Shown here: in pieces, positions 1 to 44,307 of the stretch | How positions within the stretch are numbered: position 1 is the first letter of the stretch | How the letters are laid out: every line of letters begins with the position of its first letter | Notes under the pieces: generated by a model | Told to the model about the DNA's origin: nothing | The model's database searches: none | The model's input: only the letters and a program-made list of their open reading frames with translations | Source of the DNA: a virus | Length of the DNA stretch: 44,307 nt | Strand: one strand, 5' to 3' | Virus genome (UHGV): UHGV-0213691 | Program-made: the position numbers and the translations under genes

Positions 1-1941
1 ATGTCAAGCGGATGCGGTGACGTTTTAAGCCTGGCGGATTTACAAACCGCCAAGAAACACCAGATTTTCGAAGCCGAGGTTATCACGGGCAAATCCGGAG
101 GAGTAGCCGGTGGCGCTGATATTGATTATGCGGCTAATCCGGTTACTGGTCAGACACAGAAGACGCTCCCGGCGGTGTTACGCGATGCTGGCTTTTCTCC
201 TGTATCTTGGGATTTCTCTACTGGCGGTACGTTAACCGCTAATGACCGCGACAAAGTGGTGTATGACCCTGTAAGCAAGACGTGGTACTCGTACGCTGGC
301 ACTTTACCGGTTACAGTTCCCGCTGGGTTTAATCCGGTAGGTAATGCGGACTGGAAGCCTCAAACTGACCCTGATTTGCGGGAGGAGTTGGCGTCGGAAA
401 ATAGCCAAGTCGTAATTTCCGGGCTAGAGGCCAAGGATATTGTGTCCAGAATAGAGGCTACAAAATACGTGGAGGCCCCTGATGTATATGACGTTTTTAT
501 AACTTATGGTCAGTCGAATAGTGCAGGTGAGGCTATTTTATCTGGCGATACGTCAGGATTTCCTGCCGCTCTGCCGAAATCACTAATGTATGATTTTAGT
601 GATGGAGCAATAAAACCAATTATACAGAATGTGGTTAGTTCTTCTGGTGTTACATCATCTGGGCATGCCTGGGGGGAATTTGAGAATGAATGGTATCGCC
701 TTAGCGGGCGCGGTTCAGTGGAGGTACACTGCGGCCGTGGCGCAACTACCATTGCACAACTGTCAAAAGGGACCACATACTACACGCTGTTGGTAAATGC
801 AGTGGCGTCAGCTAAACAGGCAATGATTGCCGCTGGTTTGCCTGTCGGTAAAACTTACGTGATGTACCACCAGGGCGAGTCGGATATGACAGCAGGGACA
901 ACATACAATGGTTATAGAGACAGCTTTATAGCCTTGATAGATGACCTGAAAACCGATATTAATTTTGATTTATTTTGTAATTTTACCGTTGGTTGCCCGG
1001 GGAACCGAACGGAAGAGTCGTGGGCTGCTATTCAAAATGCGCAAAGGTGGGTTTGTAATAGCAAGACTAATGCCGTGACAGTATTTGACGGTTGCCCTTC
1101 ATTTTTAAAAGGTGATGGTAATATTGGCACTACTGATGGTGGTGTTCACTATACGCAACGCGGTTACAATACAATGGGGCGAGAAGGTGCCAGAGGATTA
1201 TGGTCATTAGTTAAAGGTGGAGCAAGCAATAAAACCTCAACCGATTTATCACAATATTCAAATTTTGCCCCACCATGGACACGGTCAAAATTAGCCGCGG
1301 GCACTATTAAATACAGCAATGATAACGCGAAATGGGTTCTTTTATCTAAGGATACTTCCAGTAACTGGAAAATCTCTAACGTGCATAAACTAGTTGTATC
1401 TTCTGACGGTGACTATTTTTCTGTAGAAATTGCAGACAATGCAGAAAACTGGTTTTATGCTTCCGCTGATGTCGATCGCACCACGGCTATAACAGGTGTA
1501 AGAGCTTACGCGGAACCGCTTACAGTTGGAAATGCATTCTATTTAAAAATCACGGTGTATGCTGACGTTTCTTTCCTTGTCAATACAAGCACAGGTGAGA
1601 TTCGTTATGGGCGACCGCCTTCAACCTCTAATGTTCCATCGTGGATTAGCAATAATATCTCTGTTTCTGTCATTAGTCAGGGGGCCGTTGCGATAACGCA
1701 TGGGCGTACTGCGTCAATGCCGTCTGCTACATACCATGCTTCCAACGATGGAACATTAACTGTAGCAAGTGTATCCGCATATGCCGCGTCTACCACATTG
1801 ACAAGAGTTTATTGTGATAAAGCAAACACTGCAAATCCCTGGGTGGTTGTTACACTTAGAGATTTACTAATTACTCCTGCCAACCTGCAATCTTCCGGCA
1901 TTTCGATTAACTTTAACGGAACTTACGCGCCGTCGTTGTAA
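1..1941 (+). CDS. Tail spike / tail fibre protein with SGNH (GDSL-like) acetylesterase-type domain
   Basis: 646-aa ORF; ATG at pos 1 is preceded across the window junction by AAGAGGA (44295-44301, 6-nt spacer); block-I-like YGQSNSAGEA and a DGGVH block; beta-rich C-terminal half; follows the tail-tip genes. Confidence 0.65.
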   Translation: MSSGCGDVLSLADLQTAKKHQIFEAEVITGKSGGVAGGADIDYAANPVTGQTQKTLPAVLRDAGFSPVSWDFSTGGTLTANDRDKVVYDPVSKTWYSYAGTLPVTVPAGFNPVGNADWKPQTDPDLREELASENSQVVISGLEAKDIVSRIEATKYVEAPDVYDVFITYGQSNSAGEAILSGDTSGFPAALPKSLMYDFSDGAIKPIIQNVVSSSGVTSSGHAWGEFENEWYRLSGRGSVEVHCGRGATTIAQLSKGTTYYTLLVNAVASAKQAMIAAGLPVGKTYVMYHQGESDMTAGTTYNGYRDSFIALIDDLKTDINFDLFCNFTVGCPGNRTEESWAAIQNAQRWVCNSKTNAVTVFDGCPSFLKGDGNIGTTDGGVHYTQRGYNTMGREGARGLWSLVKGGASNKTSTDLSQYSNFAPPWTRSKLAAGTIKYSNDNAKWVLLSKDTSSNWKISNVHKLVVSSDGDYFSVEIADNAENWFYASADVDRTTAITGVRAYAEPLTVGNAFYLKITVYADVSFLVNTSTGEIRYGRPPSTSNVPSWISNNISVSVISQGAVAITHGRTASMPSATYHASNDGTLTVASVSAYAASTTLTRVYCDKANTANPWVVVTLRDLLITPANLQSSGISINFNGTYAPSL

Positions 1942-1943
1942 TG

Positions 1944-1970
1944 AAAAGGCCCCAAACGGGGCCTTTTCTC
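1944..1970. terminator. Bidirectional intrinsic terminator between tail spike and leftward replication operon
   Basis: AAAAGGCCCC-AAAC-GGGGCCTTTT hairpin with A-run upstream and T-run downstream. Confidence 0.7.
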
Positions 1971-2194
1971 TACTCTTCCGATAGCTTCTCCAGTACAAAC
2001 GACAGCGTAGCATTAGCGGCATCTCTTTGCTGCCGTAGTCGTAGAACCTCCTCTTCGAGTTCCTTAACTTTTAAAGCAAGTTCAACTATCTCCGCACTGC
2101 CCACCGTTTCGTACGCGCGAGGGGATATTTTCTTACCACTTTCTAATGTCTTAAAACCCAACGCGGCGATTTCGCTAACACGACTACTCTTCAT
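1970..2194 (-). CDS. Hypothetical protein (74 aa, coiled-coil-like)
   Basis: ATG start overlaps helicase stop (ATGA); GAGG upstream; last gene of leftward operon before terminator. Confidence 0.4.
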   Translation of the reverse strand: MKSSRVSEIAALGFKTLESGKKISPRAYETVGSAEIVELALKVKELEEEVLRLRQQRDAANATLSFVLEKLSEE

Positions 2195-3615
2195 TTTTTA
2201 CCTCGTCTCTTCATGTAATTAAGCAACTCTTCCTGTACCGATTTCTTCTCGTCTGTACGCGCGGCGACAACCTCGTCCAGCGTGTCTTTAGCAACGATGT
2301 GGTACAGGAACACTGGTCGCTCGTGGCCTGCCTGTTTCTGGCGGACCGGGCCTATACGCTCGACAACCTGCAAATAGTGCTCAAGGTTCCAGCCTTGCGA
2401 AATAAACGCCAGATGATGTCCCCCATCCTGTAAATTCAAACCATGCCCGGCTGACGCAGGGTGGACGCACAAGATTTCGATTTCACCACGGTTCCACGCT
2501 TCCATCTGCTTATTACCCTTAGCCCCTTTGGCAAACGCCTGCGCCTGCGGGAATCGCTTAAGGATGCGCTCCAGTTCATGCTTGAACTGATAGGCCACCA
2601 GCAACGGTGCGCCCTGTAACTCCTCAACAATCGACTCCAGCGCGTCCAGTTTCGTATCGTGCACTTTCTCCCAGTCTTTCGTTGCTTCGCCGTCCGGCCC
2701 CGATACATACACGGCACCGGACGCAATCTGTAGGCACTTCGACGTCTTCGCCGCCGCATTAGCCGCTTCAACTTCCCCGCTCTCCAGTTCCGCGAATAAC
2801 TTCTCCTCCATATCGATGTACGCCTGACGTGCTTTCTTCGGCAGGTCGATTTCAACCGGCACAATAATCGGCGCTTCACACCCGAACCACTCGGCGGCGT
2901 CAATCGTAAGACTGATGTCCTTCATTTTCTGATGAATCTCATTATCCGCACCTGGTCGTGCGTGATACTCCCGCGCCATAGCTGACTTACCTTTCTGTAT
3001 CGAGTTAAACCAGCGGTCGGTGAATGCCGTGTAGGAAGAACCGAGTCGCTCGCCCGCGTCGATAAACCAGTTCTGGCCCCACAAGTCTTTGAGGCCGTTT
3101 GGCGACGGTGTACCTGTCAGGTTGATGAAACGCTTAACTTTACCGAACGCCACTTTACTAAGCGCCTTTGCTCTCTTGCTACCGCCTGAACGGCTGCGGA
3201 ACGATTTAAGCTTCGTGCTCTCATCAGCAACGATAACCGTAAAAGGCCAGTCGTCTTTGCCGTAGTAGTCAATCAACCACTCGATAACTTCGTAGTTCGT
3301 ACACACCACGTTAGCGTCAGACTCCAGCGCCGCGATGCGGCGTTTCTCTGAACCTGTTGCATCGACGACACGCAGACATGGGAACCGCCATTTCTCTTGT
3401 TCAGCGGGCCATGTACCGGATGCAACGCGCAGCGGGGCCAGGATTAACACTCGGTCGTCGTCATTAAGTTGCCCATTACGGAACAGTCGGTTTAAGGCCC
3501 ACAGTACGCTGCCAGTCTTCCCGGCGCCCATGCTTGCCCATATGTTGCAGCGATGGTGTCGCAACATGAACGAGGTCATGAGTTTCTGGTACTCGCGTCT
3601 TTGAAACTTACTCAT
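2191..3615 (-). CDS. SNF2/DEAD-like family helicase
   Basis: 474 aa; Walker A GAGKTG, DEAH-like VADESTK, ILAPLRVASGTW and LTGTPSPNGLKDLWGQ motifs. Confidence 0.85.
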   Translation of the reverse strand: MSKFQRREYQKLMTSFMLRHHRCNIWASMGAGKTGSVLWALNRLFRNGQLNDDDRVLILAPLRVASGTWPAEQEKWRFPCLRVVDATGSEKRRIAALESDANVVCTNYEVIEWLIDYYGKDDWPFTVIVADESTKLKSFRSRSGGSKRAKALSKVAFGKVKRFINLTGTPSPNGLKDLWGQNWFIDAGERLGSSYTAFTDRWFNSIQKGKSAMAREYHARPGADNEIHQKMKDISLTIDAAEWFGCEAPIIVPVEIDLPKKARQAYIDMEEKLFAELESGEVEAANAAAKTSKCLQIASGAVYVSGPDGEATKDWEKVHDTKLDALESIVEELQGAPLLVAYQFKHELERILKRFPQAQAFAKGAKGNKQMEAWNRGEIEILCVHPASAGHGLNLQDGGHHLAFISQGWNLEHYLQVVERIGPVRQKQAGHERPVFLYHIVAKDTLDEVVAARTDEKKSVQEELLNYMKRRGKK

Positions 3616-4537
3616 TTACCGCCCCCATGAACGCCTTTATAAATTCAGCGGCTACTTGCGGGACGATGGCATTGCCATAACCGCGCAATCGTCCCACTCT
3701 GGCGGGTATCCCATTAGCCAGCGGGAATGTGCCGGGTTCAACTGGCCGGAACTTTCCATCACGGCATCCGAGCCAGTCAGCATCTGACCAGAAGCCGTGA
3801 TGCGAATTGGTTGTGTTATTTTCAGACCCTGCTCCGTCGAGTAGTCCAGCCTGTCGAATGTCCTGTCCTTCCCGTCCTTGCGAATACCTGTCTTTCCGCT
3901 CCCCATGTAGTCGTTCGCTGTCGGTGTAGGCCAAGCCGCCAACGCGGCAGCCCATCCCAGTTTGTTCGGTTTCGTCCTGCCGTCTGTGCTGCGCATGTTC
4001 GCGTCGTTTGTTATCAGTGATACCGCCGGTGTGGGCCAGTCTGTGCGCGCCGAAGAAAAGTCTGTCGCGTTTGTGTGGCGCGCCGACGCTACAAGCTGGG
4101 AGTACCGCAAACCCGACGGCGTAGCCTTCTCCCTCCAGGTGAGTTTGTAAGTCGCACATCCACGATTTTGCAATTGCTGGCGCAACCTGTTCACCAAAGA
4201 GGACTGGAGGGCAGCACTCGCTGATGAGGTCAAGGAATACGGGCGCGAGGTGTCTTGGGTCGAACTGTCCGAGTTGCTTTCCTGCCGCGCTAAACGGTTG
4301 GCAAGGCGGGCTTCCCGTCCAGAGAGGCGTATCTTCCGAAACTCCCGCAAGTCTGAGCGCGAGAGGCCAGCCGCCGATACCAGCGAAAAAATGACACTGG
4401 GTGAACCCGTCGAGGTCTTCAGGTTTAACTTCGGTAATGCTTCTTTCATCTACAATTCCAAAAGGTATGTGACCCTGCTTTATTAATTCACGCAGCCACG
4501 CGGCTGCGCCTTTATCCCACTCATTGTAATAGTTCAT
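3608..4537 (-). CDS. DNA (cytosine-5)-methyltransferase-like protein, compact
   Basis: 309 aa; motif I FAGIGG, motif IV PPCQPFS (PCQ Cys), FGEQV (ENV-like), HKRDRLFF (RxR), GNAIVPQV; only about 20 aa between motifs I and IV. Confidence 0.6.
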   Translation of the reverse strand: MNYYNEWDKGAAAWLRELIKQGHIPFGIVDERSITEVKPEDLDGFTQCHFFAGIGGWPLALRLAGVSEDTPLWTGSPPCQPFSAAGKQLGQFDPRHLAPVFLDLISECCPPVLFGEQVAPAIAKSWMCDLQTHLEGEGYAVGFAVLPACSVGAPHKRDRLFFGAHRLAHTGGITDNKRREHAQHRRQDETEQTGMGCRVGGLAYTDSERLHGERKDRYSQGREGQDIRQAGLLDGAGSENNTTNSHHGFWSDADWLGCRDGKFRPVEPGTFPLANGIPARVGRLRGYGNAIVPQVAAEFIKAFMGAVNE

Positions 4538-4725
4538 TTCGCCACCAGTACCAGCTCTTTACGCCCGAACGCCGTAACGTTTCCGGTTACGTCTTCAATA
4601 ACCAGTTTACCGTCCGACTCGACGAACACCGTATCGACGGCAACAGGCCGACGGGTCTTAACGTTGAAAATCATGTCACCCGGTACGATGTCACGTGCTG
4701 GTTTGCGGTCATATTCGTGTTTCAT
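4534..4725 (-). CDS. Hypothetical protein (63 aa)
   Basis: ATG with AAGGA RBS; stop overlaps MTase start (ATGA). Confidence 0.45.
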   Translation of the reverse strand: MKHEYDRKPARDIVPGDMIFNVKTRRPVAVDTVFVESDGKLVIEDVTGNVTAFGRKELVLVAK

Positions 4726-4755
4726 TTCTCAATTCCTTATATTGTTGGTGTAGGA

Positions 4756-5040
4756 CTAACTATAATAGTTCGCTATTAGGTCGTCAACCTCTTCTTTTGT
4801 TCCTACTACAAAAACATTTGCGTCACGTTTACGAAGCCGTTTGTGTTCCCGCAACTGATGGGCCTCCGGTTCCGTGTTTTCGTCTTTCTTCACCTCGACG
4901 AACCATATCACCCCTCCCGGAAGTACTACTAGCAGATCAGGCGCTCCGTTTCTACCCTCATACACCATCTTACGTACGAGGCCACCGAGGGCCTCGAATC
5001 GCTCTTTTGCGTATTTCTGGATGCGGCCCTCTTTAGTCAT
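4756..5040 (-). CDS. VRR-NUC domain nuclease
   Basis: 94 aa; PD-(D/E)xK-type signature PDLLVV...FVEVKK. Confidence 0.7.
   Translation of the reverse strand: MTKEGRIQKYAKERFEALGGLVRKMVYEGRNGAPDLLVVLPGGVIWFVEVKKDENTEPEAHQLREHKRLRKRDANVFVVGTKEEVDDLIANYYS
4759..4787 (-). promoter_or_regulatory. Sigma70-like promoter (TTGACG-17-TATAGT) with operator AATAG-N4-CTATT (4764-4777)
   Basis: Read on minus strand; hexamers with 17-bp spacer; lies inside the 3' end of the VRR-NUC ORF. Confidence 0.45.
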
Positions 5041-5189
5041 GGCCGCAGAATCCAGGTGAGGAAAGCCCCGCCGATGGTGGCAACGCCAACAAACTTAAAG
5101 AACAGGCCGTAGCAGAACATCGCGGCTATTCCCGCACCGAGTAACAGTGCGAGCATGGTTACTATCGTCCAAAATACAAACATTGTCAT
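5037..5189 (-). CDS. Small membrane protein (50 aa, 2 predicted TM helices)
   Basis: Not in ORF track (<60 aa); ATG with GAGGGG RBS; stop overlaps VRR-NUC start (ATGA); hydrophobic. Confidence 0.35.
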   Translation of the reverse strand: MTMFVFWTIVTMLALLLGAGIAAMFCYGLFFKFVGVATIGGAFLTWILRP

Positions 5190-5275
5190 AATACGCACCC
5201 CTCACGTTTAGTGTGTTCAATCCCGCAGCGCGGGCAGATTCGGCAGTCTTCTTCATATAACCGGTAAATTTTCAT
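5186..5275 (-). CDS. Tiny Cys-rich ORF (29 aa, CxxCxxC)
   Basis: ATGA-coupled between two other tiny ORFs; MKIYRLYEEDCRICPRCG... Confidence 0.2.
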   Translation of the reverse strand: MKIYRLYEEDCRICPRCGIEHTKREGCVL

Positions 5276-5403
5276 TCCAGCACCCACAGATACATCGCAA
5301 TGAGCATGCATAGTACCGCAACCACCATGCCGTATTGTCCTTCGTGACAGTAGACACCGGCGGCGAACCCCGCCAGTACCGCGATAATAAGTTTACTTAG
5401 CAT
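5272..5403 (-). CDS. Small membrane protein (43 aa)
   Basis: ATG overlaps 3' end of polymerase gene; hydrophobic MLSKLIIAVLAGFAAG...; ATGA-coupled downstream. Confidence 0.3.
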   Translation of the reverse strand: MLSKLIIAVLAGFAAGVYCHEGQYGMVVAVLCMLIAMYLWVLE

Positions 5404-7666
5404 AACGGTACACCTCTTCCCCGGCCCACGTTAGCGGGAATCCTTCAGCCCATTCAGGTAATGAGCATAATAGGTCGCCCATCTCTTTAACCGTGTACTC
5501 CGGTGTGTCTGGTGTTTCGGCGACGCATTCGTCATGTACGTGAAGTACAATTGGGTAGCCCGCTGCCTCGACCGTCAGGAGTCCGTTAACCAGTAAATCA
5601 CGACACAACGCCTGGATAATGTTTTCACACAATTTTCCGCCGTGTGTGTACAAAGTTGTCCACTGGCGGGTGGTCTGATTTTCGCCCTGGTATTTAATGC
5701 GAACGTTAGTTGTTACGCGCCCGTCCTCGTCGGTCTCTTTAGTAACGCTCAGACCTATGCCGGGGTATGACATGATGCGCCCTGACGGCAGTTCTACACA
5801 CAACCACCAACCCGGCACAAAGTTACCCTGTCTGTCTTTCTCTTTAGTACGCCAGATGCGGATAGCTCTGTCGCCGTTGAGGCGGACTCTGGCCCCCGCC
5901 CAAAACTCTCGTCCCGGATTTCTGATTGCAGCAATTACCGAATCCTTAAGGTCGTTCCAGAATTTCACTGTTTCCGGGTGGGCTTCCCGCCACATGCGCT
6001 TGATAGCATCGCAAGTGCGCCAGACTTCTTTAGGCAGCACATAAGAGGCCCGTTCATCTTTTTTACCGGGTTTTGGGGGTCGTTTAGCCTCCTGAATTCT
6101 GGCCCATTCGTAGCCACGGGCGGTAGCCGCCCAAATGTGGTCGGGGAACGTGCCCCGCATTGTCTCTGTCATTTTAAAGAGGTCCAGCCCGTAAGTTTTA
6201 GCCATAGTCATAAAAGCCCCTACGCCCCCCTCGTAGCCGAGGCCGAGTTCGCAACATTTCCCGACCTGACGTAGGTCCTTACGGGTGGCTTTTAGTTCTA
6301 CGGGGTCCATGCCAAACATCTTGCCCGCGGTGGCGCAATAAATATCAATCCCTGCGCGGAAGGTCTCAAGCGCGGATGTCTCCCCCGCGGTCCAGGCCAA
6401 CCCGCGCCCTTCTACGTTTGAGTAGTCGGCAACGAGCAACTTACTACCCTTTTCAGGGATGATGCAACTGCGAACAGTCGAGGCTGTCAGCTTGGATACG
6501 TCGAAACGACGGTGCGCCCGACCCTTTAGCAGCAGATTGATGCCGAACGATAGGGGGTTGAGACGACGGTTCCAGTCTTCGTCGGACTCCCACGGCTGGC
6601 GTACAAGTTTCTTCTCCTCGTTAGTCGGGTCATCATGATAGTACCCGCGCGACAGGTTCTGCGGCTGGAACCCTTTACCCGCAAATCGTAAAGTGCGCTT
6701 TGCCCCACCGTACTGGATGCAACCGCGGCGGCGGCCGTCTTTGGACCGTCCTAGCAGGAGCGGTTTGTATTTTGTCGACGCCGTGGAGGCCGCGCCGAGG
6801 CGCATCTCAATGATTGTGCGCGCATCGTCAGGTAAGTCGTCGTCCTCTAGCAAACCTTCGAGCGTTGCTTTCTGCGCATTATAGATATTGTAGGCCGGTG
6901 CCAGCTCCCGAAGGATTGGCAGGAAGTCTTTACCCGTTAGCTTCCCGCCAAATTTAGCCCTGGCCTCGTTTTTTAGCTCTTGCTTGTGGCGTTCAACTGC
7001 TGCTACCGCCGCCTCAGCAAGAGCCGCATCAACAAAGAAGCCTCGGTCGTTGATTAACTGGTCAAGTTCAAGTACACGGTCCTCGAAATCGGAGTTACCC
7101 CAACGTGGCAGCTTATGGAAGACTTCACGCATCGCTGTGATGTCGCTCACGGCGTACTTGATGAACAGCGCCCATTCGTCCGGGTGCGTTTCGGCGGTGT
7201 AGCGGCGGATTTTATAGTTCTTCGGGGTTGGTTTGGAGAAACGCTGAATCAGAGCCTTGCCACGTTTATCTTTCGCGTTGTCGGCGGATACGCCCAGCAC
7301 TTCGCATAATGCGTCAAGTGAACCCGGCAGCGCGTGGCGAAACGCCCAAATCATAGTGTCAATGGTGTTGCTGACCGGAATATCGAAGCCCCAGCAGTTC
7401 TTCATGATGAGCCTATCGAAAAGTCCACCGTTATGCCACACCATCTTAATGCGACTGTTTGGCTTCACCAGACGGCGTAACGCGCGGTGTAAATCTCCCG
7501 GCATGTCGCTGCCGTCAGTGCAGTCCCATACCTGAACAGGCTCGTCATCAAAAGCATAGGTGCAGATGAGCACTTCGGTAGTCGGGTGTTCGGCGTAAGC
7601 ATAGGAGCCGACTTTCTTCAAATCGGCTTCGGAGAAGGTTTCAAAGTCTAAGAACAGATAACTCAT
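5393..7666 (-). CDS. Family A DNA polymerase with 3'-5' exonuclease domain
   Basis: 757 aa; Exo I LDFETFS; motif A DYSNVEGR; motif B RKDLRQVGKCCELGLGYEGG; motif C VHDE. Confidence 0.9.
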   Translation of the reverse strand: MSYLFLDFETFSEADLKKVGSYAYAEHPTTEVLICTYAFDDEPVQVWDCTDGSDMPGDLHRALRRLVKPNSRIKMVWHNGGLFDRLIMKNCWGFDIPVSNTIDTMIWAFRHALPGSLDALCEVLGVSADNAKDKRGKALIQRFSKPTPKNYKIRRYTAETHPDEWALFIKYAVSDITAMREVFHKLPRWGNSDFEDRVLELDQLINDRGFFVDAALAEAAVAAVERHKQELKNEARAKFGGKLTGKDFLPILRELAPAYNIYNAQKATLEGLLEDDDLPDDARTIIEMRLGAASTASTKYKPLLLGRSKDGRRRGCIQYGGAKRTLRFAGKGFQPQNLSRGYYHDDPTNEEKKLVRQPWESDEDWNRRLNPLSFGINLLLKGRAHRRFDVSKLTASTVRSCIIPEKGSKLLVADYSNVEGRGLAWTAGETSALETFRAGIDIYCATAGKMFGMDPVELKATRKDLRQVGKCCELGLGYEGGVGAFMTMAKTYGLDLFKMTETMRGTFPDHIWAATARGYEWARIQEAKRPPKPGKKDERASYVLPKEVWRTCDAIKRMWREAHPETVKFWNDLKDSVIAAIRNPGREFWAGARVRLNGDRAIRIWRTKEKDRQGNFVPGWWLCVELPSGRIMSYPGIGLSVTKETDEDGRVTTNVRIKYQGENQTTRQWTTLYTHGGKLCENIIQALCRDLLVNGLLTVEAAGYPIVLHVHDECVAETPDTPEYTVKEMGDLLCSLPEWAEGFPLTWAGEEVYRYAK

Positions 7667-7677
7667 TATTTTGACCC

Positions 7678-7705
7678 TTAGTAAAAAGGCCCAATAAAGG
7701 GCCTT
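7678..7705 (-). terminator. Intrinsic terminator/attenuator between SSB-like gene and polymerase gene
   Basis: Minus-strand AAGGCCC-loop-GGGCCTT hairpin followed by TTTTT, 12 nt upstream of pol ATG. Confidence 0.45.
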
Positions 7706-7724
7706 AATTAAACAGATTCAGATA

Positions 7725-8357
7725 TTAACCACGGCGACGACGTTCGCGGCGCGGTGCTTCATCTTCTTCGTCGTCTTCCAGGTCGTCGGTGCTCGCTACT
7801 ACACTGGAGCCGCCGAAGCGTTTACCTTCGCCCATATACTTGATGCCGAGGATGGTAGCGCACAGGTTTTTCCAATCTTTGTGCCACCATAATTCTACAG
7901 ATACGTTTGCGATACATCCGCTATATACCTGCTCGCCTTCTATTTCTTTCCCGTCGATGTTGAAATCAGGCTCGGTTTGTTTTTCACCTTTAGCCGATGT
8001 CATAATCACCGGTTGGCGGTTGTTTGTAGCGCGGAAATACAGACCTTCTTCAAAATCCTCAATCGGATTATCTCGCATTGCCAGGTCACGGACGCAGCAT
8101 TTGTCTGCGTGGTGGTCTACACCGTAGTTGGCCTTCATCCATTTCTCGGCAGCAGCGGCCCCGATTGCATCTGTTACAACTTCCAACGCGGTGTCGTAAA
8201 GCGCATCAATTTGAGGATGGTCAGGCTGCATAAGAACAGTAACCTGATACTTACCCTTAATCAGTTTACCGGTTTTCTTGTCCTCAGAGTCGGCGGCACG
8301 TTCAAATACGTTAACCCAGGCAGTGTTTACTTTACGCAGATTCAGTTTAATACCCAT
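7725..8357 (-). CDS. Putative ssDNA-binding protein (DUF2815-like) with acidic C-terminal tail
   Basis: 210 aa; N-terminal VNTAWVNVFERA...KYQVTVLM pattern; DDLEDDEEDE tail; classic position beside DUF2800 and Pol A genes. Confidence 0.45.
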   Translation of the reverse strand: MGIKLNLRKVNTAWVNVFERAADSEDKKTGKLIKGKYQVTVLMQPDHPQIDALYDTALEVVTDAIGAAAAEKWMKANYGVDHHADKCCVRDLAMRDNPIEDFEEGLYFRATNNRQPVIMTSAKGEKQTEPDFNIDGKEIEGEQVYSGCIANVSVELWWHKDWKNLCATILGIKYMGEGKRFGGSSVVASTDDLEDDEEDEAPRRERRRRG

Positions 8358-8411
8358 CTTGATTTCTCGCTTTTAAGTTTACTCCGGGAAGCTGCCCGGC
8401 CAGTGATTAGA

Positions 8412-8440
8412 ACTATAATAGTTAACTATTCAGGTGTCAA
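8412..8440 (-). promoter_or_regulatory. Sigma70-like promoter (TTGACA-17-TATAGT) with perfect palindrome AATAGTTAACTATT (8417-8430)
   Basis: Consensus -35, 17-bp spacer, operator overlapping spacer and -10; upstream of SSB-like gene. Confidence 0.55.
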
Positions 8441-8673
8441 CCCTTCCAGCCAGTTATTTTCTCAACTATCAGTACGTATTCGAAAGGCCCCTCCAAATTC
8501 TGCACCCATTTAATTTCCTTCGTTGAGTCAAGTTGCTCGGGGTCTACCGTTTCGTACTTAATCGCAACGTAGACCGTGAGCGGAAGAAGGATAACTAGAA
8601 GCGGCACTAACATTGCCCAGTAAACTACGAAGGCCACAAGCCCGCCAAGCACCCTGAACATTTTACGAATCAT
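8437..8673 (-). CDS. Small membrane protein (78 aa)
   Basis: ATG at 8673 with GAGGAGGA RBS; hydrophobic core LVAFVVYWAMLVPLLVILLPLTVYVAI; ATGA overlap with DUF2800 stop. Confidence 0.4.
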   Translation of the reverse strand: MIRKMFRVLGGLVAFVVYWAMLVPLLVILLPLTVYVAIKYETVDPEQLDSTKEIKWVQNLEGPFEYVLIVEKITGWKG

Positions 8674-9944
8674 TCTAAATCCTCCTCTGTTACCTGATTC
8701 CACTCAGGACGTTTATCGTCTGCCGTTGCAACACATGGCGCGCCAGGCTTACGGGTCACGAGTTTAGCCAATTCTTCCCACAGTTCTGGGTCAATTTTAC
8801 CTATGGTTTTTTCTGCTTCTGTTGGGGTAACTGGCACTAGTTTATCTAATAAGTAGCCGTTTACATGGTTTTCTCTGAATTTATTTACTGCGTCTTCATC
8901 TTTCCACGCACGATTACCGGGACGACCTTCAACCAGCTTGTACCCAGGCACTTTCTTACCTGAATGCAACGCAGCAGCCATAGCTCTCTCCACCTTGTCG
9001 ATGTGCTGGCGCAACAACGGCAACTTCTCATACTCAGCTGCGAGTTGCTCTGGTGTAAGCTCCAGTGCAAAGTCGTCTTCCAGTTCTTCCGCCAGCACCG
9101 AGTTAACTGTTTTTGTACGCGCTGCGCACTGTTCGGAGAACCGACACCACTGACAACCATCTGCCGATGGCTTGAAGTCCGACGCTTTCAGGTTCTTCTT
9201 GCCACGTGAATAGGCGTCAAGCGCTAACAGAGCGCGTTTCTGTGCGAACTTAGCGAACAGTTCCAGACCTTCAACCGAGATGTCACACTCGGACGCACCG
9301 CCAGCATACGGCTGGAAGATAACAAGACGAACAACTGTGATGTTATAACGTCTCCTGAGTCGGCGATAAACACCGAGAGCGTAAAGCATTAGCTGCTTGT
9401 TTTCTTTCGCTTCGACACGATGCCGTCCCGTTTTAAGGTCGCCAATAATGAGCATGTGCTCGTCAGTGTTTGCCAGTTCCTGAACGGCAACAAGGTCGGC
9501 GGTGCCGAACGTCTCAATGCCTTCGTAGCCCGGATGCAATACCTCAGTAAGATTGACGCGCATTTCCAGCTTGGCGTAAGTCGCTACATCGATAATCGCT
9601 TTGCAGTAATCGGTGTACTTGCGCACCTGCTCAATCATATCCGTCGTAATCAGTACCGCACCTTTCATCGGGCTTATTAGCGCCTTAATCTGGCCTTTAC
9701 CTTCATCCAGCACGTAAGCACCGACTTCACGCTCTAATGGCAACGCAGTACCGCGTATATAGGCGTTGAGATGTACCTCAGCTATGGTGTGACACGCGGT
9801 CCCTATAACGGCGGATTTACCCGAAGTGTTAGGAATATCTTTTTCACAGGCCAGTGACGCCGCGCATGACAGCCACTTTTTCGCCCCAGACGGCGACAGT
9901 AAGGCGTGCACATCGTTATTGCCACCGCGTTCCTTTAAAATCAT
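8670..9944 (-). CDS. DUF2800-like PD-(D/E)xK nuclease with C-terminal Cys cluster (Cas4-like)
   Basis: About 424 aa from ATG 9944 (track start 9959 is GTG); N-terminal LSPSGAKKWLSCAASL; C-terminal CQWCRFSEQC cluster. Confidence 0.65.
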   Translation of the reverse strand: MILKERGGNNDVHALLSPSGAKKWLSCAASLACEKDIPNTSGKSAVIGTACHTIAEVHLNAYIRGTALPLEREVGAYVLDEGKGQIKALISPMKGAVLITTDMIEQVRKYTDYCKAIIDVATYAKLEMRVNLTEVLHPGYEGIETFGTADLVAVQELANTDEHMLIIGDLKTGRHRVEAKENKQLMLYALGVYRRLRRRYNITVVRLVIFQPYAGGASECDISVEGLELFAKFAQKRALLALDAYSRGKKNLKASDFKPSADGCQWCRFSEQCAARTKTVNSVLAEELEDDFALELTPEQLAAEYEKLPLLRQHIDKVERAMAAALHSGKKVPGYKLVEGRPGNRAWKDEDAVNKFRENHVNGYLLDKLVPVTPTEAEKTIGKIDPELWEELAKLVTRKPGAPCVATADDKRPEWNQVTEEDLE

Positions 9945-10213
9945 ACCCTGCTCTCCCACTGGTCAATTAAATGTCGTGTCTTATGTTCGCAGTGCATAGC
10001 CCACCCATACATCGACTCGAAGACATAAAAGTCAGGTTTGGCAAATGTCGTGCGCTTAATCTGCGACACGTGACGGCCTATATCTTTAGGCCGCGGTACT
10101 TTGCCTAAGTACGCCATCTCTTTCATCTGGTGCGCACCGGACGGCGCACGCAACAGCCATAGCGCCTCTGTGTTATCCCGCCTGTCTACGGCGCGATAGA
10201 GTTGGTAAATCAT
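9941..10213 (-). CDS. Hypothetical protein (90 aa)
   Basis: ATG with GAGGA RBS; its first 28 codons are duplicated at 10693-10769. Confidence 0.5.
   Translation of the reverse strand: MIYQLYRAVDRRDNTEALWLLRAPSGAHQMKEMAYLGKVPRPKDIGRHVSQIKRTTFAKPDFYVFESMYGWAMHCEHKTRHLIDQWESRV
10137..10213. repeat. Direct repeat copy 1 (77 bp; 63-bp identical core 10151-10213)
   Basis: Near-identical to 10693-10769; covers the 5' coding end of gene 9941-10213 and stops at its start codon. Confidence 0.85.
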
Positions 10214-10232
10214 GTGCTTATCCTCAAAGTCA

Positions 10233-10252
10233 CCCGGCGCCGAAGCGCCGGG
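10233..10252. promoter_or_regulatory. GC-rich perfect hairpin (CCCGGCGC-CGAA-GCGCCGGG) in intergenic spacer
   Basis: 8-bp stem, 4-nt loop, no U-tract; between Tad2-like gene and next gene. Confidence 0.35.
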
Positions 10253-10260
10253 CCGGTTGA

Positions 10261-10524
10261 TTATTCTTCGTTATCGTCCAAAATAATCCAGTCGTAAGAC
10301 AGGACATCAGTTTGCGATGCCAACCACGGTACTAATTTATCATCGGCAGTTTTCATGCAAATAAATGATAGTGTTTCAATACCATCAACGCCTTCGACAT
10401 CAGATTCAAAGCTCCAATGGTTGCCGACGACGAGGAAAAGGAACATATTTTTACCATTCCACCCACCGCGCGCAACACGGTGCCCGATAGCTAACGCTTT
10501 AGTTGCTTCCCCGAAATTAATCAT
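10261..10524 (-). CDS. DUF2829-like protein (Tad2-type candidate anti-Thoeris cyclic-nucleotide sponge)
   Basis: 87 aa; FGEA..AL..G.RVARGGWNGK.MFL and MKTADDKLVPWLASQTDVLSYDW match the remembered DUF2829 signature; ATG with GAGGAG RBS. Confidence 0.45.
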   Translation of the reverse strand: MINFGEATKALAIGHRVARGGWNGKNMFLFLVVGNHWSFESDVEGVDGIETLSFICMKTADDKLVPWLASQTDVLSYDWIILDDNEE

Positions 10525-10528
10525 GTCA

Positions 10529-10769
10529 TTACTCCTCTATATCGTAATACTTAGCGACAATGGCTTTCAGTTCCTTGTGGAACTCCTGCACCTGGAGGTC
10601 CTTCAGCTTTTTGACTGAACGGGCATCATATCCGTCCAGCAGGTCGTCCAGCTCGTCGGCGCAGTCGTCAGAATCGCCGCTGCCGATGTGCTCCGGACGG
10701 TGCGCGCAACAGCCATAGCGCCTCTGTGTTATCCCGCCTGTCTACGGCGCGATAGAGTTGGTAAATCAT
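10529..10769 (-). pseudogene. Mosaic gene remnant: duplicated 28-codon N-terminus fused out of frame to a paralogue of the acidic protein C-terminus
   Basis: ATG at 10769 reads MIYQLYRAVDRRDNTEALWLLRAPSGAH then stops at 10668; the +1 frame continues for 70 codons ending at 10529-10531 and resembles the C-terminus of ORF 10813-11340. Confidence 0.3.
10693..10769. repeat. Direct repeat copy 2 (77 bp; 63-bp identical core 10707-10769)
   Basis: See copy 1; the two copies bracket a 556-bp segment containing the Tad2-like gene. Confidence 0.85.
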
Positions 10770-10812
10770 AATTCCGACCCTCAGTTAAAGCGGCCAGAAG
10801 GCCGCGAGATAG

Positions 10813-11340
10813 TTATTCTTCTTCGAAGTACTTGTTCTTGATTGCCGTCAGGCGTTCCAGGTATTCAGCCAGGTCTTCGTCTTTAATCGCGGCAATCTTC
10901 ATTTTCTTACCGGTGAACTCTTCCAGCAGTTCATCAGAATCATCGCACGCTGCATCGCTCGGACCTTCGTTAATCGCATCATCAATAGCCTGAATCTGGT
11001 CACGCAGAGACTGGTAATCGACTTCTTCTTTCTCTTCTTCCGGCTCTGGCGTCGGCTCCTCTACTTTAGCTTTACGTGGCTTACGTTTAGGCTTCTCTTC
11101 TTCTGGTTTAGTGTCAACGACGTCTTCACCTTCTACCGGGATTTCTTTTTTAATGCTGGATTTTTGTAATTCTAATGTATGTTCGAGTTCAAGTTTCTCT
11201 TTAGCCACCTCGTGCTTGGCAATGGCGATATTTAGTTTTGTGTCCAGTTCTTTCGATGATGCTTGTTTCACGCTATTCGCAGCAATCAGTTCATGCGCAA
11301 CTACGAAACGTTCCAGTAATACTAAGAATTTCTCTAACAT
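10813..11340 (-). CDS. Highly acidic, E/K-rich early protein (175 aa)
   Basis: First gene of leftward operon; GAGGAGAG RBS; long acidic low-complexity stretches. Confidence 0.55.
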   Translation of the reverse strand: MLEKFLVLLERFVVAHELIAANSVKQASSKELDTKLNIAIAKHEVAKEKLELEHTLELQKSSIKKEIPVEGEDVVDTKPEEEKPKRKPRKAKVEEPTPEPEEEKEEVDYQSLRDQIQAIDDAINEGPSDAACDDSDELLEEFTGKKMKIAAIKDEDLAEYLERLTAIKNKYFEEE

Positions 11341-11371
11341 TTGTTTCTCTCCTCTCGTTTGGTATGGGCTA

Positions 11372-11400
11372 ACTATAATAGCGAACTATTCACTTGTCAA
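11372..11400 (-). promoter_or_regulatory. Leftward early promoter (TTGACA-17-TATAGT) with operator AATAGCGAACTATT (11377-11390)
   Basis: Consensus -35, 17-bp spacer; in divergent control region. Confidence 0.6.
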
Positions 11401-11464
11401 TGGGCTTTTCTAAAATAATTAATATGGTACTATTCACATATCAACTGACTAAGGAGTAATCGAC
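11401..11464 (+). promoter_or_regulatory. Rightward promoter/operator region for the HTH gene (degenerate operator AATATGGTACTATT 11421-11434; RBS AAGGAG)
   Basis: TACTAT -10-like hexamer at 11428-11433 but no clear -35; strong RBS 11451-11456. Confidence 0.35.
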
Positions 11465-11680
11465 ATGCAACCATCCGAACTAGGCATCCGTGTAGAACAA
11501 CGCCGTAAAGAACTAGGCATCTCCCAGCGCCGTCTTGCGGTCCTGGCCGGCGTTTCCCAGGGCGCGATTAACCAGCTTGCGCTCGGGGTAACTCAGGACG
11601 TCCGCCCGGCGACGCTGTTTAAACTGGCGGAAGTGCTGCAAGTAGACGCCAAGTGGTTGGCGTTCGGTGAAGGGGCTTAA
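11465..11680 (+). CDS. XRE-family helix-turn-helix transcriptional regulator (Cro/CI-like)
   Basis: 71 aa; HTH signature ELGISQRRLAVLAGVSQGAINQLALG; divergent from leftward early operon. Confidence 0.75.
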   Translation: MQPSELGIRVEQRRKELGISQRRLAVLAGVSQGAINQLALGVTQDVRPATLFKLAEVLQVDAKWLAFGEGA

Positions 11681-11698
11681 CGCCCCTTTCTTTTTACC
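11672..11698 (+). terminator. Intrinsic terminator after HTH gene
   Basis: AGGGGC-TTAAC-GCCCCT hairpin followed by TTCTTTTT. Confidence 0.55.
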
Positions 11699-13965
11699 TA
11701 TTCCAAATCCTCCGCTGTCACCACCAGCATTTCATTCGGTTCGTATATTGTCTTCGGAATCTTGTTATCCGTTATCCTGGTGTTAAGCCGGTAGCGGCCA
11801 GGTATTATCTGATTGTTTTCGTCAGTCCCCGGAACAAGATACCCGGCCTCAACCATTTTCTTAATCTTCCCGCGTTCTATGGCTTCTTTGGAGTTAAACG
11901 CCTTTGCGTTGGGGTCTGACTGAGCGAGCTTATTCGCTGCGGCCACCGTGATACCTTCATTGCCGTTGTAGGTTCCTTCTGCCAGTTCAAACGCTGCCAG
12001 TATCGTGGCTTCCGAACTGTTGACGGCGTTCTCTACGGTTTTACGTACGTTTTCTTTACCTTCCTTTGTCAGCCCTTCTTCCCGCTCTTTCTCCTCGTCA
12101 GTTTTGAACGGCTCGAAGCCCCACGGCATCAGTACAAGCGCCTTGTGCGGTTCAGGCAGGTCGAGGTTTACGATTGTGCCGTATTCCTCTGTGCTACCCA
12201 GGAACTCAACCGCGCGATACTCTTTCGGCGGCGGGGCTTCACGGAACTGTACTGACTCCAACACCATACCAACCGTCTTCTGTTGAGGCCCGTGCTTAAA
12301 TTTAGAGTGGTATACGTTTATCTGGCGGTCGGTAGCGCGTTCGATTGTCAGCTCCACGTCGACGCCCGCATACAGCGCCCCACTGCCACGGGCCTTCTTT
12401 CCACCCTTCGGCGTATGGTGGACAACGCCTACCGCAGCTTTAGTCGCATCACGTACTTCTTTCAGGATGGCAATGACTTTACCCATGCCGATTGCCGTCG
12501 ATGAACTGTTCTCGTCGAACTTATCAATCGTCAGGGCCAGCGTCTGGTTAAGGGTGTCGAATGCGACCATGCCAATTGGCTCGTCACCCGCAGTTTCACG
12601 CATTAACTTAATCAGGTTTTTCAGTTTTCCGACTTCGCCCATGTCGATAACATGTACATAATCTTTACCTTCCTCGCCATATTTAGCCGCGAGTGCATCT
12701 ATACGTGTGCGGGTAGCTGCGCCGCCCTCACCGTCGATATAAAAATGGTGGCAACGCTGCGTATCAGCTCCCGCAAACCGGTATCCTGCGGCGCTAAGGT
12801 ACATCATCCCCAGTGTATAAAACGATTTGTACGTGCCAGATTCCCCGACGATATCCCAGATACAATCTGATGGCACATACCCTTCGACGACGAAATCAGC
12901 CTTTACCGGTTCCGGTAGCTCGTCCTCCTCTGGGTCCTCGTCGTCTTCTAGGTCGTCGAGGCTGCATGAAACTGATTCACGCGCGCCCCAGCCAATTGCC
13001 TCAGCGACTTCACTGAACGGCAGCCCAGTCGCATCGCACGCATACTTCCACACCTCTTTCGGTGACATGCCTTCGGTTGCCGTAATGTCGGTGTCGTGAA
13101 TCATGGTTACGTTAGGCGCTTCGTACCCTTCACGTGGGAAGCATAGCAGGAAGTCGTCCGGACGCGGCGTCGGGTCGCTGTAGTTCTCTGCGTGTTCTGG
13201 CGTAGCTGGCATCTTCAGACCGCGGGGCGTCATGACGCCACCATACTCGAACGCCAGTGCTTCGAACGCGTCCGTAAACGCGGTGCGCAGTTCTTCCGGT
13301 ATCTGGTAGTCAGATGCGCTGCTCACCTCGTAATCCGGTACGCCTTCCAGTAACTCGTCAGGGTCAATCAGGTCGTTTCGGCGCGACCAGATAACCTGAG
13401 AGCCGACCGGTGGCAGGTACATCGGCTGGGACAGAGTAAACCCGCTGCGGTCCGCGCCCATGCCTTTGAAGAAGTGCTCCAGCAACCCGTGACGTACGCG
13501 GATGATGTCACCGCCTTCGACCGGGCGGGCCAGCGGCATGACGACGCGAAAGCGTGGAGACTCATCGGTATGGGATGCCGTGGTGTAAACGCACATGGCT
13601 TTACGGCCTCGCTTAACCAGGCGCACTGCTTCCTGGTACTCTTCCGGCGTTGCGCTGTCGAAGTCAAGATACGCCAGTGACGATTTAGTTACAGACGCGT
13701 CACAGCGATAGAAGAAGCCTTTACGCGCATGCTTAAAGTCACCTGTTTCCGGGTCTTTTACGGTGCTGTGTGTCGAGTCGCACGCGGCGGTGATATATCC
13801 CGGCGCGGTCTTCGGGTTAACCCCATCACGGACAGCATCAAGCGGCTGGAGTAGCTCTTTCAGGTCGTCCAGTGTTGCCGTGTGAGTGGTTCTGACGTTT
13901 ATATCCTTTTTCTCTGCCCGCGCGTTGCGACGGGACCACGAGTAGGATAAAATTACATCGGACAT
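11698..13965 (-). CDS. Bifunctional primase(-polymerase)/helicase
   Basis: 755 aa; N-terminal AEP-like motifs YLDFD, ASHT, RFRVV; C-terminal RecA-like ATPase Walker A GESGTYKS and Walker B MVAFDTL. Confidence 0.7.
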   Translation of the reverse strand: MSDVILSYSWSRRNARAEKKDINVRTTHTATLDDLKELLQPLDAVRDGVNPKTAPGYITAACDSTHSTVKDPETGDFKHARKGFFYRCDASVTKSSLAYLDFDSATPEEYQEAVRLVKRGRKAMCVYTTASHTDESPRFRVVMPLARPVEGGDIIRVRHGLLEHFFKGMGADRSGFTLSQPMYLPPVGSQVIWSRRNDLIDPDELLEGVPDYEVSSASDYQIPEELRTAFTDAFEALAFEYGGVMTPRGLKMPATPEHAENYSDPTPRPDDFLLCFPREGYEAPNVTMIHDTDITATEGMSPKEVWKYACDATGLPFSEVAEAIGWGARESVSCSLDDLEDDEDPEEDELPEPVKADFVVEGYVPSDCIWDIVGESGTYKSFYTLGMMYLSAAGYRFAGADTQRCHHFYIDGEGGAATRTRIDALAAKYGEEGKDYVHVIDMGEVGKLKNLIKLMRETAGDEPIGMVAFDTLNQTLALTIDKFDENSSSTAIGMGKVIAILKEVRDATKAAVGVVHHTPKGGKKARGSGALYAGVDVELTIERATDRQINVYHSKFKHGPQQKTVGMVLESVQFREAPPPKEYRAVEFLGSTEEYGTIVNLDLPEPHKALVLMPWGFEPFKTDEEKEREEGLTKEGKENVRKTVENAVNSSEATILAAFELAEGTYNGNEGITVAAANKLAQSDPNAKAFNSKEAIERGKIKKMVEAGYLVPGTDENNQIIPGRYRLNTRITDNKIPKTIYEPNEMLVVTAEDLE

Positions 13966-14023
13966 GTTGTATTTCCTTCAGCAAGTAATTTGGCCTCGGC
14001 GTTCACCGCGTCGGGGCTTTCTT

Positions 14024-14257
14024 TTATTCCAGGTCTTCTAAAGTGGCTGTCATTCCGCGAACTTCGGCAACGGCACTATATTTCCCACCAACATTTTTCA
14101 CGGCACCAGATTTAACCAGTACCCTCAATGACCCTTCAATAATGGCAGAACTATAGTACTTAAAATAACTGCGGCGCAAGTCGATAACGCTGCACGACCC
14201 TTTTTTACGTGTTAACGAAACGACCGCCGTAAATACGCGTGACTGGAACTCGGTCAT
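14024..14257 (-). CDS. Hypothetical protein (77 aa)
   Basis: ATG start overlaps upstream gene stop (ATGA). Confidence 0.45.
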   Translation of the reverse strand: MTEFQSRVFTAVVSLTRKKGSCSVIDLRRSYFKYYSSAIIEGSLRVLVKSGAVKNVGGKYSAVAEVRGMTATLEDLE

Positions 14258-14424
14258 TTCACGTTCTCCTTAATCCACGCTTCCACCTTCTCCGGGTCAA
14301 ACGTACCTGGCTGACGGCGACCCATAATGCGAATACAGCAATCCGGGAACTTCCCGCTCTTTAACCAGTTATTCAGCGTGCGACGAGTAACTCCTATACG
14401 CTCCGCTACCTCATTCTGTGTCAT
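14254..14424 (-). CDS. AlpA/excisionase-like HTH DNA-binding protein
   Basis: 56 aa from ATG 14424 with GAGGG RBS (track start 14457 is TTG); MTQNEVAERIGVTRRTLNNWLKSGKFP. Confidence 0.55.
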   Translation of the reverse strand: MTQNEVAERIGVTRRTLNNWLKSGKFPDCCIRIMGRRQPGTFDPEKVEAWIKENVK

Positions 14425-14456
14425 TCTCAAACCCTCATTATCAGTTAACGAAACCA

Positions 14457-14485
14457 AGTATACATTGCGAATAATGGGAAATCAA
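14457..14485 (-). promoter_or_regulatory. Candidate leftward promoter (TTGATT-17-TATACT)
   Basis: Hexamers with 17-bp spacer read on minus strand, just upstream of ATG 14424. Confidence 0.3.
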
Positions 14486-14575
14486 ACATAATCGCACCTA
14501 TTGACATTAAGAAAATCTTCGTTTAAGGTGCTTCTATATCTTAGTTACTTTGATTCCTGTTCACCTTGTAAGAAT

Positions 14576-14607
14576 GTTTAACCCGTGCGACAAGCAAAGG
14601 GTTAAAC
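14576..14607. other. Stem-loop (9-bp stem GTTTAACCC/GGGTTAAAC, 14-nt loop) in noncoding region
   Basis: Perfect inverted repeat; no flanking ORF. Confidence 0.4.
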
Positions 14608-14762
14608 ACAGGCTTACTGAACATGAGAATTATCGTAACTTTCCTTCCTAAGTATCTCCGGTTGCCATGGGCAAGCTCTATTCTCATCGGCAGCATATCT
14701 CTTAAGTATATGATTTTCTTAATGTGCCGTAGATTCGCAACCGTAAAAATGTAACGATTATT

Positions 14763-14790
14763 GGGCAGGCTTAAGGCCTGCCCTTTAGTT
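14763..14790. terminator. Hairpin GGGCAGGC-TTAA-GGCCTGCCC followed by TTTAGTT (terminator-like)
   Basis: Stable hairpin in 450-bp noncoding region; short T tract on plus strand. Confidence 0.4.
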
Positions 14791-14855
14791 ACCAAGTAAT
14801 AAGAATAAAGGCGCAACCTTCCCCAAAGAATCACAACGGCAACGTAACTATTCTC

Positions 14856-14884
14856 TTGCACACCCCAACATAATAGGATACTAT
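14856..14884 (+). promoter_or_regulatory. Rightward promoter (TTGCAC-17-TACTAT) with operator AATAGGATACTATT (14872-14885)
   Basis: 33-bp block TTGCACACCCCAACATAATAGGATACTATTCAC, near-identical to promoters at 27937-27965 and 37164-37192. Confidence 0.6.
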
Positions 14885-14918
14885 TCACTTATCGAAACGA
14901 GACAGAGGAGTGGGTGTT

Positions 14919-15110
14919 ATGTTTAAGAAGGGTCAGTTAGTGAAAACTATATATGGTAGCTTCGGTATTATTGAAAAGAAATCGGCAGTGTACCGAAGTT
15001 CTTATGTTGTTAGCTTACTCAGGGAGCATGGGTTAAGTTCAGCGGCGTATTACCGAGAGTATGAAATGAAACTCATCGGCAACAATTTTAAATTCAAAGG
15101 GGTGAAGTGA
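14919..15110 (+). CDS. Hypothetical protein
   Basis: ATG 14919 with AGAGGAG RBS (track start 14910 is GTG). Confidence 0.45.
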   Translation: MFKKGQLVKTIYGSFGIIEKKSAVYRSSYVVSLLREHGLSSAAYYREYEMKLIGNNFKFKGVK

Positions 15111-15295
15111 TGGGTGAATTAATTTACGACGTATATGTAGGTGGTAGATTCAGTTATTCAACAAGAAGCAGAGGCGAGGCGTTTGACCATTGTGTTGCGT
15201 TAGCAAAATTGGGTTTCAACGCAGAATTTAAATCAAGAACGGCATCGAATCATGATGCTCGTGCCGACGACTCTGAGGGAGGTTGCCGTGAATAA
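15110..15295 (+). CDS. Hypothetical protein
   Basis: ATG overlapping previous stop (TGATG). Confidence 0.4.
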   Translation: MGELIYDVYVGGRFSYSTRSRGEAFDHCVALAKLGFNAEFKSRTASNHDARADDSEGGCRE

Positions 15296-15355
15296 TTACC
15301 CGTTCATTTTAATTGTCAGCGCCGTTTATGTGGCGCACGCGTTGCGGGGGTTGGT

Positions 15356-15550
15356 ATGAGTCCATATAACGAATTCCGATTACGCCGTCTGATTGGCAGT
15401 CTGCATGCTGCCGAGTTTGGTGTTGAATGCTGGGAAAAGGCGAAATACACCCCTTGGAAGTCGTGTAATTTGGCTCACGCTAAGGCGGTAGCGCAGTACC
15501 GAGAGTACAAGTTAATCAGTTTCCTTAAACACCACGTGGTGGAGCTATGA
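15356..15550 (+). CDS. Hypothetical protein (64 aa)
   Basis: ATG start; same strand as neighbours. Confidence 0.4.
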   Translation: MSPYNEFRLRRLIGSLHAAEFGVECWEKAKYTPWKSCNLAHAKAVAQYREYKLISFLKHHVVEL

Positions 15551-15690
15551 GAGAAGCATTCGAACGGTGGGCCGTCGTCGAGGGGTTGCCGGTTAACAAG
15601 GGTTCAAAGAAAGAGTACCTGAACGTTAAGACGCGTCTCGCGTGGCGGGCGTGGAAAGCTGGTGTTCGAACTGCGATGAATACGAGGTGA
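15547..15690 (+). CDS. Hypothetical protein (47 aa)
   Basis: Not in track; ATGA-coupled to previous gene; MREAFERWAVVEGLPVNKG... Confidence 0.3.
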   Translation: MREAFERWAVVEGLPVNKGSKKEYLNVKTRLAWRAWKAGVRTAMNTR

Positions 15691-15693
15691 GAT

Positions 15694-15891
15694 ATGAGCG
15701 AGTGGGTTAAGTGTAGTGAGCGTATGCCTGGTGATTTTGAAGATGTTCTTGTTTCAGATGGAGATAACGTCGAGGTTATGTGGTGGGACTGCGACGGTTT
15801 CTGGGATTGTTGGGCGCCGCGTAACTCAAACATCGATATTGACGATGTAACCCACTGGATGCCGTTACCTGAGCCGCCATCGCTGGTATAA
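15694..15891 (+). CDS. DUF551-like phage protein
   Basis: 65 aa; C-terminal VTHWMPLPEPP and W/C-rich core. Confidence 0.5.
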   Translation: MSEWVKCSERMPGDFEDVLVSDGDNVEVMWWDCDGFWDCWAPRNSNIDIDDVTHWMPLPEPPSLV

Positions 15892-15937
15892 CAGGTGGTG
15901 TAACAGGTCAATAGGTTACTATTTTACTGAGTGACTT

Positions 15938-15970
15938 ACGCTGCTGTGTAGCAGCGTATCATTTTTCTCA
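15938..15970 (+). terminator. Intrinsic terminator
   Basis: ACGCTGCT-GTGT-AGCAGCGT hairpin followed by ATCATTTTT; operator-like AATAGGTTACTATT sits just upstream at 15910-15923. Confidence 0.6.
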
Positions 15971-16028
15971 TTTCTGTTCTATTTCACCAAACGCAACAAT
16001 CGAAGCAACTATTGCGAGAGATGCAACA

Positions 16029-16199
16029 ATGAAACTGAATGACATCGTAACCTGGACCGGTAGAAACGGAGAAAAGCGATTCGGGCTTATCGTTGCGTCA
16101 GACGGCAACAAGTACCGTGTTATGCGATGGCGTCAGTGGGCGAGACGCCCGAGGTACTACTGGATTCGTAGCGAACGCTTATCCCTAAAACACCAATAA
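16029..16199 (+). CDS. Hypothetical protein (56 aa)
   Basis: Not in track; ATG ORF between terminator and next promoter. Confidence 0.3.
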   Translation: MKLNDIVTWTGRNGEKRFGLIVASDGNKYRVMRWRQWARRPRYYWIRSERLSLKHQ

Positions 16200-16206
16200 A
16201 ATTTAC

Positions 16207-16235
16207 TTGCACACTAAGATAGAATAGGCTACTAT
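16207..16235 (+). promoter_or_regulatory. Rightward promoter (TTGCAC-17-TACTAT) with operator AATAGGCTACTATT (16223-16236)
   Basis: Same architecture as 14856-14884. Confidence 0.55.
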
Positions 16236-16266
16236 TCATATACACAGATGAGGGGAGAGACAGAAG

Positions 16267-16404
16267 ATGGGCTGGTACGGTAGCTGGACTTTAGGCGAAC
16301 TGGTAGACGCTTACGAAATACTGGGTAGCACTTCGGTGCGCAACGGCGACACTAAATCGCTGCTAGTCGGGGTAGATGAGAAAAGGGGCGAAGCTGATGA
16401 GTAA
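16267..16404 (+). CDS. Hypothetical protein (45 aa)
   Basis: Not in track; ATG with GAGGGGAG RBS. Confidence 0.3.
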   Translation: MGWYGSWTLGELVDAYEILGSTSVRNGDTKSLLVGVDEKRGEADE

Positions 16405-16810
16405 CAAAAACGAAGTATTCGAGTACTTGATTGACCAACTACGGCAGCAGGTAAATAGCAACCAGTGCGAAGACCTGGAGCGCGAGGTGCAGTCACTTAA
16501 GAATCAGTTACGTGACGCGTCGGCGCAGATTAAGGAGTTGCATCTGGCGCTGGTCCAAGCTACTGGTGATGTGGAGGCGTACAAACTTATACGCAAAGGC
16601 GGGTACGTCAATGGGGGTCAGCGTTACGTGGTGGGTGGACATGTGCCCGCGGCAACGGTAAATTGTCGGTGTACCAAGACTCCTGTACCGCCGGAGCAAT
16701 CTGGTTGCCGTAAGGAAGATACGGATTGGTCTCAATGCCAGCACGATTATATCTATCACGAAACTATATGTGCTAGACGGTGCCTGCATTGCGGGGACGT
16801 TCAGAAATGA
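16397..16810 (+). CDS. Coiled-coil protein with C-terminal Cys/His-rich zinc-finger-like region
   Basis: About 137 aa from ATG 16397 (alternative ATG 16376); CRCTKTP...CARRCLHCG. Confidence 0.5.
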   Translation: MSNKNEVFEYLIDQLRQQVNSNQCEDLEREVQSLKNQLRDASAQIKELHLALVQATGDVEAYKLIRKGGYVNGGQRYVVGGHVPAATVNCRCTKTPVPPEQSGCRKEDTDWSQCQHDYIYHETICARRCLHCGDVQK

Positions 16811-17010
16811 CCAGCATCTTATTTATCTGGGTACTGACCGCAGGCCATATGCAACTCGCAGCATCAGAAACGTTTTATTCGATGGAGGCGTGCCAGTCAG
16901 CGGCACGCGCCGCAGAGAACGCGCACTTCCTGTTCCAGGGCGACAAGCCCAACGATTCGGAGGTACGCGCTATCTGCGCACCCAAGCGACTTGGTAAACA
17001 GGAGAAATGA
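16807..17010 (+). CDS. Small protein with N-terminal signal-peptide-like segment
   Basis: ATGA-coupled; MTSILFIWVLTAGHMQLAASE hydrophobic N-terminus. Confidence 0.4.
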   Translation: MTSILFIWVLTAGHMQLAASETFYSMEACQSAARAAENAHFLFQGDKPNDSEVRAICAPKRLGKQEK

Positions 17011-17261
17011 TTATGGTTAAATTATACGCAGAGCGCGATTTAGAAATGCTAGACATGACTAACAATTATTATTCAAGACATGTTATGGCTATGACAGAGG
17101 AGGGTCTGAACAGTAAATCATCTATCGCCGCGGAGTTGGCGTATCGCGACTGGATTATTGATGAACAGCAAAAAGAGTTACAGAAATACAAGGACCAGTT
17201 CCCGGATTACGTCGAGTGCGCGAACTGTGGGTCAGTTACACATGTGGAAGGGGTGGAGTGA
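17007..17261 (+). CDS. Hypothetical protein (84 aa)
   Basis: ATG with CAGGAG RBS; ATGA-coupled. Confidence 0.45.
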   Translation: MIMVKLYAERDLEMLDMTNNYYSRHVMAMTEEGLNSKSSIAAELAYRDWIIDEQQKELQKYKDQFPDYVECANCGSVTHVEGVE

Positions 17262-17263
17262 AG

Positions 17264-17491
17264 ATGACGAGTAGAGAGCAGTTTGAAAAGTGGTTTAGTG
17301 ATAATTTTGGCAGGCCATATTATTCCGATGAGGAGAGAGATGAATTAGAGGTTTATACGTTTCTGGCGTGGCGAGCATCACGCGAAGAAATTGAAATTAA
17401 AGCGTGTCCTTGCCCAAACGACCACGGCCCGTATGTCGATGACCACTATCGCGAGCAAATTAACAACGCAGGCCTAAAATTGGAAAAATGA
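17264..17491 (+). CDS. Hypothetical protein (75 aa)
   Basis: ATG 17264 with GGAG-rich RBS (track start 17216 is upstream in frame). Confidence 0.45.
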   Translation: MTSREQFEKWFSDNFGRPYYSDEERDELEVYTFLAWRASREEIEIKACPCPNDHGPYVDDHYREQINNAGLKLEK

Positions 17492-17572
17492 TTGTCCAAC
17501 TGGGCAACATCATGAAAGCAGATATCATTCAGCTTGAGGATTACGGTATACAACTCGCGGAGATTGTGGAAC

Positions 17573-17866
17573 ATGAGCCTTGCAACTGACATCCTGAAAC
17601 GAAGCGGCCTTGCGCCGCTTTCACCGAGAGCGAACACCCGGATATACAAGCGCCGCCGTAACGCGCTGTACCCTGAGATTCAGGCCAGACGCAAAGCGGT
17701 CCGCGCCTGTGGATTCCAGAACGGTAAGGCCGTGAATCTTGGTGAGTTTAAAACACAGGAACGCGCGGCTATCGCTAATCGGTTATTTAATTACTGGAAA
17801 TCGCTCGGATACGATGATATTCCGACGAAGCCGCAGAGACGACAATACATCTGGAGACATAAATAA
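17573..17866 (+). CDS. Basic hypothetical protein (about 97 aa)
   Basis: ATG 17573 (track TTG 17534 is in frame); R/K-rich. Confidence 0.4.
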   Translation: MSLATDILKRSGLAPLSPRANTRIYKRRRNALYPEIQARRKAVRACGFQNGKAVNLGEFKTQERAAIANRLFNYWKSLGYDDIPTKPQRRQYIWRHK

Positions 17867-17896
17867 ACCGTTATTAAGATAATTCCTACCCGTGGT

Positions 17897-17936
17897 ATCC
17901 TCCAGTTACTGCATACTTAATACGCACCTGGAGGAT
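17897..17936 (+). promoter_or_regulatory. Stem-loop sequestering the holin RBS
   Basis: ATCCTCCAG (17897-17905) pairs with CTGGAGGAT (17928-17936); the 3' arm contains GGAGGA, 8 nt before the holin TTG start. Confidence 0.4.
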
Positions 17937-17941
17937 TCATC

Positions 17942-18250
17942 TTGGATAAATTTACTGAAACAGTGACGGGGTGGCTTCTGGCTGCCGCACTCGCCGGTGG
18001 GGTAATCGGACTAAGGCAACATAAGTCCGTTATTTCCGGCCCTATCGACGGATTCTGCTTTATTGCAACCGGCTTCACCTGCGCCGTATTTGGTGCACCT
18101 CTTGCAGCGCAATGGTTTGGAATTACCGGGGAGCGTGAGATAGCTGGCCTCGGATTCATCATCGCAATTCTCTGGATGCCCATCTATTCCCGTCTCTCCG
18201 GTATCGTCGCCGGAGAATACATCGCACGTCGAGGAGGCACAGATGAATGA
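17942..18250 (+). CDS. Putative holin
   Basis: 102 aa with three hydrophobic segments; TTG start with GGAGGA RBS; immediately upstream of endolysin. Confidence 0.55.
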   Translation: MDKFTETVTGWLLAAALAGGVIGLRQHKSVISGPIDGFCFIATGFTCAVFGAPLAAQWFGITGEREIAGLGFIIAILWMPIYSRLSGIVAGEYIARRGGTDE

Positions 18251-18515
18251 GTTATTCTGGTTCGGCGGTATGCTGGCAATCGGGGGCACATCTCTGTTTA
18301 ATGTATATCATCCGAGCGTTGACGATGGGCTGTTCGGGCGTGTGCTCTATATCCTGACCGCTATTGTCTGCGCCGCCGGGTGTATCCACCTGTTACAGGG
18401 CAGCATGTCACCGACGTTGCCTGAGACATTAATCACATTAGTTGCGCTGCGCCAGATTCGTCAGGCGTGGTTGTCATACGGAGGATATAAGCGTGTCTCG
18501 AAATATTTCAGATAA
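18243..18515 (+). CDS. Second small membrane protein of lysis cassette (holin/antiholin-like)
   Basis: 90 aa, two hydrophobic segments; ATG overlaps holin 3' end; precedes endolysin. Confidence 0.45.
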   Translation: MNELFWFGGMLAIGGTSLFNVYHPSVDDGLFGRVLYILTAIVCAAGCIHLLQGSMSPTLPETLITLVALRQIRQAWLSYGGYKRVSKYFR

Positions 18516-18981
18516 TGGATTGCATTTTACCGCCGCGTTCGAGGGGTTCCGCGGAACTGCGTATCGCGCTACGCCGAACGAGAAGTACCTTACCATAGGC
18601 TACGGTCACTACGGGCCGGATGTAACACCAGGCAAGACCATTACGCCTGGGCAAGGCCTCCTGTTGCTGAATCGCGATATGGCTAAGGCCGTAGCTGCGG
18701 TTGACGCAGCCGCACACCATTCGCTTACACAGGCTCAGTTCGATGCAGTGTGCGACCTGGTATATAACGCTGGTGCTGGCGTGATTGCGGCTACTACCGG
18801 AACCGGTAAGGCGCTGCGTTCTGGCGATATTGCGACACTGCGGGCTAAGCTGGCGCTGTTCATCAATCAGAACGGCAAACCGTTACTCGGCCTGCGCCGC
18901 CGTACAGCCGGTCGTCTGGCGCTGTTCGACGGTAAACCGTGGCGGGAGGCTGAGGCTATCGGGCGCGCGGTGAAAGGTTGA
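18493..18981 (+). CDS. Endolysin, lysozyme-like (GH24-type)
   Basis: About 162 aa from GTG 18493 with GGAGGA RBS; HFTAAFEGFRGTAYRATPNEKYLTIGYGH matches the lysozyme catalytic region. Confidence 0.75.
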   Translation: MSRNISDNGLHFTAAFEGFRGTAYRATPNEKYLTIGYGHYGPDVTPGKTITPGQGLLLLNRDMAKAVAAVDAAAHHSLTQAQFDAVCDLVYNAGAGVIAATTGTGKALRSGDIATLRAKLALFINQNGKPLLGLRRRTAGRLALFDGKPWREAEAIGRAVKG

Positions 18982-19045
18982 CACATAATACTAATCCGAC
19001 GATACTTAAATCACCTCCTGCTCCATCCCTCTGCTCTCCAGTTTT

Positions 19046-19079
19046 ATCCCGGCCCTGGCACAGCCGGGATTTTTTTTTA
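19046..19079 (+). terminator. Strong intrinsic terminator after lysis cassette
   Basis: ATCCCGGC-loop-GCCGGGAT followed by T9. Confidence 0.8.
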
Positions 19080-19100
19080 TTTATTTTCTGCAATGACTAG

Positions 19101-19129
19101 TTGACTATTACCCTAGACCCTATTATATT
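19101..19129 (+). promoter_or_regulatory. Sigma70-like promoter (TTGACT-17-TATATT)
   Basis: Directly after terminator; contains ACCCTATTATATT, related to the spacer of the TTGCAC promoters. Confidence 0.45.
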
Positions 19130-19162
19130 TACTCCATCAACAACGAGAACGGAGTAGAGAAA

Positions 19163-19312
19163 ATGAAAATCACAGATATCGAAGCATTCAAAGACGCACA
19201 ACTGATGGCACGCATCGCAGTTAGTAACCTGAGCAACAGCATTCCCGCGGATGCGTTCTGGTTCGCCGCGATGCAGACACTGAAAGCAGCTTATGCAGGA
19301 GAGAAGAAATGA
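19163..19312 (+). CDS. Hypothetical protein (49 aa)
   Basis: Not in track; ATG with GGAG RBS. Confidence 0.3.
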   Translation: MKITDIEAFKDAQLMARIAVSNLSNSIPADAFWFAAMQTLKAAYAGEKK

Positions 19313-19467
19313 GCGAACAAGGTCCAGTGAGCCAACCATTACGAGTAGGCCGTAAAGTCAGTCACACCCCGTTCCCGACACGCGAGGAACTGATGAAACG
19401 TAACAGTTTCCCGGGGCCGGACAAGAACAAGTATCTCAATCGCATGTGGGGAGAGCGTAAAGAATGA
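19309..19467 (+). CDS. Hypothetical protein (52 aa)
   Basis: Not in track; ATGA-coupled. Confidence 0.3.
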   Translation: MSEQGPVSQPLRVGRKVSHTPFPTREELMKRNSFPGPDKNKYLNRMWGERKE

Positions 19468-19637
19468 CTAATAACGAATACGAGAAACTTAGCGTCGAAT
19501 CCGCAACCGGTGAATCTGAAATCGCGTGGATTGACTCCCACATTGAGCACCACTTACGGCAGGTAGATAAACTTATGGAACGCCGCCGCGAACTGATTAA
19601 CCGCTTCAACCTGAACAAAGGTGACACTGATGCCTAA
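19464..19637 (+). CDS. Hypothetical protein (57 aa)
   Basis: Not in track; ATGA-coupled. Confidence 0.3.
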   Translation: MTNNEYEKLSVESATGESEIAWIDSHIEHHLRQVDKLMERRRELINRFNLNKGDTDA

Positions 19638-19878
19638 AATCACAATCGCATCACTTGAGCGCCGTATTCTGGTGCTTGAGTCAGAGAAACAGACGTTAGG
19701 CGGGCAACTGTCGATTAACGGTGAGTACCAGTTAGCCGCATTTAAGGTTCTTCTCATGTTGTTGAGAGGAGAAGAGGAAAAGATGAACGCCTGCGAGCAT
19801 GATTACCGCCTGCATTTAGTTGATGGGGTACATCGAGCCACATGCTTAAAATGTGGTAAAGCGTATGGAGTCGCCTAA
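19630..19878 (+). CDS. Hypothetical protein with C-terminal Cys/His motif
   Basis: ATG 19630; coiled-coil region then CEHDYRLHL...CLKCG. Confidence 0.4.
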   Translation: MPKITIASLERRILVLESEKQTLGGQLSINGEYQLAAFKVLLMLLRGEEEKMNACEHDYRLHLVDGVHRATCLKCGKAYGVA

Positions 19879-20047
19879 ACCAGTAGTAATTGATGGTGTC
19901 CTGTGGAAACCTTACTCGGTTAACCACATCGACGCCGACGGGAAGAAGTTCAGCTTCTACATTTTTGCAATTAGCCGTGAGCACGCCGCTTGTGTGGTCG
20001 ACGATATACGAGAAACGGCGTGGCTCGGTGATGAGATAGTGGGGTAG
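19865..20047 (+). CDS. Hypothetical protein
   Basis: ATG 19865 (track start 19853 is GTG). Confidence 0.35.
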   Translation: MESPKPVVIDGVLWKPYSVNHIDADGKKFSFYIFAISREHAACVVDDIRETAWLGDEIVG

Positions 20048-20049
20048 TT

Positions 20050-20310
20050 ATGGAACAGATTGAGCAACTCAAGAAGAACAATAAAGACCTTAAGAAGGCT
20101 CTCGACAGAATTAACGGTAAATATTCAAAAGCGACCCAGGAACTTACCGCTGCGAAACTGGAGATTGAACACTTAACGCGTGTTCGCGACATTCTGGAGA
20201 ACGCCGAGACTTTGCGCAGCCAGAGGGCTTGGATTGATACGCCAGTATCAATTTTGATTGGTGTAGCGGTTGGGATGATATTTATGTGGGGTGTTGGGCA
20301 TGTTCAGTGA
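20050..20310 (+). CDS. Coiled-coil protein with C-terminal transmembrane segment
   Basis: 86 aa; heptad-like N-terminus; hydrophobic VSILIGVAVGMIFMWGV at C-terminus. Confidence 0.45.
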   Translation: MEQIEQLKKNNKDLKKALDRINGKYSKATQELTAAKLEIEHLTRVRDILENAETLRSQRAWIDTPVSILIGVAVGMIFMWGVGHVQ

Positions 20311-20467
20311 CATCAACGCAGCAATCGAAGAAGCAATCTGGCGTCGCTACAACGGAGAGCAGCAACGGCACTTCTGCCTCGTGCAACGAGGTAACATGAT
20401 TGCTGTGGTTCAAGACCGTGATAACAAATACCCGAATGCGATGTGGACAACGAGGAATTTCTTATGA
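20300..20467 (+). CDS. Hypothetical protein (55 aa)
   Basis: Not in track; overlaps previous gene end. Confidence 0.3.
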   Translation: MFSDINAAIEEAIWRRYNGEQQRHFCLVQRGNMIAVVQDRDNKYPNAMWTTRNFL

Positions 20468-20664
20468 CGAAACACTTCTTAATTGGTTTCAACTGGGCGG
20501 ACAATACCGGGCGTAGTGGGTTTGGGAATACTGAGCAAGTACTCACCGGCAGTGATAAATTCACCTACAGCGAACTAAGGGAAATTGAACAGGACATCGC
20601 AAAATCTCTCCCGAACGGCGCCGAAGTTATTATTCTTAGTGTATCGGAGATTGCACCAGAATGA
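20464..20664 (+). CDS. Hypothetical protein (66 aa)
   Basis: ATGA-coupled ATG 20464. Confidence 0.4.
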   Translation: MTKHFLIGFNWADNTGRSGFGNTEQVLTGSDKFTYSELREIEQDIAKSLPNGAEVIILSVSEIAPE

Positions 20665-20897
20665 TTACCAGCATTCCGAACCTGATTAAAGAATTCGGCA
20701 CGATGGCGGAGGCATGCCGACAAACCGGCATCAACGAAATGACGATTGCGAAGTACAGCAAAGACGTTGATTGCGAGCGCCACGTAATTTATAACAACCG
20801 TCTGATGACGCACGTTAAGACAAGCCCGGTGTTATTCACGCGCCGTGGTATCACTAAAACAGAGCAACGTATTGCTAAAGAGGAGAGCGGGGGATGA
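20661..20897 (+). CDS. Hypothetical protein, possible HTH
   Basis: 78 aa; ATGA-coupled; GTMAEACRQTGINEMTIAKYS. Confidence 0.4.
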   Translation: MITSIPNLIKEFGTMAEACRQTGINEMTIAKYSKDVDCERHVIYNNRLMTHVKTSPVLFTRRGITKTEQRIAKEESGG

Positions 20898-21073
20898 TTA
20901 TCTTAGAATTACTTAACAACATCGGCCTCAAGGTGTTTTGGTTCGCGTTTTTAATGGCTTTCTGGGTCAACCCAAAAACATTTACCAATCTACCCAGATA
21001 TATCTGGTGGCCTATGTTTTTCGGGTTAGCGACGTCTGGTATCGCGGACGCCATGTTGAGATTCTTAAAATGA
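20894..21073 (+). CDS. Small membrane protein (59 aa)
   Basis: Not in track; ATGA-coupled; two hydrophobic segments; preferred over overlapping track ORF 20938-21171. Confidence 0.35.
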   Translation: MIILELLNNIGLKVFWFAFLMAFWVNPKTFTNLPRYIWWPMFFGLATSGIADAMLRFLK

Positions 21074-21175
21074 GACTACTAATCATCCCTAACGCCTGGG
21101 CTATCGCTGTAGCTAACAACCACTACGGCGGCGACGGTAAAATAGCACTACGACACGGCCTATATAACTAATACA

Positions 21176-21198
21176 AGCCCTCTACGGAGGGCTTTTCT
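21176..21198 (+). terminator. Intrinsic terminator before packaging genes
   Basis: AGCCCTC-TACG-GAGGGCT followed by TTTTCT. Confidence 0.6.
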
Positions 21199-21292
21199 GT
21201 ACATCCCGCCTAATCCCCCTATATAATCCCTTTAGACGCGTAGGGCGCGTCTGATGCGCTCTGATGGTCAGACGCATATGCAAGGGGATTCT

Positions 21293-21838
21293 ATGAAGCT
21301 GAAACTCAAGCAGCCATCGCCAGAGGTGGTGCAAGCTGCGCATGAAGAGGCTGTTAGTGCAAACCGTCGCCGTAGACGACCGCGCGGCAAACAGAGCCTT
21401 TATCAATCGTCCCGCAATTCCGCAGCGTTGTGGGACCCGGACTATTGCGACGAATTAATCGAGTTCTTCGACCGCACGTCGTGGGAACTTGTGCCTACGT
21501 CTAAGGGCGATGAACGCCCGCTGATTCAGGATAAACCACCGTCACTGGCCCGATTCGCCTTACATATTGGCGTCACTATCCCGATTATTAAGCTGTGGCT
21601 GCGCGAGATTCCCGCATTTGCAGAAGCCTATGAAACCGCACAGGCGCTGGAAGAGGCATATTTCACTGAGACAGGGGCCGCGGGTATCTCCGCTACGTTT
21701 GCCGCCGCGAAACTGGGACTCAGCAAAGAGAAACCGGTTGAGTCCACCGAAGAAACAACACCGACTGAGATTATTTTCAGTGTTGCAGAGCCTGTGGGGA
21801 AAATCGTAACAACGAATATGGGCGAGGTAGAGGAATGA
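21293..21838 (+). CDS. Putative terminase small subunit
   Basis: About 181 aa from ATG 21293 with AAGGGG RBS; immediately upstream of and overlapping terL; basic N-terminal region (RRRRRPRGK); call is positional. Confidence 0.5.
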   Translation: MKLKLKQPSPEVVQAAHEEAVSANRRRRRPRGKQSLYQSSRNSAALWDPDYCDELIEFFDRTSWELVPTSKGDERPLIQDKPPSLARFALHIGVTIPIIKLWLREIPAFAEAYETAQALEEAYFTETGAAGISATFAAAKLGLSKEKPVESTEETTPTEIIFSVAEPVGKIVTTNMGEVEE

Positions 21839-23085
21839 GTATTCAGCTATCCGCACCACAGGCGTTATTCCTGAATTGTGATAACAAATACAAAGCCTAT
21901 GTTGGCGGCTTCGGCAGCGGCAAGACGTTCGTTGGCTGTCTCGACCTGCTTACGTTCATGCTCAAGCATCCGGGTACACGCCTCGGCTACTTCGGCCCGA
22001 CATACCCGGCTATCCGCGATATCTTCTACCCGACATTCGAGGAAGCGGCTAACCTGCTCGGCCTTGATGTGCTGGTTAAATCCGGCGACAAAGAAGTCGT
22101 GGTTACTCGCGGTAAGACGGTGCTAGGAACTGTTATCTGCCGCTCGATGGATAACCCCGGTTCGATTGTGGGTTTCAAAATCGCCGCTGCGGTCGTGGAT
22201 GAGTTGGACGTACTGAGCCGCGAGAAAGCTGAGCTGGCGTGGAACAAAATCGTAGCCCGTATGCGTCTGGTTATTCCTGGCGTAACAAACCACATCTCTG
22301 TAACCACGACACCGGAAGGGTTTAAGTTCGTCTTCGCCAAGTTCAAAGATAACCCGACGCCGAGTTACTCAATGGTTCAGGCCTCCACCCACGAGAACGC
22401 GCGATTCCTGCCTCCGGATTACATCAGCTCGCTGACCGAGACTTACCCGGCGCAGTTGATTAACGCATATCTGAACGGTGAGTTCGTCAACCTGACTTCC
22501 GGCAGCGTGTACTACGCGTATGACCGTCTCAAGCACCGCAGCAAAGAGACAATACAACCTGGCGACACGTTATACATAGGGCAGGACTTCAACGTTACGA
22601 AAAACGCCAGCGCCGTGTATGTGCAACGCCAGGACGGGTGGCACGCAGTAGCAGAACTGAAAGGCCTGTTCGATACGCCTGACACCGTGCGCGTTATTAC
22701 CGAGAAGTGGAAGTCACAAGGGCACCGCATCGTCGTGTACCCGGACGCCAGCGGCAAGAACCGCAAGACCAACTCAGCGTCAATCTCTGACATCGCCTTA
22801 CTTCAGCAGGCCGGATTCGATGTGCGGGCTAAATCCGCCAACCCGCCGGTTAAAGACCGTGTTTTAGCGGTGAATACCGCGCTGGAAAAAGGTAAGCTGT
22901 GGGTTAACGACCACTTATGCCCGGAGATAGCCAAGACGCTGGAGCAACAGGCGTACGACGACAACGGAGAGCCAGCTAAAGACGGCATCATTGACCATAT
23001 GGCGGATGCGCTTGGCTATCCTGTAGTTTACGAGATGCCGGTGGTTAAACCAGTAATCAACATCCCGGTGACTTTCGCACTTTAA
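21835..23085 (+). CDS. terL: Terminase large subunit
   Basis: 416 aa; Walker A YVGGFGSGKTF near N-terminus; ATGA overlap with upstream gene. Confidence 0.85.
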   Translation: MSIQLSAPQALFLNCDNKYKAYVGGFGSGKTFVGCLDLLTFMLKHPGTRLGYFGPTYPAIRDIFYPTFEEAANLLGLDVLVKSGDKEVVVTRGKTVLGTVICRSMDNPGSIVGFKIAAAVVDELDVLSREKAELAWNKIVARMRLVIPGVTNHISVTTTPEGFKFVFAKFKDNPTPSYSMVQASTHENARFLPPDYISSLTETYPAQLINAYLNGEFVNLTSGSVYYAYDRLKHRSKETIQPGDTLYIGQDFNVTKNASAVYVQRQDGWHAVAELKGLFDTPDTVRVITEKWKSQGHRIVVYPDASGKNRKTNSASISDIALLQQAGFDVRAKSANPPVKDRVLAVNTALEKGKLWVNDHLCPEIAKTLEQQAYDDNGEPAKDGIIDHMADALGYPVVYEMPVVKPVINIPVTFAL

Positions 23086-23097
23086 GAGGATTATTCA

Positions 23098-24567
23098 ATG
23101 TTAACTATGAACGGTCAGAATCAGGGTGTTAAGACAAAACACCGGGAATGGCTGCATCACTTTGATAAATGGCAGAAGGTACGCCACGCGCTGGAGGGCG
23201 ACCTTATTCGCTACCTGCGCAACGTCGGGAAGAACGAACCGGACCCGACCTACGCGGCACAGCGCCAGGAAGAATACGAGAACGGCGCTATCTGCTACAA
23301 CTTCACCAAGCGCACCCTGGCGGGGATGGTTGGGTCAGTGATGCGTAAAGACCCCGAGCAGATTATTCCGCCTGAGCTTGAGTATCTGTTACGTAACGCC
23401 GACGGCTCCGGTGTCGGGCTGTGGCAGCACGCGCAGGATACGCTGATGGAGGTTGACTCGGTTGGCCGTGGCGGGTTGCTGGTGGACGCCCCGGAGACAG
23501 CCGCGGCAACGGCGGCAGAACAGAACGCAGGATTATTAAATCCGGTAATCGCATTCTACACCGCAGAGAACATCATCAACTGGCGGCTGACACGCATCGG
23601 TTCGGTTAACCGCGTGACAATGGTCGTGTTGCGCGAAGTATGGGAATACTCCGAACCTGGCGCAGAGTTCGAAACAAAATTCGGTGAGCAGTATCGCGTT
23701 CTTGATTTGATTGACGGACGATACCGTCAGCGCATTTACCGCTTCGACGCCGAAGGTGGTGCTCAGGGCGAAGTAATCGAAATATTCCCGGAACTCGGCG
23801 AACAGTTACGCGGAAAAATCCCGTTCACGTTCATCGGGGCGAGCAACAACGACGCAACCATCGACGATGCGCCTTTGCTGCCGTTGGCTGAGCTTAATAT
23901 CGGGCATTTCCGCAACAGCGCGGACAATGAGGAGTCCAGCTTCGTTGTGGGCCAGCCCACTCTGTTCATCGCCCCGGGCGAGAATATGAGCCTGGAGCAG
24001 TGGAAAGAAGCCAACCCACACGGTGTGCGCATGGGGTCGCGTTCTGGCCATAACATCGGCTACGGCGGCAATGCGTTTCTGGTCCAGGCGGGAGAGAACA
24101 ACCTCGCCAAGCAGAACATGCTGGATAAAGAGAATCAGGCCATCCAGATTGGTGCGCAGCTTATCACCCCGACACAGCAAATCACCGCTGAATCTGCCCG
24201 CCTGCAACGCGGCGCTGACACGTCCGTTATGGCGACAATTGCACGTAATGTAAGCATGGCATATACCGATGCATTGCGCTGGGTAGCTGCGATGCTCGGA
24301 TTGCGCGAAGGCACAGAGATTGAGTTCAAACTGAATATGGAGTTCTTCCTGCAACCTATGACCGCGCAGGACCGCGCTCAGTGGATGGCTGATATTAACG
24401 CAGGCCTGCTACCGGCTACTGCTTACTACGCGGCATTACGCAAGGCGGGCGTAACTGACTGGACAGACGAGGACATTCAGAACGCTATTGAGGATGCACC
24501 GCTGCCGTTGGGTGCTGTTACTCAGGTATCTGGGGAGATTCCGCAGTCGGCGCAACCACAACAGTAA
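23098..24567 (+). CDS. Portal protein
   Basis: 489 aa; directly downstream of terL with AAGAGGA RBS; size and position typical. Confidence 0.7.
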   Translation: MLTMNGQNQGVKTKHREWLHHFDKWQKVRHALEGDLIRYLRNVGKNEPDPTYAAQRQEEYENGAICYNFTKRTLAGMVGSVMRKDPEQIIPPELEYLLRNADGSGVGLWQHAQDTLMEVDSVGRGGLLVDAPETAAATAAEQNAGLLNPVIAFYTAENIINWRLTRIGSVNRVTMVVLREVWEYSEPGAEFETKFGEQYRVLDLIDGRYRQRIYRFDAEGGAQGEVIEIFPELGEQLRGKIPFTFIGASNNDATIDDAPLLPLAELNIGHFRNSADNEESSFVVGQPTLFIAPGENMSLEQWKEANPHGVRMGSRSGHNIGYGGNAFLVQAGENNLAKQNMLDKENQAIQIGAQLITPTQQITAESARLQRGADTSVMATIARNVSMAYTDALRWVAAMLGLREGTEIEFKLNMEFFLQPMTAQDRAQWMADINAGLLPATAYYAALRKAGVTDWTDEDIQNAIEDAPLPLGAVTQVSGEIPQSAQPQQ

Positions 24568-24572
24568 AGAAA

Positions 24573-24600
24573 AGGCCCCATAAGGGGCCTTAGACTTTTC
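24573..24600. terminator. Bidirectional intrinsic terminator
   Basis: AGGCCCC-ATAA-GGGGCCT hairpin; T-rich on minus side, TTTTCC on plus side. Confidence 0.65.
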
Positions 24601-24904
24601 CTATTAGTTTTTTAATTCTATCGCGTTCCATTCTTTTTCCTTCCTCTACACCCTCATTGAAGTATCTTTCTGCATCTTCATCGTTGGACTTACGAACTGC
24701 GGCACCCTCTCTATATAGCTCTTGATTGTCGCGCAATACCTTAATCTTAGCTATTATTTCGTTAAAAGGTGCGTCAGCACGTATTTTAAGCATAGACCTT
24801 ACCTGCTCTACGAACCAAGCAAAATTAGGCTTTTTTGCTAATTTATCTCTTAAAACAGCGTTCTCTTGTTCCGCTTTTGTGGCGCGAGCACGATAATCAA
24901 TCAT
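24590..24904 (-). CDS. Reverse-oriented moron: hypothetical charged protein (104 aa)
   Basis: ATG with GAGAGG RBS; own promoter and terminator; AT-richer than flanks. Confidence 0.5.
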   Translation of the reverse strand: MIDYRARATKAEQENAVLRDKLAKKPNFAWFVEQVRSMLKIRADAPFNEIIAKIKVLRDNQELYREGAAVRKSNDEDAERYFNEGVEEGKRMERDRIKKLIGKV

Positions 24905-24946
24905 TTTAGTAAACCTCTCTTTCCGTTCAATAGCACCTATACGTGA

Positions 24947-24975
24947 ATAGTACCCTATTATACTGGTGTCTGCAA
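24947..24975 (-). promoter_or_regulatory. Moron promoter (TTGCAG-17-TACTAT) with operator AATAGTACCCTATT (24946-24959)
   Basis: Same conserved architecture as 27937-27965 and 37164-37192. Confidence 0.55.
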
Positions 24976-25019
24976 ATATTATTTTTATGCGTTACACTGT
25001 CGATACGACAGGAGGGCTT

Positions 25020-26063
25020 ATGAGCTTACTTACATCCCTAATCAGCCACCAGATATGGCTGCAACGCACCGCATCCGGTGAGGTGAAAGACCTCGCGCCG
25101 TTCATTCAGGAAATGCGAGATGAAATCAAACGGCAGGTTCTGCTATTCGGCGACGATGGGCGCAGCACTGCGCGACTGAATAAACTGTTACGCGACCTTG
25201 AAGAAGCGTTAACCGGACTTACAGGCGACTGGCAAACAAAACTGACAGAAGACCTTAAGGAACTGGCGGCGTACGAGGCTGAGTGGAACGCAAAGACACT
25301 TACCGCCAACGTAGACGCGGAATTTGTTACGCCTACTGCCGAGCAGGTGTGGGCCGCGGCCGAGTTTCAACCCTTATCGTTGGGTGACAAGCCTGTTGAC
25401 TTCACTAAGCTGATGTCGGGCTGGGGTGAAACAGAGGTATCGCGCCTGGTAACCGGCGTTAAGATGGGCTTTGTTCAGGGTCAGACAACGCGGCAGATTG
25501 TAAAGAATGTTGTTGGTGCCGGTGGCCTGGCTGATATCTCTGAACGTAACGCGGCTACCGTAATCCGCACTGCCCTGTCCCATGTGTCCAACGAAGCCCG
25601 TAACGAGACGTACCGCCAGAACGACGACATCATCGAGAAGTACGAGTGGGTGTCAACGCTTGATAGCCGTACCAGTACGATTTGCAGAGCCAGAGACGGA
25701 ATGACGTGGGAGATCGGTAAAGGGCCGATGCCACCAGCCCATCCGAACTGTCGGTCGTGTACGGCTCCGGTAATCAGTTCAGAGTTCGACTTCCTCGATA
25801 AAGGGGCAAAACGCGCTGCTAAGGGCGCGGACGGCGGCACACAAGTAAGCGCAGACACAACCTATTACGAGTTCCTGAAACAGCAACCGGCATGGTTCCA
25901 GGACCAGGCGCTCGGCCCTGTTCGCGGTAAGATTTTCCGTAACAGCGGTATATCGCCGGAAGAGTTTCGCGTAATATCTGTAGATGGTTTCGGGAATCCG
26001 CTGACGCTTAAGCAGATGGCGGAACTCGATAAACGTGTTGCTGATTATCTGAAAGGGGAATAA
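25020..26063 (+). CDS. Head morphogenesis protein (Mu gpF / SPP1 gp7-like)
   Basis: About 347 aa from ATG 25020 with AGGAGGG RBS; WVSTLDSRTSTICRARDGMTW...PPAHPNCRSC. Confidence 0.7.
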   Translation: MSLLTSLISHQIWLQRTASGEVKDLAPFIQEMRDEIKRQVLLFGDDGRSTARLNKLLRDLEEALTGLTGDWQTKLTEDLKELAAYEAEWNAKTLTANVDAEFVTPTAEQVWAAAEFQPLSLGDKPVDFTKLMSGWGETEVSRLVTGVKMGFVQGQTTRQIVKNVVGAGGLADISERNAATVIRTALSHVSNEARNETYRQNDDIIEKYEWVSTLDSRTSTICRARDGMTWEIGKGPMPPAHPNCRSCTAPVISSEFDFLDKGAKRAAKGADGGTQVSADTTYYEFLKQQPAWFQDQALGPVRGKIFRNSGISPEEFRVISVDGFGNPLTLKQMAELDKRVADYLKGE

Positions 26064-26524
26064 TGATGGGCTTTTTCAAAGTAACTGACGTACCGTCACG
26101 TCGCGTAGTACAGTACGCCCGCGTGTCTGGCTCTGGTGAGAACGTGGTGTTTATTGAGGATGAAAGTGTACCCGGTACACCTGTAGACGATATGCCGTTT
26201 GCGGATAAAACCGGCATTACGTTACCGGCGGCGGGTATGCTTTATGAAATCCCGTATCTGGCGGACGCTGGCGATGTGTATTTCTCTGTGCAGCCGAAAG
26301 ATACAGAACTGACAGACGGCAGCGCAACTATCGCTGTCGAAGTTAAGGCAGGCAAAGCGCCATACGCGCTTACCTGGTACAAAGACGGAAAGGAAGTGGT
26401 AAACGCCCCCGAAGAGGCTTTGTCTCTGACGGTTAACGCTGCGGGCGAATACTTCGTTAAGGTTACCGATGCCGGTGGCGTAGAGACCGTTAGCAAAGCG
26501 GCGAAGGTCACTAAGCCAGAATGA
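26063..26524 (+). CDS. Ig-like domain protein (possible head decoration)
   Basis: 153 aa; ATGA-coupled; I-set-like YALTWYKDGKEV...GEYFVKVTD. Confidence 0.45.
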   Translation: MMGFFKVTDVPSRRVVQYARVSGSGENVVFIEDESVPGTPVDDMPFADKTGITLPAAGMLYEIPYLADAGDVYFSVQPKDTELTDGSATIAVEVKAGKAPYALTWYKDGKEVVNAPEEALSLTVNAAGEYFVKVTDAGGVETVSKAAKVTKPE

Positions 26525-26527
26525 TAA

Positions 26528-26554
26528 AAGGCCCCGTTAAGGGGCCTTAGTTTT
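26528..26554. terminator. Bidirectional intrinsic terminator
   Basis: AAGGCCCC-GTTAA-GGGGCCTT followed by AGTTTT. Confidence 0.7.
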
Positions 26555-27271
26555 AAGTAACCATTCCGTTACTGTAGGGGGTTTAACCATTTCTATGGTG
26601 TGCCTCATTATAGCGGTTCGATGTAGTTTGTCTGTTATGTTAGGTAGTCTTGCTTTAGTTTTTGGCACATTTATAGCTACGTTTGTACTGTCAGCGCTGT
26701 CGAAAGGATAACGGCTTAGAGCCCTCCCATCCAGCATTCTAAGGCCATGGAGTTTTACATCCAATTTTCTGTTTCTATAAACCGCATTAAACGCCTGGTC
26801 CATTCTTTTCTCCCATGACTTAGACCGTATGGCCCTGTGCGGTCCGCAGCAACCTATCGCTACCCGATTGAACCCACGGCACAGCTTTACTAGTCTTCTT
26901 ATGCTTTCGTCACTGTGCCACACCGGGACTGCCTTAGACCTTAACCAATCTGGGACAGTTTCTATTAATGCGTCGTTCTCTTCCTCCGTGCCCTCTATAA
27001 CGTCCGGTATAATGAACCACTCAATACGACTGAACCACTCTCCGACAAAATCATAATATCCTGCCCAATGGGCGCTCCAGTCTATGTTGTCAGGTGCTTT
27101 CTTCCATGTCGAAAAAGCTCCGTTGTCCAACACTAATTTACATCTCAAGGCGGCGATTTTTTGTATTTGGTCAGGGCGGGCATATGACACCAGAGCGCCA
27201 CCCCCACGGTACAATGCTTTTATAAGCTCATCCCCACCCCAAATAGGACCCCCGTGGTAATGCACCGTCAT
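26537..27271 (-). CDS. dpdA: tRNA-guanine-transglycosylase-fold protein, DpdA-like (candidate 7-deazaguanine DNA transglycosylase)
   Basis: 244 aa; VLDNGAFS resembles the TGT substrate-Asp motif (L)TDSGGFQ; FDSADSTNVA resembles the TGT catalytic region DMFDCVxPTRNA; no C-terminal CxCxxC-H zinc subdomain; ATGA-coupled to upstream transporter gene. Confidence 0.5.
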   Translation of the reverse strand: MTVHYHGGPIWGGDELIKALYRGGGALVSYARPDQIQKIAALRCKLVLDNGAFSTWKKAPDNIDWSAHWAGYYDFVGEWFSRIEWFIIPDVIEGTEEENDALIETVPDWLRSKAVPVWHSDESIRRLVKLCRGFNRVAIGCCGPHRAIRSKSWEKRMDQAFNAVYRNRKLDVKLHGLRMLDGRALSRYPFDSADSTNVAINVPKTKARLPNITDKLHRTAIMRHTIEMVKPPTVTEWLLKTKAP

Positions 27272-27732
27272 TTAATTTTCCTCAACAAGAAAGACCACAA
27301 AGCTCCGCCAAAAACCTTAGCCGCGAATTGGCCCAGTACGACTAGCGGCATGAAAGAACCGAAAGCTATTAGTGGGAAAATAAAAGAGTCCGCCGCCGAG
27401 GCCGCGGTATTACTTACATTTGACTTAACTAGCCACTTTTTATTGATTAGTGCCTGGTAAACAACGGCATCCAGGATGGCAGCACAAGCGAAGGCAACAA
27501 CGCTTGCCACAGCAATCTTTCCGGTTGCCGGGTTTATGGAGAAACTTATAATGCCAGCTACTAGTATCAGTATGAATATTTTTTGTACGCCAATCCTCTC
27601 GTGCAACTTATCTCTTATTACGAAATCAAGCCCAATAAGTAGAAAGGCATTTACCGGTGTCGCTAACGGACCAAACACAGTTACCGAAAAGTTAGCAGCG
27701 CATATCGCCGCTACGTAAATTGCATACATCAT
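27268..27732 (-). CDS. Polytopic membrane protein, YhhQ/VUT-family-like (candidate queuosine-precursor transporter)
   Basis: 154 aa, several hydrophobic helices; GLDFVIRDKLHERIG, AAILDAVVYQALI and SAADSFIFPLIAF resemble remembered YhhQ motifs. Confidence 0.4.
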   Translation of the reverse strand: MMYAIYVAAICAANFSVTVFGPLATPVNAFLLIGLDFVIRDKLHERIGVQKIFILILVAGIISFSINPATGKIAVASVVAFACAAILDAVVYQALINKKWLVKSNVSNTAASAADSFIFPLIAFGSFMPLVVLGQFAAKVFGGALWSFLLRKIK

Positions 27733-27733
27733 A

Positions 27734-27895
27734 TTAGCGCCCCCAGTTACGGGCAGCGTTTGCCACTAGTGCAATCGTTTCTTCGAAAATGTAGTCAAGT
27801 TTAACAATCTGACGCATTTTACGGCGGAACTTACGTTTGTCCCCATTTTTCGAACTTAAATTAGTATTTACGGTAATTCTTTTTGCTAATTTCAT
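27734..27895 (-). CDS. Small basic protein (53 aa), first gene of moron operon
   Basis: Not in track; ATG with GGGAG RBS; stop 1 nt before transporter ATG. Confidence 0.3.
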   Translation of the reverse strand: MKLAKRITVNTNLSSKNGDKRKFRRKMRQIVKLDYIFEETIALVANAARNWGR

Positions 27896-27936
27896 TTTCC
27901 ATCTCCCATTTAAGTTAACATTGTTGGTGTAAGTGA

Positions 27937-27965
27937 ATAGTACCCTATTATGTTGGGGTGTGCAA
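27937..27965 (-). promoter_or_regulatory. Moron promoter (TTGCAC-17-TACTAT) with operator AATAGTACCCTATT (27936-27949)
   Basis: 33-bp block identical to the promoter at 14856-14884 except one base. Confidence 0.6.
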
Positions 27966-28017
27966 ACTATTTATTAACCTATTCCAGTTATTCCACCGAA
28001 TTGTAAATGTTAGAATA

Positions 28018-28060
28018 AACTATTCGAATAGTTGACTTTTCACTGAAAATGTGCTAAGCT
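28018..28060 (+). promoter_or_regulatory. Rightward promoter (TTGACT-17-TAAGCT) abutting perfect 16-bp palindrome AACTATTCGAATAGTT (28018-28033)
   Basis: Hexamers at 28032-28037 and 28055-28060; the palindrome has the operator half-sites in inverted order. Confidence 0.45.
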
Positions 28061-28240
28061 CCACCTGAGCTTGTGAAGTATGAACAAGCGACCGCGGCGC
28101 GGGCAGGTAACGGAGCGGGACGTAAGTCTTGAGTGTAGTTACGCTGACGCGTTCGGAATGGCCATACTCTATTGCTTGTGTAAAAAGTAACTGGTTTACT
28201 GAGATTACGCCGTTTCTATGTTTAAATGATAAGGCCTAGC

Positions 28241-28266
28241 GCCCCGCTTTATGGCGGGGCTTTACT
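28241..28266 (+). terminator. Leader terminator/attenuator upstream of spanin and capsid genes
   Basis: GCCCCGC-TTTATG-GCGGGGC followed by TTTACTT; about 180 nt downstream of promoter; RBS AAGGAG follows. Confidence 0.45.
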
Positions 28267-28284
28267 TATCGAGAAAGGAGAAAC

Positions 28285-28671
28285 ATGAATCTTAACGCAA
28301 CTGTCGTAGCAGGAGCATGTTTCATCATCCTGTTATACGCACACGGCTACTATCAATACCGCATCGGCTGGAACGAAGGCCGGGCGAATCTCGTTTCTCA
28401 GCAACAGCAGAAAGCACAGGCTGAGTTAGCGAAGAAAACACAACGGCAGCAGCAGGATGAATCTAAGGCCGCCGCCGCTGACAACGAAGGCAAGACGAAA
28501 TCAGAGGTGATTACCCGTGAAGTCGTTAAATACATTAAAACGCCTGGTCGCAGCGTGTGCACTTTCGATGATGCTCGCGTCATGCTCAAGTCCCGCGCCG
28601 TCGCAAACGCCAATTCCATCCCCGGATACGACGATGATGCAGCCGCCGTGCAAACTGGCACCACCAAGTAG
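28285..28671 (+). CDS. i-spanin (Rz-like)
   Basis: 128 aa; N-terminal TM (VVAGACFIILLYAHG), Q/K/E-rich periplasmic coiled coil; o-spanin gene embedded at 3' end. Confidence 0.6.
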   Translation: MNLNATVVAGACFIILLYAHGYYQYRIGWNEGRANLVSQQQQKAQAELAKKTQRQQQDESKAAAADNEGKTKSEVITREVVKYIKTPGRSVCTFDDARVMLKSRAVANANSIPGYDDDAAAVQTGTTK

Positions 28672-28780
28672 TGACGCTGACGAGGATTTAGCTATCGACG
28701 TCCAGAACGCCGAATGTGTACGGCAACTGAGACTGAAAGTGTTCATGCTGCAGGATTACGTGAGGAATATTCTGGAATAG
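28517..28780 (+). CDS. o-spanin (Rz1-like lipoprotein), overlapping i-spanin in +1 frame
   Basis: 87 aa; signal peptide with lipobox LASC, then Pro-rich SSPAPSQTPIPSP; GTG start with GAGGTGA RBS. Confidence 0.55.
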   Translation: MKSLNTLKRLVAACALSMMLASCSSPAPSQTPIPSPDTTMMQPPCKLAPPSSDADEDLAIDVQNAECVRQLRLKVFMLQDYVRNILE

Positions 28781-28862
28781 TTGCCTTGCATGTTGGAATA
28801 ATTTATTCTTGACATGTAAATCCGGGTGGCCCGGGTTCCAACGTCCAGGGGACATACTGACT

Positions 28863-29564
28863 ATGAATCGTTTTTTACGTTATCCGTTCCAGGAAGAAGC
28901 TGGGGCAGAAGATAAATCTGGTGGCGGTGACGCGCCGAAAATGTTCACAGCCGAAGAAGTTCAGGCGCTGATTGAGAAAGAGGTTGCCGGGCTTAAGGCC
29001 AATCAGGAAGCATTGCTGGCGGAGAAGAAAGAAGCCGCTCGCAAAGCAAAAGAGGCCGAAGAAGAACGGCAGCGTGCGCACCAGGAGGCGTTAAAAGCCG
29101 CCGGCAAGATGGACGAGTTCGAAAAAACGATTCGTAGCCAGTATGACCCGGTGTTAGCCGAGAAAGATGGTCGCATCTCCAGAATGGCAGAGCGCATCCT
29201 CGGCAGCGAACGTAAAGCGGTGTTAGGCTCTTTCGCTGGTGATTTTATTACCCCGGAAGCAGTAGACATTCTTGCACCGTTCGTTAAGACTGAGTTCGAA
29301 GGTGATGATGTGGTTACTAAGTTTGTCGGCGCAGACGGCAACGTAATCACGACTGACCCGGAACAGTTCCGCAAATACTTGCGCGAACATAAAGCGTTTT
29401 CGCATTTGATTAAAGCAAATGCAGCTTCCGGCGGCGGGGCTTCCGGTAGCAAAGGCGGCGGGGCCGCACCAGCGTTTAAAGACATGAGTGAAGCGGAGCG
29501 TTTAGCTCTGTATAAATCGAACCCTGCCGAATTTGAACGGCAACTTAAAGCCCTGAGGAAATAA
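28863..29564 (+). CDS. Putative scaffolding protein
   Basis: About 233 aa; E/K/A-rich coiled-coil; immediately upstream of major capsid gene. Confidence 0.55.
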   Translation: MNRFLRYPFQEEAGAEDKSGGGDAPKMFTAEEVQALIEKEVAGLKANQEALLAEKKEAARKAKEAEEERQRAHQEALKAAGKMDEFEKTIRSQYDPVLAEKDGRISRMAERILGSERKAVLGSFAGDFITPEAVDILAPFVKTEFEGDDVVTKFVGADGNVITTDPEQFRKYLREHKAFSHLIKANAASGGGASGSKGGGAAPAFKDMSEAERLALYKSNPAEFERQLKALRK

Positions 29565-29566
29565 TA

Positions 29567-30616
29567 ATGGCAATTACCACTATCGGCGATATCGTAACTG
29601 GCAACATCCCGGTCCTGGCGTCTTATATGACAGAGGACCCGGTAGAAAAAACCGCGTTCTTCCAGTCCGGTATTCTGACCCCGACCCCGTACGCTGCCGA
29701 GATTGCCCGCGGCTCGTCCAACATCGCTAATATTCCTTTCTGGAAAGCGATCGATACGTCTATCGAGCCTAACTACTCGAACGACGTATATCAGGACATC
29801 GCTACCCCGCGTAACGTGCAGACCGGTGAGATGATGGCCCGCGTTGCTTATCTGAACGAAGGTTTTGGACAGGCGGATTTGACCGTTGAACTGACCAGCC
29901 AGAACCCGCTGCAATCCGTAGCATCTCGTCTGGATAACTTCTGGCAGCGTCAGGCGCAGCGCCGTCTGATTGCTACCGCGCTCGGCCTGTACAACGACAA
30001 CGTAGCTGCGACCGATGCGTACCACGAGCAGAACGACATGGTTGTAGACGTGTCCGCGACTCTGGGCTTCGACTCCGGCGCGTTCATCGATGCAACCCAG
30101 ACTATGGGTGATGCTCTGATTGGTAACGGCGGCGAGGTGCTGGGCGCTATCGCGATGCACAGCTTCGTTTATGCGCAGGCCCGTAAGCAGCAGCTTATCG
30201 ACTTCATCCGCGACGCCGACAACAACACCGAGTTCGCCACCTACCAGGGCTACCGTGTGATTGTTGACGACAGCATGACCGTAGTCGGCACCGGTACGAG
30301 CCGTAAGTTCATCTCCATCATCTTTGGCAACGGCGCTATCGGCTACGGAGAAGGCAACCCAACCAAGCCGCTGGGCTATGAGCGCGAAGAGTCTCGCGGC
30401 AACGGCGGCGGCGTTGAAACCCTGTGGACCCGTAAGACCTGGTTGCTGCATCCGTTTGGTTACAGCTTTACCAGCGCGGTAATCACCGGCAACGGCACCG
30501 AGACTATCGCTCGCTCTGCTTCATGGCAGGACCTGGCGAACGCCTCCAACTGGAACCGTGTGGTTGAGCGTAAGCACGTACCGATTGCCTTCCTGGTAAC
30601 TGGTGTCGGTGCTTAA
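29567..30616 (+). CDS. Major capsid protein
   Basis: 349 aa; GAGGAA RBS; follows scaffold and precedes strong terminator; size and position typical. Confidence 0.75.
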   Translation: MAITTIGDIVTGNIPVLASYMTEDPVEKTAFFQSGILTPTPYAAEIARGSSNIANIPFWKAIDTSIEPNYSNDVYQDIATPRNVQTGEMMARVAYLNEGFGQADLTVELTSQNPLQSVASRLDNFWQRQAQRRLIATALGLYNDNVAATDAYHEQNDMVVDVSATLGFDSGAFIDATQTMGDALIGNGGEVLGAIAMHSFVYAQARKQQLIDFIRDADNNTEFATYQGYRVIVDDSMTVVGTGTSRKFISIIFGNGAIGYGEGNPTKPLGYEREESRGNGGGVETLWTRKTWLLHPFGYSFTSAVITGNGTETIARSASWQDLANASNWNRVVERKHVPIAFLVTGVGA

Positions 30617-30632
30617 GGTTAAGCTATAATCG

Positions 30633-30660
30633 AGAGGGACTTCGGTCCCTCTTTTCATTT
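30633..30660 (+). terminator. Intrinsic terminator after major capsid gene
   Basis: AGAGGGAC-TTCG-GTCCCTCT followed by TTTCATTT. Confidence 0.7.
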
Positions 30661-30675
30661 ACTAAGAGGTAAATT

Positions 30676-30975
30676 ATGGCTAAGACCGGAAAAGGCTTGC
30701 CGCGCAGCCTTCAGAATGTTGACTTCGGTGACCTTGATATCCCTGTAACGCCTGCTACTACCAGCGTAGTTGGTGGGGTTAAAAAGTCAGCTACTGTAGC
30801 CGCACCCGCGGCCATTACCGCTGCCGCCGGGGCGCAGTCCGCTGCGGAACCGACTAAAGCTGAGTTCGATGCCCTTGTAGCGGAGTACAACAAACTCCGA
30901 ACCGATGTTACTGCGCTGCGCACTACCGTAGCAAATCTGTTGACTGCGCTTAAAAACGCAGGAACCGTAAGCTAA
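30676..30975 (+). CDS. Hypothetical head-associated protein (99 aa, Ala-rich)
   Basis: AAGAGGT RBS; downstream of capsid gene. Confidence 0.45.
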   Translation: MAKTGKGLPRSLQNVDFGDLDIPVTPATTSVVGGVKKSATVAAPAAITAAAGAQSAAEPTKAEFDALVAEYNKLRTDVTALRTTVANLLTALKNAGTVS

Positions 30976-30987
30976 AGGAGCTTAAAA

Positions 30988-31338
30988 ATGGTTGATGTAA
31001 TCAAACGTCGCATTACTGGTGTCTCTGACGACTCCCCGGCTGATGGCCAGGTAGAAATCGACATGGCAAACATCTCGCCAGCATCTTTTTCTACCGCACT
31101 GAACGCTACCACAGCAGTTACAGCCGGGCAGACTATGACACTGACCGTAGTTGTTACCGGTGGTCTGGTGCCGTACACCTACCAGTGGTACAAGGATAAC
31201 AACGCTATACCAGGCGCTACCGCGGCTACCTACGCGAAGGCGTCTACTACGACCGCAGATTCAGGCACGTATAAAGTGGTTGTTCACGATGTGTATGGTA
31301 ATATTATCTCCAGCAGCACTGTAGCAACTGTGTCTTAA
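30988..31338 (+). CDS. Ig-like domain protein (Hoc-like decoration candidate)
   Basis: 116 aa; I-set-like YTYQWYKDNNAI...DSGTYKVVVHD. Confidence 0.5.
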   Translation: MVDVIKRRITGVSDDSPADGQVEIDMANISPASFSTALNATTAVTAGQTMTLTVVVTGGLVPYTYQWYKDNNAIPGATAATYAKASTTTADSGTYKVVVHDVYGNIISSSTVATVS

Positions 31339-31374
31339 TGCAACGGCCCTTCGGGGCCGTAATAAGGAAAGGTC

Positions 31375-31554
31375 ATGGCAGATAATTATGTAATCCGCGA
31401 AAAGTACACCCACGTTGACGTTGTTGACGGTCAGGTGATGCCCGTTCGCGGTGTTGTAGCCGCGGATGAACTGGTGACGACACAACCGGACAACGAAGAA
31501 GCGCACAACAACGGCGGTGGTACTAAGCGTCGTCGCCGTAAATCAGAGGAATAA
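31375..31554 (+). CDS. Hypothetical protein (59 aa)
   Basis: Not in track; ATG with AAGGAAAGG RBS. Confidence 0.3.
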   Translation: MADNYVIREKYTHVDVVDGQVMPVRGVVAADELVTTQPDNEEAHNNGGGTKRRRRKSEE

Positions 31555-31557
31555 TTT

Positions 31558-32070
31558 ATGCCGCTAATCGTGGAAGACGGGTCGATAGTCCCGAATGCCG
31601 ACAGTTACGTTAGTCTGGCTGACGCCCGCGCGTTAGCGGCTAATTACGGTCTCGAGCTACCAGCGGACGATGCCGCCGCCGAAGTAGCTCTGCGCAACGG
31701 TGCTACTTATGTCGGGCTTGCTGAGCCGCAGATGTGCGGTCGTCGCGTATCTGCTGAACAGTCTCTGGCTTATCCTCGCACTGGTGTAACGCTAAACGGG
31801 TTCCCCGTAGCTGACAACGCCATCCCGAAGCAGGTGATTCTTGCGCAGGTAATCGCCGCGGTTACGTATGGCGCGGGAATTGGGGTACGTGCTAACTCTG
31901 ACGGTCGCTCTGTGCAGACTGAGCGTGTCGAGGGTGCGGTTACAGTGACCTACTTCAACAACGGCAGCAGTGGGGCTACAACCGCGATTACCGCTGCTGA
32001 CGATGCCTTACGCCCGTTACTGTGCGGCGGTCTTAATAATGGGTTCTCCTTTAACGTGTACCGGGGTTAA
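31558..32070 (+). CDS. Putative head-tail connector/adaptor protein
   Basis: 170 aa; N-terminal SYVSLADARALAANYGLELP pattern; position in neck module. Confidence 0.4.
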   Translation: MPLIVEDGSIVPNADSYVSLADARALAANYGLELPADDAAAEVALRNGATYVGLAEPQMCGRRVSAEQSLAYPRTGVTLNGFPVADNAIPKQVILAQVIAAVTYGAGIGVRANSDGRSVQTERVEGAVTVTYFNNGSSGATTAITAADDALRPLLCGGLNNGFSFNVYRG

Positions 32071-32072
32071 AA

Positions 32073-32687
32073 ATGGCGAAGACTAAGTCAGAGATGTTTA
32101 CTCTTATCGGCACTAACCTCCCCGATAACACCACCGGACTTATTACCCCAGCCGCATTGCGCGAGGTAATGACGCAGATGGCTGACTCACCTATTTACGC
32201 CACTCCAGGTGTTAAAGAGGTTGAAGTTCTCCGCGCTGCATCGACCGTAGCACAAGCGCCTACCGCAGTAGATACGGCGTTGCAGTTATCTTTCGGCTCT
32301 GCTCAGGGCAGCGCATCCGACCCGGTAATGATTAATGCTGCGGGGCTGGTTACGTTCAACACCGCGGGTAACTATGCCGTTCGAATCAAGTTACAGGCTG
32401 GCCGCACAGGGGCGAGCGGTACATCTATCCTGTTGTCGCGTATCCTCATTAACGGCGCTCAGTACGGATCCCCCGCAGCAACTAAGCTGGTAAGCGCCGA
32501 CGTAACGATTCCGATTGAGTCCCGCGTTGTTATTAACCCGACCGCGGGCCGGACGTTTGCCGTTCAGATTATGCGAGATAGCGCTGGGAGTAACTTCGGC
32601 GGCGTGTACCCACAAGCGGCCACCGTAACCGCATGGGGTACAGCACCATCCGCATTACTGGTTATTTCGAGACTGGAGGCCGCGTAA
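32073..32687 (+). CDS. Structural protein of unknown role (204 aa)
   Basis: Gly/Ala/Thr-rich beta-type composition; within head-tail module. Confidence 0.4.
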   Translation: MAKTKSEMFTLIGTNLPDNTTGLITPAALREVMTQMADSPIYATPGVKEVEVLRAASTVAQAPTAVDTALQLSFGSAQGSASDPVMINAAGLVTFNTAGNYAVRIKLQAGRTGASGTSILLSRILINGAQYGSPAATKLVSADVTIPIESRVVINPTAGRTFAVQIMRDSAGSNFGGVYPQAATVTAWGTAPSALLVISRLEAA

Positions 32688-33028
32688 TGAGCTTATTTCA
32701 GTGCGATAATTGCGGGTGTGTAGAAAATACTGCGCTCGCTTCGCAAGGGTTCATCGGATTTTTTGAGAAGCTCTACGACTGGGGATATGCCCCTGAAAGG
32801 AGGGGTATGAGGTTATGTAGCGCTTGCGGCCCAGTGAAATACCGCGACGGCTCCACTACAGAGTACGGGAAGTGGCACAATGTGTTCACCCGGGACTACT
32901 TACCCATAGGAGAGTTTGAGACAAATAACGTCGGCAACCTGGTGCATAAGAAAACTAAAAGCGAGGACTATCGTCAGTATATTATTAGGTCGGATGAGGA
33001 TATACCTAATACGGGGTTTGACTTATGA
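32687..33028 (+). CDS. Zn-ribbon protein (CxxC...CxxC)
   Basis: About 113 aa from ATG 32687 with GGAGG RBS; CDNCGC and CSACG motifs. Confidence 0.4.
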   Translation: MSLFQCDNCGCVENTALASQGFIGFFEKLYDWGYAPERRGMRLCSACGPVKYRDGSTTEYGKWHNVFTRDYLPIGEFETNNVGNLVHKKTKSEDYRQYIIRSDEDIPNTGFDL

Positions 33029-33384
33029 GCACCGCTTTCAGTAAACGTATGCAAGGCGTTGGCACACGCCTGCTAACCAAATTCGGTAGCACGGTATCTC
33101 TGGTTCGTGCTGGCTCGAAAGTGTGGGATGAAGTTCTCGGTGAGTACGTCTGGACAGACGATGAAGTGTTGCCGTTGAAGGCCGTTCCAGTTCCGGTGAA
33201 CGCGGGACTGGTAAACGGTACGACGATTCAGGCTGGCGACATGATTGTCAAAGCGGATTGCAGCGTCGTTCCAAAGATGGAAGACAAGGTACAATTCGGC
33301 GGCGAACAATGGTCTGTCGTGGCCATCGAGAAGAAGATGGTTAACGATGATGTCGTGGCATACTTTATTCAGGTGAGAAAATGA
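33025..33384 (+). CDS. Putative head-tail joining / head completion protein
   Basis: 119 aa; ATGA-coupled; position before gp10-like gene. Confidence 0.45.
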   Translation: MSTAFSKRMQGVGTRLLTKFGSTVSLVRAGSKVWDEVLGEYVWTDDEVLPLKAVPVPVNAGLVNGTTIQAGDMIVKADCSVVPKMEDKVQFGGEQWSVVAIEKKMVNDDVVAYFIQVRK

Positions 33385-33776
33385 GTTTCGCGCTCGATGT
33401 CTCTAAGTTCGTGGAAAAGGCGAAGAAGAACCCTGAGAAGGTGATGCGTCAGGTGTCTATAAAGCTGTTTTCCGCTATCATAAAGGCGAGTCCGGTAGAT
33501 ACAGGCCGCTTTCGTATGAACTGGATGGCATCTGGCGGTATTCCTGCTTCCGGGATTACGGACGCTACGGATAAATCAGGAAACACGGCAACCGGAAACG
33601 CTACAAGTTTCGTACTGAAAGCCGCTGACTGGCACGAGTTCACGCTGACAAATAATCTGCCGTATGCACAACGACTGGAGTATGGCTGGTCGCAACAGGC
33701 CCCCGCCGGGATGGTCAGGACTAACGTGTCCCGCTTCCAGCAACTCATTAACGAAGAAGCCAACAAGGTGAAATGA
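33381..33776 (+). CDS. HK97 gp10-like tail component
   Basis: 131 aa; SPVDTGRFRMNW and LEYGWS motifs. Confidence 0.5.
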   Translation: MSFALDVSKFVEKAKKNPEKVMRQVSIKLFSAIIKASPVDTGRFRMNWMASGGIPASGITDATDKSGNTATGNATSFVLKAADWHEFTLTNNLPYAQRLEYGWSQQAPAGMVRTNVSRFQQLINEEANKVK

Positions 33777-34189
33777 TGGGCTACTTTGAGGACTTAACCA
33801 AAGCGTTCGACGTGCCGCTGGTAGCCTTCGGAACCGCCAACGGCATCAAGGTAGCGCTTGAAAACATCGACGCGCCGACGTCAACCGATACGCCATATCT
33901 GGCGAGTTACATGTTACTAGCGGATACGGAACAGGCGGATTTGTTCTTCACGGAACAACGTGCGGGCGTCTATCAGGTAGATATTAACTACGCATCGGTG
34001 AAAGGTAGCGCGCCAATCAATAAAATGGCAGACTTACTTAACACGGCGTTTAAAGCAGGTAAGTCATTTTCACGTAACGACATCTGCGCCGAGGTTCAAT
34101 CGGTTAGCCTGGGGCCGCTGATTGTAGAAAACGGATGGGCCAAAAGACCATTGTCAATTAACTTTATTGCATTCACCAAGAGGCTGTGA
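33773..34189 (+). CDS. Putative tail terminator / tail completion protein
   Basis: 138 aa; ATGA-coupled; immediately upstream of major tail gene. Confidence 0.4.
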   Translation: MMGYFEDLTKAFDVPLVAFGTANGIKVALENIDAPTSTDTPYLASYMLLADTEQADLFFTEQRAGVYQVDINYASVKGSAPINKMADLLNTAFKAGKSFSRNDICAEVQSVSLGPLIVENGWAKRPLSINFIAFTKRL

Positions 34190-34191
34190 AT

Positions 34192-35358
34192 ATGGCTACA
34201 ACTCCTTTTAAGGGCGCGAATACCGCGCAATTCTATGTGGCGGAAGTGACCCCGGGCGTAACACCAAGTAACCCGGTATGGTCTCCGTTGCGTAACACTG
34301 GTGGCGTTCCTGCCGTAACCCGCGATGCGCTGACTTCCAACGAACTCGATGGGAGCCGTGAAACCACATCAATCCGCACCGGCAACAAGCAGGTTAGCGG
34401 GGAATATGCCATCGAACTTAGCTCGCGTAGCCAGGATGATTTCCTTGCAGGTGCTATGACTTCTACGTGGCAAGCTGGGGTAGAGATTACGGGTGCTGAA
34501 ATTACGGTTGCCCCAGCAGGTAAAACATTTACCCGCGCTGCCGGTAGCTTTATTACTGACGGTGTAGAAGTTGGCGACCTGATTGCGTTCACCGACTTAA
34601 CCAGCGACAACGCAAAACCGTTTATCGTGACCGAGGTTTCTGCTCTTGTAGTTACGGGTGCTGGCATTCAGCACACGCTGACAGCAGAGACTGTAGTCAC
34701 TGACGCTAAAACTGGCGACAAGCTGGAAACTGGTAACGCATGTAAGACGTTCTCCATCCTGACATGGTTCAAAGGACAGTGCGGGAACCCTGACGCGTAC
34801 ATGTTGACTAAGGGCGTGGAAATCTCCGGTTTCACCATCGAGCAGGCCGTCAACGCTATGGTAACTGGTAGCTTCCCGTTCATCGGTCTGAGTCAGGAGA
34901 TTCTTTCTGCACCGCCAGCAGGTTCTGACTTCTCGCAGGTGACGTTTACTGATGAGCCATTCTCGTCTGTAGATGTGTCTGTGTTTGACGGCTCTACGCC
35001 GTTGCGTTGCGATACTCTGACCATCACCAACGACAACGGCGCGTCCGCACAGTTCGAACTCGGCAACAGTAGCGTTGCGTTCGTGGAACGTGGCCGTGCA
35101 GCCAACACCTTCTCCATCTCCGGCAAGCTGTACGACATGGCGATGATTCAGAAGTTTATCAACGAACAGCAGGTAGAGATTAACTCTATTCTGGCGGGGG
35201 TAAACGGGGCTATGTCTTTCAGTCTGAAACGCGCAGAACTCACGGCGGTTACGCCAGAAATATCTGGCCCGGAATCAATTACCCAAAGTATAGAAGGGCA
35301 GTCCACAGGCAACCAGTACCAGTCGTCTATCGTAATTCAACGAATCACCTACGCCTAA
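34192..35358 (+). CDS. Major tail protein
   Basis: About 388 aa from ATG 34192 with AGAGG RBS; followed by strong terminator; position upstream of chaperone and tape-measure genes. Confidence 0.6.
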   Translation: MATTPFKGANTAQFYVAEVTPGVTPSNPVWSPLRNTGGVPAVTRDALTSNELDGSRETTSIRTGNKQVSGEYAIELSSRSQDDFLAGAMTSTWQAGVEITGAEITVAPAGKTFTRAAGSFITDGVEVGDLIAFTDLTSDNAKPFIVTEVSALVVTGAGIQHTLTAETVVTDAKTGDKLETGNACKTFSILTWFKGQCGNPDAYMLTKGVEISGFTIEQAVNAMVTGSFPFIGLSQEILSAPPAGSDFSQVTFTDEPFSSVDVSVFDGSTPLRCDTLTITNDNGASAQFELGNSSVAFVERGRAANTFSISGKLYDMAMIQKFINEQQVEINSILAGVNGAMSFSLKRAELTAVTPEISGPESITQSIEGQSTGNQYQSSIVIQRITYA

Positions 35359-35362
35359 AACT

Positions 35363-35386
35363 AAGGCCCCTTTCGGGGCCTTTTCT
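35363..35386. terminator. Bidirectional intrinsic terminator
   Basis: AAGGCCCC-TTTC-GGGGCCTT followed by TTTC; A-run upstream. Confidence 0.75.
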
Positions 35387-35616
35387 TACTCGTCAATGTT
35401 ACTTCGGTATTCCCGTAACTTCTCGAGACTTTCGATTGCTTCCGCTAAGTCTGTTCCGGTGTCTTTGTGGCCTCGCAAGCCCATGCACAATAGCTTCTTC
35501 AATGCGTGCTGTAACGCCGGGTCCCGGATATCGAAGGCGCGCAGCACATCGTAGACGTCTACTGTCATAGTGCTGCCGTGAGTGTTTGTCATTGTTCGGT
35601 TGTATTTTGAAGTCAT
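35386..35616 (-). CDS. Hypothetical protein (76 aa), last gene of reverse island
   Basis: ATG overlaps phosphoesterase stop (ATGA); MTVDVYDVLRAFDIRDPALQHALKKLL. Confidence 0.45.
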   Translation of the reverse strand: MTSKYNRTMTNTHGSTMTVDVYDVLRAFDIRDPALQHALKKLLCMGLRGHKDTGTDLAEAIESLEKLREYRSNIDE

Positions 35617-36743
35617 CCCAGCATCTCCGGTGAAATAGTTAAACGAGCGACCTCACCATATTCGGCGCTATAAGTAATTACATTTGCACTACGGCCTGAC
35701 ATCCATCCGCCGCGAGAGGCGTAGGCGTCTTTAGCCGCTAAGGTGCGGTGTTGCTCAACAACCATATTACGGCTCTCTACAATCTTTTGGTGGTGCAGGT
35801 GGCCTACGTGGGCGTAGCTGTAAACACTCTCGCCGAAGGCTTTACGGAACTTGGCGATCATAACCGGTTCGATAGCGTCGAATCGTGCCTTGTGCCCGTG
35901 ATGAAAGAACAGCGTCGTTTTGCCGTGTTGCACCATCTTGTAAACATCCGGCGACGTATCGACGAACACACGCGGCTCATTGTCGTACAGCGTACTGAAC
36001 ATCTCAGCCAACCAAATCATGCCACTCTCGTCGTGGTTACCTTGCACGATAAGCAAGCGAACATTTTTATGCTTAACCAGCGCCATATCAATAACACGGC
36101 GGACCATGCGAATCATGTAGCGGACCAGTTTCTGATAGCGCGTGTCCGCATCAAGAACATGGCCACTCGCTGGCGTAACCGCATCCAGGCTATCGAAGTG
36201 CGCAAGGTCGCCAAGCAGGTTAATAACGCCCGTGCCCGCATCCGGTGCTTTCTGAAATGCAGCATCGAACCAACGGGAGAACAGGTCTTCCGCAATCTTC
36301 ATGTCCCAGTCGTCGCCGCTCTCGTCGGCCCAGGCCAGCATACCGAGATGGAAATCAGATACCGTGTAAAGATTGAGTAGTTTGTCGTCGCGTTTGGCGC
36401 GAACGGCTTTAACAGGGGCGACCGGCGTAATCTCCGACTTCATGCCCTCAATTACGGCTTTCATCAACTCGACCTGACGTTCGGCGTCAGTGTCAGTCTT
36501 AACCCATTGCAACTTAGTGTTGCCAAACTCGTCCACCAGGGACGACGTCCCTTTAATCTTGTAGCCGTCCGGCACAAGGTGACTAACGTCTCGCCCGTGA
36601 CCGACCCCTTTCTTAGCCAGCTTCGCCTTACGAATACGAATAACGCGGTCTGAGATGCCGTATTTACTAGCTATATCTATATTCTTCATACCGGCGTTCA
36701 ATTCTTCCTGTAACTGTTCGTCGGTTATTTTCTTCTGGGCCAT
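35613..36743 (-). CDS. HTH-domain-fused calcineurin-like metallophosphoesterase (SbcD/Mre11- or class III phosphodiesterase-like)
   Basis: 376 aa; N-terminal HTH-like NIDIASKYGISDRVIRIRKAKL; phosphoesterase motifs SDFHLG, GDLAHFD, GNHD, HHGH, GHLHH. Confidence 0.7.
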   Translation of the reverse strand: MAQKKITDEQLQEELNAGMKNIDIASKYGISDRVIRIRKAKLAKKGVGHGRDVSHLVPDGYKIKGTSSLVDEFGNTKLQWVKTDTDAERQVELMKAVIEGMKSEITPVAPVKAVRAKRDDKLLNLYTVSDFHLGMLAWADESGDDWDMKIAEDLFSRWFDAAFQKAPDAGTGVINLLGDLAHFDSLDAVTPASGHVLDADTRYQKLVRYMIRMVRRVIDMALVKHKNVRLLIVQGNHDESGMIWLAEMFSTLYDNEPRVFVDTSPDVYKMVQHGKTTLFFHHGHKARFDAIEPVMIAKFRKAFGESVYSYAHVGHLHHQKIVESRNMVVEQHRTLAAKDAYASRGGWMSGRSANVITYSAEYGEVARLTISPEMLG

Positions 36744-36808
36744 TCTTACGTCCTCGTGTTTAGGATTTGTCCTATTTAACCACAGTGCATTCCTTTAAAT
36801 AAAGGCGA

Positions 36809-37135
36809 CTATTTACTTTCCACGCCTATCGCCCACCCAGTCATTACCATTTGCAGGCGGGTGGCCGTCAGTAGGCTGTAAAACGCGTCTCCGTTTTTCT
36901 CTACCGAACGTATCACCGTGTACGTTACGGCTTGCGGGGGTAGGCCCGATTTACCGACCTCTACGGCGGCCTCACATTCACGAACTGTAGAGTCCTTAAA
37001 CGCCTTTACAATAGTAGGGTCGGCTTTCTCAAGTACGCCAGAAGTAATAAGAACAGATTCACTAAATACCTGTTCGCACGGAGACCCAAAAGCAGCAAAA
37101 GACATAAACCCCAGAGCTAATACTAATTTACGCAT
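36809..37135 (-). CDS. Secreted/periplasmic protein (108 aa) with Sec-type signal peptide
   Basis: MRKLVLALGFMSFAAFG signal peptide; GAGGAA RBS; first gene downstream of promoter at 37164-37192. Confidence 0.5.
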   Translation of the reverse strand: MRKLVLALGFMSFAAFGSPCEQVFSESVLITSGVLEKADPTIVKAFKDSTVRECEAAVEVGKSGLPPQAVTYTVIRSVEKNGDAFYSLLTATRLQMVMTGWAIGVESK

Positions 37136-37163
37136 AATTATTTCCTCAGTAAGTTACAGGTGA

Positions 37164-37192
37164 ATAGTACCCTATTATATTGGGGTGTGCAA
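37164..37192 (-). promoter_or_regulatory. Island promoter (TTGCAC-17-TACTAT) with operator AATAGTACCCTATT (37163-37176)
   Basis: TTGCACACCCCAATATAATAGGGTACTATTCAC, near-identical to promoters at 14856 and 27937. Confidence 0.6.
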
Positions 37193-37299
37193 GTAGTGTG
37201 CTAGAATAAGTTTGCGCCTAGTGTCGCACACGAAAAGCGGGTGGTTCCCGTCTGGCGCGTCAACCTTAACCTGTAACCTCTTAACCAAAGGATTAAAGA

Positions 37300-37716
37300 A
37301 TGAAACTTTCTGATTTTTATTTTGCTGACCGTCATGCTGCTGGCACTAAAATGCCTATCCTTCTGCCGAGTGGTAAAGACTCCGGTGAATGGCTGCAGGT
37401 CATTGGCCCAGACTGCGATGCTGGCGTTCGAGCAGGCCGCGCCTACACAACGGCAATTCGACGCCTTACGGAAGAACTCGCGCCATTAGATAAAGAGTGC
37501 GAGGCGCTGAATAACTGGGCGCGCTATAATGATGAGAAGGGCTGGCGGGTGATGGACCTTAACAAGCAGCTTGCCGTGGAAATCGTCACCGGTTGGTCAT
37601 TCGACGAACCGTTCAGCAAAGAGGCGCTGGCTAACCTGTTCGACCAGTACAGCGGACTGGCTGAAGCCGTAGTTAAGCACCACACAGATAGCCGCGAGAA
37701 ACTATCGGAAAAGTAA
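37300..37716 (+). CDS. Tail assembly chaperone (gpG-like)
   Basis: 138 aa; between major tail and tape-measure genes; followed by an overlapping -1 frame ORF. Confidence 0.5.
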   Translation: MKLSDFYFADRHAAGTKMPILLPSGKDSGEWLQVIGPDCDAGVRAGRAYTTAIRRLTEELAPLDKECEALNNWARYNDEKGWRVMDLNKQLAVEIVTGWSFDEPFSKEALANLFDQYSGLAEAVVKHHTDSREKLSEK

Positions 37717-38078
37717 AAGCGCTGTATGAATTTGCGCAATGGTGTTTTGTTGACCGTCACAAGCGTAAGCAATTTGACGACATCGCGGCGGGCCACCAGG
37801 CGGCTTTGATTGCAATGGGCGTGATTAAAGAACCGCAGATGAAAGAAACGACGGGGCCAGAATGCCCCGTTTCTCTTATCGACGTGTTCGAGAAATACCG
37901 TGCCATTAAATTCCTACAGCGCGAAACAGATGATACTATCGTTATAATCCCGCGCGATGCGCTCAAATGGCAAGATTTGGTAGCGTTTCGTGATGTCGCC
38001 GGTTACGGCATAAGTTTGTTCGAAGCCGAGGTTATCATGGGCTTAGACGGAATATTTGAGGGCAGAGAAGATGGCTGA
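37692..38078 (+). CDS. Putative -1 frameshift extension of the tail assembly chaperone (gpT-like)
   Basis: -1 frame open from 37692 with no own ATG or RBS; overlaps chaperone 3' end at GGAAAAG (37707-37713); ends inside tape-measure gene start. Confidence 0.35.
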   Translation, partial: PRETIGKVKALYEFAQWCFVDRHKRKQFDDIAAGHQAALIAMGVIKEPQMKETTGPECPVSLIDVFEKYRAIKFLQRETDDTIVIIPRDALKWQDLVAFRDVAGYGISLFEAEVIMGLDGIFEGREDG

Positions 38079-40380
38079 TACGGCTTCCCTAATTGCCAGA
38101 GTAAAAACAGAAGGCGCCGACGTAGCCACCAAACAGCTTGACGCTATGGCGTCGTCCGCAGACCGTGCGGATACCGCAGTAAACAAGCTGACCCCGGATG
38201 TTGATAAAGTTAACACAGCCACCTCTAAAGCGGCCTCTGACGGTTTCGCTAAGTTCCGTAACGCCGCCGGGCAGGTTGGCTTCCAGGTGCAGGACATGGT
38301 CGTCCAGTTGCAGTCCGGCACGTCCGCATTCGTAGCAATCGAGCAACAAGGTTCGCAGCTTGCGGGTGCTTTCGGCCCTGGTGGCGCCGTACTGGGGGCA
38401 GTAATCGCTCTTGCGTCAGCAATCGGCGGTGTCCTGTACAAATCACTAACCGAGGCAGAAGGCAGTTCAAAAGACCTCGAAGCGGCACAGAAACAGTTAA
38501 AAGATACTTTCCAGCAAACAGCATCCGGCTCTCTCGAACTAACAGACGGCCTTATTCAGCTAACCCAAATCAGCAGAGAAGCGGCGGAGACTCAGCTTGC
38601 TTTGGCTAAGGCTAACGCTGACCTTATCGCGCAGCAAACAGCTAAAGCCGTTCGTGAGGATGCAGAATCATGGGAGACATGGAAAGCATCCACGGCATCG
38701 GCTATTAGCCAGTATGACGCGCTGGTCTCTAAGGGCGCGGATGTAGGCGGCACGTTAGAAAAACTAGGCGGCACTTACGAGGGTAATATCGTCGGCGTCA
38801 ACATGCTGGCACAGAATATCGCAGAGCTTAGCAGTAAGTTTGGGGTTAACCGTGACCAGGCGCTGGAGATGATAGCGGCGCAGAGTGCGTTTAACAAAGA
38901 GCCAACCGCCGAGAATGCCCGTCGCATCGCCGATGTGTTTACCGACTGGCTCGGTAATACAAAACAGTTGAACCCGGAACTTATCCGCCTAACCGACAAT
39001 GCCAACAAGAACGCCACGGCACTGGAGAACGCGGAGAAGTCCGCAAACGCGGCGGCGGAGGCCCAAAAGAATCTCGGCCGTAACGTCAACTCAACCACGC
39101 AGAGGTTCCAGGAACAGAACGAAGCTATCGTCAAGAATCAGCAAATCGCCATCTTAAGCGACCGTGAGCGCATCCGGGCGCAGGCTGAACTGGATAAACA
39201 GGCGTTCGCTAAACGTGAAGCTGTCACCAAAGAACAGATAGCCGCGTATAACGCCGCCCGTGACGCGGAAGCGCAGCAAGACATAGCTCGCATTGACAAG
39301 ACCGAGAAAGAGAAGGCAGACCGCGAGGCTAAATCGAACGAGAAACGTCTGGCGGCGCAGGCCAAACGTGAAGAAACGGCGGCACAACGTCAGAAAAAAG
39401 CGGCGGAAGATTTCCTCGCTACTGTCGACCGCACAACTGGAGACGAAATTTCACGTATCACGGCGGCAGAAGAACAGAAACTGGCGAAACTGGAGGAGTT
39501 TAACCGCGCTGGCACGATAAGCCAGCAGCAGTACGAAAACGCCAAAACTCAGATTATGCTGGAAGCCGACACCGCACGACAGGAAGAACTCGCCAAGCGA
39601 GAGAAAGAACGGCGGGAGAAGAACCAGAAAGGTGAAGACTTCATGGCTCAGATTATGGGTCAGAATGCCGCTGAGCTTGAGCTTCTGGAGATTCAGGAAC
39701 AACAAAAACTTGATGTCGCTGACCGATACCGCGAACAGAATCTTATTAACGAGGAACAGTACCAGGCCGCTGTTAATGCCATAAACGACCAGTACGCTTT
39801 GAAACGTGCTAACGCTACGGGTAACGCTTTCGGCATGATGGCAGATAATATCAAGTCGTCGCTTGGCGAAGCGTCTACCGCGTACAAAGCGTTTGCCATC
39901 GCCCAGGCCACAATCGCTACATACACCTCTGCTATCGAAGCGTATAAATCTGCATCGGCTATCCCTATTGTTGGGTGGGTGCTTGGCCCGGTTGCCGCAG
40001 CAGCAGCCGTAGCAGCAGGGCTTGCAAACATTGGTAAGATTCGCTCCGCACGTGAGCAGGGTGGTAACCTTGCCGCAGGGCAGTTATCTACTATCGCGGA
40101 ACGTAACAAACCGGAAGTTATTATGCCCGCCGGTGCGTCGCGTGTCCGTACCGCGGAACAGATGCGCCAGATTATGGGAGAGAACGGCAACAAGTCAGGC
40201 GGTGACAGCGTGACAATTGTCAACAACACCACGGGACGCGTTGACTCCGCCGTTACCGAGCGTGATGACGAAGGGCGGTTACGTGTTATCATCAGTGAAA
40301 CAGTATCGGCGGCGTTACAAGACAGCAACAGTGCAATCTCCAAGTCCCGCCGGGCTACACGAAACCAGCCGGGGTATTAA
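38071..40380 (+). CDS. Tail tape measure protein
   Basis: About 769 aa from ATG 38071; long coiled-coil, A/Q/E-rich repeats, internal hydrophobic segment, C-terminal region. Confidence 0.8.
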   Translation: MADTASLIARVKTEGADVATKQLDAMASSADRADTAVNKLTPDVDKVNTATSKAASDGFAKFRNAAGQVGFQVQDMVVQLQSGTSAFVAIEQQGSQLAGAFGPGGAVLGAVIALASAIGGVLYKSLTEAEGSSKDLEAAQKQLKDTFQQTASGSLELTDGLIQLTQISREAAETQLALAKANADLIAQQTAKAVREDAESWETWKASTASAISQYDALVSKGADVGGTLEKLGGTYEGNIVGVNMLAQNIAELSSKFGVNRDQALEMIAAQSAFNKEPTAENARRIADVFTDWLGNTKQLNPELIRLTDNANKNATALENAEKSANAAAEAQKNLGRNVNSTTQRFQEQNEAIVKNQQIAILSDRERIRAQAELDKQAFAKREAVTKEQIAAYNAARDAEAQQDIARIDKTEKEKADREAKSNEKRLAAQAKREETAAQRQKKAAEDFLATVDRTTGDEISRITAAEEQKLAKLEEFNRAGTISQQQYENAKTQIMLEADTARQEELAKREKERREKNQKGEDFMAQIMGQNAAELELLEIQEQQKLDVADRYREQNLINEEQYQAAVNAINDQYALKRANATGNAFGMMADNIKSSLGEASTAYKAFAIAQATIATYTSAIEAYKSASAIPIVGWVLGPVAAAAAVAAGLANIGKIRSAREQGGNLAAGQLSTIAERNKPEVIMPAGASRVRTAEQMRQIMGENGNKSGGDSVTIVNNTTGRVDSAVTERDDEGRLRVIISETVSAALQDSNSAISKSRRATRNQPGY

Positions 40381-40383
40381 CCA

Positions 40384-40878
40384 ATGAGTGATTTGAGATT
40401 CCCTATGTCCCTTCGACCAATAGTGTCGAAGGGGTACTCCCAAACGCGAGGGAGTAATATCTGGCGTACAGAAGTCCAAGGCGGCGTGCCGCGTCAGGGG
40501 CGTGACACATACTTTGAACCGGTGCCGATTAGCGTGACGCTCGTAGTATCATCGCTCGGTCGCCAGGCTTTCTATAGTTTTCTTAATAACATAGACGGCG
40601 GCGCATCGTCTTTCATCATGCCTCACGATACCGGTTTAGGTATCGAAGACCACCAGGTTCTTATTACGTCTGACATTAGCGATAGCACAGACGACGGCAA
40701 GAACTGGATTATCACGTTTACCGCTACCGCAGAGCGTACAGCAATTCAGGAAGACACTTGCCTTACTAAGAATCTGCCCGATTTGTTCGGTTGCTATGGC
40801 GATTGTTTAGGCGGGTTTCTTAAGGCATACGGAACCGCGCAGTCAACGTTTCCACGAATTTGGGACCCGATGCAATGA
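40384..40878 (+). CDS. Minor tail protein (gpM-like position)
   Basis: 164 aa; immediately after tape-measure gene. Confidence 0.5.
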   Translation: MSDLRFPMSLRPIVSKGYSQTRGSNIWRTEVQGGVPRQGRDTYFEPVPISVTLVVSSLGRQAFYSFLNNIDGGASSFIMPHDTGLGIEDHQVLITSDISDSTDDGKNWIITFTATAERTAIQEDTCLTKNLPDLFGCYGDCLGGFLKAYGTAQSTFPRIWDPMQ

Positions 40879-41390
40879 GTCAGGATTCAGTAGAAGCCGC
40901 CTATCGCCGTAAGCTAGCCTCTAACCCCGACGGCGAAATTGATTACACTACGTTAGAGATAGTTCACCCGCTTCTTTCGAAGCGGTATCTGCTTGTGCGC
41001 GGAACTTCCGACCTGACGGCAACGTTAGAGACTGGCGAAGTCGTTACGTTTGAAGCCACCCCTATGGAGGCTAAAGGGGCCGCCAACAATAACGATATGG
41101 ACCAGCGAGCGTCGTTTGCGCTACCCGACATCAGTAACCAGTTAGACGATGAGATGGACCGCATACCACCCGATAATACTGTGTTGCCGAAATTCATATT
41201 CCGCCGTTTCGTTAGCACGGACTTAACCTATCCAGCCGATGGCCCTGTTGTTTACGAATTGCAGTCGATAAACCAGGAGAAGGGAGTATTCACCGCAGAC
41301 GTCGGAGTTCCTATGTTGAACCAAAGGGCCACCGGCGAACTAATGACCCCTTCAGTAATCCCATTGTTACGCGGTGTTTTGTCTACATGA
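40875..41390 (+). CDS. Minor tail protein (gpL-like position)
   Basis: About 171 aa from ATG 40875, ATGA-coupled (track start 40860 is TTG). Confidence 0.45.
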   Translation: MSQDSVEAAYRRKLASNPDGEIDYTTLEIVHPLLSKRYLLVRGTSDLTATLETGEVVTFEATPMEAKGAANNNDMDQRASFALPDISNQLDDEMDRIPPDNTVLPKFIFRRFVSTDLTYPADGPVVYELQSINQEKGVFTADVGVPMLNQRATGELMTPSVIPLLRGVLST

Positions 41391-41752
41391 ACATTAATTC
41401 TTATACAGGGTTGCCGTACGATTTTCGCCGCCGTAATTGCTGGCACCATGTGCGCAATGTCCGCTCAGATGCAGGCCTGACCACGCCCGAGTTTAACGTC
41501 GCATCGCCAACACAGATTAATGATGCATTTGAAGAAGGACATAAAGACACTAAAGGTCTTGTACGTGTAGAAACCCCGCAAAACTTCGACGCCGTTCTTA
41601 TGTCAACCCGGCACAGAAACCGTGTAATCTGGCACGCTGGAGTATACTATGACGGTATGGTGAGCCATTGCGAGCTAGCGAGTCGTCAGGTACGGTTAGA
41701 CCGACTGGAAGACTTGCGCGAAACTTATGCGGAGATAGAATTTTGGCGCTGA
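41387..41752 (+). CDS. Tail protein with NlpC/P60-type Cys-His peptidase signature (gpK-like)
   Basis: 121 aa; NCWHHVRNV Cys-His motif near N-terminus with downstream His. Confidence 0.55.
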   Translation: MNINSYTGLPYDFRRRNCWHHVRNVRSDAGLTTPEFNVASPTQINDAFEEGHKDTKGLVRVETPQNFDAVLMSTRHRNRVIWHAGVYYDGMVSHCELASRQVRLDRLEDLRETYAEIEFWR

Positions 41753-44295
41753 TATTACATTACACCCGTAACGAAGACGGTACTTTTGACCGCAAACGGT
41801 ATAACGTACCCCCGATGGAATACGTCGTTGCTAACATCCCAGACGGGGTACCTGTGCGTATTTACCGTGGCGAGATTGGCGAGGATACGGAAGTAACGGA
41901 AAACTTCGAAGCGCTGAAAGAAGATGACGTTTTCCATATCATCGAGGGTGCTGGCGGCGGTGGTGGTTTTCTGGGTAAACTCCTGGACCCTTTGGGTGTG
42001 CTTAAATTTGTTACCAAGTTGATTTCTCCGTCGCAGAAAACGCCTAAAACGAGTTTAGCGAACCAGCAGGCTGAGTCCCCCAACAACAGCCTGACGGACC
42101 GAAACAATAAACCGCGTCCGTATGAACGGTCGTATGATATTTGCGGCAGGGTCCAGACTATCCCTAATGACCTCATGACTACGTATAAGGTCTTCAACGA
42201 CGCAGGTGTGGTAGTCGAATACGGCTACTATGACGCAGGTCGCGGGTATCTTGATATTAAGGCCGAAGACATCACTGACGGCGATACTAAAGTACAGGAG
42301 ATTACAGGAACTTCTGTCGCAGTGTACGCGCCATTTACATCGCCTAATAACACAAATACGCCTCAGCTTATGGTGGGGGAGCCTATCGGTCAGCATCTAT
42401 ACATAACTATTGCTTCAAACGAGGTAGATGGCGCTGTTTTGAAAGCTCAGAACGACATCAGGGTTAACCCCAGCGATACCGGTGAGATTTCATTGCAAGG
42501 AACAACTGGCGTAGTCCGGGATAACACTGGCGACTCTGCTTTCTCTGAGATTTTATCAGTGGGTGACATAGCTGTTTTTAACCTTATTCTGGTAAAAGAC
42601 GTAGCTAACGTCAGTGGTAGCTATACCGTCACCTACGTAGACGACTTTGAGGTAAGGGTTGCCGTTGGAGGGATGTTGTCAGAATGGCAAAAATTGCCAT
42701 CGGGATTCACTCCTTTAACGCAAGGGACCGAAGCATGGATTTCGCCATCTAACACCTACGATAAGTCGTTAACGGACTGGACTACCTTAAACCGCCTGGA
42801 AGTTGAACGTGTAGTAGCCAACATAGCGGCAGCGAACGGTATGTATAAAGACAACGGCAGTAAATTGCGTACATCTGTAACTGTGGAGCTACAATACCAA
42901 CTCCTCGATGAAACAGGCGTGCCGTACGGAGAAGTTTACGCAAAACAGGCCGCTATATCAGGTCGTTCTGCGGATTACACGGGTGTTACTATTTACGCCG
43001 ACTTGCCAGTGAGGTCTAAAGTTAGAGTGCGCGCCCGCCGCGTTACTAGCCTTGACCTCAGTTTCGAGGGGACCGTAGTAGACGAGGTTTCCTATATCAA
43101 CCTTTACGGTCAGGTCCGCGACACTACGCCGCATTACGGCAATCGTACTACCGTGCACTCTGCACGTAAGCAGACGCCGCGGGCCGCGGAGATTAAGCAG
43201 CCGCAACTACGTATGATTGCCACAGAGATGGTGTACAAATACCTCGGCAACGGCACATTCGACACGGTTATGACGCCGAATACTCAGGCGATTCAGTCCT
43301 TAATCCGTCTTGCCCGCGACCCGGTAGTAGGTAATCTCAACCTAACAACATCCAATATGGACAAGTTGTTAGCGACTCAGACCGAGATAGAAAACTATTT
43401 CGGTAGCGCAGAGGCAGGCCAATTCTGCTACACTTTTGACGATTATAAAATGACCATGCAGGATATTATCAGCACAATAGCTGATGCTATTTTCTGCACC
43501 CCATACCGGAGAGGGGCGGATATTCTTCTGGACTTTGAACGCCCGCGGATTGGCCCCGAGATGGTATTCACCCACCGCAGCAAAACTACCGCTACGGAGA
43601 AGTGGACGCGCACGTTTAACGACGCCCAGGTATACGATAGTCTCAAGTTTTCATACATCGACCCGGATACTAACGTCAAAGAGACAATCAGCATCCCAGC
43701 AGAAGGTGGCGTTAATACCGAAACGTACGACTCTAAAGGTATCCGTAATTATCAACAGGCGTACTGGGCTGCATACCGCCGCTACCAGAAAAACCTGTTG
43801 AAGAAGGTAACAGTATCATTCACGGCGACAGAAGAAGGGATTTTTGCAATGCCAGGGCGCGCCATAAGCGTAGTTAAAGGTTCACGCGTAGCGCCCCAAG
43901 ACGGTTATGTAATCGCCGTTAATGGGCTTACGCTTACTCTTTCTCAGCCAGTTACATTTACCCCTGGTGACGACCACTCACTGATTCTCAAAAAGCGCGA
44001 CGGTGGTGTTCAGAGTGTTGCCGTTGTTCAAGGGAGCCACGACCGCGAGGTGATTATGCTCTCCGCCCCACAGGAGGCAATTTACACGGGGAATAGTGCA
44101 CTAAAAACTGAGTTTTCATTCGGCAACGAAGCAAGGCATAATGCTCAGATGATTCTTGTTTCTACAGTTGACCCCGGGGATGACAGAACGGTTAAAATAA
44201 CCGGTATTAACTACGAAGCAGATTTCTATAAATACGACGGCGTCGCGCCTTTCGGTCGCGGTTTCTCCGACGGATTCAGCAACGGTTTTAGTTAA
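41743..44295 (+). CDS. Tail tip / host-specificity protein (gpI-J-like central fibre)
   Basis: Long ORF ending just before the tail-spike gene; start uncertain: TTG 41743 with GGAGAT RBS preferred, alternatives TTG 41668 or ATG 41815; Gly-run GAGGGGGF. Confidence 0.55.
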   Translation: MALILHYTRNEDGTFDRKRYNVPPMEYVVANIPDGVPVRIYRGEIGEDTEVTENFEALKEDDVFHIIEGAGGGGGFLGKLLDPLGVLKFVTKLISPSQKTPKTSLANQQAESPNNSLTDRNNKPRPYERSYDICGRVQTIPNDLMTTYKVFNDAGVVVEYGYYDAGRGYLDIKAEDITDGDTKVQEITGTSVAVYAPFTSPNNTNTPQLMVGEPIGQHLYITIASNEVDGAVLKAQNDIRVNPSDTGEISLQGTTGVVRDNTGDSAFSEILSVGDIAVFNLILVKDVANVSGSYTVTYVDDFEVRVAVGGMLSEWQKLPSGFTPLTQGTEAWISPSNTYDKSLTDWTTLNRLEVERVVANIAAANGMYKDNGSKLRTSVTVELQYQLLDETGVPYGEVYAKQAAISGRSADYTGVTIYADLPVRSKVRVRARRVTSLDLSFEGTVVDEVSYINLYGQVRDTTPHYGNRTTVHSARKQTPRAAEIKQPQLRMIATEMVYKYLGNGTFDTVMTPNTQAIQSLIRLARDPVVGNLNLTTSNMDKLLATQTEIENYFGSAEAGQFCYTFDDYKMTMQDIISTIADAIFCTPYRRGADILLDFERPRIGPEMVFTHRSKTTATEKWTRTFNDAQVYDSLKFSYIDPDTNVKETISIPAEGGVNTETYDSKGIRNYQQAYWAAYRRYQKNLLKKVTVSFTATEEGIFAMPGRAISVVKGSRVAPQDGYVIAVNGLTLTLSQPVTFTPGDDHSLILKKRDGGVQSVAVVQGSHDREVIMLSAPQEAIYTGNSALKTEFSFGNEARHNAQMILVSTVDPGDDRTVKITGINYEADFYKYDGVAPFGRGFSDGFSNGFS

Positions 44296-44307
44296 AGAGG
44301 ACTCTAT

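Follow-up and report, generated by a model that had tools for sequence, protein, structure and literature searches.

The acetyl-esterase spikes of the Vi phages, such as VIP0040 and Vi01 Tsp2, were described by Pickard et al. 2010 (as reported in PMC3220722 and PMC3448643); Vi phages require O-acetylated Vi, from which their particles remove the acetyl groups (PMC3448643, PMC3220722). The spikes of G7C, Moo19/B2 and ε15 are esterases by experiment. G7C gp63.1 (PDB 4QNL; Prokhorov et al. 2017) deacetylates O-antigen without cleaving the chain, and its Shigella-phage relatives, Moo19 gp82 and B2 gp48/49, depend on O-antigen modifications including O-acetylation. Together with two Klebsiella prophage fibres, Vi phages, G7C and its relatives, and ε15 are the systems for which esterase-spike experiments exist; as an alternative to depolymerases, esterase-only spikes have received little study. 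Kagunaviruses depend on surface glycans through a spike locus that follows a J-like gene (PMC11990801).

We analysed the spike locus of a viral genome (UHGV-0213691), presented as one stretch of 44,307 nucleotides, hereafter the window. The window backbone is 88–92% identical to Kagunaviruses at the nucleotide level and, judged from this similarity, the window is the genome of a virulent Kagunavirus (Guernseyvirinae) siphovirus with an E. coli host. An earlier note on this DNA had read the first gene as a tail spike that starts exactly at position 1, with its ribosome-binding site at the window end. This placement is borne out: the J-like gene lies directly 5' of the spike gene across the circular join, followed by a 12-nt gap with a Shine–Dalgarno-like stretch and then the ATG at position 1 (Table 1). 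An independent metagenomic contig (L009; SRR16894807) is unbroken across the same join, with the J-like gene, 12 nt and the spike gene in that order, and its junction is identical to that of the window, including the Shine–Dalgarno stretch. The tail-spike identity also stands, given the conserved Kagunavirus anchor, the place right after the J-like gene and the absence of any second spike or depolymerase among the other large ORFs of the window.

The spike gene is followed by a hairpin whose 11-bp G+C-rich stem has an A-run on one side and a T-run on the other. Its ΔG of −23.4 kcal/mol (z = −5.4) was equalled by 0 of 200 shuffles. A scan for simple promoter and terminator patterns gave nothing above chance near the spike gene and did not call this hairpin, and no tRNAs or Rfam families were found in the whole window. 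A plus-strand ORF at 1941–2222, which overlaps the end of the spike gene at its stop codon, was not accepted as a gene because it crosses the hairpin and because an antisense 74-aa ORF opposite it matches phrog_5915.

Table 1 Features of the spike locus and its surroundings in the window (amino-acid ranges in brackets are those of the spike)
Feature	Position (nt)	Strand	Basis or remark
Tailspike gene	1..1941	+	ATG start, 646 aa; no second glycan-directed receptor-binding protein detected in the window
Virion anchor and Tail_spike_N-type domain (aa 1–130)	1..390	+	Conserved Kagunavirus part
Neck/linker (aa 131–160)	391..480	+	pLDDT 52–59; left edge of swapped cassette
Horizontally exchanged receptor-binding cassette	396..1941	+	Low G+C, mosaic identities
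SASA-family (PF03629/DUF303) SGNH acetylesterase domain (aa 161–410)	481..1230	+	Pfam, AlphaFold model, Foldseek
Block I YGQSNSAGEA (aa 169–178)	505..534	+	Predicted nucleophile S172 at nt 514–516
Block III-equivalent HQGESD (aa 290–295)	868..885	+	Aligns with HQGESD of solved esterase 1zmb
Block V DGGVH (aa 379–383)	1135..1149	+	Predicted catalytic His383 at nt 1147–1149; candidate acid D379
Pair of β-sandwich domains (aa about 425–646)	1273..1938	+	Proposed glycan-binding/specificity and trimer-forming part
Hairpin, likely bidirectional terminator between convergent genes	1943..1968	no strand	2 nt past spike stop codon
J-like central tail fibre/tail tip gene	41668..44295	+	875 aa; phrog_469 tail protein E 8e-247, phrog_31 central tail fiber J
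Shine–Dalgarno-like AGAGGA	44296..44301	+	6 nt before ATG, across join; read from sequence

The anchor is 83–88% identical at the nucleotide level to Kagunavirus/Jerseyvirus spikes (214 phage records), and this similarity stops at nt 377–395. PHROG tail spike families match the anchor (E = 1e-47), and the spike profile matches the CBA120 TSPs (E ~1e-10). Pfam Tail_spike_N scored 20 bits on the window spike, under its cut-off; in hhalign the spike aligned with residues 87–164 of G7C gp63.1, the Tail_spike_N part, with a probability of 92.7%.

The SGNH-type acetylesterase domain proposed in the earlier note is supported at the level of family and fold. The Pfam SASA profile (PF03629, formerly DUF303) reached 52.6 bits (E = 6.3e-14), where its gathering cut-off is 24.8, with a match over aa 163–397 that spans profile positions 2–221 of 226. 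The AlphaFold2 monomer model reaches a pLDDT of 81.6 overall and exceeds 85 in most of the esterase domain. It shows the SGNH fold, with Foldseek matches to 2apj (TM 0.73, normalised to target; E = 8.5e-10) and 1zmb (E = 7e-10), as well as to 7kmm (XAC1771), 8f9q (SIAE) and TesA-type SGNH enzymes. Profile and fold searches were needed because the protein sequence by itself, searched directly against the PDB, gave a marginal match to 1zmb alone (E = 0.5); a profile search of the PDB found 2apj at E = 1e-7.

Catalytic residues are conserved across 45 homologues, down to ~27% identity. In block I, whose YGQSNSAGEA motif had been pointed out before and is present with its key residues invariant, G170, Q171, S172, N173 and G176 do not vary. 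In the block II region S219, G221 and H222 are invariant. In the block III equivalent neither G292 nor E293 varies, and H290, Q291 and D295 show conservation of 90% or more. The assignment of single residues from these blocks to the oxyanion hole is putative. The DGGVH block, also pointed out before, is present and H383 is invariant, but the candidate acid D379 lies at H−4 in the window clade (D-G-G-V-H), one residue further off than in most homologues (E/D-x-x-H), and by this spacing the motif is a non-canonical block V. D372 is the other aspartate that may complete the triad. Hydrolysis of acetyl esters by the spike is predicted from family, fold and conserved residues. No enzymatic or genetic data were found for homologues above 30% identity.

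The displaced acid, DGGVH in place of ExxH, raises the question of whether the SASA domain has lost some or all of its catalysis and serves only for binding, with adsorption needing glycan binding but not hydrolysis. The esterase activity of ε15 is slow and apparently dispensable, and Pfam found no β-helix or other enzyme domain in the window spike, so that binding alone might be its function. We consider this improbable. The serine, the histidine, the block II glycine and block III are invariant to ~27% identity in homologues that sit on at least four different anchor types, which argues for selection for catalysis, and the title of PDB 9h4u states that SGNH enzymes keep their activity when the triad is altered or 'diluted'. 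Moreover, the esterase domain is far better conserved than the C-terminal part. The spike would assemble as a homotrimer, and the β-sandwich pair is proposed to take part in both glycan specificity and trimerisation.

Only the anchor (aa 1–130) is Kagunavirus-like; the esterase and two-β-sandwich part is a swapped cassette, as its low GC content and mosaic identities indicate. Cassette GC is 44.2% against 51.0% for the genome, and equally low values occurred in only 0.8% of equal-sized windows. Compared with the window, contig L009 is 98–100% identical in the cassette at the nucleotide level but only 76–88% in the anchor. No near-DNA match of the cassette was present in 50,697 phage records. 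Spikes of P22-like E. coli prophages share 87–89% nucleotide identity with it, starting at about nt 482; their esterase domains are 91–98% identical to that of the window (98.4% in the MS 115-1 prophage spike) and their C-terminal domains 81–85%. RefSeq labels these prophage proteins merely 'phage tailspike protein'.

Among 5,426 complete E. coli genomes, an intact cassette was present only in MS 115-1 and EC6622, in each as a P22-like prophage spike and at different integration sites. A third E. coli match, in strain IH5, was discarded, its region being a patchwork of truncated, unrelated genes, and a second SASA spike clade (P0040, ~53% identity) was found in no complete E. coli genome. Both carriers have wzx and a gene for a 155-aa hexapeptide-repeat acetyltransferase between gnd and ugd. 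The acetyltransferase proteins, whose genes lie between wzx and ugd, are WP_000460549.1 and WP_000460401.1. This gnd–ugd O-antigen acetyltransferase gene was present in 10 of the 5,426 genomes, including both cassette carriers (hypergeometric P = 3e-6 for two carrier genomes). The O-antigen cluster of MS 115-1 fits the O155 reference, described as '4.5 kbp, four genes' (PMC4379981), and MS 115-1 is a genuine O155 strain. Both genomes lack kps/neu capsule genes at the pheV locus, and both have colanic acid loci, encoding the colanic acid acetyltransferases WcaB and WcaF, alongside ordinary Wzx/Wzy O-antigen clusters.

We favour an O155-type O-antigen because the two carriers share a rare acetyltransferase, one of them is O155 and neither has kps. 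The likely receptor is O-acetylated O155-type O-antigen, rather than sialic acid or Vi. The phage target may nevertheless be a related but different O-type, because there are only two such genomes and the prophage C-terminal domains are just 81–85% identical to those of the window. No chemical evidence for an O-acetylated O155 O-antigen was found, the accessible part of the source text naming only GalA and GalNAc residues. The genomes that host these prophage spikes lend indirect support to the earlier note's reading of the receptor as an O-acetylated polysaccharide; the identity of the substrate and a dependence of infection on its acetylation are inferred.

Two other classes of glycan were weighed against the same host data. 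An O-acetylated capsule (O-acetylated K1 polysialic acid or a Vi-like polymer) would fit the label 'sialate O-acetylesterase' that homologues carry in sources, but SASA is named for its founding member and not for its substrate range, and solved members include acetylxylan-esterase-like enzymes. Vi phages do act on a capsule with the same domain family, yet the window protein is not detectably close to Vi spikes. The prototype Kagunaviruses K1G and K1H are K1-capsule phages (PMC11990801), and the Klebsiella relatives, at ~53% identity, come from capsule-dominated phage groups; against this, neither cassette-carrying E. coli has kps/neu at pheV, each has colanic acid loci and an ordinary O-antigen cluster, and the rare feature common to them is an O-antigen-linked acetyltransferase. 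We therefore regard a capsule target as unlikely. A ubiquitous substrate, such as colanic acid or ECA, or an O-acetyl shield stripped from many O-types, would give the phage a broad host range; we think this very improbable. In E. coli, O-acetyl groups also occur on colanic acid and ECA, both carriers encode WcaB and WcaF, and the esterase domain stays 66–72% conserved among variants whose C-termini differ strongly. However, a ubiquitous glycan explains neither why the cassette occurs only in rare genomes with one specific O-antigen acetyltransferase nor the serotype-like diversification of the C-terminal domains, and Kagunavirus host ranges are very narrow and bound to O-type (PMC11990801).

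We therefore return to the O-antigen. It is probable, in our judgement, that the single Kagunavirus spike combines an anchor, a SASA deacetylase and a double β-sandwich, with acetylated O155-type O-antigen as its likely substrate. The three modules are an anchor with a Tail_spike_N-type domain (aa 1–130), the esterase (aa ~161–410) and two β-sandwiches (aa ~425–646), with S172 as the predicted nucleophile, H383 as the putative general base and D379 as the candidate acid. By analogy with the Vi phages and G7C gp63.1, the spike would bind an O-acetylated surface polysaccharide and strip its O-acetyl groups, leaving the chain uncut. Deacetylation would open the way of the tail tip to the outer membrane, and the O-acetyl group would thereby be part of the receptor determinant. 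As substrate, the best candidate would be O155-type O-antigen whose acetyl groups are added by the hexapeptide-repeat acetyltransferase from the gene next to wzx.

A more far-reaching proposal is possible but doubtful, and we advance it tentatively: a small siphovirus would penetrate an intact O-antigen layer by a deacetylase alone, the O-acetyl group added through the O155-type gnd–ugd locus would be essential, the β-sandwich would be a new lectin-like module, and the cassette would be mobile. In that reading, catalysis would come from the conserved SASA domain and O-type specificity from the double β-sandwich, which evolves fast. The two domains would move jointly among siphoviruses, P22-like podoviruses and T7-like podoviruses, and the cassette would have spread across Escherichia, Klebsiella, Hafnia, Enterobacter and Pseudomonas.

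With one receptor-binding protein in 44 kb, the phage offers a simple genetic system. If the O155/acetyltransferase prediction is true, a spike module would be linked to an O-antigen modification, which would be useful for host-range prediction and for receptor-binding domain swaps; if it fails, the protein would be an ordinary esterase spike annotated by homology.

Among the relatives of the spike, those in P22-like E. coli prophages (WP_024198346.1 in MS 115-1, WP_248638078.1 in EC6622) have the same cassette as the window, but on an unrelated P22 head-binding N-terminus (Head_binding + SASA) and, unlike the window phage, in temperate podoviruses. The closest relatives from isolated phages are the spikes of the Klebsiella phages KP8, VLCpiA3a/b, vB_Kpl_K48PH164C1 and phi1_146018, with 51–54% amino-acid identity over the whole esterase and β-sandwich cassette; the KP8 spike model was the best structural match to the window spike (E = 2e-74). 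Their anchors (T7-like, KP8-type) and host genus differ from those of the window, and sources call them just 'putative esterase' or 'acetyl xylan esterase'. Cellular SASA/CE6-like acetylesterases (At4g34215, 2APJ; C. acetobutylicum, 1ZMB; XAC1771, 7KMM; SIAE, 8F9Q) share the fold, GQSN and HQGESD with the window domain, yet they are free-standing enzymes with 13–20% identity to it and are not virion proteins.

The acetylesterase spike type is already known from the Vi phages, and by its domain content the window spike would add the SASA type to E. coli phages: no SASA-type esterase spike on an E. coli phage was present in the 50,697 phage records searched. The earlier comparison with Vi-specific phages stands for the layout of Tail_spike_N followed by SASA, but not as a close sequence relationship. 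VIP0040, the spike of Vi II-E1, has the layout of the window spike, with matches to Tail_spike_N (E = 2e-11) and to SASA (E = 1.2e-13 at aa 171–395); both lack a β-helix depolymerase, both phages are siphoviruses, and the Vi I and Vi06 spikes are among the structural matches of the window spike. In a single BLASTP comparison, the alignment with VIP0040 covered only aa 48–176, the N-terminal part and GQSN (E = 8e-5), and tblastn at E 1e-5 returned no Salmonella phage. Unlike the window protein, the spike of Vi II-E1 also has further C-terminal domains and a Peptidase_S74 chaperone, and Vi II-E1 is a Macdonaldcampvirus whereas the window is a Kagunavirus. Vi capsule specificity is unlikely for the window because its nearest relatives are in E. 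coli prophages, and its target is probably an E. coli O-antigen. The G7C, Moo19 and B2 spikes combine Tail_spike_N with an SGNH-superfamily domain, as the window spike does. In G7C gp63.1 this domain is Lipase_GDSL (PF00657), accompanied by G7C_GBD and G7C_C (PF21988, PF22245), none of which is in the window spike, and in hhalign the Tail_spike_N part alone aligns between the two. The G7C group consists of podoviruses with a second spike (gp66), unlike the window phage, and our proposed mechanism takes the function of its spikes as a model.

The motif AGAGGA lies 6 nt ahead of position 1, in the final 12 bases of the window and after the stop codon of a J-like tail gene. In the independent sister metagenomic contig L009 (SRR16894807), whose spike protein is 98-99% identical to the window's, the join of window end and start is unbroken, running from the J-like gene through 12 nt into the spike gene. 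This makes the window a complete, circularly permuted genome; motif and junction together bear out the earlier note's placing of the gene start at position 1 with its ribosome-binding site at the window end. Positions 2000-24000 share 88-92% identity with Kagunavirus phages of E. coli and Shigella; the genus consists of small siphoviruses whose dependence on surface glycans runs through a tailspike, its gene following immediately on the J-like one (PMC11990801). No second spike or depolymerase candidate was found among the other window ORFs of >=400 aa, so the spike is the only glycan-directed receptor-binding protein found in the window.

Features of the window, N-terminus types carrying the spike cassette, and the gene pair common to two cassette-bearing E. 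coli chromosomes
Feature	Location	Strand	Description
Spike gene	1..1941	+	ATG start, 646 aa
Anchor	aa 1-130	+	includes Tail_spike_N-type domain; nt identity to Kagunavirus/Jerseyvirus spikes
Neck	aa 131-160	+	low model confidence
SASA domain (PF03629, formerly DUF303)	aa 163-397	+	Pfam 52.6 bits, gathering score 24.8
11-bp hairpin past spike stop codon	1943-1968		between convergent genes; ΔG -23.4 kcal/mol, z -5.4
74-aa ORF	1970-2194	-	phrog_5915, unknown function, E 1e-18; convergent with spike gene
474-aa gene adjoining methyltransferase	2191-3615	-	L009 counterpart has SNF2-related helicase domain (PF00176)
DNA methyltransferase	3608-4537	-	phrog_363, E 2e-88
Second low-GC patch	14001-15000		43% G+C; small-ORF block, GC skew sign flips; probably a divergent early-gene switch region
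J-like tail gene	41668-44295		875 aa; phrog_469 and phrog_31 matches
Cassette N-terminus type			P22 head-binding domain (PF09008)
Cassette N-terminus type			Tail_spike_N (PF18668)
Cassette N-terminus type			T7 tail-fibre N-terminus (PF03906)
wzx and hexapeptide acetyltransferase pair	L003:30024-31787 (MS 115-1); L006:7115-8878 (EC6622)		between gnd and ugd

Over its first 395 nt the spike gene shares 83-88% identity with over 200 spike genes of Kagunavirus and Jerseyvirus, the similarity ending at nt 377-395. Within the encoded anchor, Tail_spike_N scored 20 bits in Pfam, under the cut-off; hhalign of this region against G7C gp63.1 gave a probability of 92.7%, and the family profile matched the CBA120 TSPs and other spikes in its Tail_spike_N-type part (E about 1e-10). 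Pfam found neither a β-helix nor an intramolecular-chaperone domain in the spike.

The esterase signature that had been read in this ORF is present, with YGQSNSAGEA at aa 169-178 and DGGVH at aa 379-383, and the SASA family match that the earlier note called for scored above the gathering threshold. The proposed esterase fold also emerged from an AlphaFold2 model built from 45 homologues (mean pLDDT 81.6, >85 across most of the esterase domain). Its matches in a Foldseek comparison with the PDB included the SASA-family protein At4g34215 (2apj; E 8.5e-10, TM 0.73 on target), acetylxylan-esterase-like 1zmb, the carbohydrate acetylesterase XAC1771 and mammalian sialic acid esterase, together with the esterase-bearing phage spikes B2 gp48/49, Moo19 gp82 and Pan3. 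Across the 45 homologues, down to ~27% identity, block I residues G170, Q171, S172, N173 and G176 are invariant, as are S219, G221, H222, H383, and G292 and E293 inside HQGESD, a motif that aligned to the identical one of 1zmb. The predicted catalytic blocks have one irregularity, D379-G-G-V-H383, which in the window's clade is one residue wider than the E/D-x-x-H of most homologues. Because Ser, His and the other blocks are strictly conserved over at least four unrelated anchor types, conservation argues for a working enzyme, whose activity is predicted.

At the DNA level, nt 396-1941, the cassette of esterase and β-sandwich C-terminus, had no match in 50,697 phage records; protein-level matches in the same records were confined to ten Klebsiella phages and three Vibrio phages. 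The Klebsiella proteins (KP8, VLCpiA3a/b, K48PH164C1 and others) are 51-54% identical, and the literature terms these spikes only 'acetyl xylan esterase' or 'putative esterase'. A large protein database held 84 clusters with the cassette on varied N-termini (table), from E. coli, E. fergusonii, Enterobacter, Hafnia, Lelliottia and Pseudomonas. Compared domain by domain with the window, P22-like spikes are 94% identical in the esterase and 84% in the C-terminus, on an unrelated N-terminus. The other Kagunavirus-anchored proteins, P0028 and P0029 (from metagenomic contigs of 30.8 and 44.8 kb), are 93-94% identical in the anchor but only 68-70% in the esterase and 38-40% in the C-terminus. For L009, identity reaches 98-100% in the cassette and only 76-88% in the anchor. 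Cassette G+C is 44.2% versus 51.0% for the genome, and only 0.8% of equal-sized stretches are as low. By these comparisons the cassette is mobile and widely exchanged. For Kagunavirus and other lytic genera, a conserved DNA motif is the proposed recombination hotspot at which spikes are exchanged (PMC10408124). Since P0028 and P0029 carry a different cassette allele, uncultured Kagunaviruses have at least two SASA-spike 'serotypes'.

Two of 5,426 complete E. coli genomes, MS 115-1 and EC6622, contain the intact cassette (87-89% nucleotide identity), in each case as the tailspike of a P22-like prophage, at differing sites (next to bioA and at argW). A third match, in IH5 (L005, NZ_CP168949.1, about 5.07-5.09 Mb), was dropped as an evidently scrambled assembly: fliC, wcaK, pduJ, a tailspike fragment and IS pieces lie together there as truncated genes with no relation to one another, a patchwork in a 'complete' RefSeq chromosome that looks like an assembly artefact rather than biology. 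Spikes of temperate phages suit the host entered, and we therefore examined the O-antigen loci of both hosts. MS 115-1 has four genes from galF to gnd, with wzy and wzx called 'O155 family' by PGAP, which fits the published O155 reference cluster of '4.5 kbp, four genes' (PMC4379981). The EC6622 cluster differs and contains rmlBDAC; its proteins are identical to those of the cluster in strain NWU_1, labelled O155:H21. Common to both hosts is a gene pair encoding a wzx flippase (90% amino acid identity) and a 155-aa hexapeptide-repeat acetyltransferase of EpsC/WcaB type (87%). The pair sits outside the usual galF-gnd interval and, because it accompanies two different galF-gnd clusters, wzx-based in-silico O155 calls may be lumping two different O-antigens together.

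Of the 5,426 genomes just 10 have the acetyltransferase gene, and the chance of both cassette-bearing genomes lying among those 10 is 3e-6. In its esterase domain the window spike shares 98.4% identity with the MS 115-1 spike and 90.8% with the EC6622 spike; in the C-terminal domains it shares 81-85% with both. At pheV both hosts lack kps capsule genes, a finding that speaks against a K1-type sialic-acid capsule as the target, despite the family name. From the shared acetyltransferase, the spike identities and the missing kps we propose as receptor an O-acetylated O155-type O-antigen, a proposal drawn from two hosts whose prophage spikes have C-terminal domains that differ from the window's. 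We found no chemical report of O155 O-acetylation, the accessible text naming only GalA and GalNAc residues. Another P22-like prophage (L014:3424-4905; GCA_025278615.1, DAJFYI010000015.1) has a SASA tailspike of the second clade (P0040). After it, on the other strand, come genes for a GT2 glycosyltransferase and a flippase-like protein (Polysacc_synt), which may form a prophage-borne O-antigen modification cassette next to the spike.

Beyond the spike, the slot before the SNF2 helicase varies among relatives, L009 having 45-aa and 171-aa ORFs there, and the similarity of most Kagunaviruses to the window resumes only at nt 2190. The methyltransferase translation shows, by eye, FAGIGG and PPCQPFS, typical of cytosine-5 enzymes; the gene is of possible relevance because the literature reports high sensitivity of Kagunaviruses to restriction-modification systems.

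Spikes with an esterase are already well established, and in Klebsiella prophages receptor-binding proteins with an SGNH domain have proved to be common. The searched phage collection held no SASA-type, esterase-only spike on any E. coli phage. New here are an E. coli Kagunavirus with such a spike, the limits drawn for a widely exchanged esterase and double-β-sandwich cassette, and a specific, testable receptor hypothesis.

Known spikes suggest how this one may act. Vi phages require O-acetyl groups on the Vi capsule, their particles deacetylate Vi, and every Vi phage has a spike with a DUF303 acetyl-esterase domain (PMC3448643; PMC3220722). As described in PMC13123978, G7C gp63.1 removes an O-antigen O-acetyl group and leaves the chain uncut, a deacetylation that is essential for infection. 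Hydrolysis of p-nitrophenyl acetate is known for the spikes of Moo19 and B2, two phages that need O-antigen modifications: a mutant without both glucosylation and GlcNAc O-acetylation was fully resistant (PMC11654681). Galactose is deacetylated by the petal domain of ε15, which loses this activity when its Ser or His is mutated. By analogy, the window spike probably works in three steps: the β-sandwich domains and esterase groove would bind an acetylated O-unit, S172 and H383 would hydrolyse the ester, and cycles of binding and letting go along the deacetylated chains would bring the J-like tip to the membrane.

The suggested parallel with Vi spikes is exact in family and layout, Vi II-E1 VIP0040 having in Pfam Tail_spike_N, then SASA (aa 171-395, E 1.2e-13), then a Peptidase_S74 chaperone; it does not extend to close kinship. 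The Vi I and Vi06 spikes are among the structural matches of the window spike. VIP0040 and the window spike differ in the C-terminus, and the window spike shares a domain family, not close ancestry, with the Vi spikes. G7C gp63.1, the usual functional reference, has a Lipase_GDSL esterase and other C-terminal domains, unlike the window spike, and aligns with it only in Tail_spike_N. On family and alignment, the spike thus belongs to the SASA family and to the tailspike locus of Kagunavirus; by analogy it would work like the G7C type without belonging to it.

Follow-up and report, generated by a model that had tools for sequence, protein, structure and literature searches.

A phage C5-cytosine methyltransferase-like gene with a non-canonical motif order and a conserved nested reading frame: a candidate two-chain enzyme

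Long genes overprinted on the same strand are familiar in phages, where Rz/Rz1 of lambda and A/B/K of phiX174 are the usual examples. Natural division of a C5-cytosine methyltransferase between two chains also has a history, reportedly going back to the work of Karreman and de Waard on M.AquI α/β in 1990 and of Lee, Kam and Shaw on the two-chain M.EcoHK31I in 1995.

M.EcoHK31I (specificity YGGCCR) belongs to a type II R-M system of E. coli and is described as a heterodimer, in which the β chain is encoded wholly inside the α gene in another frame and supplies motif IX; activity needs both chains, and β can do without its N-terminal part (PMC2836561, PMC3404938). M.AquI, as described, has its break downstream of motif VIII, in the variable region, and its separately encoded small chain comprises the distal variable region with motifs IX and X (PMC5944983, PMC3404938). 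A different departure from the I-to-X order of motifs is seen in the circularly permuted enzymes M.BssHII, M.Alw26I, M2.Eco31I, M.Esp3I and M2.BsaI, type H of Albert et al. 2018, which start in the variable region and have motifs IX-X before I-VIII (PMC5944983).

The locus described here lies in a window of 44,307 nucleotides, the virus genome UHGV-0213691, and consists of two reading frames on the minus strand, A and, nested in it in the +1 frame, B (Table 1). The setting is the replication module of a lytic Kagunavirus: downstream of A is a SNF2-related gene (PF00176), upstream are genes for a DUF2800 nuclease and a DNA polymerase of family A, and the neighbours also include a small ORF and a nuclease-like ORF. 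A preliminary description of the region had placed the gene beside SNF2 helicase and VRR-NUC; the former assignment stands, whereas the latter label comes from the annotation of relatives, Pfam having given only a sub-threshold nuclease match here. The same description regarded the gene as probably an orphan anti-restriction methylase. Orphan status agrees with its location in a phage and with our examination of the neighbouring genes, among which there is no cognate restriction endonuclease. As to the suggested anti-restriction role, Kagunavirus isolates have been reported to be highly sensitive to the R-M systems tried (PMC11990801).

Table 1. Features of the A/B locus (positions in the window; residue numbers refer to frame A or frame B, as given).
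Feature	Position	Strand	Evidence and remarks
Frame A CDS, putative C5-cytosine methyltransferase catalytic subunit	3608..4537	-	309 aa + stop; ORF, PF00145, phrog_363, AF2, Foldseek
Motif II YYNEWD, A residues 3-8, ahead of motif I	4514..4531	-	M.HhaI 37-47 alignment, TIGR00675 register; Y4, N5, E6 invariant
Motif-III-like strand/loop VDERSITEV, A residues 29-37	4427..4453	-	AF2 strand E27-30; D30, R32, I34 invariant
Motif I (glycine loop) FFAGIGG, A residues 50-56	4370..4390	-	Aligned to M.HhaI LFAGLGG; invariant; AF2 strand E47-50
Motif IV PPCQPFS, A residues 77-83, catalytic Cys79 (codon 4301-4303)	4289..4309	-	PF00145, M.HhaI alignment; P78, C79, Q80 invariant
Motif VI FGEQV (ENV variant), A residues 114-118	4184..4198	-	M.HhaI alignment; same bases encode LVNRL in B
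Motif VIII HKRDRLFF (QxRxR variant), A residues 155-162	4052..4075	-	M.HhaI alignment; R157, R159 invariant
Conserved C-terminal module of A, residues 249-287, FWSDADWLGCRDGKFRPVEPGTFPLANGIPARVGRLRGY	3677..3793	-	W250, D254, D260, R264 etc. invariant; overlaps B C-terminus, both frames constrained
Motif X and C-terminal helix, A residues 288-308, GNAIVPQVAAEFIKAFMGAVN	3614..3676	-	G288, N289, A290, I291 invariant; helix 293-308, pLDDT 86-92
Frame B CDS, nested in A, +1 frame	3652..4449	-	265 aa + stop; phrog_1008, E 5.5e-59
Frame B ATG, inside A codons V29-D30-E31	4447..4449	-	ORF list; directly after B-frame TAG
Conserved helix + β-hairpin, B residues 76-125, LQSSL.NRL...LTWK..TP.GR...AS.RRT	4075..4224	-	AF2 pLDDT 84-93; overprinted on A motifs VI-VIII, both frames constrained
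Variable W.TP modules, B residues 136-215, candidate target-recognition region	3805..4044	-	Two modules here, DWPTPA and AWPTPT
Motif-IX-like helix, B residues 236-255, QLNPAHSRWLMGYPPEWDDC	3685..3744	-	Near-invariant; AF2 helix 239-246, 251-256

Frame A has the catalytic domain of a C5-cytosine methyltransferase, as had been proposed, and also the fold of this class. It matches phrog_363 (E 2e-88) and, with residues 73-169 only, Pfam family PF00145 (profile positions 65-165 of 324; E 2.2e-16, 60.6 bits with a cutoff of 22); the score with TIGR00675 is 40.4, under the 100.65 cutoff of that model. The motifs FAGIGG (51-56), PPCQPFS (PPCQ at 77-80), FGEQV (GEQV at 115-118), HKRDRLFF (HKRDR at 155-159) and GNAIVPQV (GNAIVPQ at 288-294) follow one another as the preliminary description had listed them. 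A phmmer alignment places residues 75-162 on M.HhaI 77-168 and pairs PPCQPFS with FPCQAFS, FGEQV with FMENV, and PHKRDR with PQKRER, so that the cysteine of the PCQ motif is found in a catalytic context, as is also the case in the PF00145 alignment suggested earlier as a check. Motifs VI and VIII are variants (N to Q and Q to H, respectively), and Glu116, Arg157 and Arg159 are invariant in 135 sequences. In the AlphaFold2 (AF2) model, residues 1-170 are confident (core pLDDT 80-96), 191-251 are disordered and 270-288 are of low confidence. Foldseek relates this model to M.HaeIII (1dct; E 2.3e-7) and to M.HhaI (2z6a; 169 columns, rmsd 3.3 Å, 24% identity).

The distance from motif I to PCQ is indeed as short as had been noticed: 21 residues, against about 57 in M.HhaI (F18..P80). 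The reason is that motifs II and III sit before motif I. What had been taken for a 50-residue N-terminal extension carries motif II and a motif-III-like strand, as indicated by the M.HhaI and TIGR00675 alignments and by the AF2 model: YYNEWDK aligns by phmmer to YSNEWDK of M.HhaI (37-47), and TIGR00675 profile positions 25-177 align to frame A residues 3-182. In M.HhaI, E40/W41 of motif II make the ribose and adenine contacts to AdoMet. By inspection, VDERSITEV would correspond to GDITQV of M.HhaI. The canonical series I, II, III, IV ... X is thus not found in frame A; the order given earlier holds for the motifs I, IV, VI, VIII and X that were listed, but II and the III-like strand precede I. 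The order II-III-I-IV is invariant across 135 relatives, with the strand order of the AF2 model in agreement, and, judging from these alignments, it is a trait of the whole phrog_363 family, a large phage family that includes gene 58 of N15 and the epsilon15 methylase, and no peculiarity of one phage. Type H enzymes share with frame A a natural break from the I-to-X order in a fold that remains compatible, but differ in having IX-X moved to the front, whereas in frame A it is II-III that comes before I. Type H permutation was ruled out for frame A, in which motif X is C-terminal. The rearrangement is a transposition of a block in the AdoMet half and not a circular permutation; a search of REBASE for "X before I" would miss this family. 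Whether II-III-I-IV is a non-circular order previously unclassified, as one part of a joint reading of these genes as an ancient, doubly coded family of two-chain methyltransferases, is in our estimate evenly poised.

Relative to the canonical monomeric enzymes (M.HhaI, M.HaeIII; PF00145), frame A has in common the core fold, motifs IV, VI and VIII and the motif X helix, and differs, besides the motif order, in that its chain has neither TRD nor motif IX. The part of A that separates motif VIII from motif X is disordered and free of constraint, and among relatives it ranges in length from almost nothing to over 200 residues. The preliminary description had missed that the same DNA also holds another long ORF, which is in the +1 frame. 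It covers about 86% of the length of gene A and starts at A codon 30.

Both ORFs are maintained, and each is under purifying selection. We examined stop codons at 81 loci (42-96% identity in A) and, region by region, at 61 loci. Synonymous shuffling of A predicts about 4.0 stops in frame B, against none observed (81/81 loci open; median P 0.0025); when B is shuffled, 8.8 stops are expected in frame A of the same loci, again against none; the third frame has about 15, equal to expectation. B is open across the catalytic core of A in 61/61 loci (3.3 stops expected), and A is open across its variable middle in all 61 (3.7 expected).

Four-fold degenerate sites give the same picture in greater detail. 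Pairwise identity at such sites of A is 0.30 and 0.29, a random level, in the two A-only ends and 0.49 and 0.67 within the overlap; they are near-fixed at A104-154 and fixed at 268-285, under the conserved blocks of B. Even individual valine codons in A are fixed in a position-specific manner: V118 is GTT in 43/43 sequences, V145 GTA in 31/31, V151 GTC in 27/28, and V281 GTG in 38/40. At four-fold sites of B, identity is 0.80 and 0.65 under the A core (0.65 at B residues 76-125), 0.37 in the middle and 0.71-0.76 at the C-terminus. In the middle region, the W, T and P codons of frame B vary at their third position (identity 0.29-0.50), and positions 1-2 are fixed. Strong purifying selection acts on both frames in two segments, one of about 60 codons and one of about 45. 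The OLGenie-style dNN/dNS ratio for B, 0.67-0.79, is only modestly below 1, which counts against the two-chain reading favoured below, but it is a weak discriminator, because the A-only tail used as control also gives 0.64; four-fold-site conservation was used instead for this reason.

All loci examined for a start (71/71) have a frame-B ATG, located between A codons 21 and 36, and at the dominant positions an SD-like duplex of about -6 kcal/mol accompanies it. Residues 1 to about 75 of B are probably a weakly constrained by-product of the A coding sequence. The W.TP modules that follow the helix-hairpin number 1-6 in viral relatives and 1-5 in bacterial loci, and this variable cassette has been exchanged among phages that share 91-97% identity in the flanks; in frame A the same DNA (approximately residues 166-248) encodes a low-complexity, disordered, unconstrained stretch, which is nevertheless always open. 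The conserved end of B comes directly before motif X of A, and the B stop codon, at 3652, falls inside the motif X codons. Tryptic peptides specific to B include TDWPTPAVSLITNDANMR and WLMGYPPEWDDCAVMAMPSSR. In a few K1 phages B is annotated as "Mte8-like" or "DNA methyltransferase"; literature and annotation searches for the source of the label "Mte8" found none.

We favour, as the probable explanation, a C5-cytosine DNA methyltransferase of two chains encoded by one DNA stretch, with A as the catalytic and B as the recognition and motif-IX subunit. A would form the catalytic large domain, running from II-III-I through IV, VI and VIII to a long disordered linker and the motif X helix, and this C-terminal helix would have to fold back onto the core. 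B would have a start codon of its own, the ATG at A codon 30, dock probably by the helix-hairpin of residues 76-125, and recognize the target probably by the W.TP modules. We infer that B binds to A in trans and completes the enzyme by supplying motif IX and TRD, in the manner of the M.EcoHK31I β chain, and that the product is m5C.

The similarity to M.EcoHK31I extends to gene layout, as B is wholly within A in the +1 frame in 81/81 loci, and to the large chain, as A holds motifs I-VIII and X. There are also differences: M.EcoHK31I is half of an R-M pair, whereas A/B has no such partner and belongs to the replication module of a phage; and the TRD of M.EcoHK31I is placed in α and not in β, which counts against the two-chain reading, whereas the variable region of A/B is constrained only in the nested frame. 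The extent of B, about 86% of the gene from codon 30 onward, and the II-III-I order of A are further points on which A/B is set apart in this comparison. M.AquI, as outlined in the sources cited above, likewise consists of two natural chains divided in the variable region after motif VIII, but its small chain is not nested and includes motif X, which here stays with A. A split of the M.AquI type was ruled out for A/B, since GNAIVPQV is in frame A. The overprinted genes of lambda and phiX174 resemble B in lying wholly inside another gene in a different frame, and differ from it in that B is unusually long (220-420 codons across relatives), has doubly constrained segments and is found in a wide range of phages.

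Several observations weigh against the two-chain enzyme. No significant sequence or structural match joins B to the methyltransferase small domain: there was no match in Pfam or NCBIfam, none in a B-profile search of PDB sequences with E up to 10, and nothing meaningful in a Foldseek comparison of the B model with PDB (best E 0.4). To approximate an ancestral single-frame reading, we assembled a chimera, A1-166 + B137-255 + A286-309, and scanned it against Pfam and PDB. On this chimera, B QLNPAHSRWLMGYPPEW is collinear with KLHPRECARVMGYPDSY of M.HhaI (261-289), but the segment scores -1.6 bits, which is not significant; a variant, FHPIMARQIMGFPPEW, is nearer. Engineered splits of M.MpeI and M.SssI into [X + I-VIII] and [TRD + IX] gave no complementation (PMC5944983). 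In favour of the two-chain enzyme, on the other hand, is that B modelled alone is non-globular (pLDDT 60, pTM 0.29), except for the helix-hairpin and one helix at the C-terminus; a chain that needs its partner in order to fold should behave in this way.

The same lack of similarity to any known domain, and the same failure of the engineered large/small-domain split, also speak for the alternative that B is a real nested protein with another role, DNA-binding, regulatory or anti-defence, and that A works alone by means of its small conserved C-terminal hairpin. This alternative, which we consider rather unlikely, draws further on the W250...R264 hairpin module of A, which is kept where B differs or is truncated (loci L021 and L056), and on relatives of B that are fused to a PD-(D/E)XK/DUF2800 nuclease or to a Dam methyltransferase, and that may thus function without A, contrary to the two-chain reading. 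It is opposed by the absence from A of any constrained region where TRD and motif IX are expected, by the collinearity of the conserved B end with motif IX directly before motif X of A, by the precedent of M.EcoHK31I, and by the bacterial loci, where B was found without an A-type frame in 0/80.

It is highly improbable that A is a single compact, self-sufficient orphan enzyme, as had been suggested at first, and that the +1 ORF is untranslated and preserved by nucleic-acid-level or compositional constraints. Frame A does hold motif X and every catalytic motif, and PGAP-type pipelines annotate A alone; however, the region of A where TRD and motif IX are expected is disordered and unconstrained, which makes self-sufficiency unlikely, and the coding signature in the middle belongs to frame B. 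Stop avoidance in all loci, the conserved frame-B start codon, and the presence of motifs II and III in what this reading treats as an N-terminal extension are also against it. Least probable of all, by a little, is programmed frameshifting from A(1-~166) by +1 into B(~137-255) and by -1 back into A(~286-309), which would give a single polypeptide with motifs I-VIII, TRD, IX and X: frameshifting is common in phages and the in-silico chimera is exactly 309 aa long with a collinear motif IX segment, but an X XXY YYZ slippery heptamer occurs at the B-to-A junction in only 3/40 loci and is not conserved, nor is the junction after motif VIII in nucleotides, the chimera gains nothing on Pfam (60.2 bits vs 60.6 for A), B has an open stretch of some 135 codons before the first junction, with its residues 76-135 under selection of their own, and A is open through the whole middle, so that the model was rejected.

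The two-frame layout is present in thousands of phages and prophages and is mostly unannotated. It is kept across phages of Gamma-, Beta-, Alpha- and Deltaproteobacteria; B-like coding is found within the A-type ORF of N15, epsilon15 and RcCWillis, and in 73 of 80 bacterial loci, and it is free-standing in none of the 80. Homologues sampled in E. coli genomes are in prophage contexts only; a 309-aa protein adjoining one of these prophage homologues has no Pfam family. Standard pipelines such as PGAP call A only (RefSeq E. coli prophages and most phage records), and literature searches found neither an earlier description of the nested gene in phages nor methylome or biochemical results for this family. 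On balance we could argue equally for or against a broader proposition: that a very large, ancient family of C5 methyltransferases, carried by phages and prophages (N15, epsilon15 and prophages in their thousands), consists of obligate two-chain enzymes, each from a doubly coded gene, in which the recognition modules were overprinted in the +1 frame, frame 0 persists as an open, disordered tether from the core to the motif X helix, and M.EcoHK31I is the only characterised member or analogue.

Pipelines that annotate A alone leave most of a conserved protein family (at least 10,000 clusters at 50% identity) unseen or under inconsistent labels. Few same-strand dual-coding regions of dsDNA phages and bacteria are as long or as widely conserved as the A/B overlap, and the co-selection of A motifs VI-VIII with the B helix-hairpin offers the theory of overlapping genes, and methods for detecting them, a natural testing ground. 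M.EcoHK31I has already been used for targeted methylation (PMC2836561), and a C5 methyltransferase that is split by nature and whose recognition cassette can be exchanged, as A/B may prove to be, would be a useful scaffold for the same purpose. If B is required, codon-optimised cloning of the "methyltransferase gene" would silently destroy B and yield an inactive enzyme, and assignment of prophage m5C motifs to genes would need to take two chains into account. If the two-chain reading is true, exchange of the variable cassette, which is "silent" with respect to the catalytic chain, could alter the specificity of such an enzyme.

The window derives from a Kagunavirus, a K1G-like siphophage of the Guernseyvirinae, and the methylase region is 91-94% identical to that of phages K1ind2/3, Golestan and others. 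The five C5-cytosine methyltransferase motifs listed in the preliminary description are all found in a single open reading frame (ORF), frame A, a member of phrog_363 (E 2e-88). Frame A shares an ATGA overlap with a 63-aa ORF upstream and an 8-nt overlap with the SNF2-related helicase gene downstream, and is thus translationally coupled to both. The Pfam PF00145 match is limited to residues 73-169 (E 2.2e-16), and phmmer aligns PPCQPFS, FGEQV and PHKRDR with FPCQAFS, FMENV and PQKRER of M.HhaI; the catalytic context of the PCQ cysteine, which had been left to be checked, is therefore sound.

Features of the methylase locus in the window, with motif positions in frame A
Feature	Position	Strand	Size or remark
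Frame A ORF	3608..4537	minus	309 aa
Motif FAGIGG	A residues 51-56		
Motif PPCQPFS	A residues 77-83		
Motif FGEQV	A residues 114-118		
Motif HKRDRLFF	A residues 155-162		
Motif GNAIVPQV	A residues 288-295		
Frame B ORF	3652..4449	minus, +1 frame relative to A	265 codons
Replaced middle cassette	3794-4042	minus	
B stop to SNF2 helicase start	3613-3654	minus	TAG 3652-3654, 12 codons, ATG 3613-3615
94-aa ORF	4756-5040	minus	94 aa
DUF2800/PD-(D/E)XK nuclease	8670-9959	minus	429 aa, E 2.7e-69

The short spacing between motifs I and IV, noted earlier, is present, and its cause is rearrangement of the motifs, with no deletion. HMMER places A3-13 (YYNEWDKGAAA) on M.HhaI 37-47 (YSNEWDKYAQE), i.e., motif II, and A35-66 on M.HhaI 2-33, i.e., motif I; TIGR00675 aligns A3-182 with profile positions 25-177, starting at motif II. 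The AF2 model of A, based on a 135-sequence alignment (core pLDDT 80-96), superposes on M.HhaI and M.HaeIII and has seven strands (2-5, 27-30, 47-50, 72-75, 112-118, 139-146 and 159-166), the first leading into NEWD, the second coinciding with VDERSI, and the third and fourth leading into FAGIGG and PPCQ. From these registers and the strand order, the motifs run II-III-I-IV. Because Y4, N5, E6, D30, R32, F50-G53, G55, P78-Q80, E116 and R157/R159 are invariant across 135 relatives, this order is a trait of the family (phrog_363). It is unlike the known natural permutations of C5 methyltransferases, all of them circular, with motifs IX-X ahead of I (PMC5944983).

Frame B, nested in A, is 'Mte8-like' in the annotation of the K1-phage authors and 'DNA methyltransferase' in RefSeq. 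The 'Mte8-like protein' label (GU196279-GU196281, locus L001) could not be traced to a source among papers or database names, and may go back to an old Swiss-Prot-style methylase mnemonic. B has its own PHROG, phrog_1008 (E 5.5e-59), and 6,025 relatives at 90% clustering, its family comprising 10,262 clusters at 50% identity (E <= 1e-3). Among annotated phage records, 242 contain B-like coding, those of N15 (gene 58), epsilon15, BcepC6B and phages of Rhodobacter, Xanthomonas and Vibrio among them, and in nearly all phage matches listed it lies under a methylase gene. The nested ORF was confirmed for N15 (242 codons), epsilon15 (348) and RcCWillis (352). It also occurs in 340 species-representative bacterial genomes. 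At 73 of 80 bacterial loci B is enclosed by an A-type ORF that has motifs IV and X, the other seven are apparently cases of contig ends, variant motifs or pseudogenes, and free-standing B was found at none of the 80. In E. coli prophages, PGAP annotates A alone. The gene is best seen as belonging to a very large family of doubly coded genes, mostly mis-annotated, in which the motif order is non-canonical.

Across 80 viral loci, where A identity drops as low as 42%, no stop interrupts the +1 frame over 220-420 codons, and the +2 frame is broken. We shuffled synonymous codons of one frame at 81 loci and counted stops in the others. With A shuffled, about 4.0 stops are expected in B, and with B shuffled, about 8.8 in A; none is observed in either frame at any of the 81 loci (median P 0.0025 for B), while the third frame has about 15 against 13-14 expected. 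At all of 61 loci, B is open across the catalytic core of A (3.3 stops expected) and A across the variable middle (3.7 expected). In every case the opening of B falls at A codon 17-39, with an ATG at A codons 21-36 in 71/71 loci, and at the dominant ATG positions (30 and 36) a Shine-Dalgarno-like duplex of about -6 to -8 kcal/mol is predicted, against a background of -2.7.

At the two ends, where only A is encoded, its four-fold sites vary at random (pairwise identity 0.30 and 0.29), and beneath conserved blocks of B they are near-fixed. Codon bias is ruled out, since valine codons are fixed differently by position (GTT 43/43, GTA 31/31, GTC 27/28, GTG 38/40). Four-fold sites of B, which are first codon positions of A, have pairwise identities of 0.80 (B1-74) and 0.65 (B75-135) over the core of A, 0.37 in the variable middle (B136-215), and 0.71-0.76 over the C-terminal module of A (B216-258). 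This reciprocal conservation gives a map of constraint by region: A30-103 is constrained in A and weakly in B, A104-165 and A245-293 are constrained in both frames, and the variable middle is constrained in B only, where A need merely remain open. For A, an OLGenie-style analysis gives the same picture (omega 0.29, 0.82 and 0.25); for B it discriminates poorly. That B is untranslated is contradicted by the classical codon periodicity of its middle region, at the W.TP motifs. Double programmed frameshifting joining A and B finds little support: conserved slippery sites are lacking, each ORF is open well past the junctions, and B is under selection upstream of the first junction.

The W.TP modules are exchanged as a cassette. 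Relative to K1G, K1H, K1ind1 and loci L013, L014 and L066, the middle of the gene is replaced between flanks 91-97% identical, the modules differing in number and kind among these Kagunaviruses; for this reason megablast matches to many close relatives are split in two.

In the AF2 model of A, the catalytic core is confident, residues 191-251 are disordered, and a low-confidence hairpin region precedes the C-terminal helix of motif X (293-308), which is again confident. B modelled alone is not globular (pLDDT 60, pTM 0.29): disorder spans residues 1-74, confidence is high (pLDDT 84-93) for a helix (76-95) and hairpin (101-123), the W.TP modules are extended, and the C-terminal block 'AHSRWLMG..PPEWDD' is helical. 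The end of B, QLNPAHSRWLMGYPPEW (natural variant FHPIMARQIMGFPPEW), resembles in sequence motif IX of M.HhaI, KLHPRECARVMGYPDSY; in an in silico A-B-A chimera it is collinear with M.HhaI 261-289, the HMMER match being non-significant. In the DNA this block directly precedes motif X of A. At L056:1447-2643, B ends after 203 codons, short of the block, and A retains CRDEKYRPIEPG..PLAHG, with an insertion of about 20 residues preceding GNAIVPQ, which suggests that the C-terminal hairpin of A is selected independently of B.

For this architecture there is a single precedent with experimental proof, M.EcoHK31I. In PMC2836561 and PMC3404938, its alpha chain is described as carrying motifs I-VIII plus X, the nested beta chain as having motif IX, both being needed, and the N-terminal ~42 residues of beta are dispensable. 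By that published description the inferred partition is alike, with I-VIII and X on A and the motif-IX-like block on B, whose N-terminus also looks dispensable; this match raises our confidence in B as the partner of A. In contrast to M.EcoHK31I, the pair is an orphan in a phage, the nested ORF covers ~86% of the gene, the target-recognition-like variable region is selected in the nested frame and not in the large chain, and the II-III-I order of A may be a further difference. M.AquI is split otherwise, with motif X on the small chain (PMC3404938). An engineered [X + I-VIII] / [TRD + IX] split of M.MpeI and M.SssI gave no complementation (PMC5944983). This counts against a naive domain-split model and is not decisive for a natural pair shaped by co-evolution and equipped with a dedicated helix-hairpin.

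A function of B unrelated to the methyltransferase is possible, since it is found fused to a DUF2800 nuclease or to Dam and has no detectable fold (no match in Pfam, NCBIfam, PDB sequences or Foldseek). In relatives L019 and L020 the B ORF reads on into a DUF2800/PD-(D/E)XK nuclease over 777 and 776 codons, and P0140 has this fusion too; P0136 is a fusion of B to a Dam-type methyltransferase. The nuclease encoded in the replication module of the window comes from the family that other phages carry as an in-frame fusion with B, and B itself is in phase with the downstream SNF2 helicase gene. At L030:1444-3342, frame A extends to 633 aa, and its C-terminal half, which contains DPPY, looks similar to Dam-type N6-adenine methyltransferases; the protein would be a C5+N6 fusion with nested B retained. 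In two contigs of one metagenome (L018:1589-2323 and L039:1589-2422), a frame change, due either to faulty sequencing or to natural variation, joins the N-terminus of B (MKEALPKLSQKTLTGSPSVIF) to A at FAGIGG, leaving the joined ORF without motifs II and III.

Of the neighbours proposed earlier, the SNF2-related helicase is indeed downstream, and the VRR-NUC label comes from annotation of relatives. These name the 94-aa ORF VRR-NUC or Holliday junction resolvase; in Pfam it has no VRR_NUC match at E <= 0.001, only a sub-threshold one to pPIWI_RE_REase (PD-(D/E)XK-type). A decayed integrated element in E. coli ETEC H10407 (L167, chromosome 2986590-2993862) has the same module of polymerase, DUF4406, VRR-NUC, methyltransferase, SNF2 and integrase. 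A frameshift has disrupted its polymerase gene and an internal stop its SNF2 gene, but both methylase frames survive undamaged, A at 337 aa and nested B at 294 aa. Immediately adjoining the methyltransferase gene, and convergent with it, is a gene for a 309-aa protein for which Pfam has no family.

The preliminary description thus holds as an observation, and its interpretation as an orphan anti-restriction methylase or divergent enzyme in part only. The A/B context in the window is that of a phage orphan. Kagunavirus isolates are reported to be highly sensitive to the restriction-modification systems tried (PMC11990801), so any protection by the putative methylase would be narrow. The A/B family are probably two-chain C5 methyltransferases, a variant of a design known so far from one characterised enzyme, M.EcoHK31I.

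Follow-up and report, generated by a model that had tools for sequence, protein, structure and literature searches.

The 44,307-nt stretch analysed here, UHGV-0213691 (the window), is a whole Kagunavirus genome, that of a lytic phage of the E. coli/Salmonella type. The locus lies on the minus strand, and we describe it in the direction in which its genes are read. It opens with a promoter-like site (TTGACA-17-TATAGT, 11/12; 11372..11400) upstream of a gene for an acidic protein. The site contains a 19-nt motif that occurs 7 times in the genome, and judging from its sequence it is likely to drive the minus-strand operon that includes the cassette described below. The resident acidic gene (10813..11340; 175 aa; phrog_3127, E 8e-66, full length) is intact, of recipient type and 98% identical at the nucleotide level to that of Kagunavirus PDP21P8; an exact look-up of its product in public protein records gave no entry. 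A recipient-type intergenic region of 43 nt follows (10770..10812), with a GCGGCC/GGCCGC hairpin (-14.8 kcal/mol, z -2.0) and then the Shine-Dalgarno (SD) sequence GAGGG. Further along come the second copy of a direct repeat (copy 2, 10693..10769), the tail of another acidic gene (10529..10692), a Tad2-like gene (10261..10524), a donor-type intergenic region (10214..10260) and the intact gene that we call MIYQLY (9941..10213). The last encodes 90 aa and belongs to phrog_4965 (E 6e-45), a family without assigned function; its first 77 nt (10137-10213) are copy 1 of the repeat.

A repeat search of the 44.3-kb genome found an 83-nt direct repeat at 10131-10213 and 10687-10769, identical at 79/83 positions and with a start-to-start spacing of 556. 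The pair stands out alone, the next longest repeat families being of 41 and 33 nt. Within it, 10137-10213 and 10693-10769 agree at 75/77 positions and share an exact run of 65 nt (10149-10213 and 10705-10769). An earlier note on this DNA had reported the 77-bp pair, which stands, with 71/77 identities and a 63-bp core, figures that proved too conservative. Its description of the two copies is borne out: both end on a minus-strand ATG, the 90-aa ORF begins at copy 1, and copy 2 begins a 33-codon ORF (10668-10769) whose 28 N-terminal residues are common to copy 1. Copy 2 thus holds the duplicated first 77 nt of MIYQLY, that is 25 complete codons and two bases of the 26th, and when it is compared with the MIYQLY alleles of cassette-free phages the match runs up to CCGTCCGG, with none beyond. 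The +1 frame runs without a stop for 70 codons (10741-10532), again as the note had it, and holds no ATG, GTG or TTG start yielding at least 25 aa.

What this +1 frame enters is the end of a gene. The tail consists of the last 53 codons of a donor-type acidic gene (10690-10532) and its stop TAA (10531-10529); it has no start codon here, and it contains the SD of the Tad2-like gene, GAGGAG. It is 95.7% identical in nucleotides to the 3' end of the phiEap-2 CDS ALA45563.1, and 52/53 of its amino acids match residues 113-165 of the protein of L101, a phiEap-2-like contig, against only 33% for the resident acidic protein. The tail maps to positions 126-178 of 178 in phrog_3127, to which the resident protein also belongs. 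The C-terminal domain that the earlier note called paralogous is therefore a xenologous remnant and not an in-genome paralogue of the resident protein. A word-indexed protein search with the 53-aa tail as query gave a single, uninformative match of 56 aa. Together, copy 2 and the tail make up a dead-end ORF of 33 codons and, behind it, a gene remnant that lacks a start.

The repeats do enclose a Tad2-like gene, as had been noted. Its 87-aa product matches PF11195 (E 3e-22; 79.3 bits against a cut-off of 25), residues 3-81 covering positions 2-72 of the 73 in the profile, and also matches five solved Tad2 chains: 8sme, which is SPO1 gp34.65 (1.1e-14), 8v3e (1.8e-14), 9eib (1.9e-14), 8wjd (1e-14) and 8kbi (4.6e-16). 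Tad2 (Thoeris anti-defence 2, DUF2829/PF11195) is exemplified by gp34.65 of Bacillus phage SPO1 (10.1101/2023.05.01.538930; PMC10680739), and its defining activity is to bind 1''-3' gcADPR and rescue phage from Thoeris (10.1101/2023.05.01.538930). Because the protein is a member of this family, its predicted role is anti-Thoeris: most likely it shields the phage from Thoeris immunity by binding up the gcADPR signal. Tad2 is typified as a homotetramer with two ligand pockets between protomers. It resembles known Tad2 proteins in its size, in its full-length PF11195 match, in its similarity to the solved chains and in being encoded by a small stand-alone gene among early genes. It differs in its distance from others: the best relative among GenBank phages (tblastn) has 67.5% amino acid identity, none of the relatives there being in Guernseyvirinae, and all those in IMG/VR and JGI metagenome contigs have at most 64%. 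Neither the GenBank phage collection nor the searched literature held a Tad2 from Kagunavirus or Guernseyvirinae.

Behind the Tad2-like gene, the donor-type intergenic region carries a 9-bp GC hairpin with a UUCG loop (-22.9 kcal/mol, z -3.1) and then the SD GAGGA, which now serves the intact MIYQLY gene. This region is 92.6-96% identical to those of phiEap-2 and L101, with 92.6% for the phiEap-2 hairpin. The insert thus carries a stable hairpin and two SDs, one for Tad2 and one for the gene downstream. A promoter and terminator scan of 10214-10692 found no sigma-70-like promoter and no canonical T-tract terminator on the coding (minus) strand; the sole match in this interval was a terminator-like hairpin on the plus strand (10592-10606).

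In most relatives the site is empty. The phages K1H, PDP21P8 and Henuyfy11N and the metagenome contig L186, relatives without the 556-bp segment of the kind that the earlier note proposed to look for, have the acidic gene, 43 nt and an intact 90-aa MIYQLY gene. The three phages have the same 43-nt spacer as that ahead of copy 2, the MIYQLY orthologues include K1H ORF35, and L186 encodes the same 90-aa protein. Taking 556 nt out of the UHGV-0213691 genome gives exactly the empty-site arrangement. The matched stretch is about 1136 nt in most GenBank relatives as against 1701 nt in UHGV-0213691, and of the 395 GenBank phage records with a match, not one covers at least 80% of the region.

The other parental configuration is found in L101, where Tad2 starts 4 nt behind an intact 165-aa acidic gene (the same distance as in UHGV-0213691) and the hairpin, a ribosome-binding site and an ATG come next. 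Positions 10695-10210 align with 4830-5315 of this contig over 486 nt, gap-free and with 93.2% identity; the two Tad2 proteins are 90% identical in amino acids. A three-way alignment of recipient alleles, UHGV-0213691 and L101 places the right junction at 10692..10695, where the minus strand reads CCGTCCGG and, directly across the join, AGCACATCGG. Here both parents have CG (10695-10694), G 10693 belongs to the recipient only and A 10692 to the donor only, and the donor tail meets codon 26 of the duplicated MIYQLY start out of frame. The microhomology at this seam is CG..GC.CA.C (7/11 positions), as measured against L101, which at 93% identity to the insert is a donor-type reference and not the exact donor; the true donor could have had more. 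The left junction (10210..10213) is the ATGA common to the downstream gene of the donor (ATGAAAATT...) and the recipient MIYQLY gene (ATGATTTAC...), where it is the MIYQLY start codon; similarity to L101 stops at 10210. Both seams thus appear illegitimate, without extended parental homology, the last base being uncertain because L101 is only 93% identical.

The exact Tad2 protein is present on 17 public contigs. Eight of them (L008, L009, L010, L011, L013, L015, L016 and L017) have the identical junction and the 556 spacing; they come from different sequencing runs or projects (SRR8427812, ERZ15184914, SRR25010927, SRR27412478, SRR10682320, ERZ27238592, ERR7123549 and ERZ28582755) and have different neighbouring genes. 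The exact 35-nt junction pattern had no match in IMG/VR. In two further contigs of one study, L012 and L014, a secondary in-frame deletion of 195 nt through a 6-nt CGACGA microhomology has removed copy 2 and the first 13 tail codons, which shows that illegitimate joins do occur at this locus. Across ten contigs the insert is 98-100% identical in nucleotides, a range biased towards low Tad2 divergence since these contigs were picked by exact Tad2 protein identity, with synonymous sites and the 211 nt of insert outside Tad2 being unbiased. The flanks of the same contigs are overall 81-99% identical to those of UHGV-0213691 (acidic gene 81-94%, nuclease gene 85-96%). This difference between insert and flanks points to recent acquisition of the cassette and its spread by recombination in the flanks, the direction of spread being inferred. 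In the L008-type genomes the +1-frame tail has an ATG of its own (GATGGC allele). That this ATG arose to rescue the tail was considered and rejected, as the GATGGC allele is present in the intact gene of the cassette-free phage Henuyfy11N; as an exact pattern it had no IMG/VR match.

We believe, with a probability of about 0.87, that the repeat and the broken gene are the seams left by horizontal acquisition of a 486-bp Tad2 piece from a phiEap-2-like phage. A recombination junction or cassette insertion scar had been one proposal of the earlier note, and the empty sites, the collinear donor-type locus and the same junction in eight assemblies uphold it. The starting point would have been the Kagunavirus order of acidic gene, 43 nt, MIYQLY gene and nuclease, and the donor a distantly related, phiEap-2-like phage of the same subfamily (Guernseyvirinae) with Tad2 directly behind an intact acidic gene. 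The transferred 486 bp would comprise the last 53 donor acidic codons, Tad2, the hairpin and the ribosome-binding site, up to the ATG(A) of the next gene. One seam would have formed inside the recipient MIYQLY gene after nt 77, at patchy microhomology and out of frame, and the other at the 4-nt ATGA of the MIYQLY start codon. Since the distance on the recipient from the first seam back to the second is 77 nt, the opening 77 nt of MIYQLY would have been duplicated, and owing to this duplication a complete MIYQLY gene would be kept downstream, translated from the donor ribosome-binding site. The duplication may have arisen by one template switch in a co-infection, in which the recipient was left at nt 77, 486 nt of the donor were copied and the recipient was rejoined at ATGA, or by two successive illegitimate crossovers. 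After this single event the cassette would have spread among diverged Kagunaviruses via homologous recombination in the flanks.

In the Hendrix/Hatfull model, the "novel joints" of phage mosaics and moron-like insertions result from illegitimate or microhomology recombination and are filtered by selection. The present locus conforms to such joints: the site is empty in close relatives, the insert corresponds to a slice of another phage's genome, homology at the seams is limited to 0-4 nt, one of them coincides with a gene boundary and keeps the downstream gene functional, and a ribosome-binding site and a hairpin come with the insert. It differs in that the second seam is intragenic and still visible, with a 77-nt recipient duplication and a 164-nt donor stump, and in that both parental configurations can be seen, as can a derivative with a secondary deletion. 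It differs from moron insertions in that the phage is lytic, the cargo is anti-defence rather than host-fitness, and no promoter was found in the insert. Template switching of the FoSTeS/MMBIR type has been described for cellular genomes and has the same features of a short foreign segment, microhomology seams and a return point upstream of the departure point, which yields a recipient duplication. Here, in contrast, it would have occurred in phage co-infection, and two sequential crossovers would look identical. The finding is real, well documented and ordinary phage mosaicism, with no new mechanism (for background on phage mosaicism see PMC3029335, PMC2327257, PMC8136500).

Spread of the cassette could also have taken another form. 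The repeat-flanked unit might be a self-portable anti-defence module: recombination between the repeats would release a 556-bp circle, containing one repeat, the tail, Tad2 and the hairpin, which could re-enter any co-infecting Kagunavirus through one homologous crossover in the 77-nt segment and so restore the arrangement of repeat, cassette and repeat. Such hopping would explain the insert of zero divergence in backgrounds of 81-99% identity, the fixed spacing of 556 nt and the fact that copy 1 and copy 2 have swapped patches of alleles. The allele patterns in the 77-nt copies, however, fit Campbell-type hopping and ordinary flank exchange or gene conversion alike, and we regard the module as unlikely.

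It is quite unlikely, too, that the donor tail has been retained for a function, whether as an expressed protein of 67 aa, read from the L008-type ATG, or as a translated or structured leader upstream that Tad2 expression needs. All cassette copies seen keep at least the last 40 tail codons and GAGGAG-TAATGAC-ATG, gene callers predict the 67-aa ORF in six contigs, and the donor Tad2, 4 nt past the acidic stop, is compatible with translational coupling. Recency predicts this retention equally, however, and Tad2 has its own SD; the tail has no start codon in UHGV-0213691, L010 and L016, and the ATG allele pre-exists in a cassette-free phage. Moreover, 3/3 single substitutions in the tail are non-synonymous (G to R in L013, D to E in L016, A to T in L012/L014), a tiny number that fits relaxed constraint. 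A narrower reading, likewise unlikely, is that the ATG-bearing sublineage has co-opted the tail as a small expressed protein. Among the genomes, the tail is found start-less, separately ATG-initiated, or fused to another gene.

The earlier note had also allowed for one gene needing a +1 frameshift, in which the 33-codon ORF and the +1-frame tail would be read as an 80-residue fusion by programmed slippage (e.g. at UUC UGA C). We consider this very unlikely. In its favour, the 70 open codons of the +1 frame span the junction, a ribosome slipping +1 at UUC-UGA would continue into GAC GAC TGC..., and the out-of-frame layout is conserved in 9 genomes. This conservation, however, is explained by recency, the whole insert having about 0 substitutions. 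At the site CGA UUC UGA C, tRNA-Phe on UUC cannot re-pair on the +1 codon UCU, and the sequence upstream of the stop, GCAGCGGCGA, has no SD-like stimulator (AGGGGG/GGAGG). Copy 2 and the tail stem from two phages and from genes unrelated to each other, and they are not conserved as one gene, since L012 and L014 lack copy 2 and the L008-type tail has a separate ATG. The prfB +1 frameshift likewise has a short ORF ending in UGA C and a long +1 frame onward, but differs on these same counts: at the present locus there is no re-pairing codon and no SD stimulator, the halves are unrelated, and the arrangement varies among relatives.

Three other readings have a negligible probability. If the acidic-MIYQLY unit had been duplicated in tandem within this genome and had then diverged and decayed, the tail would be a true paralogue, and the tail and the resident acidic gene, both phrog_3127, are indeed 120 nt apart; yet at the nucleotide level the tail has no similarity to the resident gene and 96% identity to the genes of phiEap-2 and L101, a match that extends onward over Tad2 and the hairpin. 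A mobile element (a transposon, an integron cassette or a site-specific insertion) could account for an insert flanked by a direct duplication of its target. Neither within the 486-nt insert nor next to it, however, is there a gene for a transposase or an integrase, Tad2 is its only ORF with a family match, terminal inverted repeats and attC-like structures are absent, and the insert is a collinear slice of a related phage genome that cuts through a gene. Known target-site duplications are far shorter than 77 nt. An artefact of sequencing or assembly, be it a one-base indel, a collapse or a chimera, which the earlier note had named as the case against its own reading, has nothing in its favour and is excluded for practical purposes because the junction, base for base, and the 556-nt spacing are identical in eight independent public assemblies with differing genomic backgrounds.

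Acquisition from a phiEap-2-like phage makes the locus an unusually complete natural record of a lytic phage gaining an anti-defence gene: public data suffice to recover the empty site, the donor-type locus, both seams, the gene-saving duplication and the later deletion through microhomology. With it, Kagunavirus, a genus that features in work on E. coli/Salmonella phages, gains a Tad2 homologue; no deposited isolate in the searched collection has the gene. Loss of the cassette through the repeat, leaving no trace, is plausible from the sequence: the 65-nt exact repeat predicts that stocks of this phage may hold scarless Tad2-less deletion variants, which is relevant to measurements of Thoeris sensitivity. 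The Tad2 90% cluster holds nine further variants (P0122-P0130).

The repeat locus is a well-preserved case of the illegitimate recombination known to generate phage mosaicism (PMC2327257; PMC3029335; PMC8136500), with an anti-defence gene as its cargo, and not a new mechanism. Empty sites in relatives, a gap-free donor-type locus and an identical junction in eight contigs bear out the insertion-scar reading, one of two alternatives in the earlier note. The window spans a complete Kagunavirus genome (Guernseyvirinae), circularly permuted, and can be aligned from end to end with that of PDP21P8, also a Kagunavirus, in mosaic blocks of 81-98% identity. All genes around the cassette lie on the minus strand except that of a divergent HTH regulator (11465-11680, plus strand): helicase-primase (11698-13965), a 175-aa acidic protein (10813-11340, phrog_3127) behind a promoter-like site (11372-11400, minus strand, TTGACA-17-TATAGT), the disputed stretch of repeat copy 2 and a gene tail (about 10529-10769), the Tad2-like gene (10261-10524; PF11195, 79 bits), the 90-aa MIYQLY gene (9941-10213; phrog_4965, no known function), a DUF2800/PD-(D/E)XK nuclease (8670-9959), an Enc34-type ssDNA-binding protein (7725-8357) and a family A DNA polymerase (5393-7666).

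The pair 10131-10213/10687-10769, identical at 79/83 positions with a spacing of 556, is the largest direct repeat of the genome and includes the 77-nt copies 1 (10137-10213) and 2 (10693-10769). The repeat noticed earlier is thus real, but the 71/77 identity and 63-bp core quoted for it were slightly off (the copies agree at 75/77, and the exact run is 65 nt). The 28 shared codons, the 33-codon ORF and the open 70-codon +1 frame were all correct on recheck; the +1 frame lacks a usable start codon here.

The donor-type locus was found in L101, a phiEap-2-like contig reached via P0001, the representative of the 90%-identity cluster containing the window's Tad2 protein. There an intact gene for a 165-aa acidic protein, preceded by HTH and then a 59-aa ORF, is followed after 4 nt by Tad2; next come a hairpin with a Shine-Dalgarno (SD) sequence and an unrelated 65-aa gene that begins ATGAAAATT. 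A gap-free 486-nt alignment links window 10695-10210 to L101 4830-5315 at 93.2%, a level reached nowhere else nearby. In Enterobacter phage phiEap-2 the tail (10529-10692) has a match of 95.7% and the hairpin/SD (10213-10266) one of 92.6%, and a 52-aa ORF takes the Tad2 position. The tail protein agrees in 52/53 aa with L101 residues 113-165, and in only 33% with the resident acidic protein; both are phrog_3127. Given the L101 and phiEap-2 matches, the +1-frame domain, previously taken for a paralogue, is the 3' end (53 codons) of a donor-type acidic gene, a xenologous stump and not a duplicate made in this genome. In phiEap-2 a putative HNH endonuclease gene (3204-3692) lies directly upstream of the acidic-protein gene, and two cassette-bearing contigs (L010, L013) have HNH genes at other positions; speculatively, HNH-made double-strand breaks in co-infections could stimulate exchange around the locus.

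The recipient state is seen in K1H, AV104, PDP21P8 and Henuyfy11N, where the acidic gene, a 43-nt hairpin/SD spacer and an intact MIYQLY gene follow one another. Most of 395 matching GenBank records share this arrangement (matching stretch about 1136 nt vs 1701 nt), and none of the 395 covers >=80% of the region. In the cassette-free metagenome contig L186 a MIYQLY protein identical to the window's (4/273 nt differences) stands directly behind the acidic gene. Removal of the 556 nt between the repeats produces precisely this arrangement. GenBank phages, IMG/VR and the JGI metagenome set yielded no genome with the cassette.

On the minus strand, the right seam joins recipient alleles (...CCGTCCGG TGCGCACCAGATG...) to the donor (...GGCGA AGCACATCGGCAGC...), giving ...CCGTCCGG AGCACATCGGCAGC...; homology there is only patchy (7/11 positions), and the donor codons are shifted by +1 against the MIYQLY frame. 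In the left seam, donor (...GAGGATAAGCAC ATGA AAATT) and recipient (...ATGA TTTACC) have only ATGA, containing the start codon, in common. ATGA start/stop overlaps are the normal gene boundary in these phages (e.g. MIYQLY/nuclease, 9941-9944; upstream genes of L010 and L016). On the recipient the seams lie 77 nt apart in reverse order, and therefore the first 77 nt of MIYQLY were duplicated and the whole gene survives behind the donor's SD. This product would result equally from one template switch during co-infection or from a pair of successive illegitimate crossovers.

The exact Tad2 protein occurs in 17 public contigs, ten of which were inspected. Eight of the ten, from separate runs and differing contexts, share the identical junction and 556-nt spacing: L008, L009, L011, L013, L015 and L017 are laid out like the window, while L010 has an additional 76-aa gene and L016 a NinX-like gene (PF10765) ahead of copy 2. 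The other two (L012, L014; one study) lack copy 2 and encode an in-frame 118-aa chimera (L012 4309-4665, L014 3054-3410) of the NinX-like N-terminal 78 aa and the last 40 aa of the tail. Compared with L016 they have lost 195 nt, copy 2 included, by a deletion through a 6-nt CGACGA microhomology. Tail, Tad2 and hairpin are 98-100% identical in nucleotides across all ten, against 81-94% for the acidic and 85-96% for the nuclease genes relative to the window; fetching contigs by their exact Tad2 protein biases the identity of Tad2 itself, but neither synonymous sites nor the 211 nt of non-Tad2 insert. The sequences indicate that the junction stems from a single event and that the cassette was acquired and spread recently.

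The two copies differ at 2/77 positions in the window and 7-10/77 in the other eight genomes, the differences being alternative natural MIYQLY alleles: copy 2 of the window equals copy 1 of L016, and copy 2 of L009 the Henuyfy11N gene. Since these alleles recur naturally elsewhere, the differences stem from exchange of alleles, either with the Kagunavirus pool or from copy to copy, and not from mutation. Allele patches trade places between copies across L008-L017, with CGCGCACC and CGTGCGCC variants found in either copy, and the insert between the allele-swapping copies has zero substitutions. This swapping may come from gene conversion between the copies, from exchange with other phages or from excision with re-insertion.

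The alternative of a gene needing a +1 frameshift draws on the open frame, but the 0-frame ends CGA UUC UGA C, where tRNA-Phe is unable to re-pair on UCU, and the sequence has no SD-like element ahead of it. The window, L010 and L016 offer the tail no start codon; in L012 and L014 it is joined to another gene, and in L008-type genomes it owes its ATG to a GATGGC allele present also in the intact gene of cassette-free Henuyfy11N. Tail substitutions among cassette copies number three, all non-synonymous. The copy 2/tail stretch has the character of a young pseudogene remnant, in which only the GAGGAG ribosome-binding site, 7 nt ahead of the Tad2 ATG, is clearly of use. An assembly error, named earlier as the refuting case, does not fit a junction that recurs in eight contigs from separate runs.

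The 87-aa Tad2-like protein gives a full-length match to PF11195 and also matches five solved Tad2 proteins (E 1e-14 to 5e-16), suggesting Tad2 activity. Tad2 proteins sequester the Thoeris signal 1''-3' gcADPR (10.1101/2023.05.01.538930; PMC10680739). The cassette lies in the replication/recombination operon downstream of a strong promoter-like site, a placement compatible with early expression. It adjoins genes for the PD-(D/E)XK exonuclease and the single-strand-binding protein, whose counterpart in the related phage Bas70 carries the annotation Gp2.5-like ssDNA binding and annealing protein. The 65-nt exact direct repeat makes precise cassette loss by single-strand annealing plausible; such a loss would leave no trace.

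A 19-nt motif, GTGAATAGTNCNCTATTAT, occurs 7 times in the window (0 expected from shuffles), at 8415-8433, 11375-11393, 11419-11437 and 14870-14888 on the minus strand and at 24943-24961, 27933-27951 and 37160-37178 on the plus strand, each time in the direction of local transcription. Within 11372-11400 it supplies the spacer and -10 of the TTGACA-17-TATAGT promoter-like site. The seven sites probably belong to a conserved family of phage promoters or operators, to which the neighbouring HTH protein (11465-11680) may bind.

The operon has at least three slots for small accessory genes in Kagunaviruses (nuclease/MIYQLY, HTH/acidic and acidic/MIYQLY; ZCEC5, RP180, fEg-Eco19, Bas70, L009, L010, L016). 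They hold differing unrelated ORFs of 49-165 aa, which marks the region as a local hotspot of gene turnover. The longest nuclease ORF begins at GTG 9959; homologues have 413 aa, and the true start is probably 9944, where an ATG and the stop of MIYQLY overlap (ATGA). A distant orthologue of the MIYQLY protein occurs in phiEap-2-like phages (L101 5506-5742, MKYVLYEAVDTRDNKPMLWL...; 32% identity, E 2e-9), placed one gene further downstream than in Kagunavirus.

Follow-up and report, generated by a model that had tools for sequence, protein, structure and literature searches.

Gene order and transcription signals around the 87-aa ORF

The DNA analyzed here, a stretch of 44,307 nt (the window), constitutes all or nearly all of the genome of a Kagunavirus (Guernseyvirinae), a K1G-like siphovirus of E. 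coli, and its relatives are 88-96% identical to it over positions 8500-12000. An ORF of 87 aa, proposed in an original prediction that left the strand unstated, is indeed present at 10261-10524 and is located on the minus strand (Table 1). Its product, MINFGEATKALAIGHRVARGGWNGKNMFLFLVVGNHWSFESDVEGVDGIETLSFICMKTADDKLVPWLASQTDVLSYDWIILDDNEE, contains both motifs that had been quoted for it. Upstream extension of the ORF is blocked by a stop four codons 5' of the ATG, and a Shine-Dalgarno sequence (GAGGAG) is found 7 nt 5' of this start codon. The plus strand of the same interval contains many stops and was rejected as a coding strand; a plus-strand ORF at 10355-10618, likewise of 87 aa, was set aside as an antisense shadow of the gene.

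Table 1. Features of the leftward unit that contains the Tad2-family gene, in the direction of transcription.
Feature	Position	Strand	Remarks
Sigma-70-type promoter, TTGACA-17-TATAGT	11372..11400	-	11/12 match to consensus; palindrome AATAGTTCGCTATT in the spacer
175-aa gene, phrog_3127	10813..11340	-	First gene of the leftward unit; resident allele of the gene from which the stub derives
Direct-repeat copy 2, truncated 5' fragment of the 90-aa gene	10687..10769	-	phrog_4965, E 3e-12, profile positions 1-31/86; left recombination scar
3' stub of a phiEap-2-type upstream gene, ending in ELDDLLDGYDARSVKKLKDLQVQEFHKELKAIVAKYYDIEE and a stop codon	10529..10686	-	158 nt; imported together with Tad2
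Tad2-family gene (87 aa, PF11195; predicted sponge for a TIR-derived ADP-ribose signal)	10261..10524	-	Intact ORF, stop codon included
Imported spacer with GC-rich hairpin GGCCCGGCGC-UUCG-GCGCCGGGU	10214..10260	-	47 nt; MFE of the region -23.6 kcal/mol; no U tract
Intact 90-aa gene, phrog_4965	9941..10213	-	Begins with direct-repeat copy 1 (83 nt, 10131-10213)
DUF2800 / PD-(D/E)XK (Cas4-like) exonuclease gene	8670..9959	-	DUF2800, E 2.7e-69

The gene is part of a leftward replication module, in which the promoter at 11400-11372 is followed by the 175-aa gene (auto-annotated in relatives as a '13.88 kDa late protein'), the block containing Tad2, the 90-aa gene and the DUF2800 exonuclease gene; the module continues with a second promoter at 8440-8412 and the genes for an ssDNA-binding protein and DNA polymerase A. 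The presence of the exonuclease gene downstream identifies the unit as a replication/recombination module. The promoter at 11372-11400 is likely to be the start of the unit, and no other promoter-like site was found on the minus strand between it and the Tad2 gene. From this layout and the match to the promoter consensus, early expression of the gene is plausible; the 'late protein' label that the upstream gene carries in relatives speaks against it.

Both promoters on the minus strand (11372-11400 and 8412-8440) share a 29-nt design, TTGACA-NN-TGAATAGTT-NN-CTATTATAGT, with 0 occurrences expected by chance, and in both the palindrome AATAGTnnnCTATT lies within the spacer. The palindrome looks like an operator of early promoters, possibly for the Cro/CI-like HTH protein encoded at 11465-11680, divergently from the Tad2 unit. 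When up to one mismatch is allowed, the motif GAATAGTNNNCTATT has 15 matches in the window vs 0.15 expected, across early and late regions, with about 12 sites, at 4763, 8416, 11377, 11421, 14872, 15910, 16222, 19095, 24945, 27935, 28026 and 37162; we regard the motif as a genome-wide regulatory or promoter element. Other small genes in the window encode a second HTH regulator (14254-14457, minus strand), a DUF551 protein (15694-15891, plus strand) and a phage lysozyme (18442-18981, plus strand), and most small ORFs between 14000 and 21000 gave no family match.

Family assignment and predicted fold

The assignment of the protein to DUF2829 in the original prediction was correct. An HMM search matches it to PF11195 with an E-value of 3.1e-22 and a score of 79.3 bits (the curated cut-off is 25 bits), covering positions 2-72 of the 73 in the profile, and it also matches phrog_872 and phrog_1048 in PHROGs. 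Sequence matches in the PDB are to Tad2 proteins only; with phmmer these are HgmTad2/AcrIIA7 (4.6e-16), SptTad2 (1e-14), SPO1 Tad2 (1.1e-14) and ModTad2 (1.9e-14), and with a profile of 71 homologues the E-values for the solved Tad2 proteins improve to between 1e-20 and 4e-23.

An AlphaFold2 monomer model, built on the alignment of the 71 homologues (pLDDT 92.9, pTM 0.82), has helices at residues 4-12 and 71-75 and strands at 16-19, 28-32, 54-58, 64-66 and 79-82. The model shows the Tad2 fold, with an N-terminal helix, an antiparallel beta sheet and a short C-terminal helix, and superposes on the solved Tad2 structures. When the model was compared with the PDB by Foldseek, all 24 significant matches were Tad2 structures (E 6e-8 to 7e-6, TM 0.68-0.80), and the first match beyond these had an E-value of 0.8. 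The Pfam match, the matches to solved Tad2 proteins, the fold and the residues of the gcADPR pocket discussed below thus agree with the proposed DUF2829/Tad2 membership, which makes the protein a candidate Thoeris sponge. As far as computation on the sequence and a predicted model can establish it, Tad2-family membership is established.

Among the characterized members of the family, SPO1 Tad2 (gp34.65; 8SME/8SMF/8SMG, 8WJE) is a single domain of ~88 aa with the same fold, which aligns in one stretch with residues 2-82 and, like the protein described here, belongs to the class with a short insertion that lacks a dinucleotide pocket. It differs in its origin, a Bacillus myovirus rather than an E. 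coli Kagunavirus siphovirus, and in its beta2-beta3 loop, which is three residues shorter in our protein and unrelated in sequence. The best matches in both sequence and fold (TM 0.77-0.80) are HgmTad2/AcrIIA7 (8KBI-8KBM, 8WJC) and SptTad2 (8WJD). Their gcADPR-binding half is near-identical (GWNGK and CMK.AD...WLASQTD), but both carry an insertion of 35-41 residues, absent here, that forms a second pocket for cGG, cGAMP and cUG. ModTad2/MoTad2 (9EIB, 8V3E) is similar in length (~89 aa) and fold and also aligns in one stretch with comparable scores; its ligands are His-ADPR and cUMP, and type I Thoeris is not among the systems it inhibits. Tad1 and Acb2 follow the same strategy, as small phage proteins that form oligomers and sequester nucleotide immune signals without cleaving them, but their folds and families are unrelated, and the protein-family and structure searches with the 87-aa protein gave nothing pointing to either of them. 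The protein is a typical short member of a large family (2,783 non-redundant homologues in IMG/VR; Hadary et al.), and it changes nothing in what is known of Tad2 itself.

The duplicated flank, the imported block and its distribution

The direct repeat reported to bracket the gene is real, although its length is 83 nt and not 77 nt. The two copies (10131-10213 and 10687-10769) are 95% identical and match exactly over their first 65 nt, and the repeated unit corresponds to codons 1-28 of the 90-aa gene downstream. Copy 2 is left as a dead-end ORF of 33 aa (10668-10769) that runs into the block containing Tad2. In the direction of transcription, the order is the 175-aa gene, a 43-nt spacer, repeat copy 2, the 158-nt stub, Tad2, the 47-nt spacer and the 90-aa gene; phage AV104 has a spacing of 43 nt between its 175-aa-type gene and its 90-aa gene.

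The DNA on either side of Tad2 resembles that of phiEap-2, an Enterobacter phage of the Guernseyvirinae. The stub is 95.7% identical to the 3' end of ABY59_0200059, which holds the equivalent position in phiEap-2, and the 47-nt spacer, whose end coincides with the ATG of the 90-aa gene (the right junction), shares 92.6% identity with the spacer that follows gene 58 of phiEap-2. The direct repeat is therefore the recombination scar left by the import of a 473-nt block (10214-10686) consisting of the stub, Tad2 and the hairpin spacer. On one side the block joins the 90-aa gene at its ATG; the other junction, an illegitimate one, falls 83 nt into a second copy of this gene.

The metagenome contig L014, from a phiEap-2-like member of the Guernseyvirinae, is colinear with the window from 10695 to 10210 (93.2% identity over 486 nt). 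It encodes a Tad2 protein (P0001) that is 90% identical to the one described here and is followed by the same hairpin spacer; one of the nine amino acid differences, Q71R, falls in the SQTD motif. In contrast to the window, the contig has a full-length phiEap-2-type upstream gene of 165 aa and no duplicated 83-nt fragment, and we read its order of 165-aa gene, Tad2 and spacer as the donor-type arrangement.

With respect to base composition, the Tad2 gene has a G+C content of 43% vs 51% for the genome, and a GC3 of 0.43 vs 0.51-0.61 for the neighboring replication genes. As the resident 175-aa gene is equally low in GC, composition alone does not mark the import.

The stub has no usable start codon in the window, where only a GTG-initiated ORF of 20 aa is present; it was therefore rejected as a real small gene and treated as a scar. 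In contigs of the L003 type a point change creates an ATG, by which the stub becomes an ORF of 67 aa, and in two other contigs (L007, 4309-4665; L009, 3054-3410) the first ~76 residues of NinX are in frame with the last 41 residues of the stub, giving a 118-aa chimera upstream of Tad2. The spacer upstream of repeat copy 2 (10770-10812, minus strand) also contains a GC-rich hairpin, GCGGCC-UUCU-GGCCGC, again without a U tract. Neither this hairpin nor the one at 10214-10260 was flagged by a scan of the minus strand for terminators; with the U tract missing from both, they were rejected as terminators and read-through was assumed. Both may instead be elements for RNA stability or processing.

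A nucleotide search with positions 10100-10830 matched 360 related phage records, none over more than 43% of the query, from which it follows that none of these ~360 records holds the Tad2 block. By tblastn against 50,697 phage records, the best match to Tad2, in Klebsiella phages that do not belong to the Guernseyvirinae, has no more than 67.5% identity; the closest homologs in these records (60-68% identical) belong to phages of Klebsiella, Proteus, Acinetobacter and E. coli that lie outside this subfamily. IMG/VR gave 0 exact matches to a 28-mer of the gene, and a literature search found no paper that links Tad2 with Kagunavirus.

The exact Tad2 protein is encoded on 17 metagenome contigs, and all 10 that were examined are Kagunavirus-like. 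In these 10 Kagunavirus contigs, which are from different samples, the whole 473-nt block is 99.4-100% identical, compared with only 68-99% for the flanking genes; the stub, Tad2 and the spacer are each 97.9-100% identical to the window, with a single synonymous difference in Tad2. The genes around the block are more diverged from those of the window, with 81-94% identity for the 175-aa gene, 85-96% for the exonuclease gene and 68-100% for the ssDNA-binding gene; since the contigs were retrieved by exact identity of the Tad2 protein, the comparison of Tad2 is biased, whereas that of the flanks is not. To the left of the block three architectures occur: that of the window, the same with either NinX or the gene of a 76-aa protein added before the 83-nt fragment, and the fusion of NinX with the stub. 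The pattern is that of a single recent acquisition, after which the block would have moved between diverged backbones by recombination, and a near-identical block on diverged flanks is an argument that the gene is useful and for that reason retained.

The ligand pocket and the proposed function

In SPO1 Tad2, W25, N26, W73 and D79 were identified as the main contacts of 1''-3' gcADPR, and T78, I63, T65, D67, H71 and S76 as further residues of the pocket (Yirmiya et al., 10.1101/2023.05.01.538930). In the HMMER alignment the four main contacts correspond to W22, N23, W67 and D73 and are all identical, and the further residues correspond to T72, M57, T59, D61, V65 and S70. Counting the main contacts, 8 of the 10 pocket residues are identical to those of SPO1 Tad2, and the two that differ (V for H71 and M for I63) are at water-coordinating or hydrophobic positions. 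W22, N23, T59, W67, S70 and D73 are invariant in the 71 homologs. The motif S-Q-T-D is common to our protein and to SPO1 Tad2, HgmTad2 and SptTad2, for which crystals with gcADPR or its binding have been reported, and is replaced by S-V-S-D in ModTad2; in this comparison, which spans four proteins only, the motif favors a pocket of the gcADPR type.

Together with what has been described for the family, these features suggest how the protein could act. The gene would most likely be transcribed by the host RNA polymerase from the sigma-70 promoter at 11400-11372, within the leftward replication-module unit, and translated from its own strong ribosome-binding site. The N-terminal helix is predicted to pack on the antiparallel sheet and, by analogy with the solved homologs, in which two V-shaped dimers form a homotetramer with two interface pockets, the protein would assemble into a homotetramer with two pockets at the protomer interfaces. 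Each pocket would be lined by W22 and N23 from the beta1-beta2 loop, M57, T59 and D61 from the strand before the loop, and W67, S70, T72 and D73 from the loop and helix alpha3. The pockets would hold, without degrading it, a second messenger derived from ADP-ribose that is made on infection by a TIR protein of the host (ThsB). The likeliest ligand is 3'cADPR (1''-3' gcADPR), possibly with 2'cADPR in addition, and with this signal held the NADase of the Thoeris effector ThsA would stay off and the phage cycle could be completed. The mechanism here is probably that of the family, in which a Tad2 tetramer keeps ThsA off by sequestering an ADP-ribose signal made by a TIR protein, in this case most likely 3'cADPR. 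The data show family membership, fold, conserved pocket residues, an intact gene with its own ribosome-binding site, and the recent import and spread of this gene; tetramer formation, the ligand, the timing of expression and the effect on infection are all inferred. Type I Thoeris was inhibited by four of five diverse Tad2 homologs that were tested (Yirmiya et al., 10.1101/2023.05.01.538930). Across three sponge families, 19 of 84 proteins tested inhibited none of seven systems (PMC12393519).

The systems inhibited by the Tad2 family are varied and comprise types I, II and IV Thoeris, CBASS and Pycsar. The protein could therefore be a sponge for another or an additional signal, such as His-ADPR (type II Thoeris), N7-cADPR (type IV Thoeris), cUMP or cCMP (Pycsar), or one that has not been described. 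Individual homologs inhibit type II Thoeris, type IV Thoeris and Pycsar, and Tad2_71 inhibits three Thoeris types together. ModTad2, of much the same length, uses its canonical pocket for His-ADPR and a second pocket for cUMP, and the profile of the 71-homolog subfamily scores it as high as SPO1 Tad2; in addition, a combined Pycsar and type IV Thoeris operon was mined from E. coli genomes (PMC13069673). On the other hand, the SQTD motif rather than the SVSD of ModTad2 is present, the main gcADPR contacts are all retained, and identity in the structural alignment is higher to SPO1 Tad2 (39-47%) than to ModTad2 (34-37%). Taken together we consider another ligand possible, though unlikely. A further reading, that the protein is a Tad2 variant for an uncharacterized immune signal of Enterobacteria or a pan-Thoeris binder like Tad2_71, is in our view improbable. 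If it were true, the near-identical copies on diverged Kagunavirus backbones would reflect a recent selective sweep driven by a TIR-signaling defense common in the hosts, the protein could serve as bait for the uncharacterized signal, and the duplicated 83-nt flank would permit clean loss and re-gain of the cassette.

The original prediction also offered an anti-CBASS function, for which we found no support. The dinucleotide pocket of HgmTad2, which accepts cGG, cGAMP and cUG, is formed almost wholly by an insertion of 41 residues (residues 32-72), and Tad2 homologs with 35-41 residues inserted between beta2 and beta5 bind cyclic dinucleotides, whereas SPO1 Tad2, with an insertion of 24 residues, binds none. 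In our model, the segment between the strands at 28-32 and 54-58 has ~21 residues, and residues 32-59 of HgmTad2 are without a counterpart in the HMMER alignment. Mutants of HgmTad2 that lose binding define R31, S47, F70 and N85 as the dinucleotide contacts (numbered as in the paper, i.e., chain number minus 1); the first and third of these are V32 and T51 here, N85 is deleted and S47 falls within the missing stretch. A dual anti-Thoeris/anti-CBASS sponge of the HgmTad2 kind, whose second pocket would accept cGG, 3'3'-cGAMP or cUG, is consequently very improbable, even though HgmTad2/AcrIIA7 is the best phmmer match, the C-terminal half (CMKtAD...WLASQTD) is nearest to HgmTad2 and SptTad2, and SptTad2 is the top match in fold. 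As the equally short ModTad2 carries a second pocket for cUMP, a second site of a different kind is conceivable.

Since Tad2 is located inside a recombination scar, alongside the dead stub of one gene and a truncated copy of another, and is missing from all matching related phage records, it might be a neutral passenger that was brought in by illegitimate recombination and has no role in the phage. The ORF is nevertheless intact and preceded by a strong ribosome-binding site, the residues of the ligand pocket are conserved, and the unchanged block is found on at least three left-hand architectures and on backbones whose neighboring genes differ by up to 30%; the same block on differing architectures and backbones points to repeated transfer and retention, which makes a mere passenger extremely unlikely. 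The CRISPR-Cas systems known from E. coli are type I rather than type II, and Cas9 is for this reason no expected target. The least probable of the alternatives is a Cas9-inhibiting anti-CRISPR of the AcrIIA7 kind, as might be read from the homology to AcrIIA7 (8kbi, 9kzr; E about 5e-16) and from the annotation 'anti-CRISPR protein' of a 63% identical homolog in E. coli phage Louie: Cas9 inhibition by HgmTad2/AcrIIA7 or other Tad2 homologs proved irreproducible in vitro and in vivo (Li et al.), and DUF2829 proteins were concluded to be anti-Thoeris proteins (Yirmiya et al., 10.1101/2023.05.01.538930).

As a sponge for a TIR-derived ADP-ribose signal, Tad2 would broaden the host range of its carriers to strains with Thoeris-type TIR signaling defenses. 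Kagunaviruses, the K1G-like phages of E. coli (K1-capsule strains included), are candidate therapeutic phages, and the cassette appears to be spreading among phages that are considered for therapy. The locus also offers a clean natural example of the movement of an anti-defense gene, in which the import can be reconstructed base by base.

The slot between the 175-aa and 90-aa genes (at 10770-10812 in the window), into which the Tad2 block was imported, is empty in AV104, holds two small genes in XY1 and contains unrelated small genes in fEg-Eco06 and others. This differing cargo characterizes the slot as a hot spot for accessory genes, and as a place to mine for more anti-defense genes. Elsewhere, the same slot is occupied by NinX in several Guernseyvirinae and by a 76-aa protein in one, and the equivalent slot of phiEap-2 holds a membrane-like protein of 52 aa.

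Follow-up and report, generated by a model that had tools for sequence, protein, structure and literature searches.

A promoter-associated dyad as the probable operator of a 434-Cro-like protein in virulent Guernseyvirinae phages

The stretch of DNA analysed here (44,307 bp, hereafter the window) is a complete Kagunavirus-type siphovirus genome of the Guernseyvirinae. Its identity to Escherichia phage GertrudWoker_Bas73 is ~92% across the compared portion, and its gene order is that of the annotated relatives Bas73, SETP3, and ST20. The genes are arranged as leftward and rightward blocks in alternation, with three short leftward cassettes inserted among the head and tail genes, and include the following.

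2191-11340, minus strand: replication genes
11465-11680, plus strand: XRE gene, with a 71-residue product
11698-14888, minus strand: helicase-primase block
14910-24567, plus strand: small genes, lysis genes, terminase, and portal

Neither a second repressor nor an integrase is annotated in the close relatives Bas73, SETP3, and ST20, and lysogeny genes are absent according to the description of the Kagunavirus fBC-Eco01 (PMC9825357).

The 71-residue product of the XRE gene, whose terminator hairpin lies at 11669-11689, matches the Pfam family HTH_3 (E 1.2e-12) and falls in a PHROG family of the type "transcriptional repressor". In a phmmer search of PDB sequences its best match is 434 Cro at full length (residues 6-68, E 4.9e-7), which is likewise 71 residues long, and the AF2 model of the protein (pLDDT 84, five helices) has 2cro as its top Foldseek match (TM 0.72/0.78), the nearest folds being 2cro/3cro and the 434 repressor (TM 0.72-0.79). 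The 434 Cro dimer binds 14-bp operators of the form ACAA-N6-TTGT, the first A of which is read by Gln28; this glutamine is kept as Q32 in the 71-residue protein, and the operator proposed here also begins with A. The XRE gene has been found in every relative examined, in ~117 Kagunavirus records at >=90% identity and in several hundred Jerseyvirus records at ~51%. The protein is usually labelled "hypothetical" or left without annotation, as in Bas73.

The inverted repeat AATAG-N4-CTATT is present in the window in nine exact copies, which start at 4764, 8417, 11377, 14872, 15910, 16223, 24946, 27936, and 37163, against 0.03 expected, and none of 100 dinucleotide shuffles reaches nine; one-mismatch copies start at 11421, 19096, 28027, and 43386. 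A sequence-only reading of the window had already described this repeat as a genome-wide operator, and all of the coordinates that it gave for the copies are correct on recheck. The copy at 11421-11434, which it had called degenerate, is the one-mismatch copy AATATGGTACTATT, and the inverted half-sites that it had placed at 28018-28033 are CTATT-CG-AATAG, which overlap the one-mismatch direct copy at 28027-28040. The extension to TGAATAGT...CTATTAT, held to be usual, is found in about six or seven of the nine sites and fails in the remainder, and the extended form of the operator is [G/T]AATAG-N4-CTATT[A/C]. When all 5-bp dyads with gaps of 0-10 were counted to give an unbiased ranking, AATAG-N4-CTATT was the top-ranked dyad in the window, Bas73, SETP3, and SP-101, and the sole other recurrent dyad was a common terminator hairpin. 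The sites and their predicted promoters, assigned to classes A, B, and C according to the position of the dyad, are listed below, where "operator" denotes a predicted operator.

4759-4787, minus strand: class B promoter TTGACG-N17-TATAGT with operator 4764-4777, heading a 63-residue gene, a methyltransferase, and an SNF2 helicase
8412-8440, minus strand: class B promoter TTGACA-N17-TATAGT with the perfectly palindromic operator 8417-8430, heading the SSB / DNA polymerase operon
11372-11400, minus strand: class B promoter TTGACA (11400-11395)-N17-TATAGT (11377-11372) with the perfect operator AATAGCGAACTATT at 11377-11390 in the spacer
11421-11434, plus strand: degenerate operator AATATGGTACTATT on the promoter of the XRE gene, identical in four other Kagunavirus genomes
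14856-14885, plus strand: class A promoter TTGCAC (14856)-N17-TACTAT (14879-14884) with operator 14872-14885, heading the rightward small-gene operon
15910-15923, no strand assigned: exact dyad outside any promoter context, in the 3'-terminal part of a CDS and directly ahead of a terminator (15937-15958)
16207-16236, plus strand: class A promoter TTGCAC-N17-TACTAT with operator 16223-16236, heading small genes, an HslV-like peptidase, holins, and endolysin
19096-19129, plus strand: one-mismatch operator ACTAGTTGACTATT on the -35 of TTGACT (19101)-N17-TATATT (19124-19129), heading small genes, terminase, and portal
24946-24975, minus strand: class A promoter TTGCAG (24975-24970)-N17-TACTAT (24952-24947) with operator 24946-24959
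27936-27965, minus strand: class A promoter TTGCAC-N17-TACTAT with operator 27936-27949, preceding the genes at 27895-26537
28018-28060, plus strand: CTATT-CG-AATAG-TTGA-CTTTT, comprising inverted half-sites and the one-mismatch operator 28027-28040
37153-37192, both strands: two-promoter operator 37163-37176, with a minus-strand class A promoter (TTGCAC 37192-37187 / TACTAT 37169-37164)

The sequence-only reading had assigned a sigma70-like promoter with a 17-bp spacer to every promoter copy, which holds for eight of the nine exact sites and breaks down at 15910, where there is no -35. These eight copies and the degenerate copy at 11421 adopt two registers within the spacer or -10 of promoters of the sigma70 type whose spacers measure 17 bp. 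In class B (4764, 8417, and 11377, all on the minus strand; TTGAC[AG]-N17-TATAGT), the dyad occupies -25 to -12 and is nearly all inside the spacer, only its last base being the first base of the -10. Nothing else in the genome matches sigma70 as well as the three class B promoters (11, 11, and 10 of 12 positions), which head the three replication operons. In class A (14872 and 16223 on the plus strand; 24946, 27936, and 37163 on the minus strand; TTGCA[CG]-N17-TACTAT), the dyad occupies -19 to -6, the match to sigma70 is modest (7/12 positions), and the extended motif (TGAATAG...CTATTAT) runs in the opposite orientation to that in class B, in keeping with the earlier observation that the dyad faces both ways relative to transcription. 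The class C copies (19096 and 28027) each have one mismatch and span -40 to -27, their centre coinciding with the -35 (TTGACT); both class C promoters are on the plus strand, one heading the terminase/portal block and the other the capsid/tail block.

The centre of the dyad is found at -12.5 in class A, at -18.5 in class B, and at -33.5 in class C, and at -15.5 in the bidirectional arrangement of Jerseyviruses, in which one operator lies exactly between TTGACG-N17-TATTAA on the plus strand and TTGCAT-N17-TATTAT on the minus strand. As the sequence of the dyad stays constant while its register shifts, the dyad is more than a mere component of the sequence recognised by sigma70. All five divergent junctions of the window carry a site, and the predicted operators overlap core sigma70-type promoter elements, as 434 Cro/cI-type systems require.

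The intergenic region upstream of the XRE gene holds two of the sites, the perfect operator at 11377 and the degenerate one at 11421, both less than 90 bp from the gene. The promoter at 11372-11400 heads the leftward operon starting at 11340 and is kept in Kagunaviruses, and with one mismatch in Jerseyviruses. The copy at 11421 can be placed in two ways: either it has class A geometry before the XRE gene, with the -10 TACTAT at 11428-11433, or it occupies the +1 position of a better promoter, TTCACT (11389)-N16-TAAAAT (11416), the -35 of which abuts the perfect operator at 11377. The Jerseyvirus counterpart of this site is TTGCAC-N17-TACTAT with ATTACTGTACTATT.

Several of the remaining sites have features of their own. 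The operator at 14872 may be common to a weak helicase-primase promoter on the opposite strand (TCGATA-N17-TATGTT), likewise in the class B register, and that at 37163 also lies on a plus-strand promoter in the class B register, GTTACA (37153)-N17-TATATT (37176-37181), which faces the tail-gene block. The promoter at 24946 precedes a 104-residue gene (24590-24904) that is specific to the window, with no orthologue in nine genomes. The site at 19096 is conserved, and in Jerseyviruses the imperfect half is on the opposite side (AATAGTTGACTAGT). The operator at 28027 is centred on the -35 of TTGACT (28032)-N17-TAAGCT (28055-28060), which stands at the head of the block of spanin, scaffold, capsid, and tail genes, and 24 bp of the 28018 region are identical between Kagunaviruses and Jerseyviruses. 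The orthologues of the promoterless copy at 15910 are AATAGTTTGGGATT or AACTATTTAGGATT, with LM02P1 and BUCT823 as exceptions, and this site is probably fortuitous or lineage-specific rather than functional.

A motif scan of relatives, suggested by the sequence-only reading, finds four to nine exact copies in 11/11 Kagunavirus and Jerseyvirus genomes, with six to nine in each of the six Kagunavirus genomes and four or five in each of the five Jerseyvirus genomes, at orthologous promoters; no exact copy is present in two Cornell-type genomes or in an unrelated Klebsiella phage. For the comparison of base conservation, the motif was masked and flanking sequence alone was used to find the orthologous regions, as a guard against circularity. 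Identity to the window is 93.9% in the half-sites, 80.8% in the flanks, and 84% in the 4-bp centre for Kagunaviruses, and 83.5%, 63.9%, and 54.8%, respectively, for Jerseyviruses. The half-sites are more conserved than the flanks in both genera (p about 1e-10), and the centre does not differ significantly from the flanks in either. The SSB promoter illustrates this: the centre of its dyad is TTAA, TTAG, TACT, or TAGA depending on the phage, with the half-sites, -35, and -10 constant. Selection on the half-sites with a free centre is the signature expected of a dimer touching the outer bases alone, and the pattern suggests that such a dimer acts here.

The recognition helix of the XRE protein takes three forms in these phages: SQGAINQLALG in Kagunaviruses, SQSLITHLATG in Jerseyviruses, and TQSAISHLCCG in Cornell-type phages. 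Helix and operator were compared at 51 IMG/VR loci, comprising 34 of the SQGAINQ type, 13 of the SQSLITH type (including the frameshifted L062), and four of the TQSAISH type. AATAG-N4-CTATT is always present at SQGAINQ and SQSLITH loci, with a mean of three to four exact copies within ±10 kb, and is never present at the four TQSAISH loci. Cornell-type phages carry the dyad TATTAS-N4-STAATA at the same promoters, the -35-centred copies included. The Cornell-type locus L004 has three exact copies of TATTA-N6-TAATA, and seven sites with no more than one mismatch against 1.05 expected, all in promoter contexts. The same pattern with no more than one mismatch also matches six sites in the window against 1.03 expected, a number reached by 1/100 shuffles; none of these six is exact, five lie off predicted promoters, and the sixth (8405) abuts the operator at 8417. 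As the window also has six inexact matches, the Cornell evidence consists of the three exact sites and their promoter context rather than the count. When symmetrised, the half-sites read [G/T]AATAG in Kagunaviruses, TAATAG in Jerseyviruses, and TA[T>A]TA[G/C/T] in Cornell-type phages, and position -1 varies by genus. A homologue in the unrelated phage klb_E has a 434-type helix (TKQQTIQQ) and two ACAA-N6-TTGT operators at the promoter of its own gene, and no genome-wide dyad was found in klb_E.

These comparisons, which fall short of a statistical case, are suggestive of helix and operator changing together across three or four lineages. The association is phylogenetically confounded because only three lineages are involved, and any protein that diverges by genus would match it. 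Furthermore, SQGAINQ and SQSLITH differ at four positions yet share the AATAG core, which is not predicted by a simple recognition code. Intermediate XRE homologues (77-86% identity) all have an identical helix and add no further helix classes. The locus L062 had been considered as a case of an AlpA-like protein with a divergent XRE protein and was set aside, as it belongs to a Jersey-type phage whose XRE gene carries a frameshift.

In Kagunaviruses, Jerseyviruses, and Cornell-type phages alike, the XRE gene adjoins one good and one degenerate operator. AATAG-N4-CTATT is probably the operator of the 71-residue 434-Cro-like HTH protein, judging from the sequence comparisons above, and a Cro-type operator regulon that extends over the genome of a virulent phage is plausible. 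The earlier proposal of one dimeric phage protein, probably the adjoining XRE protein, acting with autoregulation has thus survived every available computational test and is supported by them.

The dyad could instead be read by another protein, with the XRE protein acting locally or otherwise. Candidates are the NinH-like protein of 78 residues (20661-20897), which occurs in all three genera, the 175-residue product of the first leftward gene, and a host enterobacterial factor. The phylogenetic confounding of the helix/operator association and the common operator core beneath differing Kagunavirus and Jerseyvirus helices both leave room for such a binder, which we consider unlikely but worth keeping in mind. 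The divergence of the NinH-like protein (62-66% in every genus pair) does not follow the change of operator, however, and no further recognisable dimeric sequence-specific HTH protein was found among the candidates scanned; no gene other than XRE has both a perfect and a degenerate operator flanking it in all cases. A host factor would not account for the different dyad of Cornell-type Salmonella phages, whose hosts Jerseyviruses share, and we know of no host transcription-factor box (ArgR, Fis, CRP, FNR, and others) that fits. A second alternative accepts the XRE protein as the binder and makes it an activator or dual regulator, for example stimulating class A or class C and repressing class B. 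Such a role keeps some weight because class A matches sigma70 only modestly, and the -35-centred sites of the late promoters are kept as one perfect and one imperfect half in both genera. It is nevertheless rather improbable, as a dimer at -12.5 or -33.5 would cover the -10 or the -35, a position of occlusion rather than of class I/II activation, and the spacing typical of activators (about -41.5 or -61.5) is not seen. Quite improbable, too, is the notion that the dyad has no dedicated protein and is an intrinsic symmetric bidirectional promoter, its copies being alike through promoter duplication or recombination exchange. The AT-rich half-sites do overlap -10 hexamers (TACTAT, TATTAT), several sites at divergent junctions have plausible promoters on both strands (SETP3 15245; 37163 in the window), and published genome papers list the 20-mers that contain the dyad simply as promoters. 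Yet both half-sites of class B are confined to the spacer and precede the real -10 (TATAGT), the distal half of class A (AATAG, -19 to -15) touches no sigma70 element, and the dyad of class C straddles the -35. The hexamers and spacers vary between sites while the half-sites are invariant, and the centre is free between orthologues.

The sequence-only reading had named an AlpA-like protein as a second candidate for the operator's binding partner. This HTH_17 protein (14254-14457, minus strand) is 80-89% conserved between Kagunaviruses and Jerseyviruses, which have the motif in common, and Cornell-type phages have neither the protein nor the motif. Natural genomes without the gene nevertheless retain the operators and so rule the candidate out, leaving it only a very slight probability: in ST20 (a complete genome), L025, and L033 there is no AlpA-like homologue (best tblastn E 0.027), the block of p77, the AlpA-like gene, and p115 being replaced by two unrelated genes, but six exact and three one-mismatch operators are kept at the usual promoters, and the XRE protein is 98.6-100% identical (100% in ST20). 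The promoter of the AlpA-like gene itself is without the dyad, and Cornell-type phages keep a dyad regulon without the protein. Small MerR-like or excisionase HTH proteins typically bind direct repeats. Nor does the AlpA antiterminator of P. aeruginosa offer a suitable analogy, being a large monomeric protein that recognises an asymmetric element of 6 bp. Finally, the same 20-mers, such as TGAATAGTACCCTATTATAT and TAATAGCGAACTATTCACAT, have been listed as PHIRE "phage-specific promoters" of fBC-Eco01 (PMC9825357) and VB_EcoS-Golestan (PMC7203180), at the same genome positions as the operators described here. For fBC-Eco01 they are stated to be promoters of a phage RNA polymerase, with the consensus tgAATAGTa-ccTATTat-T (PMC9825357), and the dyad symmetry, operator function, and link to the 71-residue repressor are not recognised in these papers. 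The phage RNA polymerase label is wrong because no such polymerase is encoded: an RNA polymerase or sigma domain is present in none of the large ORFs and is annotated in none of Bas73, SETP3, and ST20. Moreover, the dyad faces either way relative to the downstream genes, with no fixed direction, and sits inside canonical sigma70 -35/-10 pairs, which makes this explanation exceedingly improbable.

If the 71-residue protein is the binder, as we prefer, a dimer would occupy each 14-bp dyad with its two recognition helices in successive major grooves, and the bound protein would block RNA polymerase by steric occlusion at host-sigma70 promoters; we infer this block from the placement of the dyads, all of which fall between the -35 and -10 hexamers or on top of them. 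Perfect, presumably strong, operators would control the near-consensus promoters of the replication operons and the promoters at divergent junctions of gene blocks, where some single operators may serve two overlapping divergent promoters, and one-mismatch, presumably weaker, operators would control the promoter of the regulator itself and the -35 of two packaging, head, and tail promoters. As the protein level rises, early and replication transcription would be turned off first, and transcription from the regulator's own and the late promoters would be damped only at higher levels. The outcome would be a Cro-style turn-down with negative autoregulation across a whole strictly virulent phage genome, and a relative shift to late expression with no need for a dedicated late activator. 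The set of sites, their geometry and conservation, and the family of the protein are shown by the sequence analysis, and the model proposes the further steps, namely binding, dimerisation, the sign of the regulatory effect, the hierarchy of affinities at the predicted operators, and the escape of late genes through weak operators. RNA-seq of the related Kagunavirus K1B4 is coarse and shows little temporal structure, with most genes in one broad "middle" class (PMC12645636). The XRE orthologue is probably among these middle genes, though the assignment of the gene is uncertain, and the data are compatible with a Cro-type model and too coarse to serve as a test.

More speculatively, virulent Guernseyvirinae may run their whole programme under one Cro-like protein, with one dyad per promoter, graded operators, and genus dialects, a possibility that we put forward tentatively and hold to be the less likely case. 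If it is true, graded operators (perfect, one-mismatch, and -35-centred) would take the place of a classical early/middle/late cascade, and divergent junctions would use one operator for two overlapping back-to-back promoters. The dialects [G/T]AATAG, TAATAG, and TATTAS would then define transcriptional cross-immunity groups of co-infecting virulent phages, in which Kagunaviruses and Jerseyviruses cross-repress and Cornell-type phages are orthogonal.

The repeat is already known under the name "promoter", and "transcriptional repressor" is a frequent annotation of the protein. In the searchable literature, no link between the repeat and the repressor and no mention of the dyad or operator nature of the repeat was found, nor were genome-wide promoter coverage in a virulent phage, two-promoter operators, or genus-specific variants. 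The analysis gives mechanistic meaning to the conserved Kagunavirus 20-mer "phage promoter", and predicts that a 71-residue protein is the master regulator of phages that are widely isolated for E. coli and Salmonella therapy. If confirmed, the system would provide a compact repressor/operator pair that is orthogonal and comes in natural variants of differing specificity, and would explain how very strong replication promoters are limited; cocktail phages with a common operator dialect may repress each other in co-infection. One member of the group, CM001, noted in the BASEL paper, serves as a small synthetic-biology chassis.

Among known systems, the 434 Cro/cI pair is the most direct comparison for what appears to be a Cro-type repressor-operator system used in an unusual, global way. 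The 71-residue protein has the length of Cro, its best sequence and fold matches, and the five-helix HTH_3 architecture, and shares with 434 a glutamine at the start of the recognition helix. The proposed operators, like those of 434, are 14-bp pseudo-palindromes that vary in the centre and keep their outer bases (A at position 1), are predicted to overlap -35/-10 hexamers, and include more than one site of unequal quality at the divergent promoter region where the regulator gene lies. The half-site, in contrast, is AATAG here and ACAA in 434, and the phage of the window lacks a cI partner, an integrase, and lysogeny. Moreover, single operators lie over at least 11 promoters genome-wide, some of them common to two overlapping divergent promoters, unlike the six sites at OR/OL of 434. 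The locus accordingly differs from a lambdoid immunity region, which has an antagonistic cI, tripartite OR/OL, an integrase, and lysogeny, in that its operators are single and dispersed.

The repressor gp71 of the temperate mycobacteriophage L5 acts at ~30 "stoperator" sites, which are asymmetric 13-mers lying within transcription units in one orientation and acting on elongation. The system proposed here would resemble that of L5 in having one phage repressor, many genome-wide sites, and global silencing, but its sites are symmetric and lie on promoters at intergenic junctions, and the phage is virulent. The C proteins of restriction-modification systems, such as C.AhdI and C.BclI, are also small dimers of the XRE fold that bind dyads over their own promoter, using strong and weak sites for autoregulation, and C proteins appear among the fold-search matches of the 71-residue protein. 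Theirs, however, is a local circuit at a single locus, whereas the dyads described here would make up a genome-wide regulon.

The stretch between the -35 element and the operator dyad (AATAG-N4-CTATT) reads ACCCCAA(C/T)AT identically in three class A promoters, and the Jersey orthologue of the 14872 promoter keeps it as well; the class A promoters at 16223 and 24946 are without it.

Segments of the three class A promoters that hold the ACCCCAA(C/T)AT spacer:
window 14856-14871
window 27950-27965
window 37177-37192

Read on the opposite strand, this spacer is CTATTATGTTGGGGTGTGCAA. A divergent promoter may have its initial transcribed region here, or the spacer may be a site for a second protein.

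The 14872 operator also contains the predicted GTG start of a putative ORF that is annotated in relatives:
window 14541-14888, - strand, putative 115-aa ORF (p115)

A strong terminator-like hairpin lies inside this ORF on the + strand (window 14763-14783). The block of p77, the AlpA-like gene and p115, which adjoins the helicase-primase gene, is swapped out in some Kagunaviruses (ST20 and the IMG/VR loci L033 and L025), where two substitute genes encode proteins of 47 aa, with a zinc-ribbon-like CxxC...CxxC pattern, and of 149 aa. This exchange is a natural module swap.

Substitute two-gene module:
ST20 (L064) 6954-7539
L033 12559-13144
L025 3624-4209

The 104-aa leftward gene, together with its own class A promoter and operator (window 24590-24975), has an orthologue in none of the nine relatives compared, and looks like a moron-type insertion that either brought the standard operator along or gained it.

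A GC-rich hairpin, AAGGCCCC-N4/5-GGGGCCTT, is repeated in the window where gene blocks converge.

Copies at convergent block ends:
window 1946-1965
window 7686-7705
window 24572-24591
window 26528-26548
window 35363-35382

A number of them are scored as terminators, either on a single strand or on both (both for 26528), and the same hairpin is used by Bas73, SETP3, SP-101 and Cornell-type phages. The tailspike (window 1-1941) carries a SASA (sialic-acid-specific acetylesterase/carbohydrate esterase) domain (E 6e-14). Judging by this match, the tailspike is more likely to be a receptor-destroying enzyme that acts by deacetylation than a glycosidase.

In Bas73 (L001), the XRE gene is intact at 34027-34239 (94% identity) without being annotated, its place being given instead to a short opposite-strand ORF, Bas73_0051 (34042-34137); K1G and K1ind1 likewise have no annotated feature there. 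The unrelated 44-kb Klebsiella phage klb_E (L003) encodes an XRE homologue with the 434-type recognition helix TKQQTIQQ, and the promoter of the homologue's gene (34284-34324) contains two predicted 434-type operators, ACAAGGTTATTTGT and ACAAACTTGTTTGT. This Klebsiella phage thus seems to carry an immunity element of the 434-like kind.

Follow-up and report, generated by a model that had tools for sequence, protein, structure and literature searches.

The stretch of about 490 bp that lies between divergent gene blocks in the viral genome UHGV-0213691 (positions 14425–14918) most likely carries, as read from its sequence, a pair of back-to-back early promoters and the gene for a strongly folded non-coding RNA of about 255 nt. 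Taken as a whole, the region is probably a divergent early control region combined with a gene for a structured non-coding RNA. The predicted RNA appears to be a new phage non-coding RNA family.

By sequence, the 44,307-nt stretch of DNA analysed here (the window) is a Kagunavirus-like lytic siphophage of E. coli, in the subfamily Guernseyvirinae; the Kagunaviruses Bas73 and NTEC3 are ∼94% identical to it. In biocontrol and therapy directed at Salmonella and E. coli, few phages are isolated and used as often as the Guernseyvirinae (Jerseyvirus, Kagunavirus). The non-coding stretch is 76–80% identical to that of Salmonella Jerseyviruses, and the BLAST block that spans it together with the helicase-primase gene has a mean identity of 68–70% to the same phages. 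The core of the RNA, which a covariance model finds as a single copy in the window (207 bits), is present in 376 phage records, and all copies for which the taxonomy line was read belong to Guernseyvirinae. Hundreds of E. coli and Salmonella phages carry the element. Its sequence diversity is confined to a few lineages.

Several hundred sequenced genomes contain the element without annotation or with a wrong one, as a hypothetical protein. A conserved, highly structured RNA whose promoter looks to be among the earliest to be used in infection would be a candidate for regulating the early programme or the takeover of the host, and its modular 5′/3′ build and strict co-inheritance with a winged-helix protein yield genetically testable hypotheses. 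There is also a practical gain, as a spurious open reading frame (ORF) leaves the annotation and three promoters and a terminator become available for phage engineering.

Promoters and terminator of the divergent region

All of the features named in the initial annotation were recovered where it had placed them, each above chance expectation. The leftward promoter it had proposed, P_L (14457–14485, minus strand), was found by a promoter scan and consists of TTGATT (14485–14480), a 17-bp spacer and TATACT (14462–14457). The site is kept in all relatives, with an equivalent in phage Jersey, and the sequences CAAGTATAC and ATAATGGGAAATCAA at P_L show no variation across 15 aligned phages. P_L drives the early HTH_17 gene, the gene for a 77-aa winged-helix protein and the helicase-primase gene.

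The rightward sigma-70-type promoter P_R1 (14501–14529, plus strand) lies 16 bp from P_L. Direct reading gives TTGACA (14501–14506), 17 bp and TAAGGT (14524–14529), as reported initially, with a predicted transcription start at ∼14536. All 55 homologous copies, retrieved with an anchor that excluded the promoter sequence, have TTGACA. At a distance of 17 bp the −10 hexamer reads TAAGGT in 32 copies and TAAGTT in 21 (53/55); the two SS3e-type copies have GTAAGT, with one extra spacer base and a likely spacer of 18 bp. P_R1 is missing from the promoter-scan list because its −10 hexamer fits the consensus at only three of six positions. The records of phages Jersey and AG11 list it as a promoter. 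The predicted RNA thus has, on sequence evidence, its own promoter immediately upstream, as an sRNA gene should. A 14-nt perfect inverted repeat linking the P_R1 spacer to 14712–14725 was discarded, being lost in the Salmonella phages and uncompensated in the E. coli relatives.

A second rightward promoter, P_R2, precedes the rightward genes (14857–14889, plus strand; the promoter itself ∼14857–14885). It has the form TTGCAC-ACCCCAACATAATAGGA-TACTAT-TCAC and represents a phage-specific class. The rightward promoter placed earlier at 14856–14884 is present and reads TTGCAC-17-TACTAT; it falls below the scan threshold, but its core recurs in the genome. This core, CAACATAATAGGATACTAT, has four copies in the window where 0.02 would be expected; each lies 35–60 nt upstream of a Shine–Dalgarno sequence and ATG, and all four open a transcription unit. 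P_R2 is 100% identical in K1G, a phage with a different upstream element. The recurrence of this promoter class had escaped the earlier reading.

The terminator-like hairpin noted at 14763–14790 was identified by a terminator scan as an intrinsic terminator, on the plus strand only. Its 9-bp GC-rich stem, GGGCAGGC-TTAAG-GCCTGCCC (14763–14783), is followed by TTTAGTT up to 14790, has a folding energy of −19 kcal/mol (z = −4.3) and is enclosed by GUAAC (14751) and GUUAC (14788). The 3′ end of the predicted RNA accordingly carries a same-strand Rho-independent terminator, albeit with the short tail UUUAGUU. The terminator belongs to a swappable 3′ domain, module A (14713–14792, plus strand), which is present in 42 of 52 copies. 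The phages fEg-Eco06 and K1G have module B instead, Jersey and SB3 module C; neither B nor C has a U run. In Bas72, module A stands downstream of an unrelated 5′ domain.

Conserved structure of the predicted RNA

As we propose, host RNA polymerase would start at P_R1 (near 14536), transcribe an RNA of ∼255 nt rightward and stop, at least partly, at the intrinsic terminator, while the rightward protein-coding genes would use P_R2. An RNA of ∼250 nt running from P_R1 to the 14763 hairpin had been put forward initially, and this prediction is strengthened by the invariant promoter, by the plus-strand orientation of the terminator and by compensatory changes in the 5′ hairpin described below. The predicted RNA as a whole (260 nt) folds with z = −5.7. 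It would be built of a type-specific 5′ domain, comprising the hairpin H1 followed by the invariant exposed motifs CUUUCCUUCCUAAGUAUCU and CUCUUAAGUAUCUGA, and a 3′ domain that acts as an exchangeable hairpin/terminator module.

H1 is an irregular hairpin of 99 nt (14543–14641, plus strand; −38.1 kcal/mol, z = −6.7). Its helices are P1 (AGUUAC/GUAACU), P2, P3 (GUUCA/UGAAC), P4 (GUAAG/CUUAC), with an internal loop CCUU between P3 and P4, and a variable apical hairpin, P5 (14575–14608). P5 is a perfect 10-bp inverted repeat (14575–14584 with 14599–14608; −17.4 kcal/mol, z = −6.3 against shuffles). The 9-bp hairpin initially placed at 14576–14607 therefore exists, but its size was underestimated; since it is merely the tip of H1, the earlier estimate of structure was too low. 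In other phages the sequence of P5 is wholly different, yet a hairpin is formed every time (for example, CGCUUAA…UUAAGCG, CCGCC…GGCGG and GCUUAGCG…CGCGUUAAGGC).

All 36 distinct variants of H1 have the same folded architecture. Alignment A1 has 99.8% of its cells paired, as compared with 25–50% when the partners are slid, and none of 500 shuffles reached the observed pairing or covariation score. Three pairs show two-sided change (CG20/UA14; AU20/GU12/GC2; GC22/AU9/UA3), among them an A-U to G·U to G-C series, and in the Salmonella phages P3 has gained an extra U on its 5′ arm together with an extra A on its 3′ arm. Structure is thus kept through compensatory changes, as in sRNA genes, and the pattern indicates that H1 is under selection for base pairing. 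These counts represent few independent events, because the diversity lies within so few lineages. The minus strand folds almost as well (mean −36.0 kcal/mol for the plus strand and −34.4 kcal/mol for the minus strand), the plus strand being better in only 25 of the 36 variants, so that the strand is assigned chiefly from the direction in which the promoter and terminator point.

The linker that follows H1, CUUUCCUUCCUAAGUAUCUCC (14639–14661, plus strand), is unpaired in the minimum free energy fold and shows almost no variation across E. coli and Salmonella phages. It is pyrimidine-rich and anti-Shine–Dalgarno-like, and contains the motif UAAGUAUCU. A second copy of YUUAAGUAUCU is found at 14699–14711, and the direct repeat TCCTAAGTAT/TCTTAAGTAT has a spacing of 54 nt. 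Between the linker and the terminator are candidate central helices (14662–14730, plus strand), either UUGCC-AUG-GGCAA or a longer UUGCC…GGCAG, together with CGGCA (14688–14692) paired with UGCCG (14726–14730). The UGCCG partner is found downstream in all three alternative 3′ modules. In an 11-pair central helix 98.9% of cells are paired, and all five variable pairs have changed on one side, via G·U; the central and 3′ helices as a group show one-sided changes only. Lacking two-sided changes, the 11-pair helix provides weaker evidence than H1.

We infer that the RNA is made early as a discrete species and acts as RNA, with hairpins that display its invariant unpaired motifs to a binding partner. 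The likeliest partners are a protein of the same cassette (the 77-aa winged-helix protein or the HTH_17 protein) or, on the host side, a factor or an mRNA; for the CCUUCCU stretch, pairing with Shine–Dalgarno sequences is conceivable. Searches of the available sequences gave no assignment to a described RNA or target. Rfam 15 gave no match at the gathering threshold in the whole window or in four relatives, the best sub-threshold match scoring 20.7 bits against a gathering score of 70 and matches at E ≤ 10 being at chance level, and a tRNA/tmRNA check found neither. The best antisense matches in the phage genome are 10–11 nt long, with E ≥ 2, as expected by chance. Pairing of the RNA with the left-operon mRNA (−25.6 kcal/mol) is no better than that of 12 shuffles (−25.5 to −32), neither a homologue nor a target was found in 5,426 E. 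coli genomes, and the literature collection searched had no paper on the region or the RNA.

Leader, origin and coding alternatives

The structured RNA might act in cis instead, as the 5′ leader of the rightward early mRNA, with the 14763 hairpin as an attenuator subject to controlled read-through. The controlling element could be the nascent RNA, as in HK022 put, or a type-specific phage protein that binds H1, as in lambda N and nut. We consider this unlikely. The element does lie between an early promoter and a terminator, as nut and put sites do; the tail of the terminator is weak; the words GUAAC/GUUAC occur five times in 325 nt, which makes alternative pairings possible; and types of the 5′ domain change in step with the small proteins beside it, a relation also seen between nut sites and N. 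However, the rightward genes have a promoter of a recurrent class directly upstream, which remains 100% identical even where the 5′ domain has been replaced. The co-varying proteins have folds of DNA-binding type (winged helix, HTH_17) rather than those of known RNA-binding antiterminators, no boxA- or boxB-like motif was identified, and an alternative antiterminator helix has no covariation support. In Jersey-type phages, phage Jersey among them, neither a terminator nor a scan-level promoter lies between the core and the first gene, and this, with the lack of a U run in modules B and C, means that in some relatives the RNA may be just the 5′ leader of the rightward mRNA.

The initial suggestion that the region could be a replication origin fared less well, and we regard it as improbable. 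On this view H1 would work at the DNA level, as a hairpin or cruciform, or else the P_R1 transcript would activate or prime replication, with the winged-helix protein recognizing the origin. The element adjoins the helicase-primase operon, H1 is nearly equally stable on both strands, and the small winged-helix protein with which it is inherited is labelled a replication protein in some records. The region has a GC content of 0.43 as compared with ∼0.51 for the genome. A cumulative GC-skew minimum does fall at 14–15 kb, but it is uninformative because it coincides with the switch in transcription direction between the coding strands. The iteron search gave no array, only short repeat families of two or three copies. 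Two DnaA-box sites with one mismatch lie in the region, and the genome-wide number, 39 against 31 ± 5.6 expected, is at chance level. The sequence TGTTCACC, which we take to be a P4-type iteron, occurs once in the region, and its genome-wide counts show no enrichment over chance. Nor does the element co-vary with the C-terminal domain of the helicase-primase: K1G and the window have helicase-primases that are 97% identical, including this domain, yet unrelated elements, whereas Bas73 and K1ind1 have the element in common and differ in the domain (43–57% identity). Against an origin there are, in addition, the invariant consensus −35 box and the plus-strand terminator that bracket the element, and the unpaired linkers, which are conserved as much as the stems. 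A separate origin candidate at 11341–11697 proved to be a small XRE-type gene with its promoters.

A genuine protein-coding gene in the region, be it the 115-aa minus-strand ORF (14541–14888) or a small ORF on the plus strand, is very unlikely, and the initial view that the ∼490 bp hold no credible ORF stands. The 115-aa ORF is open in the window and its close relatives (Bas73, NTEC3, K1ind1 and BUCT825) and is annotated as a hypothetical protein in some GenBank records, at lengths that conflict between records (321, 216, 288 or 147 nt, or none). In fEg-Eco06 and all the Salmonella relatives the frame is interrupted, even at 77–80% nucleotide identity. Length differences inside the span include 1, 5, 10, 13 and 19 nt, which are not multiples of three. 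Variable columns are distributed 49/45/37 over the three codon positions, with no third-position excess; there is no Pfam match; and its GTG has no upstream Shine–Dalgarno sequence, in keeping with the missing ribosome-binding site reported at the outset. The frame is thus not kept across the relatives and the substitutions are not of a coding type. A 43-aa plus-strand ORF was rejected since its ATG reads ACG or ATT in relatives. The absence of a conserved ORF is what an sRNA gene would lead one to expect.

Known phage RNAs and the adjacent small proteins

Phage sRNAs with their own sigma-70 promoter and intrinsic terminator include lambda OOP, P22 sar, prophage DicF and IpeX, and those that ONT-cappable-seq found in Pseudomonas phages (PMC9163698). 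The predicted RNA resembles phage sRNAs in forming a short non-coding unit in an early or regulatory region, with a host-type promoter, a GC-rich hairpin and a U run, and in combining stable hairpins with conserved single-stranded stretches. It differs in being much longer (∼255 nt), in being dominated by one 99-nt hairpin, and in being antisense to no phage gene and without a match in Rfam 15.

The likeness to lambda nut/N and HK022 put, drawn from textbook accounts, is positional: a structured RNA comes first after an early promoter, ahead of a terminator. As with N and nut, 5′ domain types travel with particular small phage proteins. Here, however, no N-like arginine-rich protein and no boxA or boxB motif was identified, the element is several times larger and the downstream genes have their own promoter. 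The P4 module (alpha primase-helicase, ori/crr iterons and CI RNA) likewise sets a large primase-helicase beside an HTH_17 protein of AlpA/Vis type and a regulatory region of non-coding RNA. In the window, by contrast, the helicase domain of the helicase-primase is AAA_25 (RepA/DnaB-like), the single TGTTCACC is at chance level, and the RNA is divergent from the replication operon and outside its leader. Origins activated by transcription or by an R-loop, such as T4 oriF/oriG and the ColE1 RNA II primer, share the arrangement of a promoter and a structured transcript beside replication genes; they differ in that here no DNA-unwinding element or countertranscript promoter was found, the RNA is ended by a terminator and there is no co-variation with the helicase-primase.

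Two small early genes, which are co-inherited with the 5′ domain of the RNA, lie immediately to the left, on the minus strand (14024–14424). The first encodes an HTH_17/AlpA-like protein (14254–14424; Pfam HTH_17, E = 2e-7) and the second the 77-aa winged-helix protein (14024–14257), for which an AlphaFold2 model has a pLDDT of 84.7 and matches winged-helix folds. BLASTP found no similarity between the 77-aa protein and the C-terminus of the helicase-primase. The HTH gene is an early gene in RNA-seq of a Kagunavirus, which covers annotated genes only (PMC12645636).

We offer as a tentative idea, and one that is rather doubtful, that the 5′ domain of the RNA and the winged-helix/HTH proteins form a type-specific RNA–protein cassette in which the protein recognizes the long hairpin, on nascent or free RNA, and sets a switch specific to the phage type. 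Such a switch could act on transcription past the terminator into the rightward genes, on the onset of replication or on telling co-infecting relatives apart. If true, strictly lytic phages would possess an N/nut-like or immunity-like specificity system that combines a 100-nt hairpin with a winged-helix protein. Three or more non-homologous cassette versions may have been swapped among Guernseyvirinae; a covariance model of the window RNA detected no homology to the alternative elements of K1G and Bas72. The 5′ domain and the 77-aa protein co-occur one to one, a relation that could reflect mere linkage, as they are less than 500 bp apart. Counts of phage records are 374 for the protein and 376 for the RNA core, the two sets breaking down almost equally by organism name, and the alternative element of K1G and the small protein of K1G type are each found in nine records.

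Setting and promoters of the divergent junction

The best-supported reading of the intergenic region 14425-14918 is that it encodes an early, structured RNA of ~255 nt, predicted to be transcribed by the host polymerase. To its left, the minus strand carries genes for a helicase-primase (755 aa, AAA_25 domain), a 77-aa protein (14024-14257) with no Pfam family, and a 56-aa HTH_17/AlpA-like protein (14254-14424, ATG at 14424); to its right, small plus-strand genes run from ATG 14919. The region is thus a divergent junction between a leftward replication/early block and a rightward block. A time-course RNA-seq study of a Kagunavirus, which reported annotated genes only, classed the HTH gene as early (PMC12645636); none of the papers searched dealt with the region itself. 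The window matches 373 Guernseyvirinae phage records, and in a database comparison 14200-15150 was ~94% identical to Escherichia phages GertrudWoker_Bas73 and NTEC3. Between E. coli Kagunaviruses and Salmonella Jerseyviruses the intergenic stretch is 76-80% identical; for the BLAST block that covers both this region and the helicase-primase gene, the mean in those comparisons is 68-70%.

The leftward promoter P_L (14485-14457, minus strand, TTGATT-17-TATACT), proposed in the initial annotation, was recovered by a promoter scan and is conserved in relatives. The rightward promoter P_R1 (14501-14529) was likewise present as described on direct reading of the sequence: TTGACA at 14501-14506, followed after 17 bp by TAAGGT. 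The two -35 boxes lie back to back, 16 bp apart. Copies of the locus were retrieved by an anchor inside the RNA, so that retrieval was independent of the promoter. TTGACA was at the homologous position in all 55, and the hexamer 17 bp further on was TAAGGT in 32, TAAGTT in 21 and GTAAGT in the other 2, which are probably of the SS3e type, with one extra spacer base and hence an 18-bp spacer. In the records of phages Jersey and AG11 the site is labelled a promoter. The P_R1 spacer and the start of the RNA's 3' module are joined by an inverted repeat of 14 nt that is perfect in the window (14504-14517 with 14712-14725; ACATTAAGAAAATC / GATTTTCTTAATGT); in Bas73 and NTEC3 single mismatches without compensation interrupt it, and the Salmonella phages lack it.

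Fold and domain exchange in the candidate RNA

The segment 14536-14795 folds at -79.9 kcal/mol, as compared with -54.9 +/- 4.4 for shuffled sequences (z = -5.7). Two hairpins had been noted beforehand, and both were confirmed. The first (14576-14607) consists of a 10-bp inverted repeat without mismatches (-17.4 kcal/mol, z = -6.3) and is only the apex of an irregular hairpin of 99 nt, H1 (14543-14641; -38.1 kcal/mol, z = -6.7). The second, at 14763-14783, is followed by TTTAGTT and was scored by a terminator scan as terminator-like on the plus strand only (-19 kcal/mol, z = -4.3). A small hairpin at 14662-14684, TTGCCATGGGCAA followed by GCTCTATTCT, was also terminator-like by scan, here and in phage Jersey, and may mark a point inside the RNA where transcription pauses or stops. 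Across the genome, the pentamer GTAAC/GTTAC is more frequent than expected (139 copies; expectation 95.7 +/- 8.3); five of these fall within 14544-14848 and build the base of H1 as well as that of the terminator hairpin.

Folding of 36 distinct H1 variants gave one architecture of five helices. P1 is AGUUAC/GUAACU; P2 is GAUUC/GAAUU in E. coli phages and AAGUUU/AAACUU in Salmonella phages; P3 is GUUCA/UGAAC or GUUUCA/UGAAAC, one base being gained in each arm. P4 occurs as GUAAG/CUUAC, GUAAA/UUUAC, GUAAU/AUUAC, GUGAG/CUUAC and GUGAG/CUCAC, and the apical helix P5 differs wholly in sequence among lineages with pairing always kept. The 5' internal loop, CYUU, is invariant. In a MAFFT alignment of 34 sequences, 99.8% of cells at the 18 alignable pairs were paired, and three pairs showed two-sided changes (CG20/UA14; AU20/GU12/GC2; GC22/AU9/UA3). 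None of 500 shuffles reached the observed pairing or covariation score, and sliding the partners by 1-3 columns reduced pairing to 25-50%. The central helices are less certain than H1: in the UUGCC...GGCAG helix 98.9% of cells are paired and the five variable pairs change through G.U only, never on both sides, and CGGCA/UGCCG pairing is retained in all three 3' modules. Thermodynamics leaves the strand of H1 not settled (mean -36.0 kcal/mol for plus and -34.4 for minus; plus better in 25 of 36 variants). Assignment to the plus strand is based on the orientation of promoter and terminator, the G.U intermediates and the promoter scan, which listed no minus-strand promoter inside the region.

Past ...CUUAAGUAUCUGA (~14712), three unrelated 3' modules occur: module A, which ends in the terminator and is the type carried by the window, in 42 of 52 copies; module B, GGGGTGGGC-TAAC-GCCCACCC without a U run, in fEg-Eco06 and K1G; and module C, GCGCACTTGCC-TTAC-GGCAAGCGC, in Jersey and SB3. 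Judged from the sequences, the 5' domain is exchangeable too. Phage K1G (L015 1195-1400) retains CCTATTGACA, then has an unrelated folded insert of ~200 nt, then module B (286-nt insert plus module, z = -3.1), and in Bas72 (L169 860-990) a third 5' domain meets module A precisely at TTTCTTAATGTGCCG. Neither element matched the covariance model of the RNA. The two inserts are folded, non-coding and unrelated, and occupy the same slot downstream of a rightward promoter. In Salmonella phage Ent2 (L006 756-1761), and likewise in VSt10, PVP-SE2 and 5sent1, ~1 kb carries no annotated gene; the Ent2 stretch has no ORF above ~45 codons wholly inside. This type of stretch holds the RNA core together with module A, a P_R2-like module (see the next section) and module C, as well as vestiges of early genes that were deleted and a homologue of the terminator at window 15937-15958.

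A 184-nt core matched 376 phage records (326 Salmonella, 42 Escherichia, few others), Guernseyvirinae in every copy whose taxonomy line was read; scans added 23 IMG/VR and 11 metagenome contigs, and the E. coli genomes searched gave no match. Searched with the covariance model, built from 34 copies, the window gave one match only (207 bits). Rfam 15 gave nothing at gathering threshold in the window, with chance-level matches only at E <= 10, and nothing in four relatives; the window has no tRNA or tmRNA gene. A new, Guernseyvirinae-specific RNA family is the best-supported interpretation.

Predicted transcript boundaries and proposed mode of action

The second rightward promoter, P_R2 (14857-14885, motif to 14889; TTGCAC-17-TACTAT), had also been anticipated; it is in the sequence, with a score too low for the promoter scan to list it. 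Four copies of its core, CAACATAATAGGATACTAT, are present in the window, where 0.02 would be expected, at 14857-14889 (+) and at 24947-24965, 27937-27955 and 37164-37182 (-). With flanks the copies share ~35 bp, TTGCAcACcCCAAyATAATAGGrTACTATTCAC. Each heads a transcription unit, 35-60 nt upstream of a Shine-Dalgarno sequence and ATG (14919 on the plus strand; 24904, 27732 and 37135 on the minus). As the spacer is conserved, a phage factor may recognize these sites, which would make them candidate middle promoters. Degenerate copies lie at 11376-11400 and 11420-11444 (+). A direct repeat like TCAGTTAACGAAAC occurs at 14441-14454, 14885-14898 and 14933-14946; since the first two copies overlap the predicted P_L and P_R2 starts, the repeats could be operator sites. 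The third is inside the first rightward gene.

The P_R2 module is directly upstream of the rightward genes and 100% identical in K1G, whose upstream element differs; these genes therefore have their own promoter. The predicted P_R1 transcript would be a separate unit, ending at the terminator between the two promoters. The dedicated promoter P_R2 argues against the main rival, a cis-acting attenuator or antitermination leader, which is kept in play by Jersey-type relatives in which no terminator follows the core. We favour a trans-acting mode, inferred only, in which a type-specific 5' domain, made up of H1 and exposed motifs that do not vary, would present invariant CUUUCCUUCCUAAGUAUCU and CUUAAGUAUCU to a protein or RNA partner, the 3' domain serving as an exchangeable terminator module. 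Complementarity of the RNA to the rest of the phage genome was at chance level, and pairing with the left-operon mRNA was no better than for shuffled sequence.

Origin and coding readings, and neighbouring proteins

The initial annotation had offered the region as an origin or small-RNA locus. The small-RNA half is supported by the P_R1 -35 box in 55/55 copies, the terminator and H1 pairing; the origin half is unlikely. The region contains no iteron array, and DnaA-box-like sites are no more frequent than chance predicts. A single copy of the P4-type iteron TGTTCACC is present, with genome-wide counts at chance, and cumulative GC skew reaches its minimum at 14-15 kb, where the coding strand changes. 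The helicase-primases of the window and K1G are 97% identical over their full length, C-terminal domain included, and the K1G element is unrelated; Bas73 and K1ind1 have the window's element, and their last ~150 helicase-primase residues are only 43-57% identical to the window's. As domain and element type do not track, the element as cognate site of that domain was rejected. An origin recognized by the 77-aa protein is possible, with no positive support.

A protein-coding reading is unlikely, and on comparative evidence the region is non-coding, as first annotated: the 115-aa minus-strand ORF lacks a Shine-Dalgarno sequence upstream of its GTG and a Pfam match, is uninterrupted (95-118 codons) only among close Kagunavirus relatives, lies in pieces in fEg-Eco06 and every Salmonella relative despite 76-80% nucleotide identity, has net length differences among E. 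coli-phage copies that include 1, 3, 5, 10, 13, 19, -2 and -4 nt, with variable columns of 49/45/37 at codon positions 1/2/3, and is annotated in GenBank at four different lengths or not at all, while a 43-aa plus-strand ORF, also rejected, has an ATG not conserved among relatives.

Each 5' domain type is accompanied by its own adjacent small protein. The 77-aa protein was found in 374 records and the RNA core in 376, with almost equal organism-name breakdowns; the K1G element and K1G ORF41 had 9 records each, with equal breakdowns and phage names agreeing in the rows shown. The 77-aa protein was modelled (pLDDT 84.7) as a winged helix ending in an acidic, disordered tail, with weak, generic fold matches (E >= 5e-3) to T4 MotA N-domain, LexA and RPA32C. 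It formed three clusters only among 1.8 billion representative proteins, and the family is confined to Guernseyvirinae. It ends in LEDLE, the helicase-primase in ...AEDLE and K1G ORF41 in ...RDLE, which may be a shared interaction tail.

The helicase-primase gene is itself mosaic, its variable part (11698-12150, minus strand) encoding the C-terminal ~150 aa, and the swap is independent of RNA and small-protein type. Converging on it is a 71-aa ORF (11466-11681, plus strand), below the 90-aa cut-off of the ORF listing, whose translation reads by eye as a Cro/CI-type (XRE-like) HTH protein. Promoter-class motifs lie upstream of this ORF, and a hairpin, GGGGCTTAACGCCCC, with a T run separates it from the helicase-primase gene.
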